Shown: positions 1-64,000 of the stretch, in pieces | Layout of the letters: each line of letters begins with the position of its first letter | How positions within the stretch are numbered: position 1 is the first letter of the stretch | Assembly (NCBI GenBank): GCA_035443185.1 | Contig: DAORRV010000001.1 | Location: 42,191-106,190, forward strand | DNA: 64,000 bases | Direction of reading: 5' to 3' | Source of the DNA: Ignavibacteria bacterium | Lineage (GTDB): Bacteria > Bacteroidota > Ignavibacteria > Tepidaquicellales > Tepidaquicellaceae | Translations under genes and position numbers: made by a program | Notes under the pieces: generated by a model | What the model saw: the letters and a program-made list of their open reading frames with translations, nothing else | What the model was told of the DNA's origin: nothing | The model's database searches: none

Positions 1-1
1 C

Positions 2-412
2 AGTGATGAAGCATTGCTTGCTACACTTGCAATTTTGATCTGGCATTTTTATAATGTACATTTTAATCCTGATAAATTTCCGGGAAGCAAGGTTTGGTTC
101 AGCGGAAAAATGACTAGAAAAGAAATGGAGGAAGAACATCCACTGGAACTTGAGGAAATTGAAAACAGACTGAATAAAAAAGAAATGAATATTGAGAAAG
201 ACGGAACTGTAGTGAGTGAAACAGAACAAACTGAAGTAGATACAAAAGTTTCAGATGTAATTAAGCCTGACACAAAACCGGACAATGTTTCAAATGATAT
301 ATCAGATCAGAAAAACAATATAACTGACAGCAGCGATGGTAACGCAAAAAGTAATGACAAAACATCCGGGACCAAAGATCCAGATAATGAAAAAAGTAAT
401 AAAGTTAAATAA
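2..412 (+). CDS. C-terminal fragment of a membrane b-type cytochrome subunit (FdnI/HydC-like) with a long K/D/N/S-rich tail; the 5' end lies outside the window
   Basis: The frame is open from nt 2. The last hydrophobic helix '[15 protein letters not shown]' followed by '[13 protein letters not shown]' resembles the final His-bearing helix and 'G..s..wak.HHP' ending of formate dehydrogenase/hydrogenase gamma (cytochrome b) subunits. It lies directly upstream of the multihaem cytochrome genes. Confidence 0.4.
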
Positions 413-480
413 TTTTTTTAATCAAGTACTGAAAAATAAAATTTACTTTAAAATATTTTAAAAAATAAATCAATAAAAAA

Positions 481-1056
481 ATGAAAAAGATATCGTTCAT
501 TTTGTTGCTTACAGCAGTATTTGCTGTCATAGCAATTTTAATTAACATCGAAATTACAAAATCGCAGCCGCAGTCCCAGGCGAAGTATGTAGGAGTGACG
601 ACTTGCTTAGGCGCCTGTCATAAAAGCGAGAAACAGGGTAATCAGCTTGAAATCTGGAAAAATTCAAAACATTCCCAGGCATTCAAATCCCTTCAGACAC
701 CATTTGCTGACAGCATCGCAAATGCTAAAGGACATTCAACAGCAGCAGCAGAAACACCTGAATGCGTAGTATGTCATGTACTTGGAAGAGAAATGATGCC
801 GGAAGCATTAGAAGTCACGTTTGATAAAACAGAAGGTGTACAGTGCGAATCATGCCATGGACCCGGTTCTGAATACAAAAAACTTTCGATAATGAAAGAT
901 AAGCAGAAATCAATTGATGCTGGTCTTATTGTTCATACCGATGGTGAAAATTTTTGTACAAATTGTCATAATTCAAACTCTCCAACTTTCGTTGAGTTTA
1001 ATTATGCTGAAATGTGGGATAAAATAAAGCATCCAAAACCGGCAGGAGTAGAGTAA
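481..1056 (+). CDS. Periplasmic tetrahaem cytochrome c (c554-like family), paralog 1
   Basis: Has an N-terminal signal/anchor. Four haem motifs: CLGACH (a CX3CH), CVVCH, CESCH, CTNCH. Clearly paralogous to the next ORF. Confidence 0.85.
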   Translation: MKKISFILLLTAVFAVIAILINIEITKSQPQSQAKYVGVTTCLGACHKSEKQGNQLEIWKNSKHSQAFKSLQTPFADSIANAKGHSTAAAETPECVVCHVLGREMMPEALEVTFDKTEGVQCESCHGPGSEYKKLSIMKDKQKSIDAGLIVHTDGENFCTNCHNSNSPTFVEFNYAEMWDKIKHPKPAGVE

Positions 1057-1123
1057 ATTTTACTCTGACTTGTATTGGGTTTTTTATAAAAAATGGAAAT
1101 AGCTTTTCATTAATAAAATAGGT

Positions 1124-1717
1124 ATGCACAATATGAAGTATTTAATTTTGCTTATTATTCCGATGGTCATTCTGATAAATATTTTATCAGGATCAGAAAA
1201 CATATCAAAGGAAAAGTATAAGTATGTAGGAGTAAATTCATGTGTCAGCTCATGTCACAAATCTGAATCACAGGGAAATCAGGAAAAGATCTGGAGTGAA
1301 TCAAAACATTCAAAAGCTTTTGAAACGCTTCAGACAATTCGTGCTGACAGTATTGCATTATCAAAAGGCTTTAACACTCCTGCGGTTGAGACACCTGAAT
1401 GTGTAAAATGCCATACAACAGGAAGTATTACTGATGTAAGTGAGTTTCAGGAAACATTTGATATAACGCAGGGTGTGCAGTGTGAAAGTTGTCACGGACC
1501 CGGATCAGAATACAAATCTCTTTCAGTGATGAAAGATAAAGAGAGAGCATTTTCATTAGGTCTTATAATTCATAATGAAAAGGAAAAATTTTGTATTCAA
1601 TGTCACAACACGGAAAGCCCAACATATTTTCAATTTGATTATGAGCCGATGTGGGAAATGATTGCTCACCCGACACCAAAAAATATTGATTCTGAAAATG
1701 AATCAGAAACAGATTAA
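1124..1717 (+). CDS. Periplasmic tetrahaem cytochrome c (c554-like family), paralog 2
   Basis: Four haem motifs: CVSSCH (CX3CH), CVKCH, CESCH, CIQCH. Collinear with 481-1056 ('YVGV..C...CHKSE.QGNQ..IW..SKHS.AF..LQT..ADSIA', 'GVQCESCHGPGSEYK.LS.MKDK'). The start could instead be the ATG at 1133. Confidence 0.85.
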   Translation: MHNMKYLILLIIPMVILINILSGSENISKEKYKYVGVNSCVSSCHKSESQGNQEKIWSESKHSKAFETLQTIRADSIALSKGFNTPAVETPECVKCHTTGSITDVSEFQETFDITQGVQCESCHGPGSEYKSLSVMKDKERAFSLGLIIHNEKEKFCIQCHNTESPTYFQFDYEPMWEMIAHPTPKNIDSENESETD

Positions 1718-1738
1718 GAAAATGAACAGGAAAATATT

Positions 1739-3040
1739 ATGAAAACTTATTACGCTTTGAAACCGCTTATAATTTTAATGCTGTTGACATGTACTTTTTC
1801 TGTAAATGCTCAGTCTCTGAATTTAAGATTAAGTGCACAGGTTTACGGATGGCAGAGAGCAGACAGCATCGGCAGTACTAATAAAACCAGTCATCTCAGA
1901 AGTTATGAGAATATTCTAATGGAGGTCAGACAGGATAAATGGACTTTTAATACACTCATACAGACAGATGCTGATTTAATGAACCAGATCGGAAAAGGAT
2001 TTGATTACAGATTTTATAATCTTTACATAAAGGGAGCAAATTTATTTGATGTATTAGATATGAAAATCGGGAGACAGTATTTATTTTCGGGTGTAGAGTC
2101 TGGAGCAATGGACGGACTTTATCTGAAGCTGAAAGCAGGAGCAAATAAGGAATATCAGTTTACGGCATTCGGAGGATCGATCACTGAACAGGATTATGAA
2201 TTTACGGGATATGCGCCTTTTAGCGAGAACAGTATTTACGGGGGTAATTTTTCATATTATGGTTTAAGAGATTTTTTCGCAGGGGTTAGTTATGTGAATA
2301 AGCATAATAAACCTGAGCCATACTCAGCCATAAGATATGACACTTTATTTAATCCATATGAAACAACAATAAGTCTTGATTCACCTACAGATCAGCTAAT
2401 AGGTCTGGACATGAATTATACATATTTAAAGAAACATTTTTTCTTTGGAAAATTTTATTATGATTTTAATAACAGGAAAATTTACAGAGGTGAATTTAAC
2501 GCAACTGTAACGGCTTCAGATAATTTTAATGTCACAGGATTTTATACATACAATCAGCCACAGATAAGATACAATAGTATATTCAGTACATTTGATCAGT
2601 CTGAATTTCAGGAAGCCGGCGGGGGAGTGAATTATTCTTTCAGTAACGGTATCAATGCATATGCAAAAGTATCTGATGTGATCTATACTAATGATAATTC
2701 TGTAAAGGTGCAGGCAGGAATAAATAATCCGTCGTACGGACTTGCGTATGTTTATTATGGAGGATATAGTGGTGAATCTAATGGAGTCAACGGATATTAT
2801 TACAGGCAATTAATAGAAAAAATATTGTCGATGAATTTGAGTTTAAATTTTTCGAGTTATAAACTTGGAGAATATTCAACGGAATTTCAAAGTGCATTCA
2901 GCGGATCACTTGGATTGACATACAGACCAAACCTTCAGTTCAGTATAGATTTGCAGGGGCAATTGATCACCAATGAAATTTACAAAACAGACTCGAGATT
3001 TATAGTCGGAATTAATTACTGGTTGTTCACAAAATTTTAA
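1739..3040 (+). CDS. Outer-membrane beta-barrel protein (porin-like), candidate sheath of a porin-cytochrome conduit
   Basis: Signal peptide ('TFSVNA/QS'). Y/G/N-rich alternating beta-strand-like composition, no Cys and no haem motifs. C-terminal aromatic ending '...INYWLFTKF'. Only an 11-nt gap to the following 14-haem gene. Confidence 0.6.
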   Translation: MKTYYALKPLIILMLLTCTFSVNAQSLNLRLSAQVYGWQRADSIGSTNKTSHLRSYENILMEVRQDKWTFNTLIQTDADLMNQIGKGFDYRFYNLYIKGANLFDVLDMKIGRQYLFSGVESGAMDGLYLKLKAGANKEYQFTAFGGSITEQDYEFTGYAPFSENSIYGGNFSYYGLRDFFAGVSYVNKHNKPEPYSAIRYDTLFNPYETTISLDSPTDQLIGLDMNYTYLKKHFFFGKFYYDFNNRKIYRGEFNATVTASDNFNVTGFYTYNQPQIRYNSIFSTFDQSEFQEAGGGVNYSFSNGINAYAKVSDVIYTNDNSVKVQAGINNPSYGLAYVYYGGYSGESNGVNGYYYRQLIEKILSMNLSLNFSSYKLGEYSTEFQSAFSGSLGLTYRPNLQFSIDLQGQLITNEIYKTDSRFIVGINYWLFTKF

Positions 3041-3050
3041 ACAAAAGAAA

Positions 3051-4331
3051 ATGAAAACGAAATTTATAGTTTATTATATTTTATTTCTTACTGGGATAAT
3101 GATATTCCTGACAACGACAGCTTATCTGACAAATGAAGAGACTGAAGCAATGAAATTGAATGAAGTATTCAATATTTCAGCAGTAAAAAATACTAATGAA
3201 AATTCAACTAAATATGACAATAGTAAGCTGATAAAATTTAATCATGAACTTCATTCTCAGGGTGCCGAAATAAAATGTGCTGATTGTCATACAGCGGCAG
3301 TAAATTCTACTTCTGCCAAAGATAATTTAAATCCTACGAAAAAAAATTGTGAAGAATGCCATGATGTAAATGATGAGAAAGAATGTGGTCTTTGCCATTA
3401 TGATAATGTTTATAAAAAGCTCAGATCATCCGACAGTGAACTTTATTTTTCACATAAGGAGCATAATTCACAACAGCAATGTGTGGATTGCCATAAAGAT
3501 ATGGATAAGGTGAAATTTTCGAAAGAAAGTTCTCAGGTAATGCCGACAATGGAAAGCTGTTACAGTTGTCACAATAACAAGAAGGCAGCGAACGAATGTG
3601 AAGTATGTCACACTAACCTTACCAATCTCACGCCTAAGGATCATCTTCAGTCAAATTTTTTGAATGAACATACATCAAAGGTGGCATTTTCTGAAAAGAA
3701 TAATTGTATGATGTGTCACAGTGATAATTTCTGTCAGGCATGTCACAGTCCGCTAAAGTATTCTGGCAACAATACACCTGAAGATTTTTATGTGCCGTAT
3801 TATACAAAAGAAACAGGTACTAGAACAGACCGCGGAGCTTTGCAGAAGCTGACTACTGCTCACACATTAAACTATAAATTTACACACGGACTGGATGCAG
3901 ACAGCAAATCTTTTGAATGCAAGACCTGTCATAATCCGACTGATTTTTGTGCAAGTTGTCATTCAAATGGAGGTGATCTGATTACAGGAATTTCTCCTAA
4001 GAGTCATTCTCAACCAAACTTTACAACAGTAGGTGTAAATACTGGGGGAGGACTTCATTCAGATCTGGCAAAAAGGGATATAGAATCGTGTCAGTCTTGT
4101 CATGACGTTCAGGGAAGTGATCCGGTTTGTGTCCAATGTCACTTTGATAATGACGGAATAGAAGGGACAAATCCAAGGACACATCAAAGTGGATATCTTA
4201 ATGATGAGAAAGGAATTTGGCATGATACACAGGGAGCTGTTTGTTATACATGTCACACAGATCCGAATGCAAGACCGGATGGAGTAGCTGGAGTAGGATT
4301 TTGCGGATATTGTCACGGGATGGAAAGATGA
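3051..4331 (+). CDS. 14-haem c-type cytochrome (cytochrome c3-superfamily-like), N-terminal signal/anchor
   Basis: Fourteen CxxCH motifs counted in the translation (CADCH, CEECH, CGLCH, CVDCH, CYSCH, CEVCH, CMMCH, CQACH, CKTCH, CASCH, CQSCH, CVQCH, CYTCH, CGYCH), plus a hydrophobic N-terminus. Confidence 0.9.
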   Translation: MKTKFIVYYILFLTGIMIFLTTTAYLTNEETEAMKLNEVFNISAVKNTNENSTKYDNSKLIKFNHELHSQGAEIKCADCHTAAVNSTSAKDNLNPTKKNCEECHDVNDEKECGLCHYDNVYKKLRSSDSELYFSHKEHNSQQQCVDCHKDMDKVKFSKESSQVMPTMESCYSCHNNKKAANECEVCHTNLTNLTPKDHLQSNFLNEHTSKVAFSEKNNCMMCHSDNFCQACHSPLKYSGNNTPEDFYVPYYTKETGTRTDRGALQKLTTAHTLNYKFTHGLDADSKSFECKTCHNPTDFCASCHSNGGDLITGISPKSHSQPNFTTVGVNTGGGLHSDLAKRDIESCQSCHDVQGSDPVCVQCHFDNDGIEGTNPRTHQSGYLNDEKGIWHDTQGAVCYTCHTDPNARPDGVAGVGFCGYCHGMER

Positions 4332-4379
4332 ACACATTAAAAATTGAAAATATACCGGTACAATTTTAATTTTAAAAAT

Positions 4380-5255
4380 ATGAATAAGCTTAAAATATTT
4401 TATCTGGCTTTATTAACAGTATTATCTACGGCAATTATTTACAATGGCTGTAGTGAAGTTCAGAATGATCTTGTAACTTCTCCTGAGGTATATGTTCATC
4501 CACCCGGCTGGGCAGACGGAGATACACCGGATTTTCACGGCAATTTTATAAATGATAATAAGCAGTGGAATTTGCAGGTATGTCAGAGTTGTCATGGAAA
4601 TGATTATGCCGGTGGAAGTTCGGGTTCAAGCTGTCTGACCTGTCACACATCATCCGGCGGACCACAGAACTGTCGTCTGTGCCACGGTGGAGTTTCGGGA
4701 AGATCATATCCACCGAAGGCATTGAACGGAGAGACGAGTGTTTCATATATTGGAGTGGGAGTTCATTCATATCATATAGATTCTACACAGTATTCAGCAA
4801 GTGTAGAATGCAATGAATGTCATACTCCACTTACAAGCGGATTTAATTCACCCGATCATATAGGGAATTTCCCTGACGGAATAGCAGAAGTGAATTTCGG
4901 CTCATTGTCAAAGACACAGACTACATTTAAGGGAGGAGAGATAAATCCTGATCCTGTATGGGACAGGAATACGGCTACCTGTTCGGGATCGTATTGCCAT
5001 GGAAATTTCAGGGACGGAAATACAGAAGCAGTTCCGGTATGGACAGATAAAAACAGTGTAAAATGCGGGTCATGTCATGGAGATCCAGTAACTGGAAATC
5101 CAAATCCAATACCGAACGGAAATTTCTTTCACCCGCATTATCCGAGTTATACAATAAATATTTGCTATCAGTGTCATGGTTCGGTGATAGATCAGGCGGG
5201 TAGTATAATAAATAAGAGTAAGCATGTGAATGGAGTGGTGGATTATAATAATTAG
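4380..5255 (+). CDS. Lipoprotein multihaem cytochrome c (6 CxxCH + 1 CxxxxCH; Geobacter-type CxxxxCH...CxxCH domain)
   Basis: The ATG at 4380 gives 'MNKLKIFYLALLTVLSTAIIYNGC', a signal peptide with a lipobox Cys; the track start at 4344 is a TTG. Haem motifs: CQSCH, CLTCH, CRLCH, CNECH, CSGSYCH, CGSCH, CYQCH. Confidence 0.85.
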   Translation: MNKLKIFYLALLTVLSTAIIYNGCSEVQNDLVTSPEVYVHPPGWADGDTPDFHGNFINDNKQWNLQVCQSCHGNDYAGGSSGSSCLTCHTSSGGPQNCRLCHGGVSGRSYPPKALNGETSVSYIGVGVHSYHIDSTQYSASVECNECHTPLTSGFNSPDHIGNFPDGIAEVNFGSLSKTQTTFKGGEINPDPVWDRNTATCSGSYCHGNFRDGNTEAVPVWTDKNSVKCGSCHGDPVTGNPNPIPNGNFFHPHYPSYTINICYQCHGSVIDQAGSIINKSKHVNGVVDYNN

Positions 5256-5270
5256 TGGGTAGGTTTTGGT

Positions 5271-5290
5271 GAAACGGTTTTAACCGTTTA
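5271..5290. repeat. Palindromic element copy 1 (GAAACGGTTTTAACCGTTTA)
   Basis: Near-perfect copy of the 20-bp palindrome family, 16 nt after the cytochrome gene stop. Confidence 0.8.
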
Positions 5291-5460
5291 TTGTCGGGCG
5301 GTTTAAATTGTTGGTTAAAACAGACTTCTAAGTCAGATATGAATTTAAAAAATTAACTCCTCCGGTGAAATTTGAAATAGAATTTTAATTGTGAACTTTG
5401 CTAAAGAAGGTGGAGATGAATTTTGCTCAGAACGATATAACTGATGTGGTATATCCATCT

Positions 5461-5480
5461 GAAACGGTTTAAACCGTTTC
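5461..5480. repeat. Palindromic element copy 2 (GAAACGGTTTAAACCGTTTC, perfect palindrome)
   Basis: Read directly from the sequence; it is its own reverse complement. Confidence 0.85.
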
Positions 5481-5646
5481 TGCCGAATGTAATCGAAGTG
5501 AACGGAAAAATAAATTTTATACCGAAACTAAAACACAGTGCCTAATTCCGAATCCATTTTCCCTTCAATTCGAATTGAAAGCTGTAGTGAACTTGATTTA
5601 CCAAAACTAAATTTAACTAAAAAAAACAAGTTCGACATTTCTGACA

Positions 5647-5666
5647 GAAACGGTTTAAACCGTTTC
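5647..5666. repeat. Palindromic element copy 3 (GAAACGGTTTAAACCGTTTC), with extended flanking complementarity (ctgac...gtcag)
   Basis: Identical to copy 2. The flanks 'ctgaca' and 'taccgtcag' extend the stem. Confidence 0.85.
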
Positions 5667-5955
5667 TACCGTCAGCCTCTCATGTGAAATTTCCAATACC
5701 TCCATAGCAATCTCACTTGAATTTGCTTCCAGTACAAGTCCCGAATAATTCACCGGAAATGAATTCCGTACCTTTCATTTTACTACCGGTGAATGTTCAT
5801 CATTCAATAATTTTATAGTCAGATCTCTTCCCTCAAATTTGAACCTTCCTGTGAAGATTATATCAATAGTTATTTTAAGTCCGGAAACCCCGTGAAGTCC
5901 GTCAAAAATAATTACACTAACTCTGAATTTTTATTTTGCTTGTGTTGAATTTTTT

Positions 5956-6753
5956 TTAATCAGCAGTAAGTTCAGGTCTGAATTCAAAATGCATTGTGTC
6001 ATAATGATACCATTTACCTCCCCAGATGAATCCGTATTTTTCAAATACTTCCGCTATTTCAATCGGTATCCTGTTCACATAAGTTACATTTTTATTCCAT
6101 TTCCAGTAATCTGAATACATTGTGTTGATATCTATTGCAGTCCCGAATGAATGATTACTCAGCCTGTCTGTACCAGCTATATTTCTCCATACAAAAGTAC
6201 CACCGATATTTTTTAAGTATTTATGAAATTCACCCGGAAGCTGAGACAATTCTTCAGCAACTTTTTCCAGACTGTCTGCTGCTCCGTTCACATTGCTGAA
6301 ACTTATCTGTGAACCATCCACCCAGGTTACATTTACTATCTCACTGCTTACTTCATTGGAATTATTCCCATACATTTTCAAAAAAAACGGCTCATATCTT
6401 ATTCTTCCCGGTTCGAAATTTTCCGGAGGAGGTTCATTCCAGTTGCGTCCTTTTGTATATTTTTGTGACATCATATCCTCAAGATCAGAATCATTCAACA
6501 TTTCATCATGAGTCTTGTCTTCAATACCATCGTCATAGATCATTACAGTTCCATCTTTCCAGTAAAGATTATTCTCATCGGCTTTTTCAAGAAATTCGGG
6601 GTAAGCATTTACTAATTTTTGAAGACCATCTGGTATTGAAAGTACTTTTTCAGTGCTGTCTTTTTGTTTGATATGCTCTTCTGTATTACCGCAGCTGTTT
6701 TGATAAGCTGAGATAAAAAATAAAAAAGCCTGTATGTATAAAATTAATTTCAT
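5956..6753 (-). CDS. M15 family zinc metallopeptidase (D-Ala-D-Ala carboxypeptidase/VanY-like), secreted
   Basis: Signal peptide. 'SNHSFGTAIDIN' (H-x6-D) and 'WGGKWYHYDTMHFEF' match the M15 zinc-ligand motifs. Confidence 0.8.
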   Translation of the reverse strand: MKLILYIQAFLFFISAYQNSCGNTEEHIKQKDSTEKVLSIPDGLQKLVNAYPEFLEKADENNLYWKDGTVMIYDDGIEDKTHDEMLNDSDLEDMMSQKYTKGRNWNEPPPENFEPGRIRYEPFFLKMYGNNSNEVSSEIVNVTWVDGSQISFSNVNGAADSLEKVAEELSQLPGEFHKYLKNIGGTFVWRNIAGTDRLSNHSFGTAIDINTMYSDYWKWNKNVTYVNRIPIEIAEVFEKYGFIWGGKWYHYDTMHFEFRPELTAD

Positions 6754-6793
6754 TATTAGAATTGGGTTCAGAATTTTATTTGATCGTTTTTGT

Positions 6794-6843
6794 AAAATAA
6801 AAAACCGGAACTACAATTAACAGAGAATTGAAATTCCGGTTTG
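6794..6843 (-). terminator. Rho-independent terminator candidate after ccmF
   Basis: Minus-strand hairpin AACCGGAA/TTCCGGTT (plus coordinates 6803-6810 and 6835-6842) followed by a T-run. The loop is long (about 24 nt), so confidence is moderate. Confidence 0.5.
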
Positions 6844-6861
6844 AATAAAAATTTTTATTAT

Positions 6862-9240
6862 TTAGTTCTCATGTTCGGCATGAACTTTTTCGTGTCCGTT
6901 TTTACTGTGAACTGAGTTGTGTCCGTTACTGTGACCATTTTGATTTCCTTCCGGTGATTTTACTTTCGGACCTTTAAATCTTCTGTAACGGCTCAATAAT
7001 GATGCGAAGAAACCTAATGCCATAATTATCGTTCCGCCCCAGACAAGGTTTATAAACGGCTTTATACTTGCTGTTAATATCAATGTTTCTGAACTATGAG
7101 TTGAATGCTGATGATCTTCTGCAACTGCTATTTCAATCCCCGATTCACCCGCTATTGAAATTTTTGTAAGGTAAAATGTGAATTTATCATTGGATTCTAT
7201 CTTAGCAGGAATATTCTGTGTCTGACCTTTTGAAAAATATTGTTCTACTATCAATTCTTCAGTCTTTCCGTCCATTGTAATTTCAAGTTTAGCACCAAGT
7301 ATATTTTCTTCGCCTTTTGCCATTGACTCCTGGTTGAATTTTGACTGATCGAACTCTATGAATTTTACATTTACTCCCTTAATTTCTTTTTCACTGCCTT
7401 TGGTTAAATTAACTACATCCTCTGCTGAATACGGCTCCGGAGTTTCAAGCGAAATTGGTTCTAAATATATATCTTTGGTGACAAGGTTTGCAATGTCCGG
7501 ATTCTTCATAATGCCTTCTGAATAATCACTGTAATACATAATTGGTTGTAATAAATATCCTTTACCTTCTTTTTCCACTATTACATTAAAATGATATTTA
7601 TCTTCTGTACCCGGAATAAGACTTGCACCTTTGTAAGTCAGATTATAGCCTAACGCTTCTTTTGATTCACCAAGTGGAAGTGAAACATTTTCTTCCTGCG
7701 AATATTTTGATGAACCGATAATTCCCAAAAACAAAATCATTATCCCAAGATGTGCAATATATGGACCTGCCTTTACGGTACTCTTGGTAAGTATCTTAAA
7801 TATTATATTCAGATTAATAAAGAATGCAAACAATGCTGAAGCAGCAAAGACTGCTATTAAAATATCATCAATTCCAAGTATTACAAGTCCTGTTGTGAAA
7901 ATTACAGTTAAAATTACCGGCATATAAAGCGATTTCAAAAATCTTTTGTGATCAGTATGTTTCCATGCCAGAAGGATACTTATGCCATTTACTAAAGCAA
8001 TTATTATTGCAAGAGGCAAATTCATTTTATTATAAAAAGCAGGATCCACTGTAGCTTTAGTGAATATAGGCCAGCTTGTTCCTACTGAAATTATTAATGC
8101 TGTTGCACATAAAGTGATTGCCCCGATGATTAATGCTGATTCACGGGATAGCATAATACCGGCATTTGTCGAAAGAGATTTTAAACTTTTTAATCTGTAA
8201 AGGATCATTGCGATTCCGCCTCCGCCGAAAAGAGAAAGGAAAACAATTAAAAACAAATATACTTCCTGTCCCGGATCTACAAATGAATGAACTGATGCAT
8301 CTCCAAGAAGTCCGCTTCTTGTCATGAATGTCGAATAAAGCATAAATACAAATCCGAGTATACAAAGTAGTAAACTTGTTTTTTTGTACTTTCCTGTTTT
8401 CTCTTCGCCTACCATTGTGTGAATTGCAGCAACTATAATTATCCATGGAACTAATGAAGAATTCTCAACCGGATCCCAGCCCCAGTAACCTCCCCATCCA
8501 AGAACTCCGTATGCCCAGAATCCGCCAAGCATAATACCAACTCCAAGTATCATTCCTGAAAATAAAGTCCATGGAAGTGCGAGCTTCATCCATCTGTCAT
8601 ATCTGTTCTTAAATAATGCAGCAAGTGCAAATGCAAATGGAATTGCTAGTGAGGAAAATCCTGTGAATAAAATAGGCGGATGAATTGTCATCCAGAAATT
8701 CTGCAGTAAAGGATTCAATCCTCGACCGTCCTGAGGTATAAACCCTGCTTCCACATCTTTTGGAAATGATTCCCATACCAGCATGTAAGGAGATTTTATT
8801 ATCATTATAAATAATAAAAATGTAAGTATTAGAGAATAACTTAACATTACAAGTGGTTCAAAATCATCCTTATGTGAGTGTTCAGCTTTTGCATTTTCTG
8901 AATCTCTTTTTATCAGATAACTGTGAAGGAAAATCCCAATTACTGCAGTTAAAAATGCCCACAGATGAAAACTTCCCTCCTGACCTGCATAAAATGTAGA
9001 GATCAGAAGATTTATTGGAAGATCTTTCGAACTATAATTCCATACATAAGTGTATTGAAACTGGTGTGTAATAATGAGATAAATTAAAAAAGCGGCAGAT
9101 GCTACTGTCATTACTACTGCCAGGTGGAAAAATATTCTTGCAGGCTTTAAGAGCTTTTCATTGCCTCTGCTGACAAAAAAATATGCTGCAGTTGCAACTA
9201 ATCCTGAAATAAATCCTGCTGTTATAAAAAAATGACCCAT
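6862..9240 (-). CDS. ccmF: Cytochrome c-type biogenesis haem lyase CcmF (System I), with a His-rich C-terminal tail
   Basis: Polytopic membrane protein with the WWD haem-handling motif 'GWGGYWGWDPVENSSLVPW'. It has a large C-terminal periplasmic domain and lies immediately downstream of ccmE. The tail reads 'GHSNGHNSVHSKNGHEKVHAEHEN'. Confidence 0.85.
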   Translation of the reverse strand: MGHFFITAGFISGLVATAAYFFVSRGNEKLLKPARIFFHLAVVMTVASAAFLIYLIITHQFQYTYVWNYSSKDLPINLLISTFYAGQEGSFHLWAFLTAVIGIFLHSYLIKRDSENAKAEHSHKDDFEPLVMLSYSLILTFLLFIMIIKSPYMLVWESFPKDVEAGFIPQDGRGLNPLLQNFWMTIHPPILFTGFSSLAIPFAFALAALFKNRYDRWMKLALPWTLFSGMILGVGIMLGGFWAYGVLGWGGYWGWDPVENSSLVPWIIIVAAIHTMVGEEKTGKYKKTSLLLCILGFVFMLYSTFMTRSGLLGDASVHSFVDPGQEVYLFLIVFLSLFGGGGIAMILYRLKSLKSLSTNAGIMLSRESALIIGAITLCATALIISVGTSWPIFTKATVDPAFYNKMNLPLAIIIALVNGISILLAWKHTDHKRFLKSLYMPVILTVIFTTGLVILGIDDILIAVFAASALFAFFINLNIIFKILTKSTVKAGPYIAHLGIMILFLGIIGSSKYSQEENVSLPLGESKEALGYNLTYKGASLIPGTEDKYHFNVIVEKEGKGYLLQPIMYYSDYSEGIMKNPDIANLVTKDIYLEPISLETPEPYSAEDVVNLTKGSEKEIKGVNVKFIEFDQSKFNQESMAKGEENILGAKLEITMDGKTEELIVEQYFSKGQTQNIPAKIESNDKFTFYLTKISIAGESGIEIAVAEDHQHSTHSSETLILTASIKPFINLVWGGTIIMALGFFASLLSRYRRFKGPKVKSPEGNQNGHSNGHNSVHSKNGHEKVHAEHEN

Positions 9241-9258
9241 GATGAACTTAAATTAAAT

Positions 9259-9651
9259 TTATGTACCTGTTTTTTTTACTTCATGACCTTCGCCTTCATA
9301 CTTGGAAGGACATTTAGTTAATACTTCTTTTGCATAAAAATTGCCATCCTTAACTTTACCTTTTGCTACTACAGATTCAGCCATTTCAAAATTATTTGGT
9401 CTTGATCCATCCAGTACCACTTTCATTTCTTTATTGCTTTCATCTAACATATAAAATGTGAACTGATTAGTTGCTGCATCATATTTTGCTTCCTTATCCT
9501 TTTGCCAGTAACCTTTTACCTGGCAGGTCCTGTGACTTCCGGATGCCTGATCGAAATTCGTGTACTCTATATTACTTTCTGTAAATGTCAGAAAGCCTAC
9601 TACTAAAAATACTGCTATTAATAAAACTCCGATTATTGTTTTTTTATTCAT
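9259..9651 (-). CDS. ccmE: Haem chaperone CcmE, Cys-variant (CxxxY in place of HxxxY)
   Basis: Single N-terminal TM anchor, OB-fold-sized periplasmic domain. 'AKEVLTKCPSKYE' aligns with the canonical E. coli 'AKEVLAKHDENYT', with Cys replacing the haem-binding His. Confidence 0.8.
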   Translation of the reverse strand: MNKKTIIGVLLIAVFLVVGFLTFTESNIEYTNFDQASGSHRTCQVKGYWQKDKEAKYDAATNQFTFYMLDESNKEMKVVLDGSRPNNFEMAESVVAKGKVKDGNFYAKEVLTKCPSKYEGEGHEVKKTGT

Positions 9652-9688
9652 GATAATTTATTTAAAATCTTTTTAAAAAAATTAAATT

Positions 9689-10180
9689 TTAATTCGGTAT
9701 TGGTTTACCCATCGACTGATAAATTTCCTCAATCTGCTGTTTGTTTACCATTGCTTCCTGATTACCTGGATCCAGTTCAAGTACTCTTCTGTATCTTTGT
9801 AAAGCCGGCTTATATTTATCTTTTGGAGGAAGATCTGCGTCAAACATTAAATAATTAGCAGCTTTCAACTGCATATTTACACATGTCTCTTTATCTTTAT
9901 CTGATTTTGTTTTCACATAAGCAGCATCTGCTGCATCTGCTTCTTTGATCAGTTTATTCGCACCTTCATCATTCCAGCTTTCCTCGCCTCCTGTATTTCC
10001 AGATTCACTATTGTTCTTTAAATTTCTGTGAATTGAATCATCCGGCATTTCCTGCTTTTGTGTTGTATTAGAACTGCTATTATTGTTCTTTAAAAGTTCT
10101 GGCGGTACTTCTTTTGTACAAGATGAAAGTACTACAAACATCATTGCGCAAACTGTAAATATTAAATAGTTTTTGATCAT
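9689..10180 (-). CDS. Lipoprotein with a TPR-like C-terminal region
   Basis: Signal peptide with lipobox 'LSSC'. C-terminal 'ALQRYRRVLELDPGNQEAMVNKQQIEEIY' is TPR-like. Function unknown. Confidence 0.5.
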   Translation of the reverse strand: MIKNYLIFTVCAMMFVVLSSCTKEVPPELLKNNNSSSNTTQKQEMPDDSIHRNLKNNSESGNTGGEESWNDEGANKLIKEADAADAAYVKTKSDKDKETCVNMQLKAANYLMFDADLPPKDKYKPALQRYRRVLELDPGNQEAMVNKQQIEEIYQSMGKPIPN

Positions 10181-10350
10181 TATTAAATTAATTTGTATTT
10201 ATTTCAAACTCAATTTTTGTACCATGGAAATTACATTTATTGTAAGAAAAACACTGTAAACAACTTAATTTTCATTATAAAATTTCACTCCATTCGAAAC
10301 TGTCCATTATATCCACATTAATCACTTTTCTTTATCCACATGGGGATTTA

Positions 10351-11061
10351 CTATTTCTGCATCTCTGCTTCCAGACTTATCTTATCTTTTGTAAAAATAT
10401 CCGACATTTGATAATGCCATTTCAACTTTCTGCCATCCTGCTCAGTTGCATTTGTAGAGATTACATCATAAGGCATTTCGACTTCAAAATCAAAATCTCC
10501 CCCTTCAAACATCATAGCCATACTTAATTTCATCTTTTGTGCTAATGAATCATTATCACCAAGTTCTTCCGAGAGATCATCACCTTTCATTTCATATAAA
10601 TAAAGAAATGTTACTTTTCCGTTATCTTCTTTAAATATTACATCTGTCTTATATTTATCATCATTCTCATTAATATAATTTAAAGACGATCCGATCTTTT
10701 TAATATCATCGAATTCATAATCAATTGTAAATGTTTTTGATGAGTCAGAATTCATTACTGTATTTAGATCAATGACTTTTATGCCCTGTATTGAATCATA
10801 CTTTTCAATTGTCTTATTTTCAAAAACTTCATCACTGTATAACGAATCTAGAAAACCCTGTCTTCGGGTTGAATCCATCAGCGATGTCATTGAAGCCATT
10901 ACGTCGTAAAATTCTTTTTTAAAAGTAAGATTCAGGATCTCAGATCCGGTGCCGTCAGAATTTACTTTAATGTTCCTGCTGATTGAGATACAAGATGAAA
11001 ACACAGTTGAAAACAAAATCAAAGTGATCAATGTAAACAGTAAGTTACTTTTTCCCATCAA
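10351..11061 (-). CDS. Hypothetical lipoprotein
   Basis: Signal peptide with lipobox 'FSSC'. No recognisable catalytic motif. Confidence 0.5.
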   Translation of the reverse strand: MMGKSNLLFTLITLILFSTVFSSCISISRNIKVNSDGTGSEILNLTFKKEFYDVMASMTSLMDSTRRQGFLDSLYSDEVFENKTIEKYDSIQGIKVIDLNTVMNSDSSKTFTIDYEFDDIKKIGSSLNYINENDDKYKTDVIFKEDNGKVTFLYLYEMKGDDLSEELGDNDSLAQKMKLSMAMMFEGGDFDFEVEMPYDVISTNATEQDGRKLKWHYQMSDIFTKDKISLEAEMQK

Positions 11062-11242
11062 TTATTAATTTTAAATTAGTAGTAAATTTAACTAATTTAA
11101 TTGCAAAATAAGAGATACTTTTTTGTAAAGATATGACTTTGGTCAGTATATTAGAATGAATTTGAAATTCACTGACTTTAATTTTACCAAATAAACTTTT
11201 TAATCTAAATAGTGTTTAGTTTCCTTTCTTTCTCCCGATAAT

Positions 11243-13021
11243 ATGAAAAAATTGAAAATTATTATTCCTGTATTTGTGATTGTGTCTATTGCTGTAATAT
11301 TCTGGACGATTGCAGGGCTTGCATTTATTTATTCGACTGTAGACAGAGATAAGATGTTTAAATATTATCAGATCATTTCGGCAAAATATTATGAGAATTT
11401 TGAAGAAGATTCATTGAATGAAGTTAATTCCGCTGTTATTAATTATCAGGATCTATATGATGTCAAAGCCTATTCACTTAAATTATCATTTGATATTCCC
11501 GATAAAAAAATTTTCGGAATTATGAATATGAGATCTCTCTGTTTGTCAGATACTCTGAATTTTATTTATATAGACCTTAGTGATGATCTTAAAATAAATT
11601 CAATTAAAATAAATGGTGATGAACTTTCAAAAAGCTCATACAAAAGGAATGATAATTTAATTGTTGCTGACAGCAGGGGATTGATTGATAAAGATGAAGA
11701 ATTCAGTGTCGAAATTAATTATGAAGGTAAACCAATAAACAAAGGCTTCGATTCTTTCAATATTAAAAATTTTGACAATGAACCTTCTATTTATACTTTA
11801 AGCGAACCTAATCACGCAAAGACCTGGTGGCCCTGTAAAGATGTATTAACTGATAAAGCTGATGTCGAAGTTATTATTACCGTCCCGAAAAAACTCACAG
11901 CAGTTTCAAACGGAAAGCTTGAGAATATTTTGACAGATGAAGCAGGAATGAAAACTTTTCACTGGAGATCGGCTTATCCTACAGCTACTTATCTGGTTTC
12001 ACTTGCGATCGGATATTATGACAGTTGGAATGATACTTATACTTCTGTTGACGGAAACATAAAAATGCCTGTCGAATATTATACATATCCATACTTAACA
12101 GAAAAAGCAAAGATCGACTGGAAAGAAACTCCTGAAATGTTAAGTTTCTTTTCTGAAAAATTCGGTGAGTATCCATTCATAAATGAAAAATACGGGATGG
12201 CTACATTCGGCTGGGTCGGAGGTGCGATGGAGCATCAGACTATTTCAAGTATGGGATATACACTCGTTACCGGAAACGGGAAATATGAAGATGTTGTAGT
12301 TCATGAACTTGTCCATCAATGGTATGGAGATGCTGTGACGCCGAAATCATGGAAGGACATCTGGCTGAATGAAGGTTTCGCCTCTTATGGAGAAGCTCTT
12401 TGGGTCGAACATAAAAATGGATTTGATGCATATAAAAATTTTATGAGAAAAAATGATTATTCGTTTTTTATGGGCACTCTTTATGATCCTGAGGGTTACA
12501 TCTTCGGTCCTACAATATATAAAAAAGGAAGCTGGGTTCTACATATGCTTAGAGGTGTTACGGGAGATTCACTCTTCTTTGAAATTCTCAAAACTTATTA
12601 TGAAAAATTCAAATATCAGAATGCTGATACTTATGATTTTCAAAAAGTATGTGAGGACATTACGGGAAATGACTTGAAATATTTTTTCAATCAATGGATA
12701 TTTACCGGCACAGGGCGACCCGAATATAATTACTCATGGAATTTCGATCAGATAAATAAATCACAGGAAAACTCAAAAGAAAATTCAGAAACTTCATACA
12801 AAGTATCAATTAATTTAAATCAAACACAGGAAGATTTGGAAGTATATTCCATGCCAATAAAGATATTGTTTAAAACAAACTCAGGAGATGAAGAGATCAT
12901 AGTTTTTAATGATAAAAGAAATCAGCAGATCGATCATACTTTAAAAGGTAAACCTATAGATGTTATTATAGATAATGATAACTGGGTTTTGAAAAAAATT
13001 AAAAAGGACGGTAACAATTAA
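11243..13021 (+). CDS. M1 family aminopeptidase (aminopeptidase N-like), membrane-anchored
   Basis: 'GAMEHQT' exopeptidase motif, 'HELVHQWYGD' (HExxH) and 'WLNEGFASY' (third zinc ligand Glu). N-terminal TM helix. Confidence 0.85.
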   Translation: MKKLKIIIPVFVIVSIAVIFWTIAGLAFIYSTVDRDKMFKYYQIISAKYYENFEEDSLNEVNSAVINYQDLYDVKAYSLKLSFDIPDKKIFGIMNMRSLCLSDTLNFIYIDLSDDLKINSIKINGDELSKSSYKRNDNLIVADSRGLIDKDEEFSVEINYEGKPINKGFDSFNIKNFDNEPSIYTLSEPNHAKTWWPCKDVLTDKADVEVIITVPKKLTAVSNGKLENILTDEAGMKTFHWRSAYPTATYLVSLAIGYYDSWNDTYTSVDGNIKMPVEYYTYPYLTEKAKIDWKETPEMLSFFSEKFGEYPFINEKYGMATFGWVGGAMEHQTISSMGYTLVTGNGKYEDVVVHELVHQWYGDAVTPKSWKDIWLNEGFASYGEALWVEHKNGFDAYKNFMRKNDYSFFMGTLYDPEGYIFGPTIYKKGSWVLHMLRGVTGDSLFFEILKTYYEKFKYQNADTYDFQKVCEDITGNDLKYFFNQWIFTGTGRPEYNYSWNFDQINKSQENSKENSETSYKVSINLNQTQEDLEVYSMPIKILFKTNSGDEEIIVFNDKRNQQIDHTLKGKPIDVIIDNDNWVLKKIKKDGNN

Positions 13022-13064
13022 TTACAGCATTCTTAAATTCAAAAAAAGGTCATCTATCAATTAT

Positions 13065-16000
13065 ATGAATTCCGTAAAAATATTAACAACACTTTTTGTA
13101 TTAGCTATTCTTTTCTGCAGCCATACAGTATTTTCACAAACAACTGTAATTATTAAATTCAAAGAAAACACACCTGCTTCAGTAATTTCAAACTTTAAAA
13201 ATAACAGACCCGAATCAGGCAATTCTACTGTGTCGAAACTTAGCAGGGACTTTGGTTTGAAAAAGTCAAAACCTGTTTTCAATGAAAGGGTTTTGCAAAA
13301 TTTTGATAACAGGAATTTGTCGGATGCTATATCAAAAACAGGTCTCAACAGAATTTTTATTTCTGAAACTAATAATGAAAATCTTGATCTGCTACTGACT
13401 GCTGCTGGTAAAAATGAATTCATAGAATATATTCAGTTCAATAATGTTCTGAAAGTTGATGATATCCAAGGTCCTCCTGTTACACCAAATGATCCATATT
13501 ACTCTGATCAAAATTACCTCAATATGATTGGAATGAATAATGCATGGGATATTACTTTGGGAGATTCTAATATAGTCATTGGCGTAATTGATACCGGTCT
13601 GGATTTTCTGCATCCGGATCTTCAGAACAGTTTTAAAATTAATTACGGTGAATACGGCAATGGCAAAGAATCAAACGGAATAGATGATGATAATAACGGA
13701 TTCATTGATGACTGGAGAGGATGGGATTTTACAGACGAACCGTTGACAGGCGATCCGAGAAGAGGTGATTATCTTGACCCTGATAATGATCCGACTGATG
13801 ATAACAGTGTCTCACATGGTACTGCAGTAACAGGAATTATCAATGCAGGATTCAACAACATTACAGGTATTTCCTCTGTAGCACCCGGCTGTAAAGTAAT
13901 GGTGCTTAGAGCTTTTGATGCTGAAGGTTACGGAGAAGAAGACGATGTTGCAAATGCAATTTTATACGGAGTTGCCAATGGTGTAAAAGTTTTCAATTTC
14001 AGTTTTGGAGATTATGTATTCAGTAATCTTTTAAAAGATGTAATTAGATTTGCATATTTACAGAATGTTCTGATTATTTGCTCAGCAGGAAATGACGGTA
14101 CAGACAGACTTCATTACCCTTCAGCTTATGATGAAGTGGTTTCTGTCGGAGCTTCAGACAATTCAAATAATAAAGCAAGTTTTTCTTCTTACGGTGAGAC
14201 AGTTGATATATTTGCACCGGGTTTTCAGAATTTAACTACAGTCCGTGTCGGCAAAGGCAGTTCGCAATACGGCGGTGATTATAATAAATTAAACGGCACT
14301 TCATTTGCAGCGCCGATCGTTGCAGGGATTTCCGGAATGCTTCTTTCAAAAAATCCTTCTCTTACTAATGAAGAGATAAGGGGTATTCTTGTTTCTACTA
14401 CGGCTATGCTGCAAGGACAAAATTCATGGGATCATGTCAGATCTTCGGGAAGGGTCGATGCGTTGAATGCTCTTCAGAATTTTAATAATCCGACCATTTC
14501 AAGAATCCACACGCCGTCTCAGGATTATACTTTTGAGAATGATACTGTTACAGTCAGTGTCTCTGCTGCATCAAATTTATTTTTATCATACTCACTATAT
14601 TATGCAAAAGGACAGAGACCTTCGGAATGGATTCCGCTACTTTCAAATCAGACTTCTCAGGTTCTCGGAGATACAGTCTTAAAGTGGAATACAGCCGGAC
14701 TTCAGGATACGTCATATACTTTGCGACTTGCTATAAATAGTAATTCAGGCAGGACTATTGAACACCGCATGATAATTTTTAAGGATAAGAATCCACCAAT
14801 GTTTACCGATATTCAGTTTGGAAATCTGATTGATAAGAATAATTTTTCTCAATTGATTTTATTTGCTACAAATAAACGTACGCTCGGCAAAATTTATTAT
14901 AAACGAAAAGGTTCAAGTGAACCGTATATTTCAGTTCTTGCAGACATCGGCACTCCGAATATAGGCTTTGTAACCAATGCACATTTCGGACTCCTAAACG
15001 GAAATAACCTTGCTCCGAATACGGAATATGAATTTTATGTTGAAGCCATTTCTCTAAACGGCAAGTCTGCAACATTTAGTGATACGGCATTTTATTTTTA
15101 TACACAGCCGTCTATAAATAATTACGGATTTAATAACAAAAATTATAAACTTGGAAATTCACAGTTTGCAAGGACGGTAACTGACATAAATGGAAACGGT
15201 CTTAATGATCTTCTTGTAAATGATATTAATAATAATCTTAAGCTGAATGTATATGAATTCAGTAATGGTAATTTTCAGAAGATCTCGAATGACAACTGGG
15301 GAGATTTTAAGATCGCGAGAGATATTGCAGATGTTGACGGAGACGGTAAACTTGAGATACTTGCTTCGAGCGACAGAAACGGATTTCTCTATGAAGCTCC
15401 AAATCAGAATGCCATACCTACTGACCTTGTCTGGAGTGATCAGGGAAACGGAAACTTCTGGTCGTCAATGATCGCTGATACTGACAGTGACGGTAAAAAT
15501 GAATTACTTGGATTTGGTAACAGCGGACTCAGAATTCTTGAATCAACATCCGGTAATAATTTTAATCAGACTGCAAATCTTAACTTCTATGGTACAGATT
15601 CTATCACAAACTCCCAGGTTGTACTTGTTGAAGATTTTGATAATGATGGGAAAAAAGATATAATGTTTTCAAATATATTTTACAGCCCTTCAAATCCAGG
15701 TATCCCAATCACATGCGTTTCAGTTTATGAAAATGTTTCCGACAATAATTACCAAAGAGTTTTTATTGACAGTATATACAGATTTATAAAAGGTGAAAAT
15801 ATTGTTTCAGGTGATTTTAACGGTGACGGTAAAAAAGATTTTGCGCTCGGTGTGACCAGTCAGAATTCTGACTTTATACAATATTACAGTCTATACTCAT
15901 ATACTTCTGCGGGGGATAATCAGTATGAACTCCTGGACATTACGGATATTTATAATTATAAAGATTATACAAAAACATCTACTTTATCTGCTGATATAGA

Positions 16001-17393
16001 CAATGACAACAGAGATGAAGTGATTGTAAATGTCGGGACTTTATTTTACATTTTGAAATTCAACACGACACTTCAAAGATTTATGCCTGATTATTACAGA
16101 GAAGGAATGAATTCATTTAATCAGATAGCATTTGATTTCGATGGTGACGGTGTAAAAGAGATCGGTGCAAATACTGTTGATGACTCCCTTATTTTCTTTG
16201 AAAAAGATATTGCTTTTACAGGACCGGCGACACCTCTGAATCTCAAAGGTCATAGTATTGATTCCAACTCAGTGGAGCTTACATTTGAACCTGTCTCCGG
16301 TGCTGAAAGATATAAGGTTTACAAAAGTGATTCGACAATGAATTTTTCTTTGTATGATTCTGTGGTTACTAATTTATTTATCGATCTGATTATTTTAAAC
16401 AGGAAAAATTATTATTATAAAATATCTTCAGTAGATGAGCAAAATTCTGTTAAAGAAAGTATGTTAACGGATCCTGTGAAAGTATATGTTCATAATAAAT
16501 CACAACTGCTTTCAGCGGAATATCAAAACGGCGGTTTTCTTGTACTAAAATATTCAGAAAGAATTCCAACGCTGATTCCAAATCTGAGTTCATTTGTGAT
16601 TTCGGGAAATTCTGCTGTACCTTTTAATCCAAAGAATATTACAGCAAAAAGTAATTATGAATATTTCCTGACAATGAACAGCATTCCTGAAAATGGAAAC
16701 TATAATGTAAAAGCTTTAGTGCTTACAGATTATTACGGCTCGCCTGTCGATACGAATACGAAAAGCTTTACAGTACTGGAAACAGATTCTATAAAATTTT
16801 ATTTATCCAAACTCGAGTTAATTGGTGAATACAGATTAACTGCTGAATTTAATATGGAAGTCGATTCTGTAAGTGGGAGGAATACATCGAATTATAAATT
16901 TCAGCCTTTGAATATTTCAGTGAGTTCTGTAACAATTGATAATGCAGACAGAAAAAAAGTTTATATTGACTTAGAGAAAAATTCAGTTATAGGTGCAACA
17001 GGAAAAAATTATATCATGAATGTAAAAAATGTATATTCATCTGGAGGTATAAAGATAGTTGACGGAGCGGGAAGCAGTCTGGGTCTTATTTTTAACAAAG
17101 AAAACCTGAATGAAATGTATGTATATCCAAATCCATACAGTGTCAGCACGGGTCAGGATTATATTACGTTTGCCAATATCACAAGAAATGCCAGTATCGA
17201 TATTTATGATCTGAAAGGAAAATTTATTTTAACAATAGCAGAAGCAGACGGCAACGGCGGAGTGGAGTGGGATTTAATGGATAGTGGTGGAAATGCAGTA
17301 CCAACCGGTATTTACATTTATGTTGCATCCGGAAAAAATTCCGACGGTCAGGATGTTGAAGAATTTACAGGTAAGTTTGCAGTAGTAAAGTAA
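13065..17393 (+). CDS. Giant S8 subtilisin-like serine peptidase with FG-GAP/VCBS-type repeats, FN3-like region and T9SS C-terminal sorting domain
   Basis: Catalytic triad motifs 'VIDTGLD', 'SHGTAVTG', 'GTSFAAPIVAG'. Repeated 'D.DGDGK.E/D' FG-GAP-like loops. C-terminus 'VYPNPYS...GIYIYVA...KFAVVK'. Signal peptide present. Confidence 0.9.
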   Translation: MNSVKILTTLFVLAILFCSHTVFSQTTVIIKFKENTPASVISNFKNNRPESGNSTVSKLSRDFGLKKSKPVFNERVLQNFDNRNLSDAISKTGLNRIFISETNNENLDLLLTAAGKNEFIEYIQFNNVLKVDDIQGPPVTPNDPYYSDQNYLNMIGMNNAWDITLGDSNIVIGVIDTGLDFLHPDLQNSFKINYGEYGNGKESNGIDDDNNGFIDDWRGWDFTDEPLTGDPRRGDYLDPDNDPTDDNSVSHGTAVTGIINAGFNNITGISSVAPGCKVMVLRAFDAEGYGEEDDVANAILYGVANGVKVFNFSFGDYVFSNLLKDVIRFAYLQNVLIICSAGNDGTDRLHYPSAYDEVVSVGASDNSNNKASFSSYGETVDIFAPGFQNLTTVRVGKGSSQYGGDYNKLNGTSFAAPIVAGISGMLLSKNPSLTNEEIRGILVSTTAMLQGQNSWDHVRSSGRVDALNALQNFNNPTISRIHTPSQDYTFENDTVTVSVSAASNLFLSYSLYYAKGQRPSEWIPLLSNQTSQVLGDTVLKWNTAGLQDTSYTLRLAINSNSGRTIEHRMIIFKDKNPPMFTDIQFGNLIDKNNFSQLILFATNKRTLGKIYYKRKGSSEPYISVLADIGTPNIGFVTNAHFGLLNGNNLAPNTEYEFYVEAISLNGKSATFSDTAFYFYTQPSINNYGFNNKNYKLGNSQFARTVTDINGNGLNDLLVNDINNNLKLNVYEFSNGNFQKISNDNWGDFKIARDIADVDGDGKLEILASSDRNGFLYEAPNQNAIPTDLVWSDQGNGNFWSSMIADTDSDGKNELLGFGNSGLRILESTSGNNFNQTANLNFYGTDSITNSQVVLVEDFDNDGKKDIMFSNIFYSPSNPGIPITCVSVYENVSDNNYQRVFIDSIYRFIKGENIVSGDFNGDGKKDFALGVTSQNSDFIQYYSLYSYTSAGDNQYELLDITDIYNYKDYTKTSTLSADIDNDNRDEVIVNVGTLFYILKFNTTLQRFMPDYYREGMNSFNQIAFDFDGDGVKEIGANTVDDSLIFFEKDIAFTGPATPLNLKGHSIDSNSVELTFEPVSGAERYKVYKSDSTMNFSLYDSVVTNLFIDLIILNRKNYYYKISSVDEQNSVKESMLTDPVKVYVHNKSQLLSAEYQNGGFLVLKYSERIPTLIPNLSSFVISGNSAVPFNPKNITAKSNYEYFLTMNSIPENGNYNVKALVLTDYYGSPVDTNTKSFTVLETDSIKFYLSKLELIGEYRLTAEFNMEVDSVSGRNTSNYKFQPLNISVSSVTIDNADRKKVYIDLEKNSVIGATGKNYIMNVKNVYSSGGIKIVDGAGSSLGLIFNKENLNEMYVYPNPYSVSTGQDYITFANITRNASIDIYDLKGKFILTIAEADGNGGVEWDLMDSGGNAVPTGIYIYVASGKNSDGQDVEEFTGKFAVVK

Positions 17394-17408
17394 ATTTTTG
17401 TTGAGCAT

Positions 17409-17438
17409 AAAAAAAGGCGGCATGACAGCCGCCTTTTC
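17409..17438. terminator. Bidirectional rho-independent terminator between convergent genes
   Basis: GGCGGC (17416-17421) / GCCGCC (17428-17433) stem with a 6-nt loop, an A-run upstream and a T-run downstream. Confidence 0.7.
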
Positions 17439-17456
17439 TATTAATACTAATTATAA

Positions 17457-17729
17457 TTATTTTACGTGATCTGCAAGAGTCTTTCCTGCTTTGAATTTTG
17501 CAACTTTTTTTGCAGCAATTTTAATCTCTTTTCCAGTCTGGGGGTTTCTTCCTAATCTTGCTTTTCTTTTTGAAATTGAGAAAGTTCCGAATCCTACAAG
17601 TGAAAGCTTACCACCTTTTTTTAACGTCTTTTTTACACCGTCAATTATTGATTCTAAAGCTGCTCTTGCCTGAACTTTTGTGATCTCTGCATCTCCTGCC
17701 ATTTTGGTAACCAGTTCTTCTTTTGTCAT
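17457..17729 (-). CDS. hup: HU family DNA-binding protein
   Basis: 90 aa. 'LVGFGTFSISKRKARLGRNPQTGKEIKIAAKKVAKFKAGK' is the classical HU/IHF beta-arm signature. Confidence 0.9.
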   Translation of the reverse strand: MTKEELVTKMAGDAEITKVQARAALESIIDGVKKTLKKGGKLSLVGFGTFSISKRKARLGRNPQTGKEIKIAAKKVAKFKAGKTLADHVK

Positions 17730-18129
17730 GTTATTTATTGTTTGATTTTGAAAAAATAATTATAACAAAAATAACATTGATTTATTTAAAAATCAATCTT
17801 TAATTAATAATACCATTTTTTCAGGGTTTAACGCATTACTAAAAACAAATTTACATTATTTCTTATTAAAATTATTATTCGAACTCTAACTATACATTTT
17901 TACATTTATCTGATTTCAATTCCAATATTGTTCCTTCAAAGTCTATTTCAATTGCACTATTTAAATGGTTTTTGATATTTCTGTCATAATCTCCGTTGAT
18001 TGGAAGAAGTTTATCAAAGACATTTTTGCAGTAGAATGCTTTATTGTCTATTCCGGGTGTGATAAAGTTTTAGAGTAAAAAAGGTGAAATTTTTTGAAGA
18101 AAAATTGAAATGAAGTAGTTTTATAAATG

Positions 18130-18216
18130 CGGAGAAGGAGGGATTCGAACCCTCGATAGAGTTACCCCTACAACAGTTTTCGAGACTGCCGCATTCAACC
18201 GCTCTGCCACCTCTCC
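18130..18216 (-). tRNA. tRNA-Ser (anticodon CGA)
   Basis: The reverse complement folds by hand into a type II cloverleaf: acceptor GGAGAGG/CTTCTCC, anticodon stem GCAGT/ACTGT with loop CTCGAAA, long variable arm, T-arm GAGGG-TTCGAAT-CCCTC. No encoded CCA. Confidence 0.85.
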
Positions 18217-18218
18217 AA

Positions 18219-18270
18219 TATTAAATTCTAAATTTTAAATATTAAATTCTAAATTTTAAATATTAAATTA
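18219..18270. repeat. 21-bp AT-rich tandem repeat (about 2.5 copies of tattaaattctaaattttaaa)
   Basis: Exact copies at 18219-18239 and 18240-18260, partial third copy at 18261-18270. It lies immediately 5' of tRNA-Ser(CGA) on the minus strand. Confidence 0.7.
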
Positions 18271-18430
18271 TTATAAATTAGAAAATACTTTATTCCTGAT
18301 GTTAAGTTTTTGTTTGATTTCCTTTGAAAATATTAAATTGTTTTGAACAAACAATATTGTGTGAGGGATATTGAAAAATCATTTTTTATCCTTTAAAAAT
18401 TGCATTAAAGTAAAGTATTAAATTTAACAG

Positions 18431-18517
18431 CAGAGAGTGCGGGATTCGAACCCGCGAAGACCTTGCGACCTTACACACTTTCCAGGCGTGCTCCTTCAAC
18501 CACTCGGACAACTCTCT
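18431..18517 (-). tRNA. tRNA-Ser (anticodon GGA)
   Basis: Hand fold: acceptor AGAGAGT/ACTCTCT (an A1:U72 first pair), anticodon stem CACGC/GTGTG with loop CTGGAAA, long variable arm, T-arm GCGGG-TTCGAAT-CCCGC. No encoded CCA. Confidence 0.85.
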
Positions 18518-18868
18518 ATAAATTTCAATTGCAAATATAAACCTTTGAAATCTCAAATTCTTTATAAAAATAATTATCTTTATAAATTAAACATAAATTC
18601 AAAAAATTTGCTGTATCAAAAGTTTTTATAATCATACGTTTCAATTACCGGAATTATATATAAATTTTGTTTTTTCCTGTCTATTTTTTTGATAAATGTA
18701 ATGATTCCAAAAACATTATTTTCTAAGGAAAACAATGAAAACACGTTATATTTGGACTAAATCAGTAAGTAGATTCCTTTTTACTGGTGATTTTTGGTGA
18801 AATAATTCTTTGGAAAATATACCAGACAGTATTAATTTTGTGAAGTTTATTAATTAAAATCATTTATC

Positions 18869-20800
18869 ATGAAAACAGTTATAATTTTATTAATGCTACA
18901 AATCTCGGTATTGACATTCGGTCAGTCTGAGAAGATCGGAGATGAACTTTATCTTTACTCCGATAAAAATTCATCACAGCCAAACTGTACCGCGGAAGAA
19001 ATTAAATTTGATCCTGCAATACATGAAAACATTTCAGGACCTTTAAATATGGGAGGACCTTCATATGACTGGCCATTAAAAGCAGCACTTAATGAAGGAT
19101 TAGTTATAGTAAATTATGTAGATGATCTTGCAGGTGGCAGTATAAAGGATTATAATGACAATGACTGGTCATATAACGGTCATAACGGAACTGACATTTG
19201 TCTGCATGATTTTCGTAACATGGACAGATTTTATGCTATTAAAGCTGCTGAATCAGGAGTGGTCATACAGACAGTAATGAATAATTTTGACAGAAATACC
19301 GGATGGAGTAATGTAGATCCTGCCAATAAAATACTTATAAAACATGACGACGGGAGCTATGCATATTATTATCATCTTATGAAAAAATCAGTAACTGTAA
19401 AACTCGGTGAGTATGTACAGAAAGGAAGAATAATTGGATATGTTGGAAGTTCCGGAGTTTCTACAGATGCACACCTACATTTCGAATCAGGATATTTTGT
19501 AAATGGAACTTGGAACAAAAGAGATCCCTGGCAGGGAGATTATAATCATCTGCCTTCACAATGGGCTGATCAGGAAGCATATGTAGGAAATACAGCTTTT
19601 AAATTACACGATATGGGTGTTTTTACTTCGAGTCTGATAGGAGGAGATATGGATAATATTCCTATCTCTTATTTTAAGGAAAGAATTTTTACTCCAAATA
19701 CAGTCAGCGGATATGAAGGCAGGATTGGTTTCTGGCTGCAGCTTCAGGGAAATAATACAGGAAAGCAGATAAGATATGAAATTAGAAGATCAGATGGTTC
19801 TTTATTTGATGATACTTATTTTTACCTTAATAGTCAGGCACAATTTGCATGGTCCTGGTGGACACCGACTTTTAATGTAGGAATAGGTACAACCGGTGAC
19901 TGGTATGTAAGAGTTCTATATGACAATGTAGAAAAGGGAAGATATTTTTTTGACGTGCAGCTTCTAACATCAAACCGTCCGAGAATGTATCCTGTTGCCG
20001 CTAAATGTTTCAGGAGATCTATATTCGTTCAGAGAGATACTCTCAGAGTAAGACCTGTAAGAGCAAACATGCAGTACCAGCTGGTGAATGCACCTCCAAA
20101 TGTTTCGCTGACCAATGATTCAATCTTAACCATATCAACATTTGACCAGCCATTCAGATCATATGATTTTAAAGTTATTGGAAGTATGGGCGGAAGTGCA
20201 AGTCTACGTGATACTATGCTTTATAAACTTATAGATACAACAAAGAATCATTCATCAGGAAACGGGATTGTTTCACTTGAATTGAAATCATATTTAGAAG
20301 GGAGATATAACGGTTCTAGTATGGAAGAAGATACTATAACGGTTTTGTTAAGATCTCCATTGTCTCCATATGCACTTGTTGATTATGATAAAGTATTAAC
20401 TCTTTCAAACGGAACATGCATTGCAAACTTCCCAAATGCATCAAGCGGTATTTATTATTACATATTGATCCGCCACAGGAATTCCATCGAGACATGGGCT
20501 AAGACAGTACAGCAATTCCAGCTTGGTTATCCTTTAAGTTATAATTTTACAACTTCAAAAACAAAAGCTTACGGAGATAATCTCAAATTAAAAGGAGGTG
20601 AATATTGTATTTATTCAGGAGACGTTAATCAGGACGGAGCAGTGGATGTAACTGACGTTAGCATGGTAGATAATGATATTTCAATATTTGTTCAGGGATA
20701 TGAAGTAACTGATCTTGATGGAGATAATTTTGTTGATGCTTCTGACCAGGCAATTGCTGATAATAATTCATTTAACTTTGTAGTAAAGATCAGACCTTAG
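18869..20800 (+). CDS. Secreted M23 family metallopeptidase with a C-terminal beta-sandwich-like module plus dockerin-like Ca-loop domain
   Basis: Signal peptide. 'HNGTDI' (HxxxD) and 'GSSGVSTDAHLHFE' (HxH) M23 motifs. The C-terminus 'GDVNQDGAVDVTDVSMVDND...DLDGDNFVDASDQAIADNN' contains two EF-hand-like dockerin loops. Confidence 0.8.
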   Translation: MKTVIILLMLQISVLTFGQSEKIGDELYLYSDKNSSQPNCTAEEIKFDPAIHENISGPLNMGGPSYDWPLKAALNEGLVIVNYVDDLAGGSIKDYNDNDWSYNGHNGTDICLHDFRNMDRFYAIKAAESGVVIQTVMNNFDRNTGWSNVDPANKILIKHDDGSYAYYYHLMKKSVTVKLGEYVQKGRIIGYVGSSGVSTDAHLHFESGYFVNGTWNKRDPWQGDYNHLPSQWADQEAYVGNTAFKLHDMGVFTSSLIGGDMDNIPISYFKERIFTPNTVSGYEGRIGFWLQLQGNNTGKQIRYEIRRSDGSLFDDTYFYLNSQAQFAWSWWTPTFNVGIGTTGDWYVRVLYDNVEKGRYFFDVQLLTSNRPRMYPVAAKCFRRSIFVQRDTLRVRPVRANMQYQLVNAPPNVSLTNDSILTISTFDQPFRSYDFKVIGSMGGSASLRDTMLYKLIDTTKNHSSGNGIVSLELKSYLEGRYNGSSMEEDTITVLLRSPLSPYALVDYDKVLTLSNGTCIANFPNASSGIYYYILIRHRNSIETWAKTVQQFQLGYPLSYNFTTSKTKAYGDNLKLKGGEYCIYSGDVNQDGAVDVTDVSMVDNDISIFVQGYEVTDLDGDNFVDASDQAIADNNSFNFVVKIRP

Positions 20801-20873
20801 AATTTTTTTGGACGTGAAACAAAAGTATGTTTCATGATAAACAGCTGATAATTCCCCAAAAGAATCAGCGAAC

Positions 20874-20909
20874 AGAGCAGGGTGAAATTTATCCTGCTCT
20901 TTCTTTTTT
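20874..20909 (+). terminator. Rho-independent terminator of the M23 gene
   Basis: AGAGCAGG (20874-20881) / CCTGCTCT (20893-20900) stem followed by 'ttctttttt'. Confidence 0.7.
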
Positions 20910-20918
20910 CAGAGAGTA

Positions 20919-20938
20919 GAAACGGTTAAAACCGTTTA
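20919..20938. repeat. Palindromic element copy 4 (GAAACGGTTAAAACCGTTTA)
   Basis: Same family as 5271/5461/5647, with the central TT/AA swapped. Confidence 0.8.
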
Positions 20939-21041
20939 TCCACTGACATCATCTACAACATTATTGCCTGTCTCATGTTTAGAGTCTTCTTAACAAAATA
21001 TACATTTACATATAATAACAACATTCTCCGACTTCACCCCA

Positions 21042-21061
21042 GAAACGGTTAAAACCGTTTC
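21042..21061. repeat. Palindromic element copy 5 (GAAACGGTTAAAACCGTTTC)
   Basis: Same family. It abuts the stop codon of the minus-strand S9 peptidase gene. Confidence 0.8.
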
Positions 21062-23017
21062 TCAAAACTCAACTCCCTCAAGCAAATACTTCTTTACAAA
21101 CATCACAGTAACATACCTCTGAAAATCCGCATTTACTTTCTTTGCAAAGCCATGTCCTTCATCTTTTGCTTCGAGATACCAGACAGTTCCATTTAGATCT
21201 TTTATAGTTTTCATCATTTGCTCAGCTTCTGTCCTTGGTACTCTGGGATCATTTCCGCCCTGAACAATAAGCAGCGGCTTCGTGATCTTTTCAGCATTAT
21301 TCAGTGGTGAAATCTTTTCAAGAAATTCATACATCGCCGGATCTCTCTCATCTCCATATTCCACTCTTCGAAGATCTGTCCTGTAACTTTCAGTGTTTTT
21401 AAGAAACGTATTAAAATTTGAAATTCCAACAACATCAACTGCACCTCTTATTTTATCAGCATAGTCAACGGAAATTGCCAGAGACATATATCCTCCATAA
21501 CTTCCGCCCATGACCATAACCCTGTCAGCATCAAGCCCAGGTATCAATTCAATTTTATCAAACAGCGCACCAATATCTTTTACAGAATTTTTTCTATCAA
21601 AACCGTTATCAAGTTTGAGAAATGTTTTTCCAAATCCCGCAGATCCTCTTACATTTGGTAAAATTATTGCAATGCCGAGTTCATTAAGATAATAATTATA
21701 AGAACCGAGATAGCTTGGTCTGGACTGACTTGCAGGACCTCCGTGTATATCAATTATCACGGGTCTCTTACCTGAAAATTTAGGATGAGGTTTATAATAA
21801 AATCCACTGATCTCAAGACCGTCAAAGCTATTCCATTTTATAAGTTCAGGAATGCTGAGCTCTTCAGGGATAATTCCGCCCATATCGCTTTCAGTCCATG
21901 CGGTAAGGGCATCTGATTTTAAATTATATACATAGATATCACGTGAAGATCTTGCCGAACTTATCGTCAGAGCCAGATCCTCAGAATTATTATGAAACAA
22001 TAAACTTCCGTAAACTCCGACCGGTAAATTATTTATCTGAGAAGAAATTCCTGTGACCGTATTATAAACGTAAAGTTTAGATTCACCATATTCATTTACA
22101 ATATAAGCAAGCGACTGTCCATCATCAGAAAGATTAAAACTTTCAACATCGCCTGTCTGATTATCTGAAATGAATTTTGCTGATTTGTTTTTAAGATCCA
22201 TGAATGCAAGTGTTTTGAACTCATGATCTTTGTCGGTAATAAAATAAAGACCATTACCATCCTTACTAAACATCGCCTGCGAGTAATAAATATCTTCTTC
22301 ACTTTTTCCTGTAAGTTCGGACAGCTTTCCGGTAGTAAGATCAGCAAGCCAGTAATAAGAGATTGAGTTTGAAATATACTCCATTAGAAGCAGCGACTTT
22401 CCGTCTTCTGAGCAATCGAGTATTCCCCAGCCGCCTCCTTTTAATTCAAGGAAAAGTGAATCTGAGTCAGGGTTCTTTGGATCCATAATATAAATATCGC
22501 GGTCAGCTCCGTTTCTGCGTGTAGAGGTATAGGCAACATGATTTCCGCTGCCGAGCCATTCAATACCGCTATTCTGTTCACGTCCGCCTTTTGTTATCAT
22601 AGTTGTATTACCATCTTTAAGATCATATCTGTAGATCTGTCTGAATTCATCTCCACCGGTGTCCTTGTAATAAAGAAAAAAATCTCCATTAACAGGATCA
22701 AATGAAGCTGAACGGACAGGTTCGTCAAAAAAAGTAAGTTGCATTCCAGTATCCAGAGGAGATGAAAGATATTTAAGCTGTGATGTATTACCGATTCGAG
22801 TTGACATGATCATTTCCTTGTTGACAGGATGCCAGTCTGAAAGTACAGCACTTTTTGATTCTGTATATTTTTCAAGTTCAACTGATAAAGAAACAGGAAT
22901 GTCAGGAAGTCCGTCGGTAATTAAATTTTCTCCAGGTAATATATAAATTTCATTTTGTGAATAACAAACACTAACGTATAGAAATATGGAAAGTATTATT
23001 AAGTAAGATCTTAGCAT
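21062..23017 (-). CDS. S9 family serine peptidase (prolyl oligopeptidase/dipeptidyl-peptidase-like) with N-terminal beta-propeller
   Basis: Nucleophile elbow 'GGSYGGYM', 'GGNDPRVP' and 'DEGHGF' at the C-terminus. Signal peptide present. Confidence 0.85.
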   Translation of the reverse strand: MLRSYLIILSIFLYVSVCYSQNEIYILPGENLITDGLPDIPVSLSVELEKYTESKSAVLSDWHPVNKEMIMSTRIGNTSQLKYLSSPLDTGMQLTFFDEPVRSASFDPVNGDFFLYYKDTGGDEFRQIYRYDLKDGNTTMITKGGREQNSGIEWLGSGNHVAYTSTRRNGADRDIYIMDPKNPDSDSLFLELKGGGWGILDCSEDGKSLLLMEYISNSISYYWLADLTTGKLSELTGKSEEDIYYSQAMFSKDGNGLYFITDKDHEFKTLAFMDLKNKSAKFISDNQTGDVESFNLSDDGQSLAYIVNEYGESKLYVYNTVTGISSQINNLPVGVYGSLLFHNNSEDLALTISSARSSRDIYVYNLKSDALTAWTESDMGGIIPEELSIPELIKWNSFDGLEISGFYYKPHPKFSGKRPVIIDIHGGPASQSRPSYLGSYNYYLNELGIAIILPNVRGSAGFGKTFLKLDNGFDRKNSVKDIGALFDKIELIPGLDADRVMVMGGSYGGYMSLAISVDYADKIRGAVDVVGISNFNTFLKNTESYRTDLRRVEYGDERDPAMYEFLEKISPLNNAEKITKPLLIVQGGNDPRVPRTEAEQMMKTIKDLNGTVWYLEAKDEGHGFAKKVNADFQRYVTVMFVKKYLLEGVEF

Positions 23018-23080
23018 AATTATTTATATAAATTAATTTAAATAAAGTAAAAAGATTTGAAAACAATTACATTAAACAAA

Positions 23081-24535
23081 TTACTCTTTTTTACTGGTGT
23101 CGTTAACGAGCATAAATTTTTTATGATAATAGTATGCCTGATATTTGTTATGTTTAGCATTTGGATCTGCTCCAACGTCATAAAAAAACATAAGGCCGGG
23201 TATGGGATTAGACAGAGGTTTTAAAATACAGGTATCGGAATTTTCTTTTCTGATATAATCATACCGATCTGATAGTTCATGATCAAAATTAATCAGACTG
23301 CCATTACTCAATTCTTTATAAGCAAGCAGGACATTGTTTTTTCTGCCATAGGAAATTACAATTAATAAACTGATAATTATAACAGCAAGAGCAGGTAATT
23401 TAAAATTCTTTACAGATCTATATTTTATAAAATAATTACAGAATACAAGTAAATTATAAAACCATCCGATCAAAAAGAAAAAGTAAAATACATTTCGGGT
23501 TCTGTCAAGCATACCTTTATTTATAGTCCAGTAAGTTACAAAATTAATCGAAAGCAAAATAACAAAAACTGAAAATACTGAAATGACAGGATTGCAATCA
23601 AAATATCTTTTTGTATCTGAGTGATTTTCAGAAATTTTTAAAATAAATGGAAGAACAAGTATAGAAAACAGAATAAGCGGTGTGTCTGTTACTCTGTATA
23701 GAATTAATTCTGCCGTGTCAGAAAGCGACAAGCTTAGTGATGAAAACAGCATGTGACTCTGTGGATTTTTACTTTCCCTCACTCCGTTCCCTGGTGCAGT
23801 ATATACCAGATAAAATCCAATTATAGAAATTACAATAAAAAACAGAAGTGAATAATTAATTTTTTTGAATTTAAAGAGATGATAAATAAAAAGGAATCCG
23901 AGAAATTCCATTGTCAGGAGCATTGAAATTTCATTCGATCCCTGAATTGCAATTATAACAAATGAAATTATGATCAAATAAACTGACCTGATTAATTTTG
24001 AATTCTGTCCGCTGTATTTTATTAAAAGTATGATCAGTAAGATGAACAGAATATTTGCAAGTTGATAAATGACCGCTGATGACAGCCAGTAAAATCCTAA
24101 TGCAGGATTTGCCATTTTATAAAAATAGAGCGAGCATATAGATAGTGCTGCAATTGAGTATTGAGTTAAGTTAAGAGTATTCCCTGTAACATATTTTATA
24201 AAGTAAAAGACTGAAATAATAAAAAGAATGATAACGGAAAAGGATGCAAGTTTATAACCGATGATCGAATGAAACATCAATGGATTGACACTGCTCATGA
24301 CAGCAGTTGAGAAAAATCTTCCCGACCAACCTATATACCAGTTATATTGAGATCTCAAAAACCCAAACTTCAGAGCATTAACAGTAAAATCAAAATCATC
24401 CCAGGTTGGATTTGTGAAAAATGAAATAATTAAAAAAGGAATGATCGTCAACAGTAAAAATAAGATTGACGTGGTTTTGAATAATTTATTCTGATATAAT
24501 TGAAATGATCGAACACCTTTAGATCTCAAATTCAC
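23081..24535 (-). CDS. Polytopic integral membrane protein (possibly a GT-C-like glycosyltransferase; family not established)
   Basis: Many hydrophobic helices. N-terminal 'TWDDFDF...WSGRFFS' is reminiscent of GT-C/DUF6056-type proteins. Weak assignment. Confidence 0.55.
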   Translation of the reverse strand: MNLRSKGVRSFQLYQNKLFKTTSILFLLLTIIPFLIISFFTNPTWDDFDFTVNALKFGFLRSQYNWYIGWSGRFFSTAVMSSVNPLMFHSIIGYKLASFSVIILFIISVFYFIKYVTGNTLNLTQYSIAALSICSLYFYKMANPALGFYWLSSAVIYQLANILFILLIILLIKYSGQNSKLIRSVYLIIISFVIIAIQGSNEISMLLTMEFLGFLFIYHLFKFKKINYSLLFFIVISIIGFYLVYTAPGNGVRESKNPQSHMLFSSLSLSLSDTAELILYRVTDTPLILFSILVLPFILKISENHSDTKRYFDCNPVISVFSVFVILLSINFVTYWTINKGMLDRTRNVFYFFFLIGWFYNLLVFCNYFIKYRSVKNFKLPALAVIIISLLIVISYGRKNNVLLAYKELSNGSLINFDHELSDRYDYIRKENSDTCILKPLSNPIPGLMFFYDVGADPNAKHNKYQAYYYHKKFMLVNDTSKKE

Positions 24536-24708
24536 TTTTTTGATTTTTTCAGATATTCAAATTATAAAAAATTCAGTCTTTAAAAAAGGTTAAGAAGGAG
24601 ATTGAATAGATGCTGATTCATTACTTGACAAAGAAAATGAAATTTATTAATTTGCATAAGCACTTATATAAACATATACATAATAGAATTTTTAAATATA
24701 AAGCCCTC

Positions 24709-25686
24709 ATGAATACAATAAAACAGCTTGGATACATAGCAATCGGAACAAGACTAAGAATGCTTACGGATAAGTTCATTTCCGATGCTGACAAAATTTA
24801 TAAAGATACCGGACTTGATTTTGAACCAAGGTGGTTCACTGTATTTTATCTGATAAATTTAAAAAAATCTATTACAGTAACAGAAATTGCTGATCAGCTT
24901 GGATACACTCAGCCGGCTGTAACTCAGATCGCAAATTCTCTCGTCAAGAAAAAACTGATAAGCGCAGTAAAGGAAAAAAAGGACAGCAGAAAAAAGATTC
25001 TGACAATTACTGCAAAAGGTGAAGATCTGCTGCTTGAGCTAATTCCTGTATGGCAGGACATTGAGAATTCAGTTAAGGAATTATTCAGTGACACAGGTTA
25101 TGATGTTTTATTTGTCATAAGTAAATTAGAGTCTGAACTTGAGAAGAATGATATTTATTCAAGAGTAATGGAAAAGTCTAAAAAGAGACAGCTTGAAGAA
25201 ATAAAGATCCTGGAATATGATAACTCAAAAAAAAATGAGCATAAAAAATATTTCAAAGAACTTAATTATGAATGGCTCAACAAATATTTTAAAGTGGAAA
25301 AGGAAGATGAGAAACAGCTTGAGAATCCTGAAAAAGAAATAATTAATAAAGGCGGATACATTTTCTTTGCTGAGTATAAAGATGAAATAGCCGGTACTGC
25401 TGCAGTTCTTAAAAGAGAAGATAAAACTTATGAGCTTGCAAAAATGGCAGTGAAAAATGAGTATCAGGGAAAACAGATCGGAAAGAAACTTGGTAATGCA
25501 GTAATTGAAAAGGTAAAGCAGCTAAAGTGTGATAATCTCTATTTGGATACAAGTTCTCTGCTGACACCTGCAATTAATTTATATAAAAATCTCGGATTCG
25601 AAGAAGTGGAAATGAAAGATCCTTCAAAATACGAAAGAGATACTTTTCGCATGAGCTATAATTTTAAAAAAATTAATCAAAAATAA
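24709..25686 (+). CDS. MarR-type HTH regulator fused to a GNAT N-acetyltransferase
   Basis: N-terminal winged-helix region ('ITVTEIADQLGYTQPAVTQIANSLVKKKLI'). C-terminal GNAT motif A ('VKNEYQGKQIGKKLGNAV'). The ATG at 24709 is preferred over the track start at 24610, whose extension looks non-coding. Confidence 0.7.
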   Translation: MNTIKQLGYIAIGTRLRMLTDKFISDADKIYKDTGLDFEPRWFTVFYLINLKKSITVTEIADQLGYTQPAVTQIANSLVKKKLISAVKEKKDSRKKILTITAKGEDLLLELIPVWQDIENSVKELFSDTGYDVLFVISKLESELEKNDIYSRVMEKSKKRQLEEIKILEYDNSKKNEHKKYFKELNYEWLNKYFKVEKEDEKQLENPEKEIINKGGYIFFAEYKDEIAGTAAVLKREDKTYELAKMAVKNEYQGKQIGKKLGNAVIEKVKQLKCDNLYLDTSSLLTPAINLYKNLGFEEVEMKDPSKYERDTFRMSYNFKKINQK

Positions 25687-25818
25687 TGGATACCATAAAT
25701 GAAAGAAAATATAATTTTTTAATGCTGTTGCTTAAAGCGGCTTTCGTTGCAGCAATGGTATTTTCATTAAATAAAAGTAATATTTAACTTTTAAGATTTT
25801 TAAACAAAACAATTTATC

Positions 25819-27162
25819 ATGAGAAAATATATCATAGTAAAAATAATAATTTTATTAACAATATCAGCTTTGGTCCAGGTAAGAGGTATAAGCCAGACTT
25901 CACAAAGTAATGATGTAGTTTTATCAAATGAAATGAAAATGAATACAGTAAATAAAGTATCCCAAATGCTGAATGATAATTATATCTTTCAGGATAAAGC
26001 AAGCGAAATGGGGACATTGATTGTAAATAATTTTGAAAGCGGAAAGTATTCAGATCTGAACGACCCGGCGAAATTTGCTCTTCAGCTCACAGAAGATCTG
26101 CAATCTGTCAGCAAAGATAAGCATATCAGAGTCAGATTCAGTCCTGATCAGATAAAAATGATGAAGCAGTCAGAGGGTCAGGATGAAAATTCTGATCAGA
26201 CATATCTGGAAGAAATGAAATTTGATAATTTCGGATTCAGGAAAGTAGAAAGGATCAGCGGGAATATCGGATATATTGATTTCAGACAATTTGGATCAGG
26301 AGATCAAATTAAAGATAAGGTAGCTTCAGTTATGGCATTTGTTGAGAACTGTGATGCACTGATTTTTGATATGAGAAATAATGGTGGCGGAGATCCGACA
26401 GGGATACAGGTGATCACGAGTTATTTATTCGGTGAGGAACCAGTTCATCTAAATGATCTGTATTACAGACCAAAAGACACGACTGAAGAATTCTGGACAT
26501 TAAAAAATATTGAAGGAAAAAGAAAGCCTGAAGTTCCGGTCTATGTACTAACGAGCAGTTACACCTTTTCAGGTGCGGAAGAATTTTCTTACAATCTACA
26601 AAATCTTAAAAGAGCAACTATAGTAGGTGAAACTACCGGCGGCGGAGCGCATCCTGGAGGTATGAATATTATTGATGATAATTTTGCTATTTTCATTCCT
26701 ACCGGAAGGGCGATCAATCCAATTACAAAAACCAACTGGGAAGGAACAGGTGTAAAACCTGACGTAGAGATCAACAGCATTAATGCTCTGACAAAGGCAC
26801 ATATACTTGCTTTAGAAAAAATATCAGCGGATTTGACTGATGAAAATATGAAGAGGAAATACACCTGGATGGTAGAGTCTCTGACAACGACTTTGAATGA
26901 TGTGGAAATTGATGCTGCTCTTTTGAAAAAATACGAAGGCGAATACGGTGATAGAAAAATATATCTTGAAAACGGCAAATTGTTTTATCAAAGAAGCGGA
27001 CGTCAGAAATTTGAATTAACACCAATGTCTGAGAATACTTTTATGCTGAGTGAAATTGATTATTTCAGAGTGAGATTTGAAAGTGACGGTAATGGAAATA
27101 TTACTTCAGTCACCGGATTATACGACGACGGGAATACGGATTCATCTCCGAAAAGCAACTGA
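25819..27162 (+). CDS. S41 family peptidase (tail-specific/IRBP-like), secreted
   Basis: Signal peptide. 'DMRNNGGGDP' and 'TSSYTFSGAEEF' match S41 active-site region motifs. Confidence 0.7.
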   Translation: MRKYIIVKIIILLTISALVQVRGISQTSQSNDVVLSNEMKMNTVNKVSQMLNDNYIFQDKASEMGTLIVNNFESGKYSDLNDPAKFALQLTEDLQSVSKDKHIRVRFSPDQIKMMKQSEGQDENSDQTYLEEMKFDNFGFRKVERISGNIGYIDFRQFGSGDQIKDKVASVMAFVENCDALIFDMRNNGGGDPTGIQVITSYLFGEEPVHLNDLYYRPKDTTEEFWTLKNIEGKRKPEVPVYVLTSSYTFSGAEEFSYNLQNLKRATIVGETTGGGAHPGGMNIIDDNFAIFIPTGRAINPITKTNWEGTGVKPDVEINSINALTKAHILALEKISADLTDENMKRKYTWMVESLTTTLNDVEIDAALLKKYEGEYGDRKIYLENGKLFYQRSGRQKFELTPMSENTFMLSEIDYFRVRFESDGNGNITSVTGLYDDGNTDSSPKSN

Positions 27163-27798
27163 TCATTTTAAATAAATTCTCAGGGAGTCTTTCAGGCTGT
27201 CTGGAATGTATTGATTTTCAAGTATCAGATTTAGTTTATACTGATCTTCACCTTTTGATTTTTTACAAAATACTATATCAGCAATTGACAAATTAATATC
27301 AGACTTATGAATAAGAATAATTTCATCTCCGGTGTTGAGATAACCTTCTTCTACGACTCGGAAGTAAGTACCGAAAAATCCAAGATCATAAAATCTGTTA
27401 AGAATGTGATCCTCTCCGAATCTTATATTCAGTTTAAAACAGGGAAATCTTGGCTGAACAGCCCTGAGTTTTACAGAGCCAATCTGATAAACATTTCCAA
27501 TAAGGACTGAATCATCTGTAAGACCTGAAGTAGTTAAGTTTTCACCGAATAGACCATACTCCCAGGATTCCCTGTCCATTTCTTTTTTCCATGTTTCATA
27601 ATAAGAATGGTCATAAGAATAAACAGCTTTATCTAACCCACCATGATTTTTAAGATCGGATTGTATGTCACCGTTTATATTAAGGAAAGTTGTTTCGAAT
27701 TTTCCTTCTGCAGGAGATTTAAAAATACTTGTTGTTATCTCTTTTCCTTCCCACATGAATTTCTGCGGACCGCCTGTATTTACAGATAAGATTTTCAT
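27163..27798 (-). CDS. MOSC domain protein (YiiM-like)
   Basis: 'HGGLDKAVYSY', 'GENLTTSGL' and 'QPRFPCFKL' follow the MOSC beta-barrel pattern with its conserved Cys. Confidence 0.75.
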   Translation of the reverse strand: MKILSVNTGGPQKFMWEGKEITTSIFKSPAEGKFETTFLNINGDIQSDLKNHGGLDKAVYSYDHSYYETWKKEMDRESWEYGLFGENLTTSGLTDDSVLIGNVYQIGSVKLRAVQPRFPCFKLNIRFGEDHILNRFYDLGFFGTYFRVVEEGYLNTGDEIILIHKSDINLSIADIVFCKKSKGEDQYKLNLILENQYIPDSLKDSLRIYLK

Positions 27799-27947
27799 TT
27801 TTTTTATAAAAATTTAATTTAGAAATCTGATTCCGGAATAACTCTCTTTAAAAGGTTATAATTTAACATACGACAAAATACTTTTCAATTATAAATTCAA
27901 TCTTGAATTTACCGTTCATTAATTTTAATTTACAAAAATCAATTAAA

Positions 27948-28367
27948 ATGAATTCAACAGATCTGTTAAATTCCTCAAAAGCTCCTGAGCCGGTCGGTCT
28001 TTATCCACATGCCAGACGGTTTGGAGATCTGCTGTTTCTTTCAGGAGTCGGACCAAGGGAAAGAGGCACTAAGAAAATCCCCGGCGTCGAACTCGACAAC
28101 AGCGGTAATATTATTTCATATGATATCGAAACCCAATGCCGATCAGTATTTCAAAATGTAAAGTATATTCTTGAAGATGCAGGCTCTGACTGGAGTAAAC
28201 TAATTGATGTTACAGTATTTCTTACAAATATGAAAGATGACTTCGCAACCTATAACAGAATTTATGCAGAATATTTTAAGGATAATCAGCCGTGCAGAAC
28301 TACAGTAGAAATTAATTCACTTCCTACACCAATAGCTATAGAACTTAAATGTATAGCATATATTTAA
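27948..28367 (+). CDS. RidA/YjgF family enamine/imine deaminase
   Basis: 'APEPVGLYPHARRFGDLLFLSGVG', 'DVTVFLTNMKDDFATYNRIYAEYF', 'PCRTTVEINSLP'. The ATG at 27948 is preferred; the track start at 27903 is a TTG. Confidence 0.85.
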   Translation: MNSTDLLNSSKAPEPVGLYPHARRFGDLLFLSGVGPRERGTKKIPGVELDNSGNIISYDIETQCRSVFQNVKYILEDAGSDWSKLIDVTVFLTNMKDDFATYNRIYAEYFKDNQPCRTTVEINSLPTPIAIELKCIAYI

Positions 28368-28409
28368 TTAAAAGTTATAAATTAAAATCTAAGAATTAAG
28401 AATTTTAAT

Positions 28410-28733
28410 ATGGGGATCATAGTGATAGCATGTTTTAAACCAAAAGAAGGAAAAGAAAAAGAACTCCTCGAAGTATTAAAAGATCACATGCCGGTATTGA
28501 GAAAAGAAGGACTTATTACAGACAAAGAATGTATAGTAATGAAATCAGAAAATGGTTCGATACTTGAAGTTTTTGAATGGAAGTCACAGGATGCAATAAA
28601 TCATGCTCATGAAAATTCGAATGTACTGGATCTTTGGAAAAGATTTGAAGATGCCTGTACATATGAAACGTTATCAACTTTGGATGAATCAGCTAAGATG
28701 TTTCCGGGGTTTGATCCGGTTAAATTTAATTAA
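28410..28733 (+). CDS. Small ABM/Dabb-like (ferredoxin-fold) protein, function unknown
   Basis: 107 aa. The pattern 'F..K.GKE.E....L......V..E.G.....' and its size fit antibiotic-biosynthesis-monooxygenase-like proteins. Weak. Confidence 0.4.
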   Translation: MGIIVIACFKPKEGKEKELLEVLKDHMPVLRKEGLITDKECIVMKSENGSILEVFEWKSQDAINHAHENSNVLDLWKRFEDACTYETLSTLDESAKMFPGFDPVKFN

Positions 28734-28793
28734 TTTTTAAAAAAATTAAAAATATCTCAATTCACATAATTTATAAAACAAAAAAAAATAACT

Positions 28794-29321
28794 ATGCTTG
28801 AAGCGGTACAAAAAAAATGGTGGGTATTACTTATTAGAGGAATACTTCTATTGATCTTCGGAATACTGGCATTGGCTACTCCTGGAATGATACTGGCAAC
28901 AATGTTATTCTATTTCGGATTCATTGCAATATTCAGCGGGATCTTTGTAATAATTGAAGGTTTTATGTCTTCTGAAGATAAAGGTACAATAATTTTAGAA
29001 GGAATATTTTATATCCTGTTTGGTCTGCTGTTTTTAATAATGCCGGGATTTGTAATCTCATTTACACTTTACTTTATTGCATTCTGGGCACTCATAGCCG
29101 GAATATTTATGATCGTCAAAGCAATCAAATTAAGAAAAGTTATTCAAAACGAATGGCTGATTATTTTTAACGGAATAATCACAGTTATATTAGGTATCCT
29201 GATTTTTGCTAATGTCTTTGCAGGTGCAGAGATTCTCGTGATGGTATTCGGATTTTATGCAATACTATCTGGAATAATGATGATGATGATCTCATTTAAA
29301 GTAAAAGGTCTGAAGAAGTAA
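28794..29321 (+). CDS. HdeD/DUF308-like membrane protein
   Basis: Six hydrophobic helices. The N-terminal 'WWVLLIRGILLLIFGILALATP' signature is typical of HdeD-family proteins. Confidence 0.6.
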   Translation: MLEAVQKKWWVLLIRGILLLIFGILALATPGMILATMLFYFGFIAIFSGIFVIIEGFMSSEDKGTIILEGIFYILFGLLFLIMPGFVISFTLYFIAFWALIAGIFMIVKAIKLRKVIQNEWLIIFNGIITVILGILIFANVFAGAEILVMVFGFYAILSGIMMMMISFKVKGLKK

Positions 29322-29344
29322 AGTTTATTTAAATTTTTAAGTTC

Positions 29345-29497
29345 AAACCCCGCAATTCACAGCTTGTTCGAAAACAAAATTTATAAAATTACCTCAAAGC
29401 CTCTAAGGCTTTAAGGAATTAATTATTAATTAAAAAAACTTTGAGTCTTGGAGGTAAATCCAAAGTTTTCGGACAGTCTGTTGACTGCGGGGTTTTT
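29345..29497. repeat. Long imperfect inverted repeat / extended hairpin (about 150 nt), ending in a T-run
   Basis: 29345-29354 'aaaccccgca' pairs with 29486-29495 'tgcggggttt'. Pairing continues (with mismatches) through 29356-29375 / 29465-29484 and 29389-29395 / 29451-29457. Followed by 'tttttatttt'. Confidence 0.55.
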
Positions 29498-29700
29498 ATT
29501 TTGAAAAAAATTATTATTACGTGAAACCTTATGAAGATATAAAAGTCATAACTATTAGAAATTAAAATTAACAATACTTTAATGAATGAGGTCATTATTA
29601 TTTCGGTAACTTTTGTGATTGTTTTCATCTTGTCATTGTTAAAATCAAAATTTTAAAACCTAAACAAATTCGCTAAATCAGCGGAAAGGAGTTATAAAAA

Positions 29701-30084
29701 ATGAACAATGCATTAGAAGCATTTATACCGGTAGTTGCAATAGTTTTTACATTCGGAATCCCAGGGGTTTTACTGTTCTGGTGGATCTACACAAAGCATA
29801 GAGAGAAAATGAGACTCATTGAAAAAGGTCTGTCACCTGAGGAAGTGAAAGCTTATTTCGCAGATAATACCAAGCCAAAAAATCCATATGCATCTCTTAA
29901 GTTCGGACTTGTACTTTTATTCTTGGGCTTCGGTATTTTTCTTGCAAACGTAGCCGAAAGTATTTACGATGTAGAAGAAGGTGTAATGATGGGAATAATA
30001 GTTACATTTATTGGATTGGGATTCCTTATTTATTTTCTTGTGGTCAATTCTAAAAACAAAAATGAAACTACTTTAAATCAATGA
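29701..30084 (+). CDS. Small two/three-TM membrane protein
   Basis: 127 aa. Hydrophobic N-terminal helix followed by 'HREKMRLIEKGLSPEEV' and two further helices. Upstream of the DUF4097-like gene and the ECF sigma module. Confidence 0.5.
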   Translation: MNNALEAFIPVVAIVFTFGIPGVLLFWWIYTKHREKMRLIEKGLSPEEVKAYFADNTKPKNPYASLKFGLVLLFLGFGIFLANVAESIYDVEEGVMMGIIVTFIGLGFLIYFLVVNSKNKNETTLNQ

Positions 30085-30109
30085 TTTATAAATCTGAATT
30101 TTAAAAATT

Positions 30110-30910
30110 ATGAAAACTTCAATTATAGTAATAGCAGTAATCTTCGGATTTTTATTCAACAGCTGCGGATTACTTTCTAAAAAATATACAAAATCTGCAA
30201 AAGAAATACATGCAGTATTGTCTGAAGGTAAAACAAAACTTGTATTGAATAATATTAACGGAAATGTAAATATTAAGCAGTCGGATGATTCAGGGTTTGT
30301 GAAGATAAAAGCTGAAAAAGAAATTAAAGTTAAGAAAAAACATTTAGATACTCCGTTTGATGAAATCACTATAGAAATTGATACCATTGGAAGTGTAATT
30401 AATATAGAAACAGTAATTGGAAAAAGAGGTGAAGATGATGGTTTCAATTTGAACTTTGACAGAAGACAAAAAGTGGATTATGAAATATTCGTACCCGCAG
30501 GTATTTCTATAATAATTGAAAATGTAAACGGAACTGTGACCGCTGAAAAAATTTCAAATGATTTAGTGATCCATCAGATTAACGGTGATGTTGAAATTGA
30601 TAAATATTCAGGCCAACTGGAATGCGAAATCACAAATGGTTCTCTTTCAGGAAAGATCGATTCCACAAAAGGGATGAACATTAATATAATTAACGGAAAA
30701 GTGTCTCTTGGATTAAGTAATTATATGAATGCAAAAGTGAATGCAGAATCACTTAACAGCAAGGTTACAACGGAGAACCTTTCTTTCACTGTAATGGATC
30801 AGGAAAATAAATCATTTAAAGGTAGTCTGGGATCCGGAGAAGAGAAATCAATTATCTCAATTGAGACTGTAAATGGTAAGATATTTTTATTTGGTGAACA
30901 GGACATATAA
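30110..30910 (+). CDS. DUF4097-like beta-helical repeat lipoprotein (putative adhesin-type fold)
   Basis: Lipobox 'FNSC'. Repeated 'N(I/V)NG.V...' strands (NINGNVNI, NVNGTVTA, INGDVEI, ITNGSLSG, INGKVSL, TVNGKIFL). Confidence 0.6.
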   Translation: MKTSIIVIAVIFGFLFNSCGLLSKKYTKSAKEIHAVLSEGKTKLVLNNINGNVNIKQSDDSGFVKIKAEKEIKVKKKHLDTPFDEITIEIDTIGSVINIETVIGKRGEDDGFNLNFDRRQKVDYEIFVPAGISIIIENVNGTVTAEKISNDLVIHQINGDVEIDKYSGQLECEITNGSLSGKIDSTKGMNINIINGKVSLGLSNYMNAKVNAESLNSKVTTENLSFTVMDQENKSFKGSLGSGEEKSIISIETVNGKIFLFGEQDI

Positions 30911-30976
30911 GAAAGATTTGATTTTGAAAATTGATTTATGCAATTTATTTAAAAATATCTGTAAGTAATAAAAACA

Positions 30977-31624
30977 ATGAAGCTCTCAGATTCTGAAATA
31001 ATATATAATATTAAAAAAGGGGATACATCATCCTTCAGGATCATTGCCGAAGAGCTAAAGGACAAAGCATTTTCACTGACCATGAAGATCCTTAGAAATA
31101 AAGAAGAAGCTGAAGATTGTCTGCAGGAATCATTTATGAAATTATTTAAATCGATAACCGGCAGTAAGTTTGAAGAAAGATCAAAGCTCTCGACATATTT
31201 CTATACTATAGTCTATAATACTGCTGTTGATAATTATAAAAAGTTAAAGTCACGCAGATTCAGTATTTTATCAATTGATGTTGAAGGTTCTAGTTTTGAG
31301 GAAGGTGATGACCTTGTGAAAAATTATTATGATACAAAGATCAACAAAAGTGAGTTTGATGATAAATATGATCTCAGTACTGAAAGTAAAATTTCTGAAA
31401 CTGAGATCAAAAAAATTATAAATGATTATATAAATTCAATACCCGAGCAATACTCTGTAATTCTTACGATGTTTTATATAAACGATCTTTCACATGATGA
31501 AATAGCAGGTATTCTAAAGCTCCCGCTGGGAACAGTTAAGAACAGAATATTCCGAGCTAAAAATAAACTCAAAGAAATAATATTAAAAAAGTATTCTGAA
31601 GAAGAGATTCTTCAGTATGTTTAA
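30977..31624 (+). CDS. ECF-type RNA polymerase sigma-70 family factor
   Basis: Region 2 ('EDCLQESFMKLFK', 'YFYTIVYNTAVDNYKK') and region 4 HTH ('LSHDEIAGILKLPLGTVKNRIFRAKNKLKE'). Confidence 0.85.
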   Translation: MKLSDSEIIYNIKKGDTSSFRIIAEELKDKAFSLTMKILRNKEEAEDCLQESFMKLFKSITGSKFEERSKLSTYFYTIVYNTAVDNYKKLKSRRFSILSIDVEGSSFEEGDDLVKNYYDTKINKSEFDDKYDLSTESKISETEIKKIINDYINSIPEQYSVILTMFYINDLSHDEIAGILKLPLGTVKNRIFRAKNKLKEIILKKYSEEEILQYV

Positions 31625-31635
31625 ATTCGAAAAAT

Positions 31636-32130
31636 ATGAAAAAATTTAGTTTTATTCTAAATAATTTTTACAGTATCTTTAACCCAATGCCTCAAGGTAA
31701 TAATAAAAATATAGACTCTTATCTGGACGACAGTATTCGTCATTCCTTAAGATCTGAAACTTCTGAAGATTTCATGTATGAAATGATGAAGAGGGTAGAG
31801 ATCGAAAAAGAATTTGCCAGAGAAGACAGGAAAACTGACAAGACAGTAAAGTTTGTAATTGGCGGATTAGTAGCTGTGATGATATTGATCGCATTCGGAC
31901 TTCCGTTCTTTTTTGGTACTTCCGATGCTGATAGCAGTTATGGATATTACAATATAATGATAGATCAGATAGCAGGTTCTATAGAATACTTCAGTATATT
32001 CATGACTGATAATTTAGGCATAGCAGTTAATTCCAAGACAGTGCTGGTACTTCTGATATCAGGTTTATGCATATTTCTTTTTTCAAAAGCAGACAAACTT
32101 TTTCTCAAAAAAAGCCTGAACCAAAATTGA
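31636..32130 (+). CDS. Putative membrane anti-sigma factor (assigned by position only)
   Basis: Starts 11 nt after the sigma gene. Has a cytoplasmic N-terminus followed by TM helices. No diagnostic motif recognised. Confidence 0.4.
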   Translation: MKKFSFILNNFYSIFNPMPQGNNKNIDSYLDDSIRHSLRSETSEDFMYEMMKRVEIEKEFAREDRKTDKTVKFVIGGLVAVMILIAFGLPFFFGTSDADSSYGYYNIMIDQIAGSIEYFSIFMTDNLGIAVNSKTVLVLLISGLCIFLFSKADKLFLKKSLNQN

Positions 32131-32245
32131 ATAATAAATTTTAAATATTTAATATATATTATTTCAATTTGAATCTTAAAATCAACATTCAATTATTAAC
32201 TGCAAACTACTAACCATTTAAAATTTAATATTTAAAATTTAATAT

Positions 32246-32998
32246 TTAATATTGAATAAACCCTTTATTAATGCTGTTGATCTTTCTTGAAGTTCTTTTG
32301 AATACACCAATTCCTTCCCTGCTGCCTCCGTCATTTGTGTTACCTTCGATCGTAGTAAGATAGCCTCCGTTCACAGATTCGACTATTCCCGTATGACCTA
32401 ATCCACCGCCATAAGACATTATGAAAACCTGACCAGGTTTTACGAGTGAGGGATTTGCAAATGCAGCACTTGAAGTTATTTTTTTTCCTTTAGTATTAGT
32501 CCAGTGACTTAATACCCCGGCGGTTTTGTAAGCAGGATTACTTTTACCTGAATTTTTATAAGCTTCATTATAGCACCAATATGTAAATGCAGCACACCAT
32601 GCATAACCCGGACCTAAGCCGACACTCTTTAGATATGCATCTACTTCCGGTCCGCTGTTACTTCCTCTTGGTTTTTCTATAACTCCGATCTGACCTTTTG
32701 CAATAGACAGAACTTTTTTGGTAAAGTCTGACAACGGACCCGGCTCAGGTCCGATAGCTTTAAGTTTAAAAAGAGTGATCCATGAAAGAGGACCAATCTT
32801 TCCGTCTATTATCAATGGTCTTCCTTCCTGATCGGTAAATCTACTTTGAAAAAGCTTAACGGCATTAAAAGTTTTCGGACCAAAATCTCCATCCACGTCA
32901 ATAGGACCGCAGCCGTTTTCATTAAGTTTTTTCTGTACCTCTTTTACAATTTTTTTATCTTTCTCTCCTTTGACGACCACTCTTTTTGGATAATCCAT
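32246..32998 (-). CDS. Peptidoglycan-binding domain + CHAP domain peptidoglycan hydrolase (no signal peptide)
   Basis: The PG_binding_1-like motif 'VKEVQKKLNENGCGPIDVDGDFGPKTFNAVKLFQ'. The CHAP catalytic Cys context 'YAWCAAFTYWCY' and His context 'GHTGIVESV...TIEGNT'. Confidence 0.75.
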   Translation of the reverse strand: MDYPKRVVVKGEKDKKIVKEVQKKLNENGCGPIDVDGDFGPKTFNAVKLFQSRFTDQEGRPLIIDGKIGPLSWITLFKLKAIGPEPGPLSDFTKKVLSIAKGQIGVIEKPRGSNSGPEVDAYLKSVGLGPGYAWCAAFTYWCYNEAYKNSGKSNPAYKTAGVLSHWTNTKGKKITSSAAFANPSLVKPGQVFIMSYGGGLGHTGIVESVNGGYLTTIEGNTNDGGSREGIGVFKRTSRKINSINKGFIQY

Positions 32999-33163
32999 AA
33001 TTATTTATTTAGTTTTAAAAAATATTAAATCAAAATATATATTCTGTATAGAAATTTCAATAAGCGGACATACTTAATTTTCCATTATAAACGAATGATG
33101 TACAATGTGTAATTTTCAAAATAAAAGTGATTAGTAATTTAGACTTTGAATTAGTTCTAAATA

Positions 33164-34609
33164 ATGACAAATTACAAACAAATTTTTTATATCAGACTAC
33201 AAAAAACAAATATCAGCAGAATCTTTTTCCTGATGATTATTATTACCTGTATTTCTATTACAGGTATTAAAGCTCAGAGTGATTCAGCTTTAAAAAGCGC
33301 AGATAAAATTTCTTATGATCTGTTCAATAAAGCTGAATGGAATAGTCTTATTTCTTTTTCAGAAAATGCTCTAAAGAAAAATATTGATTTCATTTTTTTA
33401 AGAGTGAGACTTGGGATTGCCTATTATGAAACCGGTAAATATTTTGATGCTGTAAAAAATCTTCAAGAAGCATTTGACAAGGGTTATGAGACTCCTCTGC
33501 TTATCGAATATCTTTATTTTTCATATTTGGAAGCAGGCAGAAAAGAAGACGCAGATTATTATTTCTATAAGCTTCCTGAAAATAAAAGAAAGAGATTGAA
33601 ACCTCAGGACAATTCTTTCATGTATGAAATTCATGTGGATGCCGGATACGGACTTAGTAATGATGAGAATAAAAATGAAAATATAGATCTGGACGGATCA
33701 TTTAATGCCTATGGTGAACAGACACTTTTCGGTAATTATTTTTATCTGAATGCCGGATTTAAACAATTACCTCTGAGATGGCTTAATGTTATTTATAGTT
33801 ATAATTATCTCAGCCTGAAAAAAACAAAACAGATAATGTATAACAATGTTAAAACATCAGATCCATATACTCAGCAGCAGCAGCAATTTTATATAAAGTA
33901 TGATATTAGAGCGGGTGATGGATTTGTGATCAGTCCGTCAGGACATTATATCTACACAAGTGATAATACGATATATTCAAAATTTGACAGCGTGAATTAT
34001 TCCTATAATATGCAGACAATGACATATGATTCACTTAATTATTTTTATACAATAAATAATAAACCAGCAATTCAGGATAATTTTGTGTTGTCACTTTCTC
34101 TTTCAAAACAAATGTACATTTTCAAAGCAGCTCTGCATGGCAGTTTCTCATATCTGAATGGTAATCATCAAAGTCAGATCGGTGCAAACTTCAAAGCTTA
34201 TCCTAAAAAGAAAAATACTCTTTATACCTTTACTGATCTGACTTTGCAAAATCAGAATGATGTTACTAATTTAATAGTTTATCAGTCACTTGGCGGAAAA
34301 CTTCATAAGAACCTCTGGGGTGAAGCATTTGTAACTATCGGGAAAATGAATAACTACAACGAGCAGAACGGTGCTGTAGTTTATAATAATCCCGATGTGA
34401 TCAATTTGAAATTCGGTGGTGAAATGAAATATTATTTTAATGAAAATCTTTCTGCATCATTGATCTATGTAAATGAGCAGAGAGAAAAAAATTATCTGAC
34501 ATATACTTTAACCAAAAATGGAAACAATAGTCCTATTGCAAATCCTGAATATTTAAGTCTGGATTATTCAGTTAACACAATTCTCGCAGGACTGAAGTTG
34601 TATTTTTAA
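33164..34609 (+). CDS. Secreted protein with N-terminal TPR-like region and probable outer-membrane beta-barrel
   Basis: Signal peptide. The TPR-like 'GIAYYETGKYFDAVKNLQEAFDKGYE'. Y/N-rich strand-like C-terminal two-thirds ending '...LAGLKLYF'. Confidence 0.45.
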   Translation: MTNYKQIFYIRLQKTNISRIFFLMIIITCISITGIKAQSDSALKSADKISYDLFNKAEWNSLISFSENALKKNIDFIFLRVRLGIAYYETGKYFDAVKNLQEAFDKGYETPLLIEYLYFSYLEAGRKEDADYYFYKLPENKRKRLKPQDNSFMYEIHVDAGYGLSNDENKNENIDLDGSFNAYGEQTLFGNYFYLNAGFKQLPLRWLNVIYSYNYLSLKKTKQIMYNNVKTSDPYTQQQQQFYIKYDIRAGDGFVISPSGHYIYTSDNTIYSKFDSVNYSYNMQTMTYDSLNYFYTINNKPAIQDNFVLSLSLSKQMYIFKAALHGSFSYLNGNHQSQIGANFKAYPKKKNTLYTFTDLTLQNQNDVTNLIVYQSLGGKLHKNLWGEAFVTIGKMNNYNEQNGAVVYNNPDVINLKFGGEMKYYFNENLSASLIYVNEQREKNYLTYTLTKNGNNSPIANPEYLSLDYSVNTILAGLKLYF

Positions 34610-34648
34610 AAATTGAATTTTAGAAAGTTAATTTACTTTCAGCTCATT

Positions 34649-36862
34649 TCATTTTTTCAGAACCATACGTTTGGTTTCATGCAGCTTTCCATTGAAAGAA
34701 ATCGCATAGAAATATATTCCACTCGCATAATTACTGCCGTCAAATTTAACATCATAATTTCCTGATACCTGCATTTCATTCACTAATAATGCAAGTTCAT
34801 TACCCAAAATATCATACACTTTTATTGAAACATTATTGGTGTACCCTACTATGTAATTTATATTTGTATGCGGGTTAAATGGATTTGGATAATTTGAAAG
34901 TGATGAAATATTTTTTTTCGGAGCTGCATTTGATAAAGTGCTGAAGACTTTAACTTCAGATTCAGAATAAATAATAGTACCGTTTTCACCGAAAGCAAAT
35001 ACACCTGCACTATTACAATTCAGGGTAAGTAATTTGTTATCTGTTAATGAATTCATTTTCACCCAGCTAATTCCTGCATCTGAAGAATGAATGACCGTTC
35101 CATTCTTACCAACAGCAGTTACATTAAAACTATCAGTGAACTTTACGGAAAAAAGATCTTTATATTGGATGTGAGATATATAATCCCATTTTGCACCTCC
35201 GTCTGAAGTTCTGAAAACAGTTCCGTTTTCACCAACTATCAATCCTGATATACCTCCGTTAAAATCTATCGAGTTAAGATCATATGGAATTAAATTTTGT
35301 GTGCTCCATGTATTTCCTCCATCAGATGTAACAGTTAAATTTCCATTGTCGCCAACTACAAATCCATTTTCACGGTCAGTAAAATGTATATCCTTGAAAG
35401 TACCGATAGTAAAATTACTGAAAAGACTTTTCCATGAATCACCACTGTTAGTAGTTTTTAAAATAGTACCCGTTGAATTATATTCATTACCACCGCAGAT
35501 GAATCCATTATATTTATCTTTAAAAAAAATTTTATTCAAATGGAAATCAGGATTTTGTTTAACAAAGGTGATCACTTCTTTCCAGTTATCACCTCCGTCT
35601 GTTGTTTTGAAGATCAAGCCGTTGTAGCTGCAAACAAATCCTGTAAAATCATTTACAAAACAAACTGAGCTGAGTATTAAGTTATCTCTGATCAAAATTT
35701 TTTCCCATTCGGACTTTAAATTAGAAACAGAATTTGAGATCTTTTTTCTGAATAAAATTCCGTTATCTCCTGCACAAAATAAAGTTCCGTTATCAGTGAC
35801 ATAGCTGTTGTGGAAATTCAAGTTATTACCTGAAAGTACATTCCAGTTATTTCCTTTATCCGAAAATTTCAAAACCCTTCCTCCATTTCCACATAAAAAT
35901 AATTCAGAACTGTTTTTAAAAAATACGTTTTTAAAAATCCCTTCTTTCAGAAATCCGGATCTCTGTGAGGTATCTTTCAGCCATTGCTTTCCACCGGTTG
36001 ATGTGATGAGTACAGTACCCAAATCGGTAACGATACAGCCGTGGTTTGGGTCAGCAAAATCCATTGACCTGACAAGATCGACACTTCCACCAAAAAGGTA
36101 GGGAAGTCCGAGAGAATTTCTTTCCCAATTGTCACCTCCGTTATTTGAAATATAAAAGTCGCCTTGTGGTGAATTACCAGCAGCAAATATTTTATTGGGG
36201 GATAAATATTCAATTTCCTTGATCTGCGAAGAAAACGGAATGTCAGCTTTGAGAAATTCCCAACTGATTCCTGCATTGGTAGTCCGGATAATTTCATTGT
36301 AACCTCCGCAAATACCGGTGTCCCCGTTCAGAAAATTTACACAAAACAGAGGAATGTTGATTTGTGAATTTAAATTTACCCATGTATTGCCATGATCTTC
36401 ACTCATTAAAATTTTTCCTCCGAGTCCGCAAACATATATCTTGTTTTCTTTTATACAAATGTCGTACAGATCCAATGAGGAATAATTGCTGATCTGCTTC
36501 CAGTTGACCCCGCCGTTATTTGTAATTAGTATAAGCCCATCTTTGCAGACACAAATGCCTAAATCTAAATTCCAGAATTCCATTTTAAAAATTTCCTTTT
36601 GTGTCCCCGAATTCAGACTTATCCAGTTTATGCCTTTGTCGGTAGTTTTAATTATATTTCCCATAGAGCCGGCTGCAAATCCTGTATTGTCATTAACAAA
36701 ATAAATACTGTTAAGAGTGTTGCCTGTCGGAAGAGGATGCTGCCACTGCCATTGAGACTGCGAATAAATTTGTATTGATTGAAAAAAAATACATTGCAGC
36801 ATAATGGAAAATTTTACAGCATTAGATAACTCAAACAACTTTAAATCAAATAATTTTTTCAT
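34649..36862 (-). CDS. BNR/Asp-box repeat (Ycf48-like double beta-propeller) protein with T9SS C-terminal sorting domain
   Basis: At least 11 'S/T-x-D/N-x-G-x-x-W' Asp-boxes (TTDKGINW, TNNGGVNW, SEDHGNTW, TTNAGISW, TTDGGDNW, TSDGGNTW, TSDGGAKW and others). C-terminus 'NYPNPFNPHTNINY...GIYFYAI...KRMVLKK'. Confidence 0.75.
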   Translation of the reverse strand: MKKLFDLKLFELSNAVKFSIMLQCIFFQSIQIYSQSQWQWQHPLPTGNTLNSIYFVNDNTGFAAGSMGNIIKTTDKGINWISLNSGTQKEIFKMEFWNLDLGICVCKDGLILITNNGGVNWKQISNYSSLDLYDICIKENKIYVCGLGGKILMSEDHGNTWVNLNSQINIPLFCVNFLNGDTGICGGYNEIIRTTNAGISWEFLKADIPFSSQIKEIEYLSPNKIFAAGNSPQGDFYISNNGGDNWERNSLGLPYLFGGSVDLVRSMDFADPNHGCIVTDLGTVLITSTGGKQWLKDTSQRSGFLKEGIFKNVFFKNSSELFLCGNGGRVLKFSDKGNNWNVLSGNNLNFHNSYVTDNGTLFCAGDNGILFRKKISNSVSNLKSEWEKILIRDNLILSSVCFVNDFTGFVCSYNGLIFKTTDGGDNWKEVITFVKQNPDFHLNKIFFKDKYNGFICGGNEYNSTGTILKTTNSGDSWKSLFSNFTIGTFKDIHFTDRENGFVVGDNGNLTVTSDGGNTWSTQNLIPYDLNSIDFNGGISGLIVGENGTVFRTSDGGAKWDYISHIQYKDLFSVKFTDSFNVTAVGKNGTVIHSSDAGISWVKMNSLTDNKLLTLNCNSAGVFAFGENGTIIYSESEVKVFSTLSNAAPKKNISSLSNYPNPFNPHTNINYIVGYTNNVSIKVYDILGNELALLVNEMQVSGNYDVKFDGSNYASGIYFYAISFNGKLHETKRMVLKK

Positions 36863-37137
36863 AATGATCTTCTCCTTTTAATTAATTCCTGTGTAAAATA
36901 TTCAGACAGTACAGAAAAGTCAATTGGTAATATTCTGTGTTTGTGAAAATGAATTTAATTCATGATCCGAAGAATCCGATAAGCAAGTGATTTTGCGTGA
37001 ACGATTTAGATTAGTAAACTTTGATTTAAAATCGGCAGGTGTTATAAATTTATAATTTCATAATTAGATTTAAAATTATTAAAAGACCTACTGAATTTTT
37101 ATTTATATATTCCATGTAAGATTGATTAATTTATCGA

Positions 37138-38187
37138 ATGCAAAAAAGAATTCTCATTGTGCGGATGGATAAGGTCGGTGATGTGGTGATGATAACACCA
37201 ATGATCAGGGAGCTGAAAAAAAAGTTTCCGGATTCATTTGTAGGAACTCTTACATCTGAAAACACAGCAGATATATTAATGAATAATCCCTATCTCGATG
37301 TAAGCATTACTGATGACATGAAGAAAGGATCATTTGGAAAAGTCGTGAAGGAGATAAGATCTCACAAGTTCACAGACGGTTTACTTGTCATGCCAACCGA
37401 AAGAGCTGCATATCAAATGTTTCTGGCGGGAATAAAAAACCGCATCGGAGTCGGTAAAAAACTCTACGAGGTCATTACTTTTATGAAAAGTGTCTCCCGC
37501 AATAATTACATTCCGCTCAGACATGAAGCGGATTATTGTATGGATCTTGCACGTGCGCTTGGAGTTGTCACTGATGACCTGATTCCCGAGATTTTTCTAA
37601 CTGAAATAGAATTGAAAGAGGGAGGCGAAATACTTTCCGGACTGGGGTGCAATATGGATTCTGAAAAGATCATTGTTCATACAGGCTCAGGAAATTCCTC
37701 ACGTAACTGGAGTGAAGATAAATACATGAATTTGATAAAGGAAATTATTAAAATTAAACCAAACGCATATATTATTCTTACAGCAAAAGAAATGTCCGGT
37801 GATTTTCAAGACAGTATTAGAAAATTAAATAGTGAGAAAATAATAAATGCTGCTGTGTCTATTAAACGGCTCAGGGATCTTATTAAAATAATTGGTAATG
37901 CAGATGTTTTAATCGCTTCTTCCACAGGTCCGCTGCATATTGCATCTGCTCTTAAAGTAAAAACGATAGGGTTATATTGTCACAGAGCGATGAATTGTGC
38001 AAAACACTGGGGAGCTTTAGGGAACAAAGCAGTGAATATTGAAGTAAGACGTGAGAATTGTGATTTGTACTGTAGCAGCGATAAAGAAATTTGTGAATTT
38101 GAGAACGGAATTACAATTAAAGAAGTATTAAAAATAATGGCATATAATAAAATTATTTATCTTATATTTACGATATATTTATATTAA
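37138..38187 (+). CDS. Glycosyltransferase family 9 (LPS heptosyltransferase-like)
   Basis: The N-terminal 'ILIVRMDKVGDVVMITPMIRELKKKFP' is the GT9 signature. The C-terminal 'SSTGPLHIASAL' matches the donor-binding region. Confidence 0.8.
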   Translation: MQKRILIVRMDKVGDVVMITPMIRELKKKFPDSFVGTLTSENTADILMNNPYLDVSITDDMKKGSFGKVVKEIRSHKFTDGLLVMPTERAAYQMFLAGIKNRIGVGKKLYEVITFMKSVSRNNYIPLRHEADYCMDLARALGVVTDDLIPEIFLTEIELKEGGEILSGLGCNMDSEKIIVHTGSGNSSRNWSEDKYMNLIKEIIKIKPNAYIILTAKEMSGDFQDSIRKLNSEKIINAAVSIKRLRDLIKIIGNADVLIASSTGPLHIASALKVKTIGLYCHRAMNCAKHWGALGNKAVNIEVRRENCDLYCSSDKEICEFENGITIKEVLKIMAYNKIIYLIFTIYLY

Positions 38188-38221
38188 CTGTAAACAATTT
38201 TTTTCAAATTAAAAAAAAATA

Positions 38222-38923
38222 ATGAAAATAAATACAAAAAAATCTCTAAAATCAACTTTAATGATGATCATTTGTTTGGTATCATTTATTAAGTTTTCCG
38301 GATGTTCGGAGGATGATATACTTATTCCTGTAGTTACATATTCAAATTTGAGCGTTTATCATGTGGATATGATTACTGGAAATTTAGATATCCAGATAAA
38401 CAATGTAGTGGCAGCATCAAATGTAGTCTATCTTGAAAGACTAAATTATCAGCAACTCTTACCGGGAAATAACAATCTGAAAATTCAAAACGCTTCCGGT
38501 ACAACATTAATAGATACAACATTTTTCCTTTCTGAAAATAATTACTATTCTGTTTTTATTTATGATGTCGGAGGTGTTGCAAAACCTCTTATTGTAACTG
38601 ACAATCTTACTAATCCGGGTACTACAAATTCATCTGTCAGATTTATAAATTTTGCACCCGGCGCCGGATCTCTTGCATTAGGTGGTACAAGTAAACCTTC
38701 TCCATGGTTTCCAAATGAAGCTTACGGAGTTCCTGCAAGTTTCAGACCCATCACTGGCGGTGTTTATAATCTATATATGAATGAAGCTCTTACACCGAAT
38801 ACATTAGCTACTCTTATCGATCAGACCTTGGCAGCGGGAAGGATCTATACTATTATAGGTAAAGGTATTGCAGGTGGTACAGGTAATCAGAATATAGGAA
38901 TAGTCGTTTACAACAATCAATAA
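38222..38923 (+). CDS. DUF4397-like lipoprotein
   Basis: Lipobox 'FSGC'. Two repeats of the pattern '(V/I)R(F/V)(I/V)N..P....L'. Confidence 0.5.
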   Translation: MKINTKKSLKSTLMMIICLVSFIKFSGCSEDDILIPVVTYSNLSVYHVDMITGNLDIQINNVVAASNVVYLERLNYQQLLPGNNNLKIQNASGTTLIDTTFFLSENNYYSVFIYDVGGVAKPLIVTDNLTNPGTTNSSVRFINFAPGAGSLALGGTSKPSPWFPNEAYGVPASFRPITGGVYNLYMNEALTPNTLATLIDQTLAAGRIYTIIGKGIAGGTGNQNIGIVVYNNQ

Positions 38924-38945
38924 TATAAAATAAATCATAAAAAAA

Positions 38946-38972
38946 AGTCCGCTAAATGCGGGCTTTTTTTTT
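38946..38972 (+). terminator. Rho-independent terminator
   Basis: AGTCCGC/GCGGGCT stem (38946-38952 / 38958-38964) with a 5-nt loop and a 9-T run. Confidence 0.75.
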
Positions 38973-38998
38973 ACAATGTAATTTCTTTGTGAAAGAAA

Positions 38999-39733
38999 AT
39001 GGAATGCAAAAACTGCGGCAATGATTTTACCGGTAAATTCTGTAATGAATGCGGTCAGAAGAATGTTGACGGCAGAATTACGATCCGGGAGATACTTCAT
39101 AATTTTATACATTCTTTTACTCATATTGACTCCGGTATTTTTTTTCTGATAAAAGAATTATTTATCCGCCCCGGGGCAGTAGTCAGAGAATATCTCAGCG
39201 GTAAAAGGAAAAAATATTTCAACCCATTCCAGTTTCTGATCATCGCAATTGCAATCGCTGCTTTTCTTGCAGTAAAATTCACTTTATTCGGTCCAAACAT
39301 AGATCCTGATACAATAGAAGCGTTAAATTCCCAGCAGAGATTCTGGTTACTGTTCAATAAATTTATTTACAGGAATTTTAACTTAATATTGTTTCTCAGC
39401 GTGCCGGTAGCTGCAGTTTATTCCAGATTAATATTCAGGAAGTCAGGTTATAACTATGCAGAGCATCTTGTATTCAATACTTTTTTAGCGGCTGAAAGAA
39501 CAGTTTTGTATATAATCTTAACTCCGCTGATTTACTTCACGAAATCGAACTGGACTATAGGTGTAGGAATTTATTATATATTATGGGTAATTTATTACGG
39601 ATATTCATATGTCAGTTTTTTTGGCGGGAATAAATTTATAACTATTTTAAAATATATCTGTGTGCTTTTATTGCTGATGCTGACAAGTCAGACCATTTCA
39701 ATGTCGGTGTTTTATTTTTTCTTTTACAAGTAA
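38999..39733 (+). CDS. DUF3667-like membrane protein with N-terminal zinc-ribbon
   Basis: 'CKNCGNDFTGKFCNECGQK' zinc ribbon, then 'RPGAVVREYLSGKRKKYFNPFQFL' and several TM helices. Confidence 0.6.
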   Translation: MECKNCGNDFTGKFCNECGQKNVDGRITIREILHNFIHSFTHIDSGIFFLIKELFIRPGAVVREYLSGKRKKYFNPFQFLIIAIAIAAFLAVKFTLFGPNIDPDTIEALNSQQRFWLLFNKFIYRNFNLILFLSVPVAAVYSRLIFRKSGYNYAEHLVFNTFLAAERTVLYIILTPLIYFTKSNWTIGVGIYYILWVIYYGYSYVSFFGGNKFITILKYICVLLLLMLTSQTISMSVFYFFFYK

Positions 39734-39739
39734 TCGGAT

Positions 39740-40990
39740 TTAGTTTTTTACAAAAATCTTTTGATTTTTAAATATTGATTTTTTTTCAAGCTCTTTTCTT
39801 TTATCAAATGCCAATCCCGGCCAATTTACAAGAATAAGCTGTGCAGCATTTCTGTCAGCGATTGCAAGATCGTCTATGTCAACAATAATATCACCGTTCA
39901 GATTTGTAACTGCATTTCCTAATGTATAATTGAACAGGTCATTATCAATCATAACAAGATCATCAGAATCAATTATCTGATCGTTATTCACATTCCCGCT
40001 GTAAATACAGCCCCGGCTTCCTTTCAATACCATGTTGCTGCCATAAGCCTGCGAAACTGAGGAAGTGAAGTCATAGAAATTATTTCCTTCTGCCAGTGTT
40101 ACTCCGCCGGATTTACTCCAGGTCTCAAGACCGTTTTTTGTTTTTACGACTATATAATAATTGGAGAACAAAGAAATGTTTTGAAAATCGAAGTTACCTG
40201 TTAGGTTAACTGAATCTATTATTGCAGATGCAGAATCTACAACTTGATAAGGAGAAGTGCTTTTTCTTAAATAAACAGTGGCAGTTTCTTTTTTAAAAAG
40301 TTTATCGTTTGAAACATTGTATAATCCTTCAATCGAAATTTTCAAATTAAGGTTTACATTTACAAAAACCGGATTCATATTTATAAAATGGTTTGAACAT
40401 CGTGTCATTTCTTTATTTAAACAGCCATTTGCGTCATACCAGTTGATCTTTGTTCTTGTTGCTGATAATGGTGATTCACAACTGTCTCTAAAAATAATAG
40501 GATTAGTATCAAGAGCTGATAAATTAATTGGAGTTGATGATTTTAAATTATATCTGCCGATCAGGATTGGGACACCTTGCTGCATGATTAAACCACCTCC
40601 GCATCCGGGTAATGAATTAGCAGCAGCTCTGAATTCATAATTCCCTGGAGAGTTTGAAGCAATTATTGTATTTGTATTCCTAGGTCTGAAACTTTCCGGT
40701 AGGTCTGAAACTGGAACACCGTTTGCAGTGTCAAGCATGAAAGATGAAGCCGATCCGAAACCAGCATAAAAAGTCCCAAGTGATTGAGGTCCTCTAAGAA
40801 AAAATGTCCATCCTGCTAATTGCATTACCGTGGCATCGGTATGAGTAAAAACCAGATCAAATTTTAACAGATAAGGAGAAACCAGATTAAAGTTTTTTGC
40901 TTCAAGAGTGTATTGCGGAATCTGAGCTGATGACTCATTTATAATTATCAACTGTGAAATTAATATTAAAATAAAAATTATCTTTTTCAT
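39740..40990 (-). CDS. Secreted paralog A1 (type A, 416 aa): unknown N-domain + beta-sandwich-like module + dockerin-like domain + basic tail
   Basis: Signal peptide. 'PQYTLEAKNF...QLAGWTFF...VSDLPESFRPRN...NSPGNYEFRAAANSLPGCG'. 'IEGLYN...LRKSTSPYQVVDS...YYIVVKTKNGLETWS'. 'GNVNNDQIIDSDD...NLNGDIIVDIDDLAIADRN'. 'WPG' followed by a K/R-rich tail. Confidence 0.85.
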   Translation of the reverse strand: MKKIIFILILISQLIIINESSAQIPQYTLEAKNFNLVSPYLLKFDLVFTHTDATVMQLAGWTFFLRGPQSLGTFYAGFGSASSFMLDTANGVPVSDLPESFRPRNTNTIIASNSPGNYEFRAAANSLPGCGGGLIMQQGVPILIGRYNLKSSTPINLSALDTNPIIFRDSCESPLSATRTKINWYDANGCLNKEMTRCSNHFINMNPVFVNVNLNLKISIEGLYNVSNDKLFKKETATVYLRKSTSPYQVVDSASAIIDSVNLTGNFDFQNISLFSNYYIVVKTKNGLETWSKSGGVTLAEGNNFYDFTSSVSQAYGSNMVLKGSRGCIYSGNVNNDQIIDSDDLVMIDNDLFNYTLGNAVTNLNGDIIVDIDDLAIADRNAAQLILVNWPGLAFDKRKELEKKSIFKNQKIFVKN

Positions 40991-41036
40991 AAATAGTTTG
41001 AAATTTATTGAACAATTAAATTTTCAAATATTGAAA

Positions 41037-42140
41037 TTAAGGTGTTATTACACCTGCAAACAGAAACACATTATTATCAGCTATAGCAAGATCATCAAGG
41101 TCAACAAATCTGTCACCATTCAGATCTGTAATAACATCTCCGCTTAAGAAATTTGTGCCGTCATTATATACTCTTGACATATCTGAAATATCTACAAATC
41201 CGGAGTTATCAATATCCCCGCTGTATAAACAATATTTGCTTCCTTTTAAAACCAAATTATTACCATACGCTTTTGAAGAGGCAACTGTGAAATCATAATT
41301 TAAAGTATTTCCGATTACTATATTCTCTCCGCCGGATCTGCTCCAGGTCTCGAGTGAATTTATATACTTCATCACAAGATAATACGATCCACCTTGAATA
41401 AAACGAAAAGTAAAATTACTTAACAATGTATTTGAGTCTAAAATAGAAATTGATGAATCTATAATCTGATAAGGGGAAACTGATTTTCTCAAAAACAATT
41501 TAATTGAATCTCTTTTAAGATGTTTATTCTGAATTGGTCTGTATAAGCCTTCTATAGCAACTTTGATTTCAAGTGAAGTTTGAATTCCGGATGTGTCAAT
41601 AAGGTAAGAAGCTCCCGAAGTTACATTCGTATTTACTGTTCCTACATAAGCGTAAATTTTCGTAAACGGATCCGGTGACTGTGTTCTCCATGCAAAGTTT
41701 AACGGAACATTCGCGAAAGATCCGGCAGTTGTCTGAATTTTCATTTTTGCAATCTTCGTTCCCGGACTTCCGTTGTTTGTCATAATAAAACCATTCCCCG
41801 CGCTTGGGAAAATATTTGCAGCAAGTCTTAGCTGACTTCCTGATACCTGAGGATTTCGCGGCCGCATATTGACAGGGAGATCAGAACTGTCAGAAGAATA
41901 TGTATAAGATAATGTTCCGCCATTTGCAATATCAGTATTAACATTAAAAAAATATTGTCCTCCGGAATATTCAAATACAGTCGGTGAATTTGTATGCTCC
42001 AATCGAATCTCAAATTCTAAAACATTCGGTGATGTAAATACAAAATTCAATGATTTAAGATTAAATGTTGGAGTTTGAGAAAACATAATTCCCGGCGAAA
42101 ACAGAATAATTATTATTATTGATTTGAAAAAATTTATCAT
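41037..42140 (-). CDS. Secreted paralog B1 (type B, 367 aa): related N-domain + beta-sandwich-like module + dockerin-like domain
   Basis: Signal peptide. 'FEYSGGQYFFNVN..IANGGTLSYTY...RPRNPQVSGSQLRLAAN'. 'IEGLYRP...LRKSVSPYQIIDS...YYLVMKYINSLETWS'. 'GDIDNSGFVDISD...DLNGDRFVDLDDLAIADNN'. Its ATG overlaps the A2 stop (ATGA). Confidence 0.85.
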   Translation of the reverse strand: MINFFKSIIIIILFSPGIMFSQTPTFNLKSLNFVFTSPNVLEFEIRLEHTNSPTVFEYSGGQYFFNVNTDIANGGTLSYTYSSDSSDLPVNMRPRNPQVSGSQLRLAANIFPSAGNGFIMTNNGSPGTKIAKMKIQTTAGSFANVPLNFAWRTQSPDPFTKIYAYVGTVNTNVTSGASYLIDTSGIQTSLEIKVAIEGLYRPIQNKHLKRDSIKLFLRKSVSPYQIIDSSISILDSNTLLSNFTFRFIQGGSYYLVMKYINSLETWSRSGGENIVIGNTLNYDFTVASSKAYGNNLVLKGSKYCLYSGDIDNSGFVDISDMSRVYNDGTNFLSGDVITDLNGDRFVDLDDLAIADNNVFLFAGVITP

Positions 42141-43372
42141 TTGAAATCTCCTGTAAATGTTTTGCTTTTTAATGAAATGTTTCTTTTATTTGTTGTCTGT
42201 CCCGGCCATTCTACTAAGATCAACTGTCCGGCATTCCTGTTTACAATTGCCATATCATCTATATCAACTATATTATCTCCGTTTAGATTTGTGATACTAT
42301 TTCCCAAGACATAATTATAAACGTCATTATCAATCATACTCAGATCATCAGTATCAATTATCTGATCGTTATTCACATTCCCGCTGTAAATACAATACCG
42401 GCTTCCGTTCAGTACCATATTATTACCAAATGCCTGAGATGCTGAAGTCGTGAAGTTGTAGGAGTTACCGCCGACTATTAATAATTCACCGCCCGACTTA
42501 CTCCATGTTTCTATAGTATTTCTGCTTTTTACCGCGATATAGTAATTTCCATTCAGATGATTCTCAAATATGAAATTTGCTGTTAAATTAACGGAATCAA
42601 TAAACGCTACTGAAGAATCTAATATCTGATAAGGTGTATTTACGCTTCGCAGAAAAGCTGTAACAGATTCCTTTCTGTTTAATGTATTATTTATTGGATT
42701 ATAAAGTCCTTCATTTGCCATAATTATATTAAGACTTATATTATTTTCCAATCCAGATAGATCTACTGAATGACTTGCGCATCTGGTCATTTCAACTCCT
42801 AGACAATGACTTAATATGTATGGATTTATCTTTGTTCTTGTAACTGAAAGAGGAGTATCACAACTGTCTCTAAAAGTAAAAGAGTTTTCATTTAAAACAC
42901 TAATGTCTATTATGGATGTAGATTTTAATTTATATCTGCCAATTAATGTAGGTACATTGACTGGTATAGATAATCCGTTTCCACATCCGGGGAGAGAGTT
43001 TGCAGCAATTCTGAATTCATAATTACCAGGTGAGTTTGAAGCAATCACAGTATTAGGATTTCTAGGTCTGAAAGATTCAGGTATATCTGAAACAGGAATT
43101 CCATTTATTGTGTCTAAAACAAAAGAAGAACTTGTTCCAAATCCGGGAAGAAAATTGCCTAAAGTCTGAGGTGCTTTTAAAAAAAACTGCCAGCCAGCTA
43201 ATTGCCATTGAATAAAATCCAAATTGGTAAAAACCAGATCAAACTTTAAAGTATGGGCATTTGTAAGTTCGAAATTTTTTGCTTCAAGTGTATATTGTGG
43301 CAATTGTGCATTAGAACTATTAGTTAAAACAAGCATACAAAATATTGAGAATAGAAGTAAATTTTTTTTCAT
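42137..43372 (-). CDS. Secreted paralog A2 (type A, 411 aa)
   Basis: Collinear with A1 and A3 along its full length. Shares a 42-nt identical DNA run with A1 (42353-42394 = 39968-40009). Confidence 0.85.
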   Translation of the reverse strand: MKKNLLLFSIFCMLVLTNSSNAQLPQYTLEAKNFELTNAHTLKFDLVFTNLDFIQWQLAGWQFFLKAPQTLGNFLPGFGTSSSFVLDTINGIPVSDIPESFRPRNPNTVIASNSPGNYEFRIAANSLPGCGNGLSIPVNVPTLIGRYKLKSTSIIDISVLNENSFTFRDSCDTPLSVTRTKINPYILSHCLGVEMTRCASHSVDLSGLENNISLNIIMANEGLYNPINNTLNRKESVTAFLRSVNTPYQILDSSVAFIDSVNLTANFIFENHLNGNYYIAVKSRNTIETWSKSGGELLIVGGNSYNFTTSASQAFGNNMVLNGSRYCIYSGNVNNDQIIDTDDLSMIDNDVYNYVLGNSITNLNGDNIVDIDDMAIVNRNAGQLILVEWPGQTTNKRNISLKSKTFTGDFK

Positions 43373-43403
43373 ATTTATTTAAAGTTTATAAAGTGTAAAT
43401 TAC

Positions 43404-44513
43404 TCAATCTCCATAAATCGGATTTCTAATTAATTTATTTCTATTATTATCAATGATAGACATATCTCTTCCCTCTACAACAAAATCACCATTAAAATCA
43501 GTTGGTCTAAATCCAGATGCATAAGTAAAAACATCATTATCTACATCACTTAAATCAGAAATATCAATTATATAATCCTGATTGACATCACCACTATAGA
43601 TACAATATAATGTTCCTCTAAGTGCTAAATTATTTCCATATGCTTTTGAAGCTGATGTTGTAAAATCATAATTATAAATATTACCATTCATCACCGTTTC
43701 ACCACCTGCTTTACTCCAAGTCTCAAGAGAATTATAATGTTTTACAACAAGATAGTAAGTTCCGTTGACAGCGTTTCTATATGTGAAGGTTGCACTTAAA
43801 GATAGTGAATCAATTATGTTTGTTGCTGAATCAACATAGTTATAAGGTGCAACTGATTTTGCAAGATATACCGTTACAGTATCTCTTCTATTATGAACGT
43901 GGAAGGCAGTTTTCAATAATCCGTCAATTGCTACTTTTAAATTGAAAGTTAAAATTATTCCAGATGAATCAATCGAGTGAACAGCATTTGAAGTTATGTT
44001 AGTATTAGTATTACCAACATATGCGTATATTTTTGTATAAGGATCAGGAAGATTATTTCTCCATTCAAAACTCAAGGGTGCATTAGTAAGAGATGGTGCA
44101 GTAGTAGTTAATTTCATACTGACAATTCTTGTACCGGGATTTCCGTTGTTAGTCATTATAAAGCCATTACCAGCTCCTGGAAACAAATTGCTTGCAAGTC
44201 TGAGTTGATTTCCGGATATCTGAGGATTTCTGGGTCTCATATGCTGAGGAAGTTCAGAAGTATCTCCGGCATAAGTATAAGATAATGTTCCTCCGTTCGC
44301 AATGAGTGGATTGAAATTAAAAAAGTACTGACCACCGGAATATTCAAAAGTTGTAGGCGCATTTGTATGTTCAATGAAAATATCAAACTGCAATACATTT
44401 GGAGCCGGATGTGAAAAATTTTTTGCTGTTAAATTATACAATGGTGCTTGTGAAAAAGAAACTACAGGTAATATTAAATACAAAAAAATAAATAATTTGG
44501 ATAAAATGTTCAT
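43404..44513 (-). CDS. Secreted paralog B2 (type B, 369 aa)
   Basis: Collinear with B1. Its ATG overlaps the A3 stop (ATGA at 44510-44513). Confidence 0.85.
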   Translation of the reverse strand: MNILSKLFIFLYLILPVVSFSQAPLYNLTAKNFSHPAPNVLQFDIFIEHTNAPTTFEYSGGQYFFNFNPLIANGGTLSYTYAGDTSELPQHMRPRNPQISGNQLRLASNLFPGAGNGFIMTNNGNPGTRIVSMKLTTTAPSLTNAPLSFEWRNNLPDPYTKIYAYVGNTNTNITSNAVHSIDSSGIILTFNLKVAIDGLLKTAFHVHNRRDTVTVYLAKSVAPYNYVDSATNIIDSLSLSATFTYRNAVNGTYYLVVKHYNSLETWSKAGGETVMNGNIYNYDFTTSASKAYGNNLALRGTLYCIYSGDVNQDYIIDISDLSDVDNDVFTYASGFRPTDFNGDFVVEGRDMSIIDNNRNKLIRNPIYGD

Positions 44514-45745
44514 TTGGTTCTCCTTGCAATTGTTTTATTATTTAATAATTTTTTTCTTTTTTGAAATGTCTGACCCGGCCATTTAACTAATACAAAGTTA
44601 CCGGCATTCTTATCAACAATTGCAAGATCATCAATATCTACAATATCGTCACCGTTAATATTAGTCAGCGAATTTCCTCCTGCATAATTATACAAATCGT
44701 TATCAAGCATTGTAAGATCATCTGTGTCTATAATATTGTCGTAGTTAAAATTCCCGCTGTATATACAATACTTGTCACCAACTAAAACCAGATTATTTCC
44801 ATAAGCTTTAGAAGCTGATATTGTAAAGTCGTAAAAATTTGTACCATTTTGAAAGTTTGTTCCGCTCTGTTCACTCCACGTTTCCAGACCATTTTTATTT
44901 TTTACTGATATGTAATATGTACCTGCTGGTCTGTTGTAAAATATATAATTCCCTGACAAAGTAGATGAATCAATTAATCCCTTTGAGGAATCTATTATTT
45001 GATAAGGTGAATTCACATTTCTTAAATAAGCAGTAACAGAATCTTTTCTGTTTAATCTATTAAAAACAGGATTATATAAACCTTCAATTGACAATTTTAA
45101 ATTTATCTGTATAAAAGGAAACACTCCTGAAATATCAACATTATGATTTGCACATCGCGTCATCTCTTTATTCAAACAATTATTTGCATCATACCAATTG
45201 ATCTTTGTTCTGGTTACCGATAGTGGCGATTCGCAACTGTCTCTGAATATTATTGGATTATTTAACAATACGTTTGGATTTATTATTGTGGAAGCTTTCA
45301 TGTTATATCTACCTATTAAAATAGGAATGTCTTTAGGAATTATTAACCCATTTCCGCAGCCTGGAAGAGAATTTGCAGCTAATCTGAATTCATAATTTCC
45401 AGGAGAATTTGCAGCGACAACTACATTTGATCCTCTTGGTCTAAAAGATTCAGGAAGGTCTGAAACCGGCACCCCGTTACTTGTATCAAGCATATATGCA
45501 GATGCTGATCCAAATCCCGCAGAAAAAACTGCTAACGTCTGGGGAACTCTGAAAAAGAACTGCCACCCCGCTAATTGTAAAGGTGTATCATCAGTTTTTG
45601 TAAATATTAGATCAAACTTCATTGTGTATTCGTCAGAAAGCACATAATTTTTTGCTTCCAGAGTATATTGCGGAATCTGTGATTTAAGCTGATTTGCAAA
45701 ACTAAGCAAAAAAAATAATGAGAAAAGTGGTATAATTTTTTTCAT
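44510..45745 (-). CDS. Secreted paralog A3 (type A, 411 aa), first gene of the array
   Basis: Collinear with A1 and A2. Signal peptide. The same four type-A-specific Cys residues. The same 'WPGQ' + basic tail. Confidence 0.85.
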   Translation of the reverse strand: MKKIIPLFSLFFLLSFANQLKSQIPQYTLEAKNYVLSDEYTMKFDLIFTKTDDTPLQLAGWQFFFRVPQTLAVFSAGFGSASAYMLDTSNGVPVSDLPESFRPRGSNVVVAANSPGNYEFRLAANSLPGCGNGLIIPKDIPILIGRYNMKASTIINPNVLLNNPIIFRDSCESPLSVTRTKINWYDANNCLNKEMTRCANHNVDISGVFPFIQINLKLSIEGLYNPVFNRLNRKDSVTAYLRNVNSPYQIIDSSKGLIDSSTLSGNYIFYNRPAGTYYISVKNKNGLETWSEQSGTNFQNGTNFYDFTISASKAYGNNLVLVGDKYCIYSGNFNYDNIIDTDDLTMLDNDLYNYAGGNSLTNINGDDIVDIDDLAIVDKNAGNFVLVKWPGQTFQKRKKLLNNKTIARRTK

Positions 45746-45945
45746 ATTTCCCTAATTAAAAATTTATTTGTACAAATGTAGAGTATAGCCTCTTTAAATT
45801 CAATTCACGTAAAAATAGACAGATTGGATTTTGATTTCCGGTTTCTAAAATAAAATTAATATCTCTCAAAAATTATCTTCTTATAAATTGATTTAAACTT
45901 CATATTTAATTAATTTGGCATACCTCAATTTCTTCAAAAATAATA

Positions 45946-46890
45946 ATGATGTCTGATCTGAAAATTTTTGCCGGTAGGTTTTCAAATAATCTCGGCAAGA
46001 AAATTGCTGCAAGCCTGAAGATGCCACTTGGCAAGTGTTCGATACGGACATTTTCTGATGGAGAGATCTGGGTAAAGTATAATGAAAATATCAGAGGCTC
46101 TGATGTTTTCATTGTTCAATCCACTATGCCTCCTGCAGATAATCTGATGGAACTTCTGATCATGATAGACGCTGCTAAAAGAGCATCAGCAAGAAGAGTC
46201 AATGCAGTCATTCCATATTTTGGATATGCGCGTCAGGACAGGAAGGATCAGCCGAGAGTATCTATAACAGCAAAGCTCGTTGCAAATCTCATTACTAAAG
46301 CCGGCGCAGACAGGGTGATCACAATGGATCTTCATGCTGCTCAGCTTCAGGGTTTTTTTGATATACCTGTGGACCATCTTTACGGATCTGCCGTCTTTAT
46401 GAATAAATTAAGAAAACTTAAAATACCAAATCTTGCAATCGTTTCTCCCGACGTTGGAGGGATCAAGATGGCCAGAGCTTATGCAAAAAGACTTCATGCG
46501 GATTTAATTGTTATTGATAAACGCAGACCAAAACCTAATGTCGCTGAAGTAATGGATATAATCGGAGATGTTGGAGGAAAGAATATTATTATTATAGATG
46601 ACCTTATTGATACCGGTGGAACTTTCGTTAATGCTGTAAATGCGCTGAAAGCAGAAGGAGCAAAAGATATTTATGGCGGATGTACTCATGCTGTATTCTC
46701 AGGAGAATCACTTGACCATATAAATAAATCTCCTCTGAAAAAACTTTACGTAGCTGATACTCTTCCAATGTCACATACATCAAAAAAGATAGAAGTAGTT
46801 TCCGTTGCGGAAATTTTTGGAAAATCCATTTATCGTACAAATAAAAATCAGTCGATCAGTTCACTTTTTGATGTCGATAAAGCTTTGTAA
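45946..46890 (+). CDS. prs: Ribose-phosphate pyrophosphokinase
   Basis: 'KIFAG..S..LG..IA..L...LG.....F.DGE', 'YARQDRK' and the PRPP-binding loop 'IIIIDDLIDTGGT'. Confidence 0.92.
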   Translation: MMSDLKIFAGRFSNNLGKKIAASLKMPLGKCSIRTFSDGEIWVKYNENIRGSDVFIVQSTMPPADNLMELLIMIDAAKRASARRVNAVIPYFGYARQDRKDQPRVSITAKLVANLITKAGADRVITMDLHAAQLQGFFDIPVDHLYGSAVFMNKLRKLKIPNLAIVSPDVGGIKMARAYAKRLHADLIVIDKRRPKPNVAEVMDIIGDVGGKNIIIIDDLIDTGGTFVNAVNALKAEGAKDIYGGCTHAVFSGESLDHINKSPLKKLYVADTLPMSHTSKKIEVVSVAEIFGKSIYRTNKNQSISSLFDVDKAL

Positions 46891-46974
46891 ATTGAATTGA
46901 AAGCAACATCTCTTATCCCTATTTTCCCTGAAATTAATTTAACCAAACTAATAAGTAAAACTTAAAAATATAAA

Positions 46975-48360
46975 ATGAGTGTAGATATAGTAATGCCGAA
47001 AATGGGCGAATCTATTATGGAAGGAACGATCTTAAAATGGCATAAAAAGCCGGGTGACAATGTAGATGTAGATGAAACTATTCTTGAGATTTCCACAGAC
47101 AAAGTCGATACGGAAGTCCCTTCTCCCGAAGCAGGAGTTGTTTCGGAGATTTTATTCAAGGAAGGAGATGTAGTAGAAGTCGGCAAAGTCATTGCCCGTC
47201 TGGGTTCTAACGGCGCAGCAACTTCCGAATCCGAAAAAGCCGAAACTAAATCTTCTGAAACCTCTGAAGTTAAAGAAGAAAAATCTGAACCTGTTCCGGA
47301 AATGAAGTCTGAAAAACCCGAAGCTGCATCTCCACAGACTACTGAAACACAAAAGATCATTACAGGCAGCGGCAGCAAATTTTATTCTCCGCTTGTTCTG
47401 AACATTGCTCAGGTAGAAGGTATTGGAATGTCAGAACTTGAAAACATTTCGGGTACAGGAATAGATGGCAGAGTTTCTAAAAAAGATATTCTTGCATATC
47501 TGAAAGACCGCACTTCAGCACCGGCTGCTGAGTCACCAAAGAAATCAGTGGAAATAAATTTAGATAATAAAGATACCAAAGAAACCAAGCCGGCTGCAGC
47601 TCCTGAAAGAAAGATTGAAGTACCTCAACCGAAAATTGATTATAACGAAGAAGGTCTGTCTGTAATGGAGTTTGATAATGTCAGACAAAAAATGGCTGAG
47701 CACATGATCAATTCTGTCAGGATATCTCCGCATGTGCAGGCAGTTGCAGAATGTGATCTCACAAATGTAGATAAGGTCAGAGCAAAAATGAAAAATGAAT
47801 TTGTTGAAAAAGAAGGATTTAATCTTACCTACATGCCTTTCATTTGTGAGGCTGTGATCAAAGCATTAAAAGATTTTCCGTTAATAAATTCGATCATAGA
47901 TGATTCTTCAGTTCCGTACAAAGCAATTACAAGAAATTCCATAAACCTCGGAATCGCCGTAGCAATGGATAACGGCGGACTGATAGTTCCTGTAATTCAT
48001 AACTCTGACGGAATGAATCTTATAGGTATTGCAAGAAGTCTGAACGATCTTGCCAAACGTGCGAGGATAAAAAAACTGACACTGAATGAAATTCAGGGCG
48101 GTACTTTTTCGATTACGAATTTTGGTGTGTTTGGAAATGATATCGGAATTCCGATCATCAATCAGCCTCAGGTTGCGATACTCGGACTCGGAGCAATTAA
48201 AAAAAGACCTGTAGTGGTGGAGACAGAAGAAGGTGATTTCATAGTTCCGAGAAAGACAATGTTCATAACACTTTCATTTGATCACAGACTTGTGGATGGT
48301 GCGCTCGGCGGAATGTTTGTAATGAAGATCGCACATTATCTGAATTCATATAAACTTTAA
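46975..48360 (+). CDS. 2-oxoacid dehydrogenase E2 component (dihydrolipoamide acyltransferase)
   Basis: Lipoyl domain 'EISTDKVDTEVPSP'. Ala/Pro/Glu/Ser linker. Peripheral-subunit-binding domain 'SPLVLNIAQVEGI...ISGTGIDGRVSKKDI'. Catalytic 'LSFDHRLVDGA'. Confidence 0.88.
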   Translation: MSVDIVMPKMGESIMEGTILKWHKKPGDNVDVDETILEISTDKVDTEVPSPEAGVVSEILFKEGDVVEVGKVIARLGSNGAATSESEKAETKSSETSEVKEEKSEPVPEMKSEKPEAASPQTTETQKIITGSGSKFYSPLVLNIAQVEGIGMSELENISGTGIDGRVSKKDILAYLKDRTSAPAAESPKKSVEINLDNKDTKETKPAAAPERKIEVPQPKIDYNEEGLSVMEFDNVRQKMAEHMINSVRISPHVQAVAECDLTNVDKVRAKMKNEFVEKEGFNLTYMPFICEAVIKALKDFPLINSIIDDSSVPYKAITRNSINLGIAVAMDNGGLIVPVIHNSDGMNLIGIARSLNDLAKRARIKKLTLNEIQGGTFSITNFGVFGNDIGIPIINQPQVAILGLGAIKKRPVVVETEEGDFIVPRKTMFITLSFDHRLVDGALGGMFVMKIAHYLNSYKL

Positions 48361-48382
48361 CAAAGAAAATTAAGTTAATCAA

Positions 48383-48412
48383 AAGGGAATAAAACTTTTA
48401 TTCCCTTTTCCT
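48383..48412 (+). terminator. Rho-independent terminator after the E2 gene
   Basis: The 'aagggaataaaa' / 'ttttattccctt' hairpin followed by 'ttcctt'. Confidence 0.6.
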
Positions 48413-48431
48413 TTATACATCAAATTTAATT

Positions 48432-50180
48432 ATGAATAAAATACTCTTAATAATTTTACTGACCTTTTCTTCGGTCAATATCTTTTCTCAGGAGACTGCT
48501 GATACAAAGTACTGGATAATTTTTAATGACAAAGGAGATTTTAAATCTGATATCGTTATCACCCCAGGCAGTAAAGCTTATGATGCAGGGATGGAGCTGC
48601 TCACTGAAAGAGCTGTTCAGAGAAGATTAAAAGTCCTTAGTGAGGAAAACTTGATTGATTATGCAGATCTGCCTGTAGAAAATTCTTATATTCAGGAAAT
48701 AAAAAATAACGGCATTGAAGTGATCGCAGTCTCCCGATGGCTGAACGGTATAAGTGCATATATGACAGAGGCTGAAGTAAAAAAAATAAAAGGACTGGAT
48801 TTTGTAGATCATCTCGGATATGTGAAGACTCTTGTAAATCAGGAATTTGAAGTTGTTAATGAATATATTGAATCAGAAATTTCTGATTCATCATATAAAT
48901 TAGATTATGGAAAATCTTTAAAGCAAATGGAAATGGTGAACGTACCGAAAGTTCATGACATGTATATAAACGGAAAAGGCGTTATGATAGCAAGTTTTGA
49001 TGACGGTTTTGACTGGAAAAATCATGAGAGTCTTATGAGTCTGAATATTATAGAAGAGTATGATTTTGTAAATAAAGATCCTAATACATTTGCTGAGAAG
49101 AATCAAAAGTATGAAGATTCAAAAAACCAAGGTTCACATGGTACATCGACAGTATCTACTATGAGCGGTTTTAAAGAAGGAAGGTTGATTGGTCCGGCAT
49201 TTGGCTCGGATCTGCTTCTTGCGAAAACAGAATATGTTGAATCTGAAACACCAATGGAAGAAGACTTCTGGCTGGAAGCGACAGAATGGGCTGAAGCAAA
49301 AGGTGTTGACATTATTACTAGTTCATTGATCTATAAAACTTATGATGCTCCCTACAATAAAAATTCTTATACATATGAGGAACTTGACGGGAATACTGCA
49401 ATCATAACAAATGCGGCAGATCGGGCAGCCTACCTTGGAGTTGTTGTTTGCCAGTCAATGGGAAATTATTTTCAGACAAAAGAACCGTCACTTGGATCTG
49501 CTGCCGATGCCGACTCAATTATTTCCATTGGAGCGGTCACATATTCAGGTGATCCTGCAAGCTTTACATCCAATGGTCCTACCAGCGACGGCAGGATCAA
49601 ACCGGACGTCGTAGCACCCGGTGTAAATGTTTATTCAGCAAAGGTCAAAGAAATTTCAGGAAATAATAGTACATATGAATTTGTAAGCGGTACGTCTTTC
49701 TCTACTCCTATTACTGCAGGTATTTGTGCTTTGATACTTTCAGCACATCCGGAACTCACACCTATCCAGGTGAGAGATGCTCTCAGAAATACAGCATCAC
49801 AATCTGATAATCCGGATAATGTTCTTGGTTGGGGAAATGTAAATGCTTATGACGCTTTGCTTTATTTCGGAATGGCATGGAGCAATGAATTTCAAATTGA
49901 AAAACCTGAAAGTGATAAAATAATTATATCTACATATCTTGCTTCAAAAGATATTATTGATCCGAATTCAGTTACAATGCATTATAGCTTTGACAACGGT
50001 AAATCCTACAGCTCTATGACCATGGATCTTTCTGAAGTGATGGATGCTGAAACTAACTCAGGTAAATATTCAGCGCAACTGAATCTTGACAAAAACATGG
50101 ACGACTTTAAAGTTTATTTTAGTGCTGAAGATAATTCAGGGAAAAGATCTGAATTCCCAAAGGTAAGTTCGGCTAATTAA
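48432..50180 (+). CDS. S8 family serine peptidase, secreted
   Basis: Signal peptide. 'SFDDGFDW' (Asp), 'GSHGTSTVS' (His), 'SGTSFSTPITAG' (Ser). Confidence 0.85.
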   Translation: MNKILLIILLTFSSVNIFSQETADTKYWIIFNDKGDFKSDIVITPGSKAYDAGMELLTERAVQRRLKVLSEENLIDYADLPVENSYIQEIKNNGIEVIAVSRWLNGISAYMTEAEVKKIKGLDFVDHLGYVKTLVNQEFEVVNEYIESEISDSSYKLDYGKSLKQMEMVNVPKVHDMYINGKGVMIASFDDGFDWKNHESLMSLNIIEEYDFVNKDPNTFAEKNQKYEDSKNQGSHGTSTVSTMSGFKEGRLIGPAFGSDLLLAKTEYVESETPMEEDFWLEATEWAEAKGVDIITSSLIYKTYDAPYNKNSYTYEELDGNTAIITNAADRAAYLGVVVCQSMGNYFQTKEPSLGSAADADSIISIGAVTYSGDPASFTSNGPTSDGRIKPDVVAPGVNVYSAKVKEISGNNSTYEFVSGTSFSTPITAGICALILSAHPELTPIQVRDALRNTASQSDNPDNVLGWGNVNAYDALLYFGMAWSNEFQIEKPESDKIIISTYLASKDIIDPNSVTMHYSFDNGKSYSSMTMDLSEVMDAETNSGKYSAQLNLDKNMDDFKVYFSAEDNSGKRSEFPKVSSAN

Positions 50181-50492
50181 AATTTTTTAAGAACTATATT
50201 AATAAAAACATATATTATCCGCAGAGTAACGTGTTTTTCGGACTCAGCAGGAACATTTTTTTTTAGATCAATAAATAAAAATTCCGAACTCAGTTTATCT
50301 GATCCCGGATTTTTTAATGTTCATATCCAAACTTTCCAAAAGCAAAAAATTTAATCAAACTTCAAATTTATTATCGTCTCCGCTGAGTCACGTGCTCTTC
50401 GGACTCTACGGAAAGATTAAGTCTTATCGGGATTTATTATCAGCCATTTAAGCTTTGTACCTTCGAGGCAAATCCAACTTTTTAAACAGAAG

Positions 50493-51083
50493 CTACTTTT
50501 CGTATAATTCTCTCTCGGTGACTTCACATAAAATATGTCCAACGGTAATGTGCCCTTCCTGAATCCTCTGAGTATTTTCAGAAGGTATGACAATTGAAAT
50601 ATCGCAGACTTCTTTAAGTTTGCCCCCGTTATTTTTTCCGAGAAGCCCTATGACCTTCATATTTTTTTCCTTTGCTTTTGAAACTGCTTTCAGAATATTT
50701 GGTGAGTTTCCGCTTGTGGAAATACAGATCAGTACGTCACCGTCATTCCCAAGTCCCTCTATATTTCGGGCGAATACATTTTCAAATCCAATATCATTTC
50801 CGCCGGCAGTTAGATTTGAAGTGTCAGTAGTCAGTGCAATAGCGGCAATAGCGGGTCTGTCCAGGTCATGAGAAAGTCTGATCATAAATTCTGTAGCGAG
50901 ATGCTGACAGTCTGCTGCGCTGCCACCGTTTCCGCAGAGCAGTATCTTCTTTCCATCCTTCACTGACTTAACAAGGAGATCAGAAGCATCGCAGATTGTT
51001 TCGTAACATTTCTCTGCGATCATATTTTTTACCTCAGCACTTTCGCTGAGCGAAGTTGTGATGAATTCTTTTCTGTTAAACAT
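50493..51083 (-). CDS. gmhA: D-sedoheptulose-7-phosphate isomerase (SIS domain)
   Basis: 'GNGGSAADCQHLATEF', 'ISTSGNSPNI' and a C-terminal 'QE.H....H' pattern. Confidence 0.88.
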   Translation of the reverse strand: MFNRKEFITTSLSESAEVKNMIAEKCYETICDASDLLVKSVKDGKKILLCGNGGSAADCQHLATEFMIRLSHDLDRPAIAAIALTTDTSNLTAGGNDIGFENVFARNIEGLGNDGDVLICISTSGNSPNILKAVSKAKEKNMKVIGLLGKNNGGKLKEVCDISIVIPSENTQRIQEGHITVGHILCEVTERELYEK

Positions 51084-51089
51084 ATTCTT

Positions 51090-52370
51090 TTATGTAATTT
51101 GATTTACAATCTTTTCAGCAATTCCGCTGGAGTTTTCAAAAACTAATCTGCATTTTTCACCGGTCTCATCTCTTAATTCTTTATTTGTCAAAAACTCTCT
51201 GAACACCCGATAAAATTGTTTTGTATCTTTAATCACAATACCGCAGCCTTTTTCTATCAGGATCTCATCTTCATCTGAATTTTTTATTTTATTGGAAAAT
51301 AAGATCGGCATATTAAATATAGCAGGTTCGAGTATATTATGAAGTCCCGTTTTAAATCCTCCTCCGACATAGCTCAGATATGCAATGCCGTATAGCTTTG
51401 ACAAAATTCCTATCCTGTCCACAATGATCAGATTTTCACCGTTGAATTTCCCAATATCACTAAGCCGGATGTATCTTAAATTTTCATATTTTTGAGAAAT
51501 TATTTTTTCTATTGCAGAGATCTTGGTTTCTTTTGGCTCATGCGGGACGAGTACAGTCAACAGATCTTTTTCAAAACTTAATGATTTATCTAATGCAGGC
51601 AGTATTATGTCTTCATCATCTTTCCATGCACTTCCCATTACAAATACTTTCCTGCCGTTAATCACTGACGGCGGAATGACATCTTCAGTGTTTGAATTAA
51701 TTTTTACAGACTGAAGTACTCTTTCAAATTTTGAATCACCAATTTTTACTATCTTGGTATTTTCATCTTTTAGCTTTTCACTGTAATTTTTTTCATCAAA
51801 ATCATCAATGACAAATGCAGTATCTATCATTCCATAAAGATTTTTCTTAAATGAACTGATGACGGGAATACTCCAAGTCGAATCATTTTCATCATAGCGG
51901 GCATTTGCAAGCACCCTCTTAATTCCTCTTTTACCAGATTCATTCAAAATATTATACCAAAGATCATACCTCATAAATATAAGAATATTGGGATTTATAA
52001 GATCAAGAAATTTTTTCTGATTAGAAATGGAATCAAGAGGTATATAAGTCTTTATCACATTATCTGAAATTATCTTTGCATTATTAAAACCTGAAGGTGA
52101 AAAAAATGAGATTACAACATTGTAATTCTTTTTGGTGAATTCATCTGCGAGCGGGATTGCCTGTTGATATTCACCTAATGAAGATGAATGTATGATAACC
52201 GTTTTATTGTTTTTTAAATGAGAAAGAGATCTGCTCAAATCATTGAACAAACCTCTTCTTTCTTTTAAACCTTGTCTAACTTTTGAATTGAAAACCGAAT
52301 ATAATTTGAAGAACAACCAAATTAACGGAATACCAAATAAGTTATAAACTATAAACCAGAATTTTTTCAT
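51090..52370 (-). CDS. waaA: 3-deoxy-D-manno-octulosonic acid (Kdo) transferase
   Basis: N-terminal membrane helix. 'IIHSSSLGEYQQAIPL' aligns with E. coli WaaA 'MLHSVSVGETLAAIPL', and 'LANARY' with 'IANARL'. Confidence 0.82.
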   Translation of the reverse strand: MKKFWFIVYNLFGIPLIWLFFKLYSVFNSKVRQGLKERRGLFNDLSRSLSHLKNNKTVIIHSSSLGEYQQAIPLADEFTKKNYNVVISFFSPSGFNNAKIISDNVIKTYIPLDSISNQKKFLDLINPNILIFMRYDLWYNILNESGKRGIKRVLANARYDENDSTWSIPVISSFKKNLYGMIDTAFVIDDFDEKNYSEKLKDENTKIVKIGDSKFERVLQSVKINSNTEDVIPPSVINGRKVFVMGSAWKDDEDIILPALDKSLSFEKDLLTVLVPHEPKETKISAIEKIISQKYENLRYIRLSDIGKFNGENLIIVDRIGILSKLYGIAYLSYVGGGFKTGLHNILEPAIFNMPILFSNKIKNSDEDEILIEKGCGIVIKDTKQFYRVFREFLTNKELRDETGEKCRLVFENSSGIAEKIVNQIT

Positions 52371-52382
52371 GGTACGGGAAAT

Positions 52383-52940
52383 TTAGACTTCCATGATCTC
52401 TTTCTCTTTCACAACAAGTAAATTGTCGATGTCTTTTGTAAAGCTGTCTGTTAATTTCTGTATTTCATTTTCACCATGCTTTCTTTCATCTTCGGAAAAA
52501 TGATCTTCCTTTTCAGCCTTCTTTAATTCTTCTATGCCATCTCTTCTGATATTTCTGATAGAGATCTTACCTTCTTCACCGAATTTCTTAACAAGCTTTA
52601 CAATCTCTTTTCTTCTTTCTTCATTCAAAGCCGGAATAGGGATTCTGATCAGGTTTCCGTCATTGGCAGGATTCAAACCAAGATTGGCTGCAATAATAGC
52701 TTTTTCAATAAGTGAAATTGCAGTCTTATCCCATGCCTGTACAGTAATAGTATGATAATCAGGCGTACTGACATTTCCTAATTGATTCAGAGCTGTCGGA
52801 GTACCATAATAATCCACTTTGATACCGTCTAATAAATTTGTTGTAGCTTTTCCGGTTCTGATCTTTACCATTTCCAAACGAACATGCTCTACTGCTTTGT
52901 CCATCAGATCAGATGTGTTTTTTAAAATATCTTTTATCAT
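52383..52940 (-). CDS. frr: Ribosome recycling factor
   Basis: 185 aa. 'KIRTGKATTNLLDGIKVDYYG', 'PALNEERRKEIVK', 'IRNIRRD'. Confidence 0.93.
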   Translation of the reverse strand: MIKDILKNTSDLMDKAVEHVRLEMVKIRTGKATTNLLDGIKVDYYGTPTALNQLGNVSTPDYHTITVQAWDKTAISLIEKAIIAANLGLNPANDGNLIRIPIPALNEERRKEIVKLVKKFGEEGKISIRNIRRDGIEELKKAEKEDHFSEDERKHGENEIQKLTDSFTKDIDNLLVVKEKEIMEV

Positions 52941-52978
52941 AATATTAATTGAATTAAAATATTATTAAAAATTTCTGT

Positions 52979-53701
52979 TTAGCAAACTAATGTTCCAATG
53001 TCTTTACCCATTACAAGTTTCTTAAGATTTCCTTTAATGTTCATATTGAAAACTTTTATCGGTAATGAATTTTCCTGACATAAAGTAATTGCAGTCAGAT
53101 CCATAATTCTCAGATCTTTTTCAAGAACTTCCAGATATGATAATTTTTTATACATTATAGCTTTGTCATTCTTTTCAGGATCCGAATCATAAACGCCGTT
53201 TACTCTTGTACCTTTTATAATAACATCTGCCTTGATCTCAATAGCTCTGAGCGCTGCTGCAGTATCTGTAGTAAAATACGGACTTCCGGTTCCTGCAGAA
53301 AAAATCACGACACGCTTCTTTTCAATGTGTCTGACAGCTCTTCTGAGAATGAAAGGTTCGGCGATCTCATCCATTTTAATTGCTGACTGAACTCTCGTGA
53401 AGATACCTTTTTTTTCAAGTGCATTCTGAATAGCAAGCGCATTAATTACAGTCGCAAGCATTCCCATCTGATCACCTGTCTCTCTGTCCACTCCCTGCTC
53501 ATGAGCAGATAAGCCTCTGAAAATATTTCCTCCTCCAATTACAATACCGATCTCAATTTTCAACTTTGAAATGCTTAAAACTTCTTCAGCTATTGCCTCA
53601 AGTACATCAGAATCTATTCCATAACTATGCCTTCCCATCAGGGATTCACCGCTAAGCTTAAGTAAAATTCTTGTGTATTTTGGAGTCATATATTTTTTCA
53701 A
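52979..53701 (-). CDS. pyrH: UMP kinase
   Basis: '[11 protein letters not shown]', '[10 protein letters not shown]', 'ATVINALA', 'KGT.VNGVYD.DP'. Confidence 0.93.
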
Positions 53702-53704
53702 AAA

Positions 53705-54568
53705 TTATTTGGTTTCTTCGCCAAGCTGAAATCTTACTATGCTGACTATCTCTAAACTGTTATCGTTTGCTTTATTAAATTCTGCGATCAGGTTTTTTAT
53801 TGATTTACCAGATTCATTTATATATTCCTGTTCCAGAAGACAGTTTTCCTGAAAATATCTTTCGATTTTATTATTGACAATTGTCTGTGCTATATTATCA
53901 GGTTTGTTTTCATTCTTTGCCTGCGAAAGATAAATTTCTCTTTCCTTTTCTATAAGATCCTTATCAATGTCCTCACGGTTTACAGCCATAGGGTTCATTG
54001 CAACTATCTGCATAGCAATATTTTTTCCAAGTTTATCTGCATCTTCATTATATGTACCTTTAAGTCCGATCAATGAACCGAGCTTACTGCCAAAATGTAT
54101 ATAGCCGGTAACGAATCCTTCAGGAACATTAATTATTTTTGCTCTTTTAAATTCTGTTCTTTCTCCGACCTTACCCATTATTTCACTTAGCTTATCTTTT
54201 AAAGTAAGACCTTCACTTGTTTTTGAAGAGAGTATTACTTCAAGATCTTCTGAGTTTACACTCAAAGTCACTGCTGCAATAGATTCTGCGAAATTTTGAA
54301 ACTCATCGCCTTTTGATACAAAGTCAGTTTCACAATTGACTTCAATTATAGCACCTGTCTTATGGTCATCGGATATCTTTAATTTTACTGCACCTTCGTT
54401 AGTGATCTTATCAGCTCTTTTGACAGCCATAGCTGCACCTTTTTTTCTCAGCAATTCTATAGCTTTTGAAATCTCACCTTCGGCTTCTTCAAGTGCTTTT
54501 TTACAGTCATTGATTCCGGCACCTGTCTTATTTCTTAATTCTTTTATTAGATCTAATGTAATCTCCAT
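53705..54568 (-). CDS. tsf: Translation elongation factor Ts
   Basis: N-terminal UBA-like 'IKELRNKTGAGINDCKKALEEAEGEISKAIELLRKKG'. Conserved rpsB-tsf-pyrH-frr order. Confidence 0.93.
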   Translation of the reverse strand: MEITLDLIKELRNKTGAGINDCKKALEEAEGEISKAIELLRKKGAAMAVKRADKITNEGAVKLKISDDHKTGAIIEVNCETDFVSKGDEFQNFAESIAAVTLSVNSEDLEVILSSKTSEGLTLKDKLSEIMGKVGERTEFKRAKIINVPEGFVTGYIHFGSKLGSLIGLKGTYNEDADKLGKNIAMQIVAMNPMAVNREDIDKDLIEKEREIYLSQAKNENKPDNIAQTIVNNKIERYFQENCLLEQEYINESGKSIKNLIAEFNKANDNSLEIVSIVRFQLGEETK

Positions 54569-54598
54569 TGTAGTAATTGAATTTGTTTTTAATAAATA

Positions 54599-55339
54599 TT
54601 ATCTCTTTTCTAATTTTTCTTTCATCTCTTCAGATTCGTCTTCAGCTTTTATCTTTGCAACCTGAGTACCGACTATTGCTGCATCTGCAATTGCTTTTGT
54701 GATGATCTGAATTGATTTTACAGCATCATCATTAGCCGGGATCGGATAATCCACAAGATCAGGATCACAGTTTGTATCGACTATTGCGTATACAGGAATG
54801 TTCAGCTTTCTTGCTTCACTTATTGCAATATGCTCTTTTTTAATATCGACTACAAAGATCGCTCCCGGAAGTTTGGTCATACTTACAATTCCGTTAAGAA
54901 CTTTTTCAAGCTTCTCTTTATCTCTCGATAATATAAGTCTTTCCTTTTTTACAAACTGATCGATGGTACCGTCTGTCTCCATCTTTTGAATATTTGTAAG
55001 CTTCTTAATACTTTTTCTTACAGTATTGAAATTGGTCAACATACCGCCGAGCCATCTTTCGCAGACATAAAACGATCCGCTTCTTTCAGCTTCGTCTTTG
55101 ATGATCTGTTTGGCTTGCTTTTTTGTACCAATGAAAAGAACTTTCTTTCCGTCGGTTGAAATTTTTGAGATCGAGTTACATGCTTCGATAAGAAGTTCTA
55201 AAGTCTTCTTAAGATCAATTATATGGATACCGTTTCTTTCCATAAAAATGTATTTCTTCATTTTCGGATCCCATCTTCTTGTAAGATGTCCGAAATGCGA
55301 TCCTGCGAGTAACAGATCTTCGATTTGTACTTGTGTCAA
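54599..55339 (-). CDS. rpsB: 30S ribosomal protein S2
   Basis: '[28 protein letters not shown]'. TTG start preceded by AGGAGG. Confidence 0.95.
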
Positions 55340-55638
55340 GATTAATCCTCCTGGGGTTTAAAAAAGTCAGGTCAGAGTTGTTTGAAATTAAGTGTACTGA
55401 AAATAATTGTCTCCTGTGAGAAGATCTTATAATGAAATATTCATTAATTTTTTCAGTTCTTAAATTCCTTCAAAAAAGAATAGACTTTTGTTTTTTCTTC
55501 TATTCCCGTCATCTCTCATTTTACATCCGCTTTTGCGGACACAGGTAAAACAAGATCAGGGAATATGTATTTTTAAATAATGTTAATGTAAACTTTTTTA
55601 CAGCATTGAAAAATATTTCTCCGAAAGAAGTATTTCTA

Positions 55639-56031
55639 TTATCTTTTAGAGAACTGGAATTTCTTTCTCGCTTTTGGCTGTCCGCATTTTTTTCTTTCTA
55701 CAGCTCTCGGGTCACGTGTCATAAGTCCTGCTTTTCTCAATGGACTTTTTAATTCACCGTTAGTTTCTACCAAAGCTCTTGCGATACCAAGTTTGATTGC
55801 ACCTGCCTGTCCGGTAAATCCGCCACCGTTAACGTTAACCTGTGCGTCGAATGTTCCGGTAGTTCCTGTCACCTCAAATGGCTGTAAGATCTCTGTGTAG
55901 AGATTTTCAGTTTTGAAATATTTATTAGCTTCAAGTTTATTGATGCTGATAACTCCGCTGCCGGGTGTTAAAATTACGCGGGCAGTTGATGTTTTTCTTC
56001 TGCCGATCTTTAATGTTGAGTTTGAACTCAT
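55639..56031 (-). CDS. rpsI: 30S ribosomal protein S9
   Basis: '[10 protein letters not shown]', '[19 protein letters not shown]', C-terminal '[11 protein letters not shown]'. Confidence 0.95.
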
Positions 56032-56076
56032 TTATTTGTGTATGTATTAAATAAAATATTTTTAAAATCTGTAAAA

Positions 56077-56538
56077 CTAACTTCTAATTTCAAGTACTTC
56101 AGGATTCTGAGCTGAGTGCGGATGCTCGGTACCGGCATATACTTTAAGTTTGTTTATGAGTTTGTTTCCAAGTTTAGTTTTTGGAAGCATTCTTTTCACT
56201 GCAAGTCTTATGACTCTGTCAGGATGTTTCTGCATCATTTCATTGAAAGTTCTTTTCTTCTGACCGCCCGGATATAGTGAGTGTGTAAAATAAACTTTTT
56301 GCTCTGCTCTCTTGGCTGCGATCTTGATTTTATCTGCATTCAATACTACTACCCAGTCGCCTATATCGGCATTCGGAGTGTACTGCGGATTGTATTTGCC
56401 TCTGATTCTTTTTGCGACTTCACTTGCAAGTCTTCCGAGGATCTTTCCTTCTGCATCCACTACGTACCATTTGTGATCGTTTTCTGATTTAGTAGCGAAT
56501 TTAGTGATCCTGTTTGTCTTTCTTATTCCTGATTTCAT
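56077..56538 (-). CDS. rplM: 50S ribosomal protein L13
   Basis: 'KWYVVDAEGKILGRLASEVAKRIRGK'. Conserved rplM-rpsI pair. Confidence 0.95.
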   Translation of the reverse strand: MKSGIRKTNRITKFATKSENDHKWYVVDAEGKILGRLASEVAKRIRGKYNPQYTPNADIGDWVVVLNADKIKIAAKRAEQKVYFTHSLYPGGQKKRTFNEMMQKHPDRVIRLAVKRMLPKTKLGNKLINKLKVYAGTEHPHSAQNPEVLEIRS

Positions 56539-56833
56539 ATTGATTTTTAATAAGCATTGAAATTACTATTATTACTTTAAATAATCAATGATATGATTAG
56601 TCTTATTCGGAGAAATTTTGAAATAAAGAAGAATAGATGTAGTTTTTAAAACTTAAGCCTTTTATGTAAATAGTGTAAAAAATTATTTAACATTATTAAA
56701 TACAATTCTTCCTAAGCATTATACATCGAACATTAAAAATTGAACATTAAAAACCATATACATGTGAGATGTTCATTCTTACCGGCAATGCTTAGTTTTG
56801 TTATAATTAAAAAACTAAACAAAAGGAGATGTA

Positions 56834-58663
56834 ATGAATTTTCTAAAAACTTTCTTAAAACCCTCAACTGTACTTTTAATACTTATTGTTTTATTTCTAT
56901 TTGCAAAAGGTTCATTTGCTCAGAACTTTGTAAAAGTAACTGATCCAAACAATCCCGTAGTGACTGAAGCTCTCAGCGGAAATTACTTCGGCACAAGCTG
57001 GGTGGATATAGACAATGACAGATTACTGGATCTTTTCATAAATAGAAAAGTGATCTTTAGAAATCTGGGTAACGGTAATTTTGTAAAAATCGAAACTGCT
57101 ATGGCAAATCAAAATACAAATATAGGAAACTCATGGTCAGATTATAACAATGACGGATTGCTCGACTGCTTTGTAACTTCAACAGGCGGACCTTTCTCCT
57201 ATTTATTTAAAAATGAGGGGAACGGTGTGATCAATAAAGTTCAGGCAGGAGACATCAGTGACTCACTAAACAACACCGGCTGGGGCTGCGCATGGGCTGA
57301 TTATAATAATGACGGATTTACTGATCTATTTATAGCTGCTGCAAACGGTTTCGGAAATGTATTTCATCCAAACAGATTTTTTAAAAATAACGGAGACGGC
57401 AGTTTTACAAAACTTGAAGTAGCCGGACTTACAGATACTCTCGCACCTTTTACAATTCCTATCTGGTCAGATTATGATCAGGACGGTGATATGGATCTCT
57501 TCATCGGAAGTGGTCCGGGCGGATCGACTTCTACAGATTTTTTATATAAAAATATGCTGACTGAAACAGGTACATCTGATCTTGTAAGATTAATGACTTC
57601 GCCGATGGCAACTGACCAACTCGATGGTCAGGTCTGGAACTGGATAGATTACGATAACGACGGTGACCTCGATGGATTCATAACTAACTATGCAAACAAT
57701 GTTCCGAATAATCTCTACAGAAATAATAATGGTGTTTATGAAAAAATGCTGGCTGCACAGGTTGGAAATATTGTATCTGATATTGGTTATTATCTTGCAA
57801 ATGTCTGGGGAGACTTTGATAACGACGGTGACCTCGATTGTTTTTTAACGCGTGACGTAGGTCAGCAGAGCCGGTATTATAATAATAACGGGAACGGTAC
57901 TTTTACAAGAATGGATTCTCTTCAGGTGGTAACTCTTTCAGGAGGTAATTACGGAGCAACATCAGGTGATTATGATAATAACGGAACACTTGATCTCTTC
58001 GTGACCGGCAGTACAAATTCAAAAGGCCTTTTTAAAAATGAACTGAGTAACGGAAATAAATGGGTAAACATTAAATGTATAGGATCAGGTCCGTCTAATA
58101 ATTTATCCAATGCTGCAGCGATAGGAACGAGAGTTAAAGCAAAAGCAACCATTAACGGAATTGAAGTCTGGCAGCAGAGAGAAGTCTCGGCGCAGAATTC
58201 TTTTAATTCAATGAATATGCTAAACGTCCATATGGGTTTTGGAAATGCAGCAATAATAGATTCATTGATCATAATCTGGCCAAGAGGACTGAAAGAAGTA
58301 TATACTAAAGTCGGACTCGATGAATTTTATAATGCTGCTGAAGGACAGGGAATTGTCTCCGGAATTGTCTTAGAATCTCAGATACTTCCTGAAGGATTTT
58401 TACTTGAACAGAATTATCCTAATCCGTTTAACCCGTCAACTAAAATAAAATTTTCAATACCTTCAGAAAATAAAAATTTATTGTTCACTCTGAAGATCTT
58501 TGACATACTTGGTAAAGAAGTACAGACACTGTTTACAAAAAAAATATCTCCGGGAAGTTATTCTTATGAATTCAACGGGAATGGTCTGAGCAGCGGTGTA
58601 TATTTTTATAGACTGACTTCAATCGGATTTTCTCAGACCAGGAAAATGGTACTTGCAAAATAA
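56834..58663 (+). CDS. FG-GAP/VCBS repeat + ASPIC/UnbV domain (CRTAC1-like) protein with T9SS C-terminal sorting domain
   Basis: Signal peptide. Repeated 'W.DYDNDGDLD.F' loops. An ASPIC/UnbV-like region ('NKWVNIKCIG...AIGTRVKA...QQREVSAQNSFNSMN...HMGFG'). C-terminus 'NYPNPFNPSTKIKFSIP...GVYFYRL...RKMVLAK'. AAGGAG lies upstream of the ATG. Confidence 0.8.
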   Translation: MNFLKTFLKPSTVLLILIVLFLFAKGSFAQNFVKVTDPNNPVVTEALSGNYFGTSWVDIDNDRLLDLFINRKVIFRNLGNGNFVKIETAMANQNTNIGNSWSDYNNDGLLDCFVTSTGGPFSYLFKNEGNGVINKVQAGDISDSLNNTGWGCAWADYNNDGFTDLFIAAANGFGNVFHPNRFFKNNGDGSFTKLEVAGLTDTLAPFTIPIWSDYDQDGDMDLFIGSGPGGSTSTDFLYKNMLTETGTSDLVRLMTSPMATDQLDGQVWNWIDYDNDGDLDGFITNYANNVPNNLYRNNNGVYEKMLAAQVGNIVSDIGYYLANVWGDFDNDGDLDCFLTRDVGQQSRYYNNNGNGTFTRMDSLQVVTLSGGNYGATSGDYDNNGTLDLFVTGSTNSKGLFKNELSNGNKWVNIKCIGSGPSNNLSNAAAIGTRVKAKATINGIEVWQQREVSAQNSFNSMNMLNVHMGFGNAAIIDSLIIIWPRGLKEVYTKVGLDEFYNAAEGQGIVSGIVLESQILPEGFLLEQNYPNPFNPSTKIKFSIPSENKNLLFTLKIFDILGKEVQTLFTKKISPGSYSYEFNGNGLSSGVYFYRLTSIGFSQTRKMVLAK

Positions 58664-58817
58664 ACATTGAAAACCTGTACTTATGTTCAATCGCCTGATG
58701 GCTCAGAGATCCTAAAATTAAAAAATTTTAAGTAAAGAAATATTCTTATCAATACTCTGAGTCTTTGGGCCATTAAGTGATTAGTTATTTTACTATCAAA
58801 CAATCAGGTGAAACAGA

Positions 58818-60068
58818 TCAATAATAACCGGTTTTAAATTTCCTTTTTTCCGAATACAATACTGCTTTATAACTGAAGTCATTTTTAAAAACATTTGGTT
58901 TTACAAATTCACTTTCATTAAAAAAAGTAATATACTTTCTCACACGCCAGGTAAACTGATAACTCCCATTGTAAAATTCATTTCTTGAAAGATAACTAAG
59001 ATTAGTTTTTCTGTCAGAATTTACTACATAAATATTTAAAAGTGGATTTTCGCTTCTGAATTCTATAACATAAATGCCGGTTCCTGAGCCAAGTGAATAA
59101 GAGAAATTTGTTTTACCGTTAGCACCAAGATAATTATCGGATGGAGTAAATAATTCAGGAGGGGATTCAGGATAGAGCTTTAGATCAGCTCCGGGTGATA
59201 CATAATTTAATCCCGTGTAACCGGATCCGTTGTTATACAAACCGCTTCCTCTTAATAATATTTTATTTGTAATTGATACTTTGTCCGGTACCCAGACTTG
59301 CGTTTTTTCGTTACCTGATGAATTTTCACTAAACTTAATTCCTGAGTTTAAATTGTAATTGAAAAAAAACAGCGACACATCAAATTCAGTTTTAAGATTT
59401 TTTTCAGTAGGCTGATAAACATTTACAAATGAAGTAATAAGCGCGTTTCCCTTTTTTTTACTCACTGTCACTTTTTTATCAACGTCATTTCTGTGAATAC
59501 TAACCTTTGTAAATTTTAAAGTCTGAAATCCTTTCTCATCCTTTAATAAATAAACTACCTGTCCATTAATATAATTTTCAGAAACCGGCCATACTACATG
59601 AATTTTAATTGTTGAATCGCCTGCAACTGCAGTAGCTTCTTTACACTCAAATGTTTCTGTACTTATAAGCTTGACTACTGCGCTGCCTCCATCGGGAATT
59701 TTAGGGAAGGAAATGTTTAACGCGACATAGTTTGAAAATTTATTTTCAAGATCACCGAATAGCACAAGTTCCGGATTGTTAATGGCTAAATTTTTGTATA
59801 TCACAGCAGTAGCAGAAGTTTTTTCAGCAATTGTTACATTATATGGAAAACTTATATTTGGAATAGAAAATTTTCCGGAGTTATCAGTAGTGACTTCTGC
59901 ATTTCCAATATTTACTTTTACTTTAGGAACAGGAAACCTTCTTTCATCCACTACACGCCCGCTGATAAATGCATTTATATCATTCGAATTCCTGCTGTAA
60001 ATTTCTTTATTCTCTGATAATGGAGTTAATACTATAATTAAAAATATTATCCGTAATATATTGTTCAT
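58818..60068 (-). CDS. Secreted hypothetical protein with N-terminal carboxypeptidase-regulatory-like (CarboxypepD_reg) segment
   Basis: Signal peptide. 'ISGRVVDERRFPVPKVKVNIGNAEVTTDNSGKFSIPNI' is a typical CarboxypepD_reg-like strand pattern. The rest is unassigned. Confidence 0.5.
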   Translation of the reverse strand: MNNILRIIFLIIVLTPLSENKEIYSRNSNDINAFISGRVVDERRFPVPKVKVNIGNAEVTTDNSGKFSIPNISFPYNVTIAEKTSATAVIYKNLAINNPELVLFGDLENKFSNYVALNISFPKIPDGGSAVVKLISTETFECKEATAVAGDSTIKIHVVWPVSENYINGQVVYLLKDEKGFQTLKFTKVSIHRNDVDKKVTVSKKKGNALITSFVNVYQPTEKNLKTEFDVSLFFFNYNLNSGIKFSENSSGNEKTQVWVPDKVSITNKILLRGSGLYNNGSGYTGLNYVSPGADLKLYPESPPELFTPSDNYLGANGKTNFSYSLGSGTGIYVIEFRSENPLLNIYVVNSDRKTNLSYLSRNEFYNGSYQFTWRVRKYITFFNESEFVKPNVFKNDFSYKAVLYSEKRKFKTGYY

Positions 60069-60116
60069 TATATAATTTTAATTAAAATAGAATTTTAATA
60101 ATATAAATTGTTAAAA

Positions 60117-61565
60117 TTAATTTTCTAATCTGATGAGCTCAACCTGTTCTTCAAGCCATTTTTTTTCTGTAAATTCCGTACAGTCATATATTTTCTTCTT
60201 AAGGTTTTCAAGTTCGTGTAAATGATCTGAATCGTTTTTGATCTTGTAAAGTTTAACCAATAATGACAGAAAATTTGCAAGTTGTTTTTTATTGTCTTCC
60301 TGTAAATTTTTATTTCTTAAAATGTATTTTTTTGAACTCTCAATTAATGAATTGAACTGTACAGTGTTATTACAATAGTAATGAATTTTCAAAAGTAAAA
60401 TATTCATTTTTGTCCTGTCTTTTACATTTTCAGGAAGCACTTTTGAAAGAAAGCTAAGTGAATTGTCAGTATCACCTTTACGGTAAAACAATTCAGCCAT
60501 ACAAAAATTAAATGAAGATTCCTTGTAATCCGGATGTACAATTTTTTTGTATTTTAAAATAAATTTTTCTGCCCAATCAAATCTTTTCATTTCTAATGCA
60601 TTAACAGCAATTGATTCATAAAAATAATGCGGCATGAAATCATTCCCTTCAAAGTAAGCACCTGATTTGAGCAAATGTTCATTTATAATAAATTTCTCTT
60701 TAATAAAAGAATAATTTCCCTTCGAGATCTGATCGCTGCTGTAATTTATAAGAACAACAAAAATATTTTTTCTGTCTGTTAAAGTTAGAATCCTGTAATG
60801 CCTGAGAAGTAATTTTTTTAATTCATCAAAATAAATTCTCTCATCTGTTTTATACAGCATCACGCAATTGTAAAAGATATTTATATATGGAATTTCTTTA
60901 TAAAGTGTAAAATTGTTTCTGAGGTATTCAATAACAGCATCAAACAATTCGTAATTAAAATTATAATCATAAGTGAACTTAGACTGATTCAGTAAAATTG
61001 CATAAAGTTTTGTAAACTCTGTTAAATAATAAACGTGAAGACTGTCAGACTGATTTTTAAGATTGTCTTCTTTGAAAAGCATTTTACTCGAACTTACAAC
61101 ATGGTTCCTTCGCCATTCATCCTCCAGTAAAAATTTATTTTGAAAATATATTTCATCCCTGGCATTATCAGCATTTAATATCTTATCTGCTCTTTTAAAA
61201 TTTGATTTAAAAAGAGAGATTTGTTTTCTGTTTGTCAGCTCTTTTAAAAGAAGGTACTGTCCGTAAAATTTTTCATTTTCAAAATGTTTTAACTTTACAA
61301 AATTCTCTGTCAGCTTAAGTAAATCAGAAACTGTATTTCTAAACAATGTTTCACTGAATTTCTTCCCGGAAAATATTTTTGAAAAAACAATTCTCCTTTC
61401 TAAATTTTTTTCACTAAAAACCGGATAGATCCTTTTTAGATAATTGTAAAAATTTATCATAACTTTTTCTCTGTTATGATAAGGAGAATTTACAAACATA
61501 CCAAACTCACGAAATTCAGTCTTAGTAAAGGTTTCGATCAAATTTATCAGTTTGCTGTCTTTCAA
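60117..61565 (-). CDS. Cytoplasmic all-helical (TPR-like) hypothetical protein
   Basis: No signal peptide. K/E/L/Y/F-rich helical composition. The track start is a TTG, and the first in-frame ATG is residue 23, so the start is uncertain. Confidence 0.5.
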   Translation of the reverse strand: MKDSKLINLIETFTKTEFREFGMFVNSPYHNREKVMINFYNYLKRIYPVFSEKNLERRIVFSKIFSGKKFSETLFRNTVSDLLKLTENFVKLKHFENEKFYGQYLLLKELTNRKQISLFKSNFKRADKILNADNARDEIYFQNKFLLEDEWRRNHVVSSSKMLFKEDNLKNQSDSLHVYYLTEFTKLYAILLNQSKFTYDYNFNYELFDAVIEYLRNNFTLYKEIPYINIFYNCVMLYKTDERIYFDELKKLLLRHYRILTLTDRKNIFVVLINYSSDQISKGNYSFIKEKFIINEHLLKSGAYFEGNDFMPHYFYESIAVNALEMKRFDWAEKFILKYKKIVHPDYKESSFNFCMAELFYRKGDTDNSLSFLSKVLPENVKDRTKMNILLLKIHYYCNNTVQFNSLIESSKKYILRNKNLQEDNKKQLANFLSLLVKLYKIKNDSDHLHELENLKKKIYDCTEFTEKKWLEEQVELIRLEN

Positions 61566-61834
61566 AATTTTACATTTGTTATTAAGAAATTTGCACCTGT
61601 TTCATCCTACATTCAATGAAAATTGTCTTTTTGAACTTAGGTGAAAAACATTTAAGTTTGTATTAGAATTATTTCCTGTGAGAAGAAAATAAAATTAATC
61701 CATTCGAAACGATTATCCTTTCTCACAGGTCAGGTAAAAGTCCTCTTAATCTCATTTATAAAGAGGACTTAAAACCTGAAAAATCCAAAAACAATTATAG
61801 AAATAAAATTATTCAAAATAAACTCTTTAATATT

Positions 61835-64000
61835 ATGAAAAATCTGTTTTCAACTTCGATGGTGTTTTTTACATTAATCAGCAATTTGTTTTTATCAGGA
61901 AATGCTGATGCACAGATGTTCTGGAATAAAGCATCTGAATTTATTGCTTCAGATTCATCTCACGTTGCAGTTCCAGACAGTCCGTCACTGGACCTAACCG
62001 GAAATTTCACTTTAGAATGCTGGGTAAATCCTGATAGTTCAGTACATCCGTTCAGTCAGATACTTATTCAGAAAAGAACTCCTTCTACAAGCTCAACAGG
62101 ATATGCTTTATATCTGCAACAGGGAAAGGTGACTATTACGATAAATAATAATATCGGTCTGATCGGAAAAACTGTGATTCAAAATAATAAATGGACTCAT
62201 ATAGCAGGAAGATTTATAGTAGCTACCGGTACATTTTCAGTTTATATAAATGGCGTACTGGATACTTCAGTCGCTAAACCCGGAAATACTCCGGCAGTAA
62301 ATAATGATTCAGTGATAACCGGTATTGGCAGAGGAATAGGCGGAATATTCTCCGGAAAGATAGATAATATCAGGATCTGGAACAGAGGACTAACTGCTGC
62401 AGAAATTTTTATGTATCGTTATACTACTCTTGGAGTAAATACGGGAATATATAACGGACTGGTATTGTCACTTCCATTTCAAAAAGAAGAATCTACATCT
62501 CCGGTATTTTCTGTAAATGATTATTCAGGAGCGGGCAATAATGGCTTTGCAAGAAATCTGACTTCGTTTGATATGAGTAATGAACTTTCACAAATTGTTA
62601 CATACAATGAAAGTGCAGAGTTTGACGGAAACGATGACTATTTATCAGCATCATCAAATACGGCATTGTCACCTGTTCAATCAGTTACTTTAGAAGCTTG
62701 GATTTATCCCAAATCTGTTTCCAACTCTGTAATTATACATAAAGGATCTGATAACGGAGCAGTGACAAATTTCAGATTAGGAATTGAGAATAGAAAACTT
62801 TATGCAGGCATAAAACAGAATTTTAATTTTATTTCAAATGATACTATTGGTGTTAATAAATGGAGTCATGTTGCATTTACATATTCAGGAATTACAGGTA
62901 AGTACTGTTTTTATCTGAATGGAAAAATGATTATAGATAGTACTAACATCATTGGTCTGATCTCAAGCTCTTCAGATTCACTTTATATTGGCGGTTCGGT
63001 TTCACTTCCGGATTTTAATGGCTTCATAGACGAGGTAAGAATTACCGAAGATGAAAAAACAAATTCTGAAATTACAGAAAACATTTTCAGATCAGTGGAT
63101 AAATCCAATGAAAGTATTTATGATGATGTTGTATATAATCTCGACGGACTTAATCTTTCCAATACCGGACAGGGAACTAAACTTAACTTCAGAAACAACG
63201 CTGCATTTTCTCATCCAGCTGCCAATACTTTGAAACCTGTTTCACCATGTCTCAGATCAGGTGCAAATTATTTTCAGGGGTCATTTAATTTAAGTAAGAC
63301 TGATCTCAGGATTCCGTTTTCTGGAGACGCCGGAATATCTGAAGATGAAATTGAAATTTATGAAAATATACCGATCACTGACGTTAATGTTTTTGTAGCA
63401 ATGAACCATGAAAATATGAATAATATCAGAATATTATTAACTGCACCAAATAATCAGTATGCTTTGCTTTATAATGAAAGTTATAACGCAGGAGTTGATG
63501 AAAATCTCATAACTGTATTTGATGATCAGGGAGCTCTGCCTAATTCAAATACTTACACATCTTTTTCTCCTTCCATTCAGGGAAATGTAAATTTAAATTC
63601 CGCATTTACCGGGAATACAAAAGGCACATGGAAGCTCACGATATTTGATGACACAGGTACTGACACGGGCAGGCTTTATTGCTGGGGGATCAGGTTCAAT
63701 AATAAAACTGCTTCAGAAAATATTCTTGAAACAAGTTTACATATAGAAGGATTTTATAATGAAGCTGCAAATAATACAATTAGAGATACAATTACATATA
63801 ATCTTAGAAAATTTAATTCACCTTATAATATTATTGAATCCAAAAAATTCTATCTTCCTTTGAATAATCTGTCATATGTAAGTTTCAATAATGTTGTTGA
63901 AGCTGCACCTTATTATATTGAAGCTGTCCACAGAAATTCGATTGGAGTATGGAGTGCATCTGATGTTACATTCAGTCCATTTTCACATCTTGCGACTCAT
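61835..64000 (+). CDS. Secreted protein, 3'-truncated by the window edge: 2 x LamG (Laminin_G_3) + proprotein-convertase P-domain + beta-sandwich-like module (not in the supplied ORF track)
   Basis: I translated it manually from the ATG at 61835: 722 codons with no stop up to nt 64000. Signal peptide 'MKNLFSTSMVFFTLISNLFLSGNADA'. LamG patterns 'LTGNFTLECWVNP...NKWTHIAG...YINGVLD...FSGKIDNIRIWNRGLTAAEI' and 'VTLEAWIYPK...NKWSHVAFTY...YLNGKMI...FNGFIDEVRI'. P-domain 'ITDVNVFVAMNHENMNNIRILLTAPNNQYALL...GTWKLTIFDDTGTDTGRLYCWGIRF'. Confidence 0.75.
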   Translation, partial: MKNLFSTSMVFFTLISNLFLSGNADAQMFWNKASEFIASDSSHVAVPDSPSLDLTGNFTLECWVNPDSSVHPFSQILIQKRTPSTSSTGYALYLQQGKVTITINNNIGLIGKTVIQNNKWTHIAGRFIVATGTFSVYINGVLDTSVAKPGNTPAVNNDSVITGIGRGIGGIFSGKIDNIRIWNRGLTAAEIFMYRYTTLGVNTGIYNGLVLSLPFQKEESTSPVFSVNDYSGAGNNGFARNLTSFDMSNELSQIVTYNESAEFDGNDDYLSASSNTALSPVQSVTLEAWIYPKSVSNSVIIHKGSDNGAVTNFRLGIENRKLYAGIKQNFNFISNDTIGVNKWSHVAFTYSGITGKYCFYLNGKMIIDSTNIIGLISSSSDSLYIGGSVSLPDFNGFIDEVRITEDEKTNSEITENIFRSVDKSNESIYDDVVYNLDGLNLSNTGQGTKLNFRNNAAFSHPAANTLKPVSPCLRSGANYFQGSFNLSKTDLRIPFSGDAGISEDEIEIYENIPITDVNVFVAMNHENMNNIRILLTAPNNQYALLYNESYNAGVDENLITVFDDQGALPNSNTYTSFSPSIQGNVNLNSAFTGNTKGTWKLTIFDDTGTDTGRLYCWGIRFNNKTASENILETSLHIEGFYNEAANNTIRDTITYNLRKFNSPYNIIESKKFYLPLNNLSYVSFNNVVEAAPYYIEAVHRNSIGVWSASDVTFSPFSHLATH

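Follow-up and report, generated by a model that had tools for sequence, protein, structure and literature searches.

Our analysis showed that positions 2 to 5,255 of the window (the whole 64,000-nucleotide stretch of Ignavibacteria bacterium DNA analysed here) probably represent, at a probability of roughly three in four, the distal two-thirds of a single operon under sigma-54 control for a porin-cytochrome (Pcc)-type electron conduit leading from quinol to an extracellular acceptor. The six co-oriented genes reported by the first-pass annotation were all found as ORFs on the + strand at these positions, with the haem counts and signals given there, apart from two details taken up below. The gaps between them are 68, 67, 21, 10 and 48 nt. 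Six ORFs with at least four CxxCH motifs were found genome-wide, and three of these lie within the operon.

Two genes for cytochrome c maturation, CcmF (6862-9240, − strand; Pfam CcmF_C and Cytochrom_C_asm) and CcmE (9259-9651, − strand; Pfam CcmE), are convergent with the operon. They are conserved neighbours outside the conduit itself. A CcmF homologue was found in the flank of 37 out of 61 loci having at least 3 kb downstream, and also in loci L115 and L116.

The operon begins 5′ of the window, with a sigma-54 activator, a −24/−12 promoter, a conserved 120-aa ORF, a 17-haem membrane cytochrome and then the cytochrome b. The promoter motif, TGGCAC-N5-TTGA, is 45 nt 5′ of the first ORF. It is the sole match in 11.6 kb (49 matches genome-wide) and was found again in 6 of 14 relatives. 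The cytochrome b gene (G000:C1:41619-42602) begins 571 nt 5′ of the window, so that its final 136 codons occupy positions 2-412 (+ strand); the whole protein is a dihaem cytochrome b of FdnI/HydC type with 327 aa. The membrane b-type cytochrome that had been proposed for this end was borne out: the protein matched PF01292 (Ni_hydr_CYTB) at 41.9 bits (cut-off 30.1) and, weakly, TIGR01583 (formate-DH gamma), and six histidines fitting the FdnI ligand pattern (His27, His69, His83, His191, His206 and His237) were conserved in 17 relatives. Its C-terminal tail is an acidic, low-complexity extension. Homologues of 59-70% identity were found in the same cluster context, and the cytochrome b here is a second paralogous type, a local peculiarity.

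The start of the cytochrome b gene and the stop of the 17-haem cytochrome gene upstream share 11 nt. Because this membrane-anchored cytochrome precedes the cytochrome b, the quinol end is fuller than was first seen. The protein has 17 CxxCH and 2 CxxxxCH motifs, with N- and C-terminal membrane helices. A NapC/NirT-like 17-haem cytochrome was absent here but present in most relatives, including one that is 95% identical. By domain make-up, the two proteins resemble CbcL of Geobacter, MtoC and MtrH, which unite a multihaem c domain with a dihaem b membrane domain of HydC/FdnI type and whose genes adjoin those of an outer-membrane conduit (PMC6295460), but here the two parts are separate, overlapping genes, and the c part with its own helices exceeds the nine haem motifs of the CbcL type.

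The next two genes encode c554-family proteins. The first (481..1056, + strand; 3 CxxCH and CLGACH) has an N-terminal signal or anchor and is a putative periplasmic carrier, and the second (1124..1717, + strand) has 3 CxxCH and CVSSCH. They matched PF13435 at 55.8 bits (cut-off 20.8) and 62.8 bits, respectively, and the second also matched Nitrosomonas cytochrome c554 (PDB 1BVB; 7.7e-8). The earlier description of two paralogous tetrahaem cytochromes stood as regards paralogy (51% identity), while the count of four haems depends on one atypical CxxxCH in each. In the 84-member family, 66 members have CxxxCH and 17 have CxxCH at this first haem site. Since the two forms interchange, the atypical site very probably binds haem. 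At most of the 100 loci surveyed, a c554-type gene was found directly 5′ of the porin. Of the five further genomes sampled from the genus, two (G001 and G005) have a tandem pair too, as do roughly a dozen additional loci.

The fourth gene (1739..3040, + strand) encodes an outer-membrane beta-barrel ("porin") of 433 aa, whose signal peptide ends in VNA before a Q and whose C-terminus is the beta-signal NYWLFTKF. It had been called free of haem and of cysteine. No haem motif was found, but one Cys is present in the signal peptide, so that only the mature protein is Cys-free. Its AF2 model (pLDDT 84) has 24 beta elements, corresponding to a barrel of about 24 strands, and no plug domain. All Foldseek matches were outer-membrane barrels, the 24-strand ushers PapC and FimD having the highest query TM-score, in agreement with the beta-barrel expected from the first reading. 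No Pfam or NCBIfam family matched above threshold, and none of the 180 metagenomic homologues was named. The porin was found in 35 of 41 relatives and, in our sample of the phylum, was confined to the class.

The fifth gene (3051..4331, + strand) encodes a 426-aa c-type cytochrome that has a signal at the N-terminus and exactly 14 CxxCH, the number originally counted. The 35 orthologues all retained every one of the 14, and hardly varied at T23/A24 of the putative cleavage site. Its profile matched the dodecahaem "nanowire" cytochrome GSU1996 (PDB 3OV0; 2.3e-21), and the N-terminal half consists of the same c7-type trihaem repeats, which therefore suggests an elongated haem chain. GSU1996 is soluble and periplasmic without a barrel partner, whereas the gene of the window protein directly follows the porin. 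The C-terminal eight haems had no match among solved structures, and the AF2 model scored only pLDDT 46, too low to be of use. We propose that this cytochrome is the haem wire inserted in the barrel.

The last gene (4380..5255, + strand) encodes a cytochrome of 291 aa with 6 CxxCH, one CSGSYCH and the lipobox I-Y-N-G-C24. The ATG at 4380, chosen previously as the start, agreed with the orthologues, which begin at an aligned M-K-K, and the predicted lipoprotein signal was upheld by Cys24, invariant in 35 out of 35 orthologues, as were all seven haem motifs. The Geobacter-type CxxxxCH...CxxCH arrangement was recovered by PF09698 (28.8 bits; cut-off 21.7) and TIGR01904 (46.1 bits; cut-off 27). 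We propose that this is an outer-face or outer-membrane-anchored terminal cytochrome. Its outward exposure is uncertain, because the residues at the lipid Cys (C-S-E-V) only weakly resemble the acidic surface-export signal of Bacteroidota.

The likeness to the Geobacter sulfurreducens clusters OmbB-OmaB-OmcB and OmbC-OmaC-OmcC held for all three components (barrel, periplasm-side multihaem cytochrome and lipoprotein multihaem cytochrome), in a barrel smaller than MtrB and in the CxxxxCH...CxxCH domain of the lipoprotein. The systems are likened by description rather than by sequence comparison, and the haems are split 14 + 7 here but 8 + 12 in Geobacter. The Geobacter complex has proteoliposome evidence behind it (Liu et al. 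2014, cited in PMC4245776). Shewanella MtrCAB (PDB 6R2Q) is similar in concept, with a haem wire in a large barrel leading to a surface lipoprotein cytochrome. Membership in that family was rejected: the porin had no match to MtrB_PioB of Pfam or to PDB sequences, MtrB entries were absent among its 50 best Foldseek matches, and the 14-haem protein has c7/GSU1996-type repeats, not those of the MtrA/DmsE decahaem family.

The order porin, 14-haem cytochrome, lipoprotein was present in 20 out of 20 loci of a first, independently fetched set. A scan of genome contigs gave 341 relatives, of which the best 80 were Ignavibacteria-type MAGs. The 14-haem gene directly followed the porin in 76 of these 80 loci, the other four being interrupted by contig ends or frame breaks, and the lipoprotein followed too in 73. 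The 14 CxxCH were almost always retained in both sets. Because the gene order was found again in independently fetched loci, it is far beyond chance. Apart from the four cut loci, the barrel was never separate from the 14-haem gene, which disposes of a generic porin found without cytochromes. The recurrent partners were cytochromes, the cytochrome b, the sigma-54 activator, the conserved 120-aa ORF and the downstream CcmF/CcmE. No nitrite or sulfite reductase or other catalytic module was co-conserved in about 100 loci, and an association with a periplasmic reductase module was discarded on this ground.

In the path that we favour, menaquinol would be oxidised at the inner membrane by the 17-haem cytochrome and the dihaem cytochrome b, acting like a Geobacter CbcL split in two. 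Electrons would pass to one or both c554-family carriers, then to the 14-haem wire, which would span the outer membrane within the plug-free barrel, and from there to the seven-haem lipoprotein, presumably in a physical complex of the three. The final acceptor may be Fe(III)/Mn(IV) minerals, humics, an electrode or a partner cell, and this last step may run via a separately encoded nine-haem cytochrome exported by type IX secretion.

Such a cytochrome was observed on contig C124. It has nine CxxCH, matched Por_Secre_tail at 33.1 bits (cut-off 27) and had a local sequence match to OcwA of Thermincola potens (PDB 6I5B; 1.4e-6). What the two proteins have in common is nine CxxCH and a location presumed to be the cell surface. 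OcwA is part of a Gram-positive cell wall, whereas the Ignavibacteria protein carries a type IX secretion (T9SS) domain in a diderm with a Pcc conduit. Among the close relatives, 34 had both the porin and this cytochrome, six had neither, one had the porin alone and none had the cytochrome alone.

These data bear on an alternative that we consider unlikely but worth weighing, namely that the lipoprotein faces the periplasm or is a mere tether and that the true outward partner is the T9SS-exported cytochrome. The triad would then be closer to the two-component MtoAB or Anaeromyxobacter Pcc type, with a secreted acceptor added. The distribution of the T9SS-tagged cytochrome is nested within that of the porin (49 of the 50 genomes having it also have the porin), and where both genes share a contig (15 genomes), they are 2-23 kb apart in 14. 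In some relatives the T9SS-tagged gene is immediately 5′ of the porin. The weak export signal of the lipoprotein fits this view as well, and fourteen haems exceed what is needed to cross a membrane, as is also said in PMC4245776. On the other hand, the T9SS-tagged cytochrome was missing in 17 of 66 porin-bearing genomes while the lipoprotein was kept in 73 of the 80 loci, so that the lipoprotein is the more constant partner; in the window genome and its genus, moreover, the T9SS-tagged gene is on a separate contig from the porin.

The same hardware might carry electrons inwards, in the manner of MtoAB and PioAB. The quinone pool or periplasmic reductases would then be fed from extracellular Fe(II), from a cathode or by a syntrophic partner. 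Sequence features fix no direction, and both porin-cytochrome systems and CbcL/MtoC-type modules are known in metal reducers and oxidisers alike (PMC6295460). Ignavibacterium album, according to a report cited in PMC4245776, was also unable to grow on oxides of Fe(III) or Mn(IV). Nevertheless, it was on anodes rather than cathodes that Ignavibacteria with such clusters were enriched (PMC7399161), Melioribacteraceae MAG loci contain a porin/14-haem/lipoprotein triad, and the co-occurring OcwA-like cytochrome resembles a terminal reductase. We therefore regard inward flow as improbable. An apparently similar seven-gene cluster, with six multihaem cytochromes and a beta-barrel, has been described in an anode-enriched Bacteroidetes MAG (PMC8258643).

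A purely periplasmic storage or reductase-feeding network for soluble acceptors, with the barrel as an ordinary co-transcribed substrate channel, is highly improbable: c554- and c7-type cytochromes serve periplasmic pathways too (as their Pfam names indicate) and the barrel lacks a family annotation, but the constant pairing of barrel and 14-haem gene, the zero catalytic subunits linked to it in about 100 loci, a third triad gene for a lipoprotein cytochrome and a modelled barrel without plug or constriction loops, an open hole unless filled, all argue against it.

The outward conduit that we prefer has a published counterpart. The pcc cluster IALB_1840-1837 of I. album JCM 16511 was reported in 2014 by Shi, Fredrickson & Zachara, whose passages on this species describe a periplasmic cytochrome, an outer-membrane protein resembling porins, a 14-haem "periplasmic" cytochrome of roughly 400 aa and a cytochrome of the outer membrane that contains an atypical CX>2CH motif (PMC4245776). 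Judged from the genes, the c554/porin/14-haem/lipoprotein core of the window is this already published composition, and the window cluster therefore belongs to a known kind. The 481..1056 product corresponds to IALB_1840 in position and type, the 14-haem cytochrome to IALB_1838 and the lipoprotein to IALB_1837. According to the same passages, neither the porin nor the periplasmic cytochrome of I. album falls within any of the five Pcc phylogenetic groups; the discussion there is limited to IALB_1837-1840, and the upstream quinol module and regulator are unmentioned there. An I. album-labelled MAG (L090) has the sigma-54 activator, the small ORF, an 18-haem cytochrome, cytochrome b, c554, porin, 14-haem and lipoprotein genes, and its last three products are 45%, 55% and 48% identical to those of the window, respectively. 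The window differs from the Ignavibacterium cluster in having two c554 paralogues instead of one, in the absence of an extra 7-haem gene after the lipoprotein and in its cytochrome b, which is only about 35% identical to that of the other paralogous type found there.

The less familiar point, outside the original finding, is the co-occurrence of the T9SS-tagged cytochrome with the porin. The cluster itself is another copy of a putative electron-export gene set that is strongly conserved in Ignavibacteria.

The first-pass annotation had proposed that six co-oriented genes at the start of the window form an electron conduit from quinol to the cell surface. Our analysis confirmed this observation as a whole, and the conduit interpretation was supported in every test that could be made. 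All six ORFs were found on the plus strand: the end of a cytochrome b gene (2-412), two small cytochromes of the c554 type (481-1056 and 1124-1717), a porin (1739-3040), a 14-haem cytochrome (3051-4331) and a lipoprotein cytochrome (4380-5255), separated by gaps of 68, 67, 21, 10 and 48 nt. The window corresponds to G000:C1:42191-106190. The genome (3.6 Mb, 174 contigs) has a total of six ORFs with at least four CxxCH motifs, and three of these six are located in this cluster.

The 433-aa product of 1739-3040 had been described as free of both haem motifs and cysteine. No haem motif was found in it, but it contains one Cys, which lies inside the signal peptide, so that only the mature protein is Cys-free. 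Its length, its signal peptide and its C-terminal aromatic beta-signal are those of a porin with a beta-barrel smaller than MtrB. The C-terminus, NYWLFTKF, is nearly invariant and ends in Phe, as is typical of the BAM beta-signal. AlphaFold2 with a 40-sequence alignment (pLDDT 84, pTM 0.71) predicted 24 beta elements from residue 26 to the C-terminus and no plug or cork domain, in agreement with the proposed barrel. When this model was compared with the PDB by Foldseek, the 50 best matches listed were outer-membrane barrels alone; the best query TM-scores belonged to the 24-strand ushers PapC and FimD, and no MtrB entry was among these 50. Sequence and profile searches of the porin against the PDB gave no real match, and no family of Pfam or NCBIfam was found above threshold. 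A barrel of 22-24 strands would, by standard geometry, have a backbone some 4 nm in diameter. This estimated width would be in the range of MtrB, which has 26 strands and encloses MtrA. In a metagenomic protein collection 180 homologues of the barrel were found, none of which carries a name.

The 14-haem gene begins directly past the porin stop, at the 10-nt gap. Fourteen CxxCH motifs were counted in it, as claimed, and all 28 haem Cys together with their His are unchanged in 35 orthologues. The product is a secreted, non-lipoprotein multihaem cytochrome; T23 and A24, where the signal is putatively cleaved, hardly vary in the orthologue alignment. Pfam and NCBIfam identified c7/c3-type repeats, and the profile of the protein matched GSU1996, the dodecahaem 'nanowire' cytochrome of Geobacter (PDB 3OV0), at 2.3e-21. 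It further matched ActA of alternative complex III and PpcA-type c7 cytochromes, and every solved-structure match is confined to the N-terminal six-haem region. At the level of sequence, the matches to GSU1996 and the c7-type cytochromes argue for an elongated haem chain, which would be threaded through the barrel. No match of the 14-haem protein to MtrA was found. A single-chain AlphaFold2 model of it, based on a 35-sequence alignment, was unusable (pLDDT 46, pTM 0.34).

The product of 4380-5255 had been read as a seven-haem lipoprotein starting from the ATG at 4380, and the orthologue alignment backed this start. The lipobox Cys24 is unchanged in 35/35 orthologues, in which the seven haem motifs (six CxxCH and one CxxxxCH, CSGSYCH) are also all invariant. 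The Geobacter-type CxxxxCH...CxxCH domain recognized earlier scored above both curated cut-offs, that of Pfam and that of NCBIfam. This adjacent multihaem cytochrome is predicted to be located in the outer membrane. No relative of it was found among solved structures.

Four haems had been claimed for each of the two small cytochromes. Three CxxCH motifs were found in each, but the fourth site is an atypical CxxxCH (CLGACH, CVSSCH). The first haem site of this family is CxxxCH in 66 of 84 members and CxxCH in 17 of 84. As CxxxCH alternates with CxxCH in the c554-type relatives, the atypical motif is very probably a real fourth haem site. With 51% identity to each other, the paralogues belong to the cytochrome c554 family (PF13435; 55.8 and 62.8 bits, cut-off 20.8), and PDB 1BVB was matched by the c554-type cytochrome at 7.7e-8. 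They were rejected as equivalogs of the Nitrosomonas c554 (NF043010; 48-53 bits, cut-off 400).

The b-type cytochrome noticed at 2-412 was identified as the tail of a 327-aa cytochrome b of the FdnI/HydC dihaem type (PF01292; 41.9 bits, cut-off 30.1). It was rejected as the formate-dehydrogenase gamma equivalog (TIGR01583, 41 bits against 115.85). His27, His69, His191 and His206 are conserved, which is the ligand pattern of FdnI, and His83 and His237 are conserved as well. The FdnI/HydC type is defined by four membrane helices, of which helices 1 and 2 bear one His ligand each and helix 4 bears two; a crude hydropathy scan of this protein resolved only three hydrophobic segments. There is an 11-nt overlap between the start of its gene and the end of the preceding one, which encodes a 657-aa cytochrome with 17 CxxCH and two CxxxxCH motifs and a hydrophobic helix at either end. 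In CbcL, MtoC and MtrH a single polypeptide fuses multihaem c and b domains, whereas these are two overlapping genes here. The upstream 17-haem cytochrome and cytochrome b pair would not be a member of that group, though by analogy it may work like them.

In most relatives, the genes for cytochrome b and c554 are separated by one for a 17-haem cytochrome of about 680 aa with a NapC/NirT-like N-terminus. Locus L034, whose porin is 95% identical to that of the window, keeps this gene (689 aa, L034:2499-4568). By tblastn it was absent from the whole assembly of the window genome, where its site is window 413-480. The stretch that begins in the 3' part of the upstream 657-aa cytochrome gene and runs through cytochrome b gave no blastn alignment to L034, with which the operon otherwise shares 88% identity. 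Our analysis also showed that the window cytochrome b shares only about 35% identity with the one normally encoded at that position; the 3' end of the upstream cytochrome gene is likewise of a different paralogous type. Homologues of the window type were found at 59-70% identity in other Ignavibacteria, in the same gene context. The order in locus L116 is cytochrome, cytochrome b, c554, porin, 14-haem and lipoprotein genes, then convergent CcmF/CcmE, as in the window. The occurrence of both cytochrome b paralogues, the window type and the usual type, in the same context indicates two putative interchangeable inner-membrane modules, of which the window would have the less common arrangement.

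A contig scan for the barrel family found 341 relatives, of which the best 80 were kept, all from Ignavibacteria-type MAGs. The order of porin, 14-haem and lipoprotein genes pointed out in the first-pass annotation held in these best 80 of 341 loci: the 14-haem gene follows the barrel directly in 76 and the lipoprotein in 73, and the exceptions were contig ends or frame breaks. The three genes follow each other directly in 20/20 loci from relatives, and a c554-type gene lies ahead of the barrel in most loci. Of 41 close relatives, 35 have the barrel family, as do 66 of 401 genomes evenly sampled from the phylum, all 66 belonging to the same class. Roughly three in four of the sampled genomes of this class carry the cluster, and no other class of the phylum does.

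CcmF/CcmE is a recurrent convergent neighbour of the cluster, found at 37 of the 61 loci with enough downstream flank. Both window genes are on the minus strand. CcmF (6862-9240) has 792 aa and a His-rich C-terminal tail (...NGHSNGHNSVHSKNGHEKVHAEHEN), and CcmE (9259-9651) ends, as seen from its translation only, in ...LTKCPSKYEG. We take the latter to be a CxxxY variant, with Cys where the haem-binding His of HxxxY would be. On another contig (G000:C5:56102-58228; L117:2103-4226), a 708-aa protein has about seven CxxCH motifs (c554-like) followed, in a fusion, by an extended C-terminal TPR region, part of which matches the CcmH/CycH TPR domain. Upstream of the operon, L001:1880-7150 (G000:C1:30880-36150) encodes a HupE/UreJ-family membrane protein and a TPR protein, together with a T9SS-tailed DUF4331 protein and a protein of 264 aa that also has a T9SS tail; a small T9SS-tailed gene similar to the one in this region adjoins the cluster in locus L115.

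The first-pass annotation had named a periplasmic reductase module, for example nitrite or sulfite, as one alternative. A nitrite, sulfite or hydroxylamine reductase module was rejected, since no catalytic reductase gene was linked to the cluster in about 100 loci. An MtrCAB/MtoAB/PioAB-type system was also rejected, its defining families being absent. The porin had no match to PF11854 (MtrB/PioB) at E<=0.1, the 14-haem protein had none to TIGR03508 (MtrA/DmsE decahaem; E 0.032 for the lipoprotein), and no sequence match to PDB 6R2Q was obtained from the window proteins searched. The 14 control genomes gave no TIGR01904 match and so provided no Geobacter-type comparator.

The composition of the core is that of the pcc cluster of Ignavibacterium album. 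According to Shi, Fredrickson and Zachara 2014 (PMC4245776), that cluster encodes the periplasmic cytochrome IALB_1840, the porin-like IALB_1839, IALB_1838, which is the largest Pcc periplasmic cytochrome (400 residues, 14 haems), and the outer-membrane cytochrome IALB_1837, in which one haem motif is atypical. IALB_1839 and IALB_1838 are described there as picked up by homology search yet distant outliers, and the same paper notes a lack of growth of I. album on Fe(III) or Mn(IV) oxides. Ignavibacteria porins were scored 'OmbB-like' with an HMM (PMC7399161), and Ignavibacteria with 'Geobacter-like' or 'OmbB-like' Pcc clusters have been reported from anode biofilms and from hot springs rich in iron (PMC6137239, PMC7399161). 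In an anode-enriched MAG, a seven-gene cluster with six multihaem cytochromes and a beta-barrel was found that is apparently similar (PMC8258643). The multi-omics (PMC5492636) and genome (PMC3534657) papers on Melioribacter roseus contain no data on this cluster, and our literature search found no experimental test of any copy. Locus L090, from a MAG labelled I. album, has the same extended order as the operon of the window: a sigma-54 activator, a small ORF, an 18-haem cytochrome, cytochrome b, c554, porin, 14-haem and lipoprotein genes, with 45-58% identity to the window proteins. Given this shared composition, the core cluster is a further copy of an already catalogued, uncharacterised Pcc system.

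Upstream of the 657-aa cytochrome gene lies a conserved 120-aa ORF, the first of the operon, and before it a sigma-54-dependent response regulator with receiver, AAA+ and Fis-type HTH domains. The 120-aa ORF is receiver-like by eye, but it had no Pfam or NCBIfam match, and we do not assign it as a response regulator. We identified TGGCACATTTATTGA, of the -24/-12 type, at G000:C1:39304-39318 (L001:10304-10318), 2.9 kb upstream of the window, 45 nt ahead of the 120-aa ORF and beside the sigma-54 activator gene. It is the sole match in the 11.6-kb region (49 such matches in the whole genome), and 6 of 14 relatives have a motif of this type in the corresponding position. In L115 a histidine kinase adjoins the operon; none does here. 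Matches to sigma-70 promoters and intrinsic terminators inside the operon were no commoner than in shuffles. The 700-nt ORF-free spacer 3' of the operon is occupied by three copies of a palindrome of about 20 nt, GAAACGGTTTAAACCGTTTC, at window 5271-5290, 5461-5480 and 5647-5666 (spacing about 190 nt), the first starting 16 nt past the lipoprotein stop. This could be a terminator hairpin or a REP-like element.

Another of the six ORFs with at least four CxxCH motifs lies outside the window, on the minus strand of a short contig (G000:C124:4166-6247; L118:2164-4248), and encodes a nine-haem cytochrome of 694 aa. It contains an MtrC/MtrF-type domain, a local match to OcwA of Thermincola (PDB 6I5B, 1.4e-6) and, at the C-terminus, the type IX secretion domain Por_Secre_tail (PF18962; 33.1 bits, cut-off 27). 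The T9SS translocon SprA is encoded by the same genome (SprA_N, 153.7 bits, in a 2203-codon frame). With both the tail domain and the translocon present, this cytochrome is predicted to be exported as type IX secretion cargo. Of the 41 close relatives, 34 have both the porin and the T9SS cytochrome, six have neither and one has the porin alone (Fisher p 1.6e-6, without correction for phylogeny). In the phylum sample, the porin was found in 49 of the 50 genomes with the T9SS cytochrome, and 17 of the 66 porin genomes had no T9SS cytochrome. Fifteen genomes have the two on one contig, at a distance of 2-23 kb in 14 of them, and in several relatives the T9SS cytochrome gene is directly upstream of the porin. 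We tentatively propose, with a probability of roughly 0.4, that the Pcc conduit of Ignavibacteria may feed this OcwA-like surface cytochrome placed by T9SS, and that its inner-membrane end is modular. On this reading the window genome would have exchanged the usual cytochrome b for a second type and lost the NapC/NirT-like 17-haem cytochrome. Our literature search found no paper joining type IX secretion with multihaem cytochromes.

The most likely mechanism of the cluster is a path from quinol through c554 and the 14-haem/barrel pair to the lipoprotein. The 17-haem cytochrome and cytochrome b pair would oxidise quinol, the c554 carriers would move the electrons through the periplasm, the 14-haem wire would carry them through the barrel, and the lipoprotein cytochrome would receive them, possibly passing them on to the T9SS cytochrome. 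For this path we infer a physical complex, surface exposure, the direction of electron flow and the substrate of the conduit.

Because the Pcc system was already catalogued, the window result is mostly confirmation and the novelty of the core is low. What is added is of modest interest: the putative sigma-54 control, the interchangeable inner-membrane modules and the near-exclusive association with the T9SS cytochrome. Sediments, aquifers, activated sludge and electrode biofilms commonly contain Ignavibacteria, whose respiration of insoluble acceptors has, to our knowledge, never been tested. As the main multihaem system of this genome, and one carried widely in this class and in no other of the phylum, the cluster is the obvious first target for extracellular electron transfer in the lineage. 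If the link to the nine-haem cytochrome is real, a surface electron outlet would be built here in a manner for which the literature searched gave no precedent. T9SS would then be part of a respiratory electron outlet, and the Pcc conduit would not end at its own lipoprotein.

Follow-up and report, generated by a model that had tools for sequence, protein, structure and literature searches.

A likely X-module-dockerin docking tag at the C-termini of exported proteins in an Ignavibacteria lineage

What is the tail that several otherwise unrelated exported proteins of one locus have in common, and does it sort, anchor or dock its carriers? The question is raised by an Ignavibacteria locus that we analyzed as a stretch of 64,000 nucleotides (the window). 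A sequence-only reading of the window had reported one C-terminal cassette on at least seven proteins and the T9SS C-terminal domain (CTD) on three others, and had proposed for the cassette either a second anchoring or sorting route or a role as docking tag for a common receptor.

The cassette and its carriers in the window

The M23 peptidase gene (18869..20800, + strand) encodes a protein of 643 aa with a signal peptide, an M23 domain (Peptidase_M23 at residues 121-207, E = 5.7e-16, Pfam) and the C-terminal cassette of ~175 aa (residues ~471-643; 20279..20797, +), which is kept in M23 orthologs of 638-646 aa from many Ignavibacteria MAGs. When the M23 tail is aligned with those of five A/B paralogs and a LamG/P-domain protein, identities are 35-42%, and nine columns are invariant in the seven-copy alignment (including G9, P31, Y32, Y61, Y62, N69 and W74), confirming that the seven proteins share one tail. 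The paralogs are all encoded on the - strand and consist of a head followed by the cassette. Three are A-type, of 411 aa (44513..45745, with a signal peptide, a head that appears cohesin-like in an AF2 model, and the cassette at 44513-45103), 411 aa (42140..43372; cassette 42140-42730) and 416 aa (39743..40990; cassette 39743-40348, basic tail included), and two are B-type, of 369 aa (43407..44513; cassette 43407-43943) and 367 aa (41040..42140; cassette 41040-41570). The LamG/P-domain gene (61835..64000, +) enters its cassette at 63728 and continues past the window end; at full length, on contig C1 of the genome, the protein has 861 aa with a complete cassette at residues 682-861. The three unrelated head types of the sequence-only reading also hold: the M23 head and the LamG/P-domain head (two Laminin_G_3 and a P_proprotein) are recognized by Pfam, and the A/B heads match no Pfam family.

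Within the M23 cassette, an X-module-like beta-sandwich (20279..20605, +; residues ~471-579, delimited by alignment) is followed by a dockerin-like module (20606..20797, +) of two Ca-loop plus helix segments, with the stop codon directly after. The predicted Ca-binding loops, as read from the sequence, are DVNQDGAVDVTD (20621..20656, +) and DLDGDNFVDASD (20711..20746, +). The cassette has the two tandem loop-helix segments of ~22 residues that define dockerins, and the 12-residue, EF-hand-like loop pattern DxNxDGxxDxxD is conserved in 85 cassette copies. Pfam Dockerin_1 scores the M23 cassette at 24.9 bits when it is searched alone (cut-off 22.9) and the whole M23 protein at 21.6 bits, and solved dockerins (e.g., 5lxv_B, 2vn6_B) are weak matches to the module in a profile search against PDB sequences. 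The Ca loops and the helix motifs IDNDAFNF/ADNNAfNFV are the most conserved part of the cassette across the 85 copies, which sit on unrelated heads; the conserved loops and helix faces read as a predicted common binding surface.

Predicted fold of the cassette

The sequence-only reading left room for the cassette being a known, annotated domain. The sandwich matches no family in Pfam or NCBIfam, with weak matches to the CBM-/Ig-like Pfam families Y_Y_Y and SdrD_B, but its predicted fold has a known counterpart in the X module of type II/III dockerins. In the AF2 model of the paralog at 44513-45745 (pLDDT 88.8), the sandwich is all-beta and a helix lies behind each Ca loop (residues 341-353 and 371-383). 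The best PDB matches to this model (Foldseek) are the CohI9-X-DocII structures of C. thermocellum CipA (4fl4_C, 3kcp_A; E = 2e-8), which align over ~385 columns with all three domains collinear. They are followed by X-Doc dyads (2b59_B, 4u3s_B, 4wi0_B, 5g5d_B; TM (target) 0.55-0.65, probability 1.0, 178-188 columns). The PDB profile search found no sequence relation between the X module and clostridial X modules, the dockerin part alone being matched, weakly. Judging from the predicted structure, the cassette is most likely an X-module-dockerin (XDoc) dyad, made up of a ~110-aa Ig-like sandwich and a ~66-aa two-loop dockerin.

The cassette family across the genome

An HMM built from the seven window copies was used to search the 3.6-Mb genome (93.5% complete). 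It identified 88 ORFs with one cassette each (E values reaching 1e-40 to 1e-88); such E values, together with the number of carriers, place the likeness far above chance and substantiate the earlier view of a portable C-terminal module on many unrelated heads. These heads comprise M23 and S8 peptidases, M4 proteases, GH13, GH31, endonuclease I, GSDH, arylsulfotransferase, BNR/sortilin propellers, LamG and many without known function. Sandwich and dockerin are both present in 86 ORFs, the exceptions being contig-end fragments and one divergent copy, and no free dockerin without a sandwich was found in the genome. As in XDoc dyads, an Ig-like sandwich is contiguous with the dockerin and always accompanies it. 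Dockerin_1 matches (E ≤ 0.01) were obtained for 19 of the 88 copies, 8 of them at the cut-off, and nowhere in the genome outside the cassette ORFs. An XDoc tag missed by Pfam/NCBIfam annotation would be carried by ~3% of all genes in a diderm, activated-sludge Ignavibacteria lineage.

The cassette ends exactly at the stop codon in 66 of the 88 ORFs, while ~20 have tails of 16-96 aa behind it. These extensions were considered as hidden CTDs and rejected, being PPGA-led, K/E/N-rich and of low complexity. Signal-peptide-like N-termini occur in 83% of the cassette set and 84% of the CTD set, and lipoboxes are rare in both (1/88 cassette ORFs).

The cassette and the T9SS C-terminal domain

Two of the three window proteins previously assigned a T9SS CTD score above the gathering threshold: a BNR protein at 34649-36862 (type A CTD at 34673..34891, -; Por_Secre_tail E = 2.3e-8, custom CTD HMM iE = 1.2e-29) and an FG-GAP protein at 56834-58663 (type A CTD at 58415..58651, +; Por_Secre_tail E = 1.4e-9). 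The third, an S8 protease at 13065-17393, has a divergent CTD (17121..17390, +) that falls below the cut-off (Por_Secre_tail 19.1 bits, cut-off 27; FlgD_ig E = 1.8e-4), with the motifs YPNPY...GIYIY...KFAVVK at its extreme end. None of the 88 cassette ORFs has a CTD, which an HMM detects in 237 other ORFs of the genome. The two tails are found on related heads, 47 of 85 cassette heads having a CTD-bearing paralog (identity up to 71%), and some of these pairs are neighboring genes. BLAST alignments of the head paralogs extend 50-75 aa into the differing tails, seemingly collinear.

Among 265 public homologs, six bear a genuine CTD behind the cassette, and in one the cassette is present twice in tandem. 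The mutual exclusivity proposed from the window thus holds for the genome but not for public data: it is strong, not absolute, and the six proteins with both tails indicate that cassette and CTD are not intrinsically incompatible. We also considered the X module as a diverged T9SS CTD and rejected this, as hhalign gave a probability of 0.7% and the common part is only a 12-column 'G.YY' hairpin.

The A/B head as candidate receptor

The search for cohesin-like receptors, advised in the sequence-only reading, gave a divided result: by fold and context the A/B heads and their CTD-bearing relatives plausibly qualify, but no cohesin was found by sequence. Pfam Cohesin does not match the A/B heads (the best Cohesin match in the genome, E = 0.31, lies elsewhere), a sequence profile of the head has no match in PDB, and hhalign of the heads against two alignments of canonical cohesins from the same class gave 0.2% and 18%, with 98% for the positive control. 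On these three negative results the A/B head was rejected as a sequence-level cohesin. The A-type model matches type II cohesins (3fnk, 3ghp, 2b59_A, 1qzn, 2bm3) with probabilities of 0.97-1.0 at a TM of only 0.42-0.47, and a model of a B-type head with CTD has no cohesin among its best 50 structural matches. The models moderately favor A/B heads that are cohesin-like by fold only.

The A/B head is present in 13-14 ORFs of the genome, 7 with the cassette and 4 with a CTD, and the 7 cassettes of these putative adaptors form a separate clade. Of 13 head genes, 10 lie directly beside a cassette gene, as do 3 of the 4 with a CTD (~6% expected), and a gene cluster encoding a 960-aa XDoc protein, a 571-aa XDoc protein and a ~310-aa head protein is found again in other genomes. 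A/B heads fill the slots in which cohesins are found, as CTD-fused anchors, as XDoc-fused adaptors and beside dockerin genes.

In a set of 31 relatives, the 8 genomes with 79 to more than 111 cassettes all have the head family, at 7-23 copies, and the 23 with 0-12 cassettes all lack it, a co-occurrence (8/8 vs 0/23) that spans only three genera. In these three genera the cassettes are on peptidases, nucleases, a peptidoglycan hydrolase and many unknowns, not on cellulases. The partner of the cassette must be something else in the genomes that have 1-12 cassettes without the head family. Two genomes of the same class (G318 and G083) have Pfam-type cohesins in the head slots, as Coh-CTD proteins of 273-275 and 409 aa and Coh-cassette proteins of 427-472 aa encoded in tandem arrays, and in sister lineages the cassette is fused to or adjacent to canonical cohesins. 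The A/B heads and their CTD-bearing relatives are plausibly the best receptor candidate for the cassette. The family has 1579 protein clusters at E ≤ 1e-30, rising to 6930 at E ≤ 1e-3, and the divergent versions in Bacteroidota are always C-terminal. Several thousand clusters of unannotated protein tails now have a name, an HMM and a receptor candidate.

Proposed role, export and alternatives

The cassette is probably an XDoc docking tag on ~88 exported proteins, with the A/B head as its likely partner. Such a tag would dock non-covalently from the extreme C-terminus and would replace the T9SS CTD on ~88 Sec-exported non-lipoproteins. The ~185-aa beta-sandwich head, as the likely partner, would come in two formats. 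With a T9SS CTD behind it (285-800 aa), the head would be an anchor, exported by T9SS and held on the cell surface; fused to XDoc, as in the five tandem window paralogs, it would serve as an adaptor that binds cargo and can itself be docked. We infer binding between head and cassette, Ca2+ dependence of that binding and a surface location of the complexes. If the docking model is true, the exoproteome would be divided between covalent T9SS anchoring and reversible docking on T9SS-anchored receptors, and would form a modular 'degradosome' at the cell surface, acting on protein and nucleic-acid necromass.

Of the proposals made from the sequence alone, a tag that docks on a common receptor has the most support, given the predicted X-module plus dockerin fold and the helix faces conserved in 85 copies. 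No evidence was found in support of a second sorting route, and the cassette is best regarded as a docking tag rather than as a proven sorting signal. The sorting proposal would have the cassette read by a translocon as a C-terminal signal, either for another outer-membrane route or as an unrecognized class of T9SS signal. It accommodates the strictly C-terminal position of the cassette in the genome and in the divergent Bacteroidota versions, the exclusivity with the CTD in the genome on head families that bear either tail, and the need for some route in a genome without a secretin or T2SS. We nevertheless consider it quite unlikely: the position is explained by the fact that dockerins are generally C-terminal, and the cassette has no likeness to the T9SS CTD by HMM (0/88) or hhalign (0.7%). 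A normal CTD behind the cassette in 6/265 public homologs, and tandem cassettes in one, would be odd for a terminal signal, and the tails of 16-96 aa in ~20/88 ORFs also argue against it. A different proposal retains the tethering and dispenses with a cohesin-like partner, the cassette being a Ca2+-stabilized module that binds a non-protein ligand (own LPS/exopolysaccharide, peptidoglycan or a substrate polymer) and keeps enzymes at the envelope or on food particles. The weak CBM-/Ig-like matches of the sandwich, the lack of A/B heads in genomes with 1-12 cassettes and the failure of the head to match cohesins by sequence are in its favor. It is an unlikely explanation all the same, as the top structural matches are X-Doc dyads, not CBMs, the dockerin helices are the most conserved surface, the cassette is tightly coupled to the head family both genomically and phyletically, and canonical cohesins are fused or adjacent to it in sister lineages.

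No outer-membrane route for CTD-less cassette proteins is apparent in the genome, which encodes the T9SS translocon SprA. Neither GspD nor any secretin was found in the 93.5%-complete genome, and T2SS was rejected on this ground; lipoprotein surface export was rejected on the single lipobox in 88 ORFs, and T1SS is unlikely given the Sec-type N-termini of 83%. For proteins that lack an outer-membrane export signal, in a genome without a secretin, we considered hitch-hiking on T9SS, whereby the cassette proteins would be loaded in the periplasm, through their XDoc, onto the small carriers made of a cohesin-like head and a CTD, cross via SprA together with them as folded complexes and reach the surface already docked. 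This route is doubtful; if true, it would make the dockerin a secretion tag 'in trans', with one CTD-bearing carrier family for ~90 cargo proteins. A periplasmic location would be natural for the M23 peptidase among the cassette proteins, the usual target of M23 peptidases being the peptidoglycan of the cell that makes them, and a signal peptide with no known outer-membrane export tag and no secretin would be in keeping with it. That the cassette proteins remain in the periplasm, where the dockerin would assemble M23 and other hydrolases on a scaffold, is nonetheless improbable, because the close T9SS-cargo paralogs of 47/85 heads point to extracellular or surface enzymes, the heads include endonuclease I, S8 and M4 proteases, GH13, GH31 and LamG, and the candidate receptors bear T9SS CTDs.

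Comparison with known systems

Cohesin-dockerin assembly is textbook knowledge for Gram-positive cellulosomes. The clostridial type II XDoc (C. thermocellum CipA X-DocII with SdbA/OlpB/ScaC cohesins, PDB 2B59, 3KCP, 4FL4, 5G5D; A. cellulolyticus ScaA XDoc, 4U3S, 4WI0) likewise has an Ig-like sandwich directly before a two-loop Ca2+ dockerin at the C-terminus, and the predicted fold of the cassette matches it. The domain order of CipA CohI9-X-DocII is collinear with that of the modeled A/B paralogs, with the head in the cohesin position. The dyad described here is on ~80 enzymes and not on scaffoldins alone, and its X module has no sequence similarity to the clostridial one; the host is diderm, the cargo is not cellulolytic, SLH domains and sortase signals are replaced by T9SS CTDs on the putative anchors, and the receptor candidate is not recognizable as a cohesin by sequence. 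In Ruminococcus flavefaciens, proteins that carry the type III XDoc (ScaB, CttA), among them an adhesin that is not a scaffoldin, are held by the ScaE cohesin, which is anchored in the cell wall. That system, which we compared structurally by the general PDB search only, differs in being Gram-positive and sortase-anchored, with few XDoc copies per genome.

The T9SS type A CTD (PF18962/TIGR04183) is likewise a C-terminal add-on of the same kinds of exported proteins, and paralogous heads can bear either the CTD or the cassette. The CTD is, however, a ~80-aa Ig-like export/sorting signal cleaved by PorU, whereas the cassette is about twice as long, ends in a dockerin and shows no similarity to it.

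Our literature search found no paper treating dockerins or cohesins in Ignavibacteria as a system; the Melioribacter genome paper notes, on dockerins, only their absence from its cellulases. Non-cellulosomal cohesins and dockerins are treated by Peer et al. 2009, as cited in PMC8542988. A cohesin-dockerin system has been inferred for the Cloacimonadota 'Ca. Stygibacter' (PMC8542988), likewise an FCB-group diderm, in which peptidases and glycosidases end in dockerins and the T9SS-type CTD of a cohesin protein would provide surface attachment. Its cohesins and dockerins are Pfam-recognizable, with one giant tandem-cohesin scaffoldin and no X module reported (PMC8542988), whereas in the Ignavibacteria described here the putative anchors and adaptors have a single head, the X module is obligatory and the copies per genome number 80 to more than 110.

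The shared C-terminal cassette in the window

The M23 peptidase gene (18869-20800, + strand; 643 aa) ends in ~175 residues that make up the cassette, a beta-sandwich resembling an X module followed by a dockerin-like part with two Asp/Asn calcium loops. This tail aligns without large gaps, at 35-42% identity, to those of the five tandem A/B paralogs (39740-45745, - strand) and of the LamG/P-domain protein, in which the cassette starts at 63728 and is truncated at 64000; nine columns are invariant across the seven copies. Pfam identifies the heads, the portions preceding the tail, as an M23 domain in the peptidase and as two Laminin_G_3 domains plus P_proprotein in the LamG protein, and gives no match to the A/B heads. 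For the tails, the Pfam match to Dockerin_1 is borderline and NCBIfam gives no match. The common C-terminal module proposed in the sequence-only reading is thus real, lies at the coordinates given and, since Pfam is limited to the heads and this borderline match and NCBIfam is silent, unannotated.

Within the tandem array, two B genes start inside the end of the upstream A gene, with 4-nt overlaps at 44510-44513 (B, 43404-44513; A, 44510-45745) and 42137-42140 (B, 41037-42140; A, 42137-43372), which suggests translational coupling.

Distribution of the cassette

An HMM built from the seven window copies was run against all stop-to-stop ORFs of the source genome (3.59 Mb in 174 contigs, 93.5% complete; the window is C1:42191-106190). 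It recovered 88 cassette-bearing ORFs, ~3% of genes, with one copy per protein; a second search gave 90 matches. Apart from two fragments at contig ends and a single divergent copy, the sandwich and dockerin part are always paired, and all 19 Pfam Dockerin_1 matches in the genome fall inside cassette ORFs, so there is no sandwich-less dockerin. The heads include CHRD, S8 subtilases, endonuclease I with fn3, GSDH, arylsulfotransferase, BNR/YCF48/sortilin-type propellers and a beta-helix, and several belong to no Pfam family. The cassette ends exactly at the stop codon in 66 of the 88 ORFs. About 20 proteins extend 16-96 aa beyond the dockerin, among them the A-type paralogs (39743-39811, 42140-42196, 44513-44569; e.g., WPGQTFQKRKKLL...) and proteins on contigs C85, C49, C32 and C77. 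These (P)PGA-led tails are Lys/Glu/Asn-rich and of low complexity, or basic; their identification as type IX secretion system (T9SS) type A C-terminal domains (CTDs) was rejected, as PPGA-led low-complexity sequence was found instead.

A search of 1.84 billion representative proteins with the cassette profile yielded 1579 clusters at E ≤ 1e-30 and, at the looser threshold of E ≤ 1e-3, 6930, the module being nearly always C-terminal. Where a source is named, it is a MAG labelled ‘Ignavibacteria bacterium’, ‘Bacteroidetes bacterium’ or ‘Bacteroidota bacterium’, and the heads of these public homologs also include SBBP, FG-GAP, GH13, GH31, M4, M14, CE4 and amidase_2; the M23 protein occurs in identical form on 15 metagenome contigs. 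In a sample of the phylum, 19 of 301 genomes had a cassette match, and three families of the class contain full-length cassettes. Genomes of other classes carry a divergent form (DWVLVELR ... GNYYIVVRHRNHLxVMS ... YDFT and two dockerin loops) at the extreme C-terminus, with no CTD after it. This divergent, Bacteroidota-wide form is also seen in a 1030-aa protein at C47:6175-9264 (+ strand; DWVYVELR...GMYYVVVGHRNHLPVMS... and degenerate dockerin loops), so both subtypes coexist in the source genome.

Cassette and T9SS C-terminal domain

A profile iterated from the window’s own CTDs detected 237 CTD-bearing ORFs in the genome (about 9% of ~2700 genes); PF18962 alone gave at least 150 matches. 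By a crude measure, signal-peptide-like N-termini occur in 83% of the cassette set and 84% of the CTD set vs. ~36% of other ORFs; lipoboxes are rare. The strongest support for the proposed parallel use of the two tails is that 47 of 85 cassette heads have a CTD-bearing paralog in the same genome (E < 1e-10), with up to 71% identity across the whole head, some of these pairs being neighbouring genes (e.g., C34_6990 and C34_10004; C82_12178 and C82_14577).

Strict exclusivity, also proposed from the window, holds in this genome, where none of the 237 CTD ORFs bears any of the 88 cassettes, but is not absolute in public data: 6 of 265 cassette proteins (2%; P0001, P0028, P0049, P0079, P0096, P0142) show the rare order of cassette, ~25-40-aa linker and clear CTD, P0001 having two tandem cassettes before its CTD. 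The X module was itself tested as a cryptic CTD and rejected. The S8 protease with FG-GAP repeats at 13065-17393 (1442 aa) has a divergent CTD, below the Pfam threshold and nearer FlgD_ig, which keeps the motifs YPNPY, GIYIY and KFAVVK; the iterated HMM lost it despite its being a seed.

Predicted fold and identity

The A-type paralog at 44513-45745 was modelled with AlphaFold2 from 43 aligned rows of this genome (pLDDT 88.8, pTM 0.69); the model comprises a beta-sandwich head (residues ~25-195), a second beta-sandwich (~211-328), and Asp/Asn loops flanking two helices. Foldseek against the PDB matched it to the CohI9-X-DocII fragment of C. thermocellum CipA (4fl4_C, 3kcp_A; E 2e-8, ~385 columns, all three domains collinear), to X-module-dockerin (XDoc) dyads (2b59_B, 4u3s_B, 4wi0_B, 5g5d_B; TM 0.55-0.65, probability 1.0) and to type II cohesins (3fnk, 3ghp, 2b59_A, 1qzn, 2bm3; TM 0.42-0.47, probability 0.97-1.0). 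In the consensus of 85 copies the most conserved portions are the calcium loops (YSGDVNQDGxIDxxD and TDxNGDxxVDxxD) and two helix motifs (IDNDAFNF and ADNNAfNFV). Taken together, the model, the structural matches and the consensus show that the architecture and predicted fold of the cassette are those of an XDoc dyad and that its motifs are those of a dockerin. Membership of the sandwich in the clostridial X-module family was rejected at the sequence level; against PDB sequences the cassette profile matched dockerins only, and weakly (5lxv_B, E 0.035; 2vn6_B). Conservation of loops and helices behind unrelated heads is what a shared binding partner for all copies would predict.

The A/B head as candidate receptor

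The A/B head family comprises 13-14 ORFs in the genome, of which 7 end in a cassette, 4 in a CTD (proteins of 285 to 796 aa) and 2 are cut by contig ends. The 285-aa protein has a conserved ortholog in Ignavibacteria MAGs, annotated solely as ‘T9SS type A sorting domain-containing protein’. Genes with the head adjoin a cassette gene in 10 of 13 cases, and those with head and CTD in 3 of 4, vs. about 6% expected from gene frequencies; a cluster of a 960-aa XDoc, a 571-aa XDoc and a ~310-aa head protein recurs in other genomes, including one of another genus. The head family is found, in 7-23 copies, in exactly those 8 of 31 relatives whose cassettes are expanded (79 to >111) and is absent from the 23 with 0-12 cassettes, although the 8 represent three genera (the genus of the source genome and two others of its family) rather than eight independent events. 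From these associations we infer that the A/B head binds the cassette.

Canonical Pfam cohesins are absent from this genome. In G318 and G083, two genomes of the same class, they occur in the architectures and sizes of the A/B heads: cohesin with CTD (273-275 and 409 aa) and cohesin with divergent cassette (427-472 aa), in tandem arrays of small proteins with either ending (G318:C110:11000-18000; G083:C12:255500-265354). Dockerin repeats in the G083 array have an unusual ‘...VKYSGSSNDRS...’ form. Across the Bacteroidota sample, 90 of 301 genomes carry Pfam cohesins, frequently as multiple domains within single ORFs of 1000-4000 aa, much above what the cellulosome literature suggests. As a cohesin by sequence, the A/B head was rejected (hhalign probabilities of 0.2% and 18% with two alignments of cohesins; positive control 98%); it has no match among PDB sequences, and a model of a B-type head with CTD (pLDDT 84) gave generic Ig-tandem matches, with no cohesin among the top 50. 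This leaves two readings of the head, a cohesin that has diverged very far or an analogous sandwich that takes a cohesin’s place. The seven head-borne cassettes form one exclusive clade among 85 (support low, 0.29), which hints, by analogy with type I/type II hierarchies, at a separate specificity class; the clade could also simply reflect whole-gene duplication.

Docking, export and known systems

Docking through XDoc, in which head-bearing anchors and adaptors would hold cassette proteins by non-covalent tethering, is the best-supported reading of the cassette, and we consider it reasonably probable. The sequence-only reading is partly supported: the predicted fold and the conserved loops and helices favor the docking tag that it offered; the second sorting route is not supported. 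The T9SS translocon SprA is encoded, so anchors with head and CTD can reach the surface. No GspD/secretin was detectable in the genome (93.5% complete), and the N-termini of the cassette proteins fit neither lipoproteins nor T1SS cargo. They may reside in the periplasm, cross the outer membrane by a route not yet recognised, or be co-exported with a CTD-bearing carrier.

The literature library searched yielded no description of a cohesin-dockerin system in Ignavibacteria, and dockerins are reported at low frequency in Bacteroidetes from rumen data (PMC6487960). Among known systems, the type II/III XDoc-cohesin modules that serve for anchoring in clostridial and ruminococcal cellulosomes come closest; at the level of organisms, the nearest precedent is a proposal from bioinformatics, for Cloacimonadota, of dockerin enzymes with a CTD-bearing cohesin scaffoldin (PMC8542988). 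New here are the obligatory X module on enzyme-borne dockerins, the expansion of the cassette to ~3% of genes, its systematic alternation with T9SS CTDs, a candidate receptor domain unrecognisable by sequence, and non-cellulolytic cargo.

Follow-up and report, generated by a model that had tools for sequence, protein, structure and literature searches.

Organization of the five-gene array

The window, a stretch of 64,000 nucleotides from an uncultured sludge bacterium (Ignavibacteria), carries an array of related genes for secreted proteins of two types, A and B. The ORF listing of the window confirmed the claim of an earlier note that these are five consecutive minus-strand genes in the order A-B-A-B-A, namely A3 (44510..45745; 411 aa), B2 (43404..44513; 369 aa), A2 (42137..43372; 411 aa), B1 (41037..42140; 367 aa), and A1 (39740..40990; 416 aa), the last gene of the array, which has no downstream B. 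Over their full length, the A proteins are 61-62% identical to each other and 37-40% identical to the B proteins. The array promoter is presumed to lie in the 200-bp intergenic region that A3 shares with the divergent prs gene (45746..45945, minus strand); TACATTTG is found there at 45773-45780, 28 nt before the start codon (ATG) of A3.

The ATGA stop/start overlaps claimed for both A-to-B junctions could be read directly in the minus strand, as 'ACC AAA TGA'/'ATG AAC' for A3-B2 (44510..44513) and 'TTC AAA TGA'/'ATG ATA' for A2-B1 (42137..42140), and the B-to-A spacers are 31 and 46 nt, as described. AGGAG, the Shine-Dalgarno sequence for B2, sits in the final codons of the basic-helix region of A3. 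Across the array and related loci in other genomes, ATGA was present at 5 of 6 distinct A-to-B junctions versus none of 16 other junctions, and A-to-B adjacency with the 4-nt overlap persists in relatives as little as about 50% identical; in one locus (L004), the B gene coupled to an A gene bears three cohesins. Judging from the sequence, the A3-B2 and A2-B1 overlaps represent translational coupling, which would probably supply A and B in equal amounts and as a heteromeric pair. The proposed strict A-B alternation with the pair as its unit holds within the window but not in relatives, whose arrays read A-A-A-A-B, A-B-A-A-B, and A-B(3 cohesins)-A-A-A, so that only the single coupled A-B pair is a conserved unit.

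The 42-nt run said to be identical between A1 (39968..40009) and A2 (42353..42394, both minus strand) is an exact match at the first Ca-loop, CIYSGNVNNDQIID. It is the sole exact shared run of at least 20 nt among the five array genes, which are about 65% identical in nucleotides outside it. At this identity, the probability of such an exact run is about 1e-8 per position, so chance does not account for it, and the tract is likely a short gene-conversion tract.

Domain architecture of the array proteins

The full-length AF2 model of A3 (pLDDT 91.5) begins with an N-terminal hydrophobic helix, within a signal peptide of residues 1-22. It is followed by a cohesin-like type-A N-domain with four Cys (45122..45679, residues 23-208; β-sandwich strands across 27-203), an Ig-like β-sandwich X-module (44762..45121, residues 209-328; strands 211-328) that aligns with the X-module of CipA, and a dockerin with two Ca-loop/helix repeats and a 'WP' end (44573..44761, residues 329-391; helices at 341-352 and 371-382), which is supported by alignment, AF2, and tail-profile search. 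The protein ends in a type-A-specific, Lys/Arg-rich basic helix (44513..44572, residues 392-411), predicted at lower pLDDT over 394-409. A2 and A1 have the same cohesin-X-dockerin plan with a basic tail. B2 consists of a signal peptide, a type-B cohesin-like domain (22-186), an X-module, and a dockerin, and B1 of a signal peptide (1-21), a cohesin-like domain (41583-42077, residues 22-186), an X-module (41232-41582, residues about 187-303), and a dockerin (41040-41231, residues about 304-367), all on the minus strand. Each array protein is therefore modelled as a signal peptide, a cohesin-like β-sandwich, an Ig-like X-module, and a two-loop dockerin.

Foldseek searches with the A3 model placed CipA CohI9-X-DocII of Clostridium thermocellum (4FL4_C/L/I, 3KCP_A) in the four best PDB matches, with E-values of 1.4e-8 to 3e-7 over about 381 aligned columns, and gave type II cohesins (4U3S_B, 3FNK, 3GHP, 5LXV) as single-domain matches. 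When the B1 N-domain was modelled alone (pLDDT 92.6, pTM 0.89), cohesins made up about 30 of the 31 top matches (prob 1.00, TM 0.45-0.57), with modest E-values (about 1e-4) and TM-scores of only about 0.5. XDoc-binding type II cohesins topped this list, non-cellulosomal cohesins (2VO8, 2JH2, 2XDH) were among the matches, and β-jelly-rolls such as CBM3 ranked lower. The Pfam Cohesin profile matched none of about 150 N-domain family members scanned, and a sequence-profile search of the PDB with the N-domain gave no match. The suspicion of a cohesin/Ig-like β-sandwich was thus borne out by AF2 and Foldseek, and the structure search gave cohesins rather than an unrelated characterised family. These results indicate that the array N-domain is cohesin-like in its predicted fold, and that its family, of 931 clusters, is an unannotated, Pfam-invisible cohesin-like family.

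The X-module of A3 carries the motif 'IEGLYN...YYI.VK..N.LETWS' and a weak Pfam match to Y_Y_Y that falls below threshold. The two EF-hand-like loops previously recognized in each tail have D, N, S, or E at positions 1, 3, 5, 9, and 12 in all ten Ca-loops. Taken singly, the five array proteins gave no passing match to Pfam Dockerin_1 (best E = 0.65). The tail-family profile matched 25 PDB sequences, each one a dockerin, with both loops covered and 5LXV_B as the best match; Dockerin_1 exceeded its gathering score in the homologous tails P0110 (30.8 bits) and P0055 (25.9 bits) and reached E<=0.01 in 14 of 76 tail-family members. The loops do score as dockerins in these searches, and the assignment is supported by sequence profiles as well as by fold. 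The conserved middle module forms an X-dockerin dyad with the dockerin, as its X-module, and the tail consequently resembles a type II XDoc and not the bare type I dockerin put forward earlier.

Types A and B differ in both modules. Alignment of the five proteins confirmed that four Cys are conserved in type A only, where they co-vary in pairs, fitting two disulfides, and that 'WPG' with a Lys/Arg-rich tail is limited to type A, type B stopping directly after the second loop. Dockerin identities were 0.61 for A-A, 0.42 for A-E, 0.48 for B-E, and 0.50 for E-E (E, enzyme tails), which would place the tails in two dockerin subtypes, with A distinct and B falling together with the enzyme tails.

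Candidate cargo, putative anchors, and export

At least 445 matches to the X-dockerin tail were found in reference genomes. In the loci examined, the tail forms the extreme C-terminus of at least 133 distinct non-cohesin Ignavibacteria proteins, including arylsulfotransferases, peptidases, nucleases, and β-propellers; no glycoside hydrolases were found among the tail-bearing Ignavibacteria proteins. Of about 170 tails, 106 have 0 residues beyond the end of the HMM; the terminal Pro is near-invariant. Two candidate cargo proteins lie on the plus strand of the window: a 643-aa Peptidase_M23 protein with the tail at its end (18869..20800; tail HMM E 6.5e-57, Peptidase_M23 E 5.7e-16, Dockerin_1 21.6 bits versus a GA of 22.9), and a protein with two Laminin_G_3 domains and a P_proprotein domain (61835..64000) whose gene runs past the window end, the X-module starting just before it. 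Since these two further X-dockerin-tailed proteins are in the window and the five array proteins themselves bear cohesins, the statement that no scaffoldin-type genes are nearby was not quite right; a cohesin protein anchored by a T9SS C-terminal sorting domain (CTD) was not found within the window. Such fusions occur in 28 of 75 N-domain family representatives, and the top 150 N-domain clusters include 47 with Coh+CTD, about 50 with Coh+XDoc, and about 24 with 2-4 cohesin copies. At locus L014, the gene immediately upstream of an A·B-A-A-B array encodes an A-type Coh-PKD-CTD protein, and Coh-CTD anchors are interleaved with XDoc cargo at two other loci (L018 and L006).

A Sec signal peptide is present in each of the five A/B proteins, and the Gln that stands invariantly at +1 agrees with the Q-rule; for Ignavibacterium album, the Q-value is 77% (PMC5837995). 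The T9SS CTD (Por_Secre_tail) was absent from the five array proteins and from the XDoc cargo scanned. 'Extracellular', as used in the earlier note, was overstated, since no T9SS sorting domain accompanies the Sec signal peptides of the proteins. The absence of the CTD from array proteins and cargo weighs against tethering to outer-surface anchors of a diderm cell. Arylsulfotransferases, PQQ-type dehydrogenases, and M23 peptidases are classically periplasmic types, and such cargo likewise weighs against the surface-anchor scheme. The array proteins would reside at the surface or in the periplasm.

Comparison with known cohesin-dockerin systems

CipA (ScaA) CohI9-X-DocII of C. thermocellum (3KCP, 4FL4, 2B59) has the same order of cohesin, Ig-like X-module, and two-F-hand dockerin, and in that organism it is through the binding of XDoc to cohesin that complexes are held on the cell surface (Brás et al. 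2016, PMC5141474). Compared to CipA, the cohesin part of the array proteins has no detectable sequence similarity, the X-module is larger (about 118 versus about 98 aa), and the tri-module is the entire protein instead of the end of a 9-cohesin scaffoldin. The array system also has no CBM, its cargo are not CAZymes, its host is a diderm FCB bacterium, and anchors of its family use the T9SS CTD, not SLH or sortase. Like the array proteins, ScaC of Ruminococcus flavefaciens is a small secreted protein, reportedly built of one cohesin and a single C-terminal dockerin, and its cohesin (5LXV) was among the top Foldseek matches of both the A3 and B1 models. ScaC switches or extends dockerin specificity, the role proposed for A and B, but it lacks an X-module, comes from a cellulolytic Firmicute, and does not occur in translationally coupled tandem paralog pairs.

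Cohesin and dockerin are used beyond cellulose, as here, in Archaeoglobus fulgidus (2XDH) and in toxin/glycosidase complexes of Clostridium perfringens (2VO8, 2JH2, 2OZN/2JNK), and these non-cellulosomal structures, of a class said to have been surveyed in 2009, appear among the tail-profile and N-domain matches. A. fulgidus proteins also join cohesin and dockerin in one chain. Both organisms have few such proteins per genome with sequence-recognisable modules, whereas Ignavibacteria show a lineage-wide expansion with a Pfam-invisible cohesin. In Ca. Stygibacter (Cloacimonadota), a cellulosome-like complex with a T9SS-type CTD-anchored scaffoldin has been predicted from MAGs (Williams et al. 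2021, PMC8542988). Both hosts are FCB diderms with dockerin-tagged enzymes that include peptidases and a CTD-bearing cohesin protein, both systems being inferred from MAGs only. Ca. Stygibacter has a single giant 3,755-aa scaffoldin, InterPro-recognisable cohesins, CBM2/3, and GH18/GH57 cargo (PMC8542988), in contrast to the mostly mono- to tri-valent cohesin proteins of Ignavibacteria, where each dockerin is obligatorily preceded by an X-module, the Coh-X-Doc adaptors come as coupled A-B pairs, and GH cargo was not found. The description of the system as undescribed holds for the family and lineage, but cohesin-dockerin pairs outside the cellulosome are already established, and a T9SS-CTD scaffoldin has been inferred elsewhere (PMC8542988).

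Proposed assembly system

Our favoured reading, which we hold to be probable, is that the five genes encode monovalent adaptor-scaffoldin-like proteins of an Ignavibacteria-wide, non-cellulosomal cohesin-dockerin network, whose binding, partner specificity, and location we infer. Each array protein has both a socket and a plug, and therefore probably joins other array proteins, surface anchors, and plug-tagged enzymes. The network would comprise three classes: cohesin-like modules fused to the T9SS CTD as cell-surface anchors, Coh-X-Doc proteins, including the five array proteins, as adaptors or self-assembling units, and enzymes and binding proteins with a terminal X-Doc tail as cargo. Cohesin-like modules would receive X-Doc tails in a Ca-dependent manner, so tethering cargo and adaptors to anchored cohesins; Coh-X-Doc proteins may chain head-to-tail, and A and B may form a heteromeric pair, with, for example, the A cohesin holding the B dockerin.

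A less probable, though credible, explanation is that the N-domain is a generic β-sandwich of the CBM-like or Ig-like kind that binds ligands or acts as an adhesin module, and not a dockerin receptor, and that the five proteins are surface or matrix adhesins whose X-Doc tail is a Ca-stabilised module binding, for example, LPS, exopolysaccharide, or peptidoglycan. The N-domain has no sequence-level link to cohesins and its TM-scores are only about 0.5; CBM3c (2XFG_B), a GH9-CBM, and the adhesin 'CLIPPER' domain (9IFR) are also in the B1 N-domain list, and pilins in the A3 full-length list; and many bacteria reportedly have dockerins without recognisable cohesins. However, about 30 Foldseek places are almost purely cohesins with the XDoc-binding type II first, the tri-modular order as a whole fits Coh-X-Doc, the N-domain and XDoc tail co-occur in genomes, loci, and polypeptides, and the N-domain is scaffoldin-like in its tandem repeats and CTD anchoring.

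We regard as rather improbable that cohesin-XDoc contacts form in the periplasm, with CTD-cohesin proteins carrying folded XDoc partners through the T9SS, or that the network is a periplasmic enzyme-organising scaffold. This would agree with the Sec signal peptides and missing Por_Secre_tail of XDoc and A/B proteins, with the frequent CTD fusion of the cohesin-like family, with cargo including the classically periplasmic ASST, GSDH, and M23, and with anchors and cargo being encoded together. These observations, however, fit other export routes (T2SS, OMVs, lysis) equally, and we know of no precedent for T9SS hitch-hiking, nor was any found. More improbable still is that the X-Doc tail serves, in place of the T9SS CTD, as a novel C-terminal signal for sorting or secretion, with A and B as abundant substrates or components of such a pathway and not as scaffolds. 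While the tail is always extreme C-terminal with its near-invariant Pro, and the N-domain carries either tail or CTD as if these were alternatives, the module at the end is a dockerin of the EF-hand type and not a β-sandwich CTD, cellulosomal enzymes also typically carry C-terminal dockerins, and no dedicated transporter genes are conserved beside the arrays in related loci. On the favoured reading, the adaptor-scaffoldin network would be a Gram-negative lineage's counterpart of the cellulosome kit, put to uses other than cellulose.

Gene organization of the array

The earlier note had described five consecutive minus-strand genes of two related types, and the ORF listing returned them in that order: A3 (44510-45745), B2 (43404-44513), A2 (42137-43372), B1 (41037-42140), and A1 (39740-40990). 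Reading the reverse complement confirmed an ATGA stop/start overlap at both A-to-B junctions, and the spacers at the B-to-A junctions measured 31 and 46 nt. Protein alignment bore out the division into two types, with full-length identities of 61-62% within type A and 37-40% between A and B. Four cysteines and a terminal 'WPG' plus Lys/Arg tail were restricted to type A, as had been claimed, and two Asp/Asn-rich loops were present in each of the 5 proteins. The 42-nt run reported as shared by A1 (39968-40009) and A2 (42353-42394) is an exact identity. It is also the sole exact match of at least 20 nt between any two array genes, the remainder being about 65% identical, and its simplest reading is a short gene-conversion tract across the first Ca-loop.

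Ahead of A3, at a distance of 28 nt from its start codon, lies the sequence TACATTTG (45773-45780, minus strand), which resembles the Bacteroidota-type -7 promoter element, TAnnTTTG. No obvious motif comparable to it was seen in the 31- and 46-nt B-to-A spacers, which is consistent with one transcript for the array. Scans for sigma-70 promoters and intrinsic terminators gave output at chance level in this AT-rich FCB genome. Each coupled B gene has its Shine-Dalgarno-like sequence inside the last codons of the basic A tail before it (…GCAAGGAGAACCAAATGA and …ACAGGAGATTTCAAATGA; 44513-44530 and 42140-42157, minus strand), so that the sequence of the A tail is constrained in part by the initiation of B translation.

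The N-terminal domains have a cohesin-like fold

Nothing scored above threshold for the five proteins in Pfam or NCBIfam, where weak Y_Y_Y, EF-hand, and Dockerin_1 hints were the only signals, and the Pfam Cohesin model (PF00963) had no match in these five proteins, in 76 family members, or in 75 representatives. An N-domain profile found no PDB sequence at E<=10, and a phmmer comparison of A3 with PDB sequences gave marginal matches only (surface-anchored protein repeats, TCR), which were discarded.

We modeled A3 with AlphaFold2 using a 76-sequence alignment (mean pLDDT 91.5). The model contains an N-terminal helix corresponding to the signal peptide (residues 5-17), 2 β-sandwiches (27-203 and 211-328), 2 helices each preceded by an Asp/Asn loop (341-352 and 371-382), and a basic helix of lower confidence (394-409). 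The four best Foldseek matches in the PDB were all Clostridium thermocellum CipA CohesinI9-X-module-DockerinII (4FL4_C/L/I and 3KCP_A; E 1.4e-8 to 3e-7, prob 1.0, approximately 381 aligned columns), with a low global TM that reflects differing inter-domain angles. They were followed by type II cohesins as single-domain matches.

As an independent check of the cohesin assignment, the B1 N-domain was modeled alone (pLDDT 92.6, pTM 0.89). Approximately 30 of its top 31 Foldseek matches in the PDB were cohesins (prob 1.00, TM 0.45-0.57), in agreement with the suspicion, first raised by eye, that these domains are cohesin-like. Type II cohesins that bind X-dockerins occupied the top ranks (2B59_A, 4FL4_B, 4U3S_A, 5K39, 5G5D, and 5M0Y), and the matches spanned cohesin types I, II, and III as well as the non-cellulosomal cohesins of C. 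perfringens (2VO8 and 2JH2) and A. fulgidus (2XDH). A TM of about 0.5 means a fold that is the same as that of cohesins, a nine-stranded β-jelly-roll sandwich, but divergent. [quoted passage not shown] The cohesin assignment is one of fold alone, while that of the dockerin also has sequence support.

The C-terminal tail is an X-module plus dockerin

All 10 Ca-loops across the five proteins carry D/N (S/E) ligands at positions 1, 3, 5, 9, and 12, as in 'NVNNDQIIDSDD' and 'NLNGDIIVDIDD' of A1. The window proteins missed the Dockerin_1 gathering threshold (GA), the best being B2 (E = 0.65; 10.7 bits against a GA of 22.9), and A1, A2, A3, and B1 had no Dockerin_1 match at E<=1. Homologous tails do exceed it (P0110, 30.8 bits; P0055, 25.9 bits), and Dockerin_1 reached E<=0.01 in 14 of 76 family members. 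A profile built from 26 tails matched 25 PDB sequences, every one a dockerin with both loops covered, which upheld the identification of the Asp/Asn loops; the best match was 5LXV_B (E 1.4e-4).

The tail had been likened to a type I dockerin. The two-loop dockerin stood, but the conserved "middle module" before it proved to be the X-module of an X-dockerin dyad, as in type II. Such dyads have been described for type II dockerins (PMC5141474). In the A3 model, the β-sandwich at residues 211-328 sits directly before the dockerin and aligns with the X-module of CipA, and across 170 unique tails the X-module and dockerin move as a single block of about 180 residues. A conserved Pro is almost always the final residue of the protein ('...TP/RP/KP'; '...GVITP' in B1), and in type A it is followed by Gly and a Lys/Arg-rich helix of 20-25 residues. 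The terminal Pro could serve as protection from proteases or as a recognition signal.

The fold and tail evidence together lead us to read each protein as a signal peptide followed by a cohesin-like module, an X-module, and a dockerin, an architecture (Coh-X-Doc) that we hold with high confidence.

Dockerin subtypes, cysteines, and export

Type-B dockerins fall inside the cloud of tails found on enzymes ('GDvNqDG...DNN'), with a mean identity to these of 0.48 compared to 0.50 among the enzyme tails themselves. Type-A dockerins form a separate and tighter subtype ('GNvNnDqIID...TNLNGDnIVDiDDlaIvDrN...ewP'; identity 0.61 among themselves and 0.42 to enzyme tails). Among 57 unique type-A cohesin domains, the RDSC/TRC cysteine pair is near-universal, and the PGCG/NxC pair is both present in 18, both absent in 35, and mismatched in 4. 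At the level of sequence, this co-variation suggests 2 disulfides, one core and one optional.

In the alignment, the hydrophobic N-terminus is followed in every one of the five proteins by an invariant Gln (Q23). A Q-rule has been described in FCB bacteria, with a Q-value of 77% in Ignavibacterium album (PMC5837995), and the Gln at +1 matches this rule, supporting the predicted Sec/SPI export. Lipoprotein status was rejected since the signal-peptide end has no Cys. By Pfam, the T9SS C-terminal sorting domain (CTD; Por_Secre_tail, PF18962) is absent from all five proteins, and A and B were accordingly rejected as T9SS cargo.

Arrays in related genomes

Comparison of positions 34649-50180 with a related locus (L003) revealed a conserved synteny block around the array, with an S8 peptidase, a 2-oxoacid dehydrogenase E2, and prs on one flank and DUF3667, DUF4397, glycosyltransferase 9, and a BNR/PSII_BNR protein with a T9SS tail on the other. 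The slot holds A-B-A-B-A in the window and A-A-A-A-B in the related genome, and this varying content between conserved flanks points to a chromosomal slot that is itself stable but a hot spot for the turnover of paralogs. The syntenic chromosomal position of the array, from prs to DUF3667/DUF4397/GT9, led us to reject an origin from a phage or mobile element.

Other relatives carry A-B-A-A-B (L014) and A-B(three cohesins)-A-A-A (L004, identical to L015). The strict alternation described in the earlier note is thus not conserved among relatives, but its A-to-B coupling is: an ATGA overlap was found at 5 of 6 distinct A-to-B junctions against 0 of 16 A-to-A, B-to-A, and B-to-B junctions. The L004 type-B gene (L004:1391-3508) encodes a 705-residue protein with three tandem cohesin-like domains and one X-Doc tail, a small multivalent scaffoldin of the same family, and is itself ATGA-coupled to an upstream type-A gene.

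Candidate anchors were also present. In the closest relative, an 805-residue protein (L014:37-2454) combines an A-type cohesin-like domain, PKD, about 430 other residues, and Por_Secre_tail, and its gene directly precedes the Coh-X-Doc array, in the same orientation. The window array has no counterpart of this gene upstream, where a divergent prs is found. P0026 is another such cohesin-CTD paralog with Por_Secre_tail, and in L018 and L006 cohesin-CTD genes are interleaved with genes for X-Doc-tailed cargo (an S8 peptidase and a CHRD protein). All 3 classes (anchor, adaptor, and cargo) occur in at least 2 genomes within the small flanks sampled. The cohesin-CTD protein P0047 was not linked to the window genome, as the accession prefixes differ (HRI/HRJ versus HQY/HRA).

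Family census and cargo

Homologs of A3 fall into 3 groups. The full-length relatives all come from Ignavibacteria. In a second group only the N-half is shared, and it is joined to a T9SS sorting domain or to PKD. In the third only the C-half is shared, and it forms the extreme C-terminus of arylsulfotransferases, PQQ-type dehydrogenases, LVIVD, BNR, EEP, and other proteins. An N-domain homolog search returned only proteins of at most 330 residues, an apparent length bias, and an exhaustive HMMER search was used in its place. It yielded 931 clusters at 50% identity with E<=1e-3, of which 559 reached E<=1e-10. We counted domains with HMMs from clean alignments after filtering overlapping matches. 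The best 150 of the 931 clusters comprised 47 with cohesin plus CTD, about 50 with cohesin plus X-Doc, and about 24 with 2-4 cohesin copies, multi-cohesin proteins including the L004 B protein (3 copies), P0226 (3 plus CTD), and P0162 (4). Pfam assigned Por_Secre_tail to 28 and Dockerin_1 to 11 of 75 representatives.

For the pattern-based genome scan, a type-B alignment replaced an N-domain alignment that was too diverse. With one genome per GTDB species, at least 445 tail matches were confirmed, and the best 80 were all from Ignavibacteria-type MAGs, often with at least 6 per genome. The fetched loci contained 133 distinct ORFs joining another domain to an X-Doc tail, which mostly formed the protein end. 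In 60 of these cargo proteins, Pfam identified ASST, BNR/sortilin propellers, LVIVD, FG-GAP, M14, M12B, GSDH, Endonuclease_1, PETase-like, and LamG domains.

Two further tails were seen within the window. A 643-residue Peptidase_M23 protein (peptidoglycan DD-metalloendopeptidase; 18869-20800, plus strand) ends in an X-dockerin (tail HMM E 6.5e-57; Dockerin_1 21.6 bits, just below GA), a "cellulosome-type" plug on a peptidoglycan hydrolase. A large secreted protein with 2 Laminin_G_3 domains and P_proprotein (61835-64000, plus strand) runs past the window end, its X-module beginning just before it; a protein of homologous architecture at L005:3560-5155 has the full tail.

No glycoside hydrolase appeared among the 25 families listed of 39 matched in the 60 cargo proteins, no CBM was detected in the 75 representatives, and on these grounds a classical cellulosome was rejected. 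The classes found in the census (anchoring, adaptor, and cargo) are those that make up a scaffoldin system. The exact A3 protein (P0001) occurs in 37 assembly-collection blocks, mostly from wastewater, bioreactor, and activated-sludge metagenomes, suggesting that the organism is widespread and sufficiently abundant to be reached by metaproteomics or metatranscriptomics.

Discussion

The array is real, and its interpretation in the earlier note was essentially right. In the mechanism we propose, X-Doc tails would insert into cohesin-like modules in a Ca-dependent manner, cohesins fused to a CTD would supply T9SS-dependent anchoring at the surface, and A1-A3 and B1-B2 would work as monovalent adaptors or as units able to self-chain. 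We consider it somewhat probable that the 2 modules bind one another in this way; co-occurrence and co-localization with X-Doc genes lend indirect support. Two cohesin and 2 dockerin subtypes imply at least 2 specificities. The coupled translation of A and B suggests a heteromer that contains them in equal amounts. In the pairing that we favor as a best guess, the A cohesin would receive the dockerin of B, which is of the enzyme type, and the A-type dockerin would be bound by another cohesin, one that is anchored or of type B.

Because the CTD is missing from A, B, and cargo, and several of the cargo types are classically found in the periplasm, assembly in the periplasm or joint export as a complex could be envisaged. 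A more elaborate version, which we regard as a long shot, would have X-Doc proteins, among them enzyme types that normally reside in the periplasm and lack a T9SS signal, dock on CTD-cohesins in the periplasm and cross the T9SS in folded, complexed form; once at the surface, A and B would chain head-to-tail, the A dockerin into the B cohesin and vice versa, forming an extensible non-cellulosomal "exo-enzyme coat." If true, this would represent a new principle of T9SS cargo recruitment together with a self-polymerizing cohesin-dockerin lattice.

The system belongs to a known cohesin-dockerin kind and is not categorically new. The closest structure is the Coh-X-DocII portion of C. thermocellum CipA. 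The closest functional analogs are monovalent adaptor scaffoldins such as Ruminococcus flavefaciens ScaC, whose cohesin (5LXV) is among the top matches for both the A3 and B1 models and whose partner dockerin (5LXV_B) tops the tail-profile matches. In concept, the closest precedents are non-cellulosomal cohesin-dockerin pairs, reportedly described by Peer et al. in 2009, and the CTD-anchored cohesin scaffoldin with dockerin-tagged enzymes proposed from Cloacimonadota MAGs (PMC8542988). In a search of the literature, we found no cohesin-dockerin system described for Ignavibacteria, and the Melioribacter genome paper states explicitly that the cellulases there have no dockerin or scaffoldin domains (PMC3534657). 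Compared to known systems, the present one differs in its sequence-cryptic cohesin family, the obligatory X-dockerin tail on non-CAZyme cargo, the predicted T9SS-anchored cohesins, and the translationally coupled Coh-X-Doc paralog pairs. A 2026 preprint on Ruminococcus reports that structure-based searches recover divergent cohesins that sequence methods miss (10.64898/2026.02.05.704116), the same methodological point as that made by the cryptic Ignavibacteria cohesins. With about 930 cohesin-like clusters at 50% identity unseen by Pfam and NCBIfam, cohesin-dockerin systems of Gram-negative FCB bacteria are probably under-counted.

Coming from a Gram-negative host and comprising at least 2 dockerin subtypes, orthogonal cohesin/X-Doc pairs could be useful parts for display on surfaces and for the design of enzyme complexes. 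Cohesins joined to a T9SS sorting domain raise the question of the route by which dockerin-tagged proteins with no T9SS signal reach the surface. Together, these results extend the cohesin-dockerin "plug-and-socket" principle to the Ignavibacteria, an abundant and mostly uncultured group of wastewater and sediment, and to cargo unrelated to cellulose, namely sulfotransferases, peptidases, nucleases, dehydrogenases, and β-propellers.
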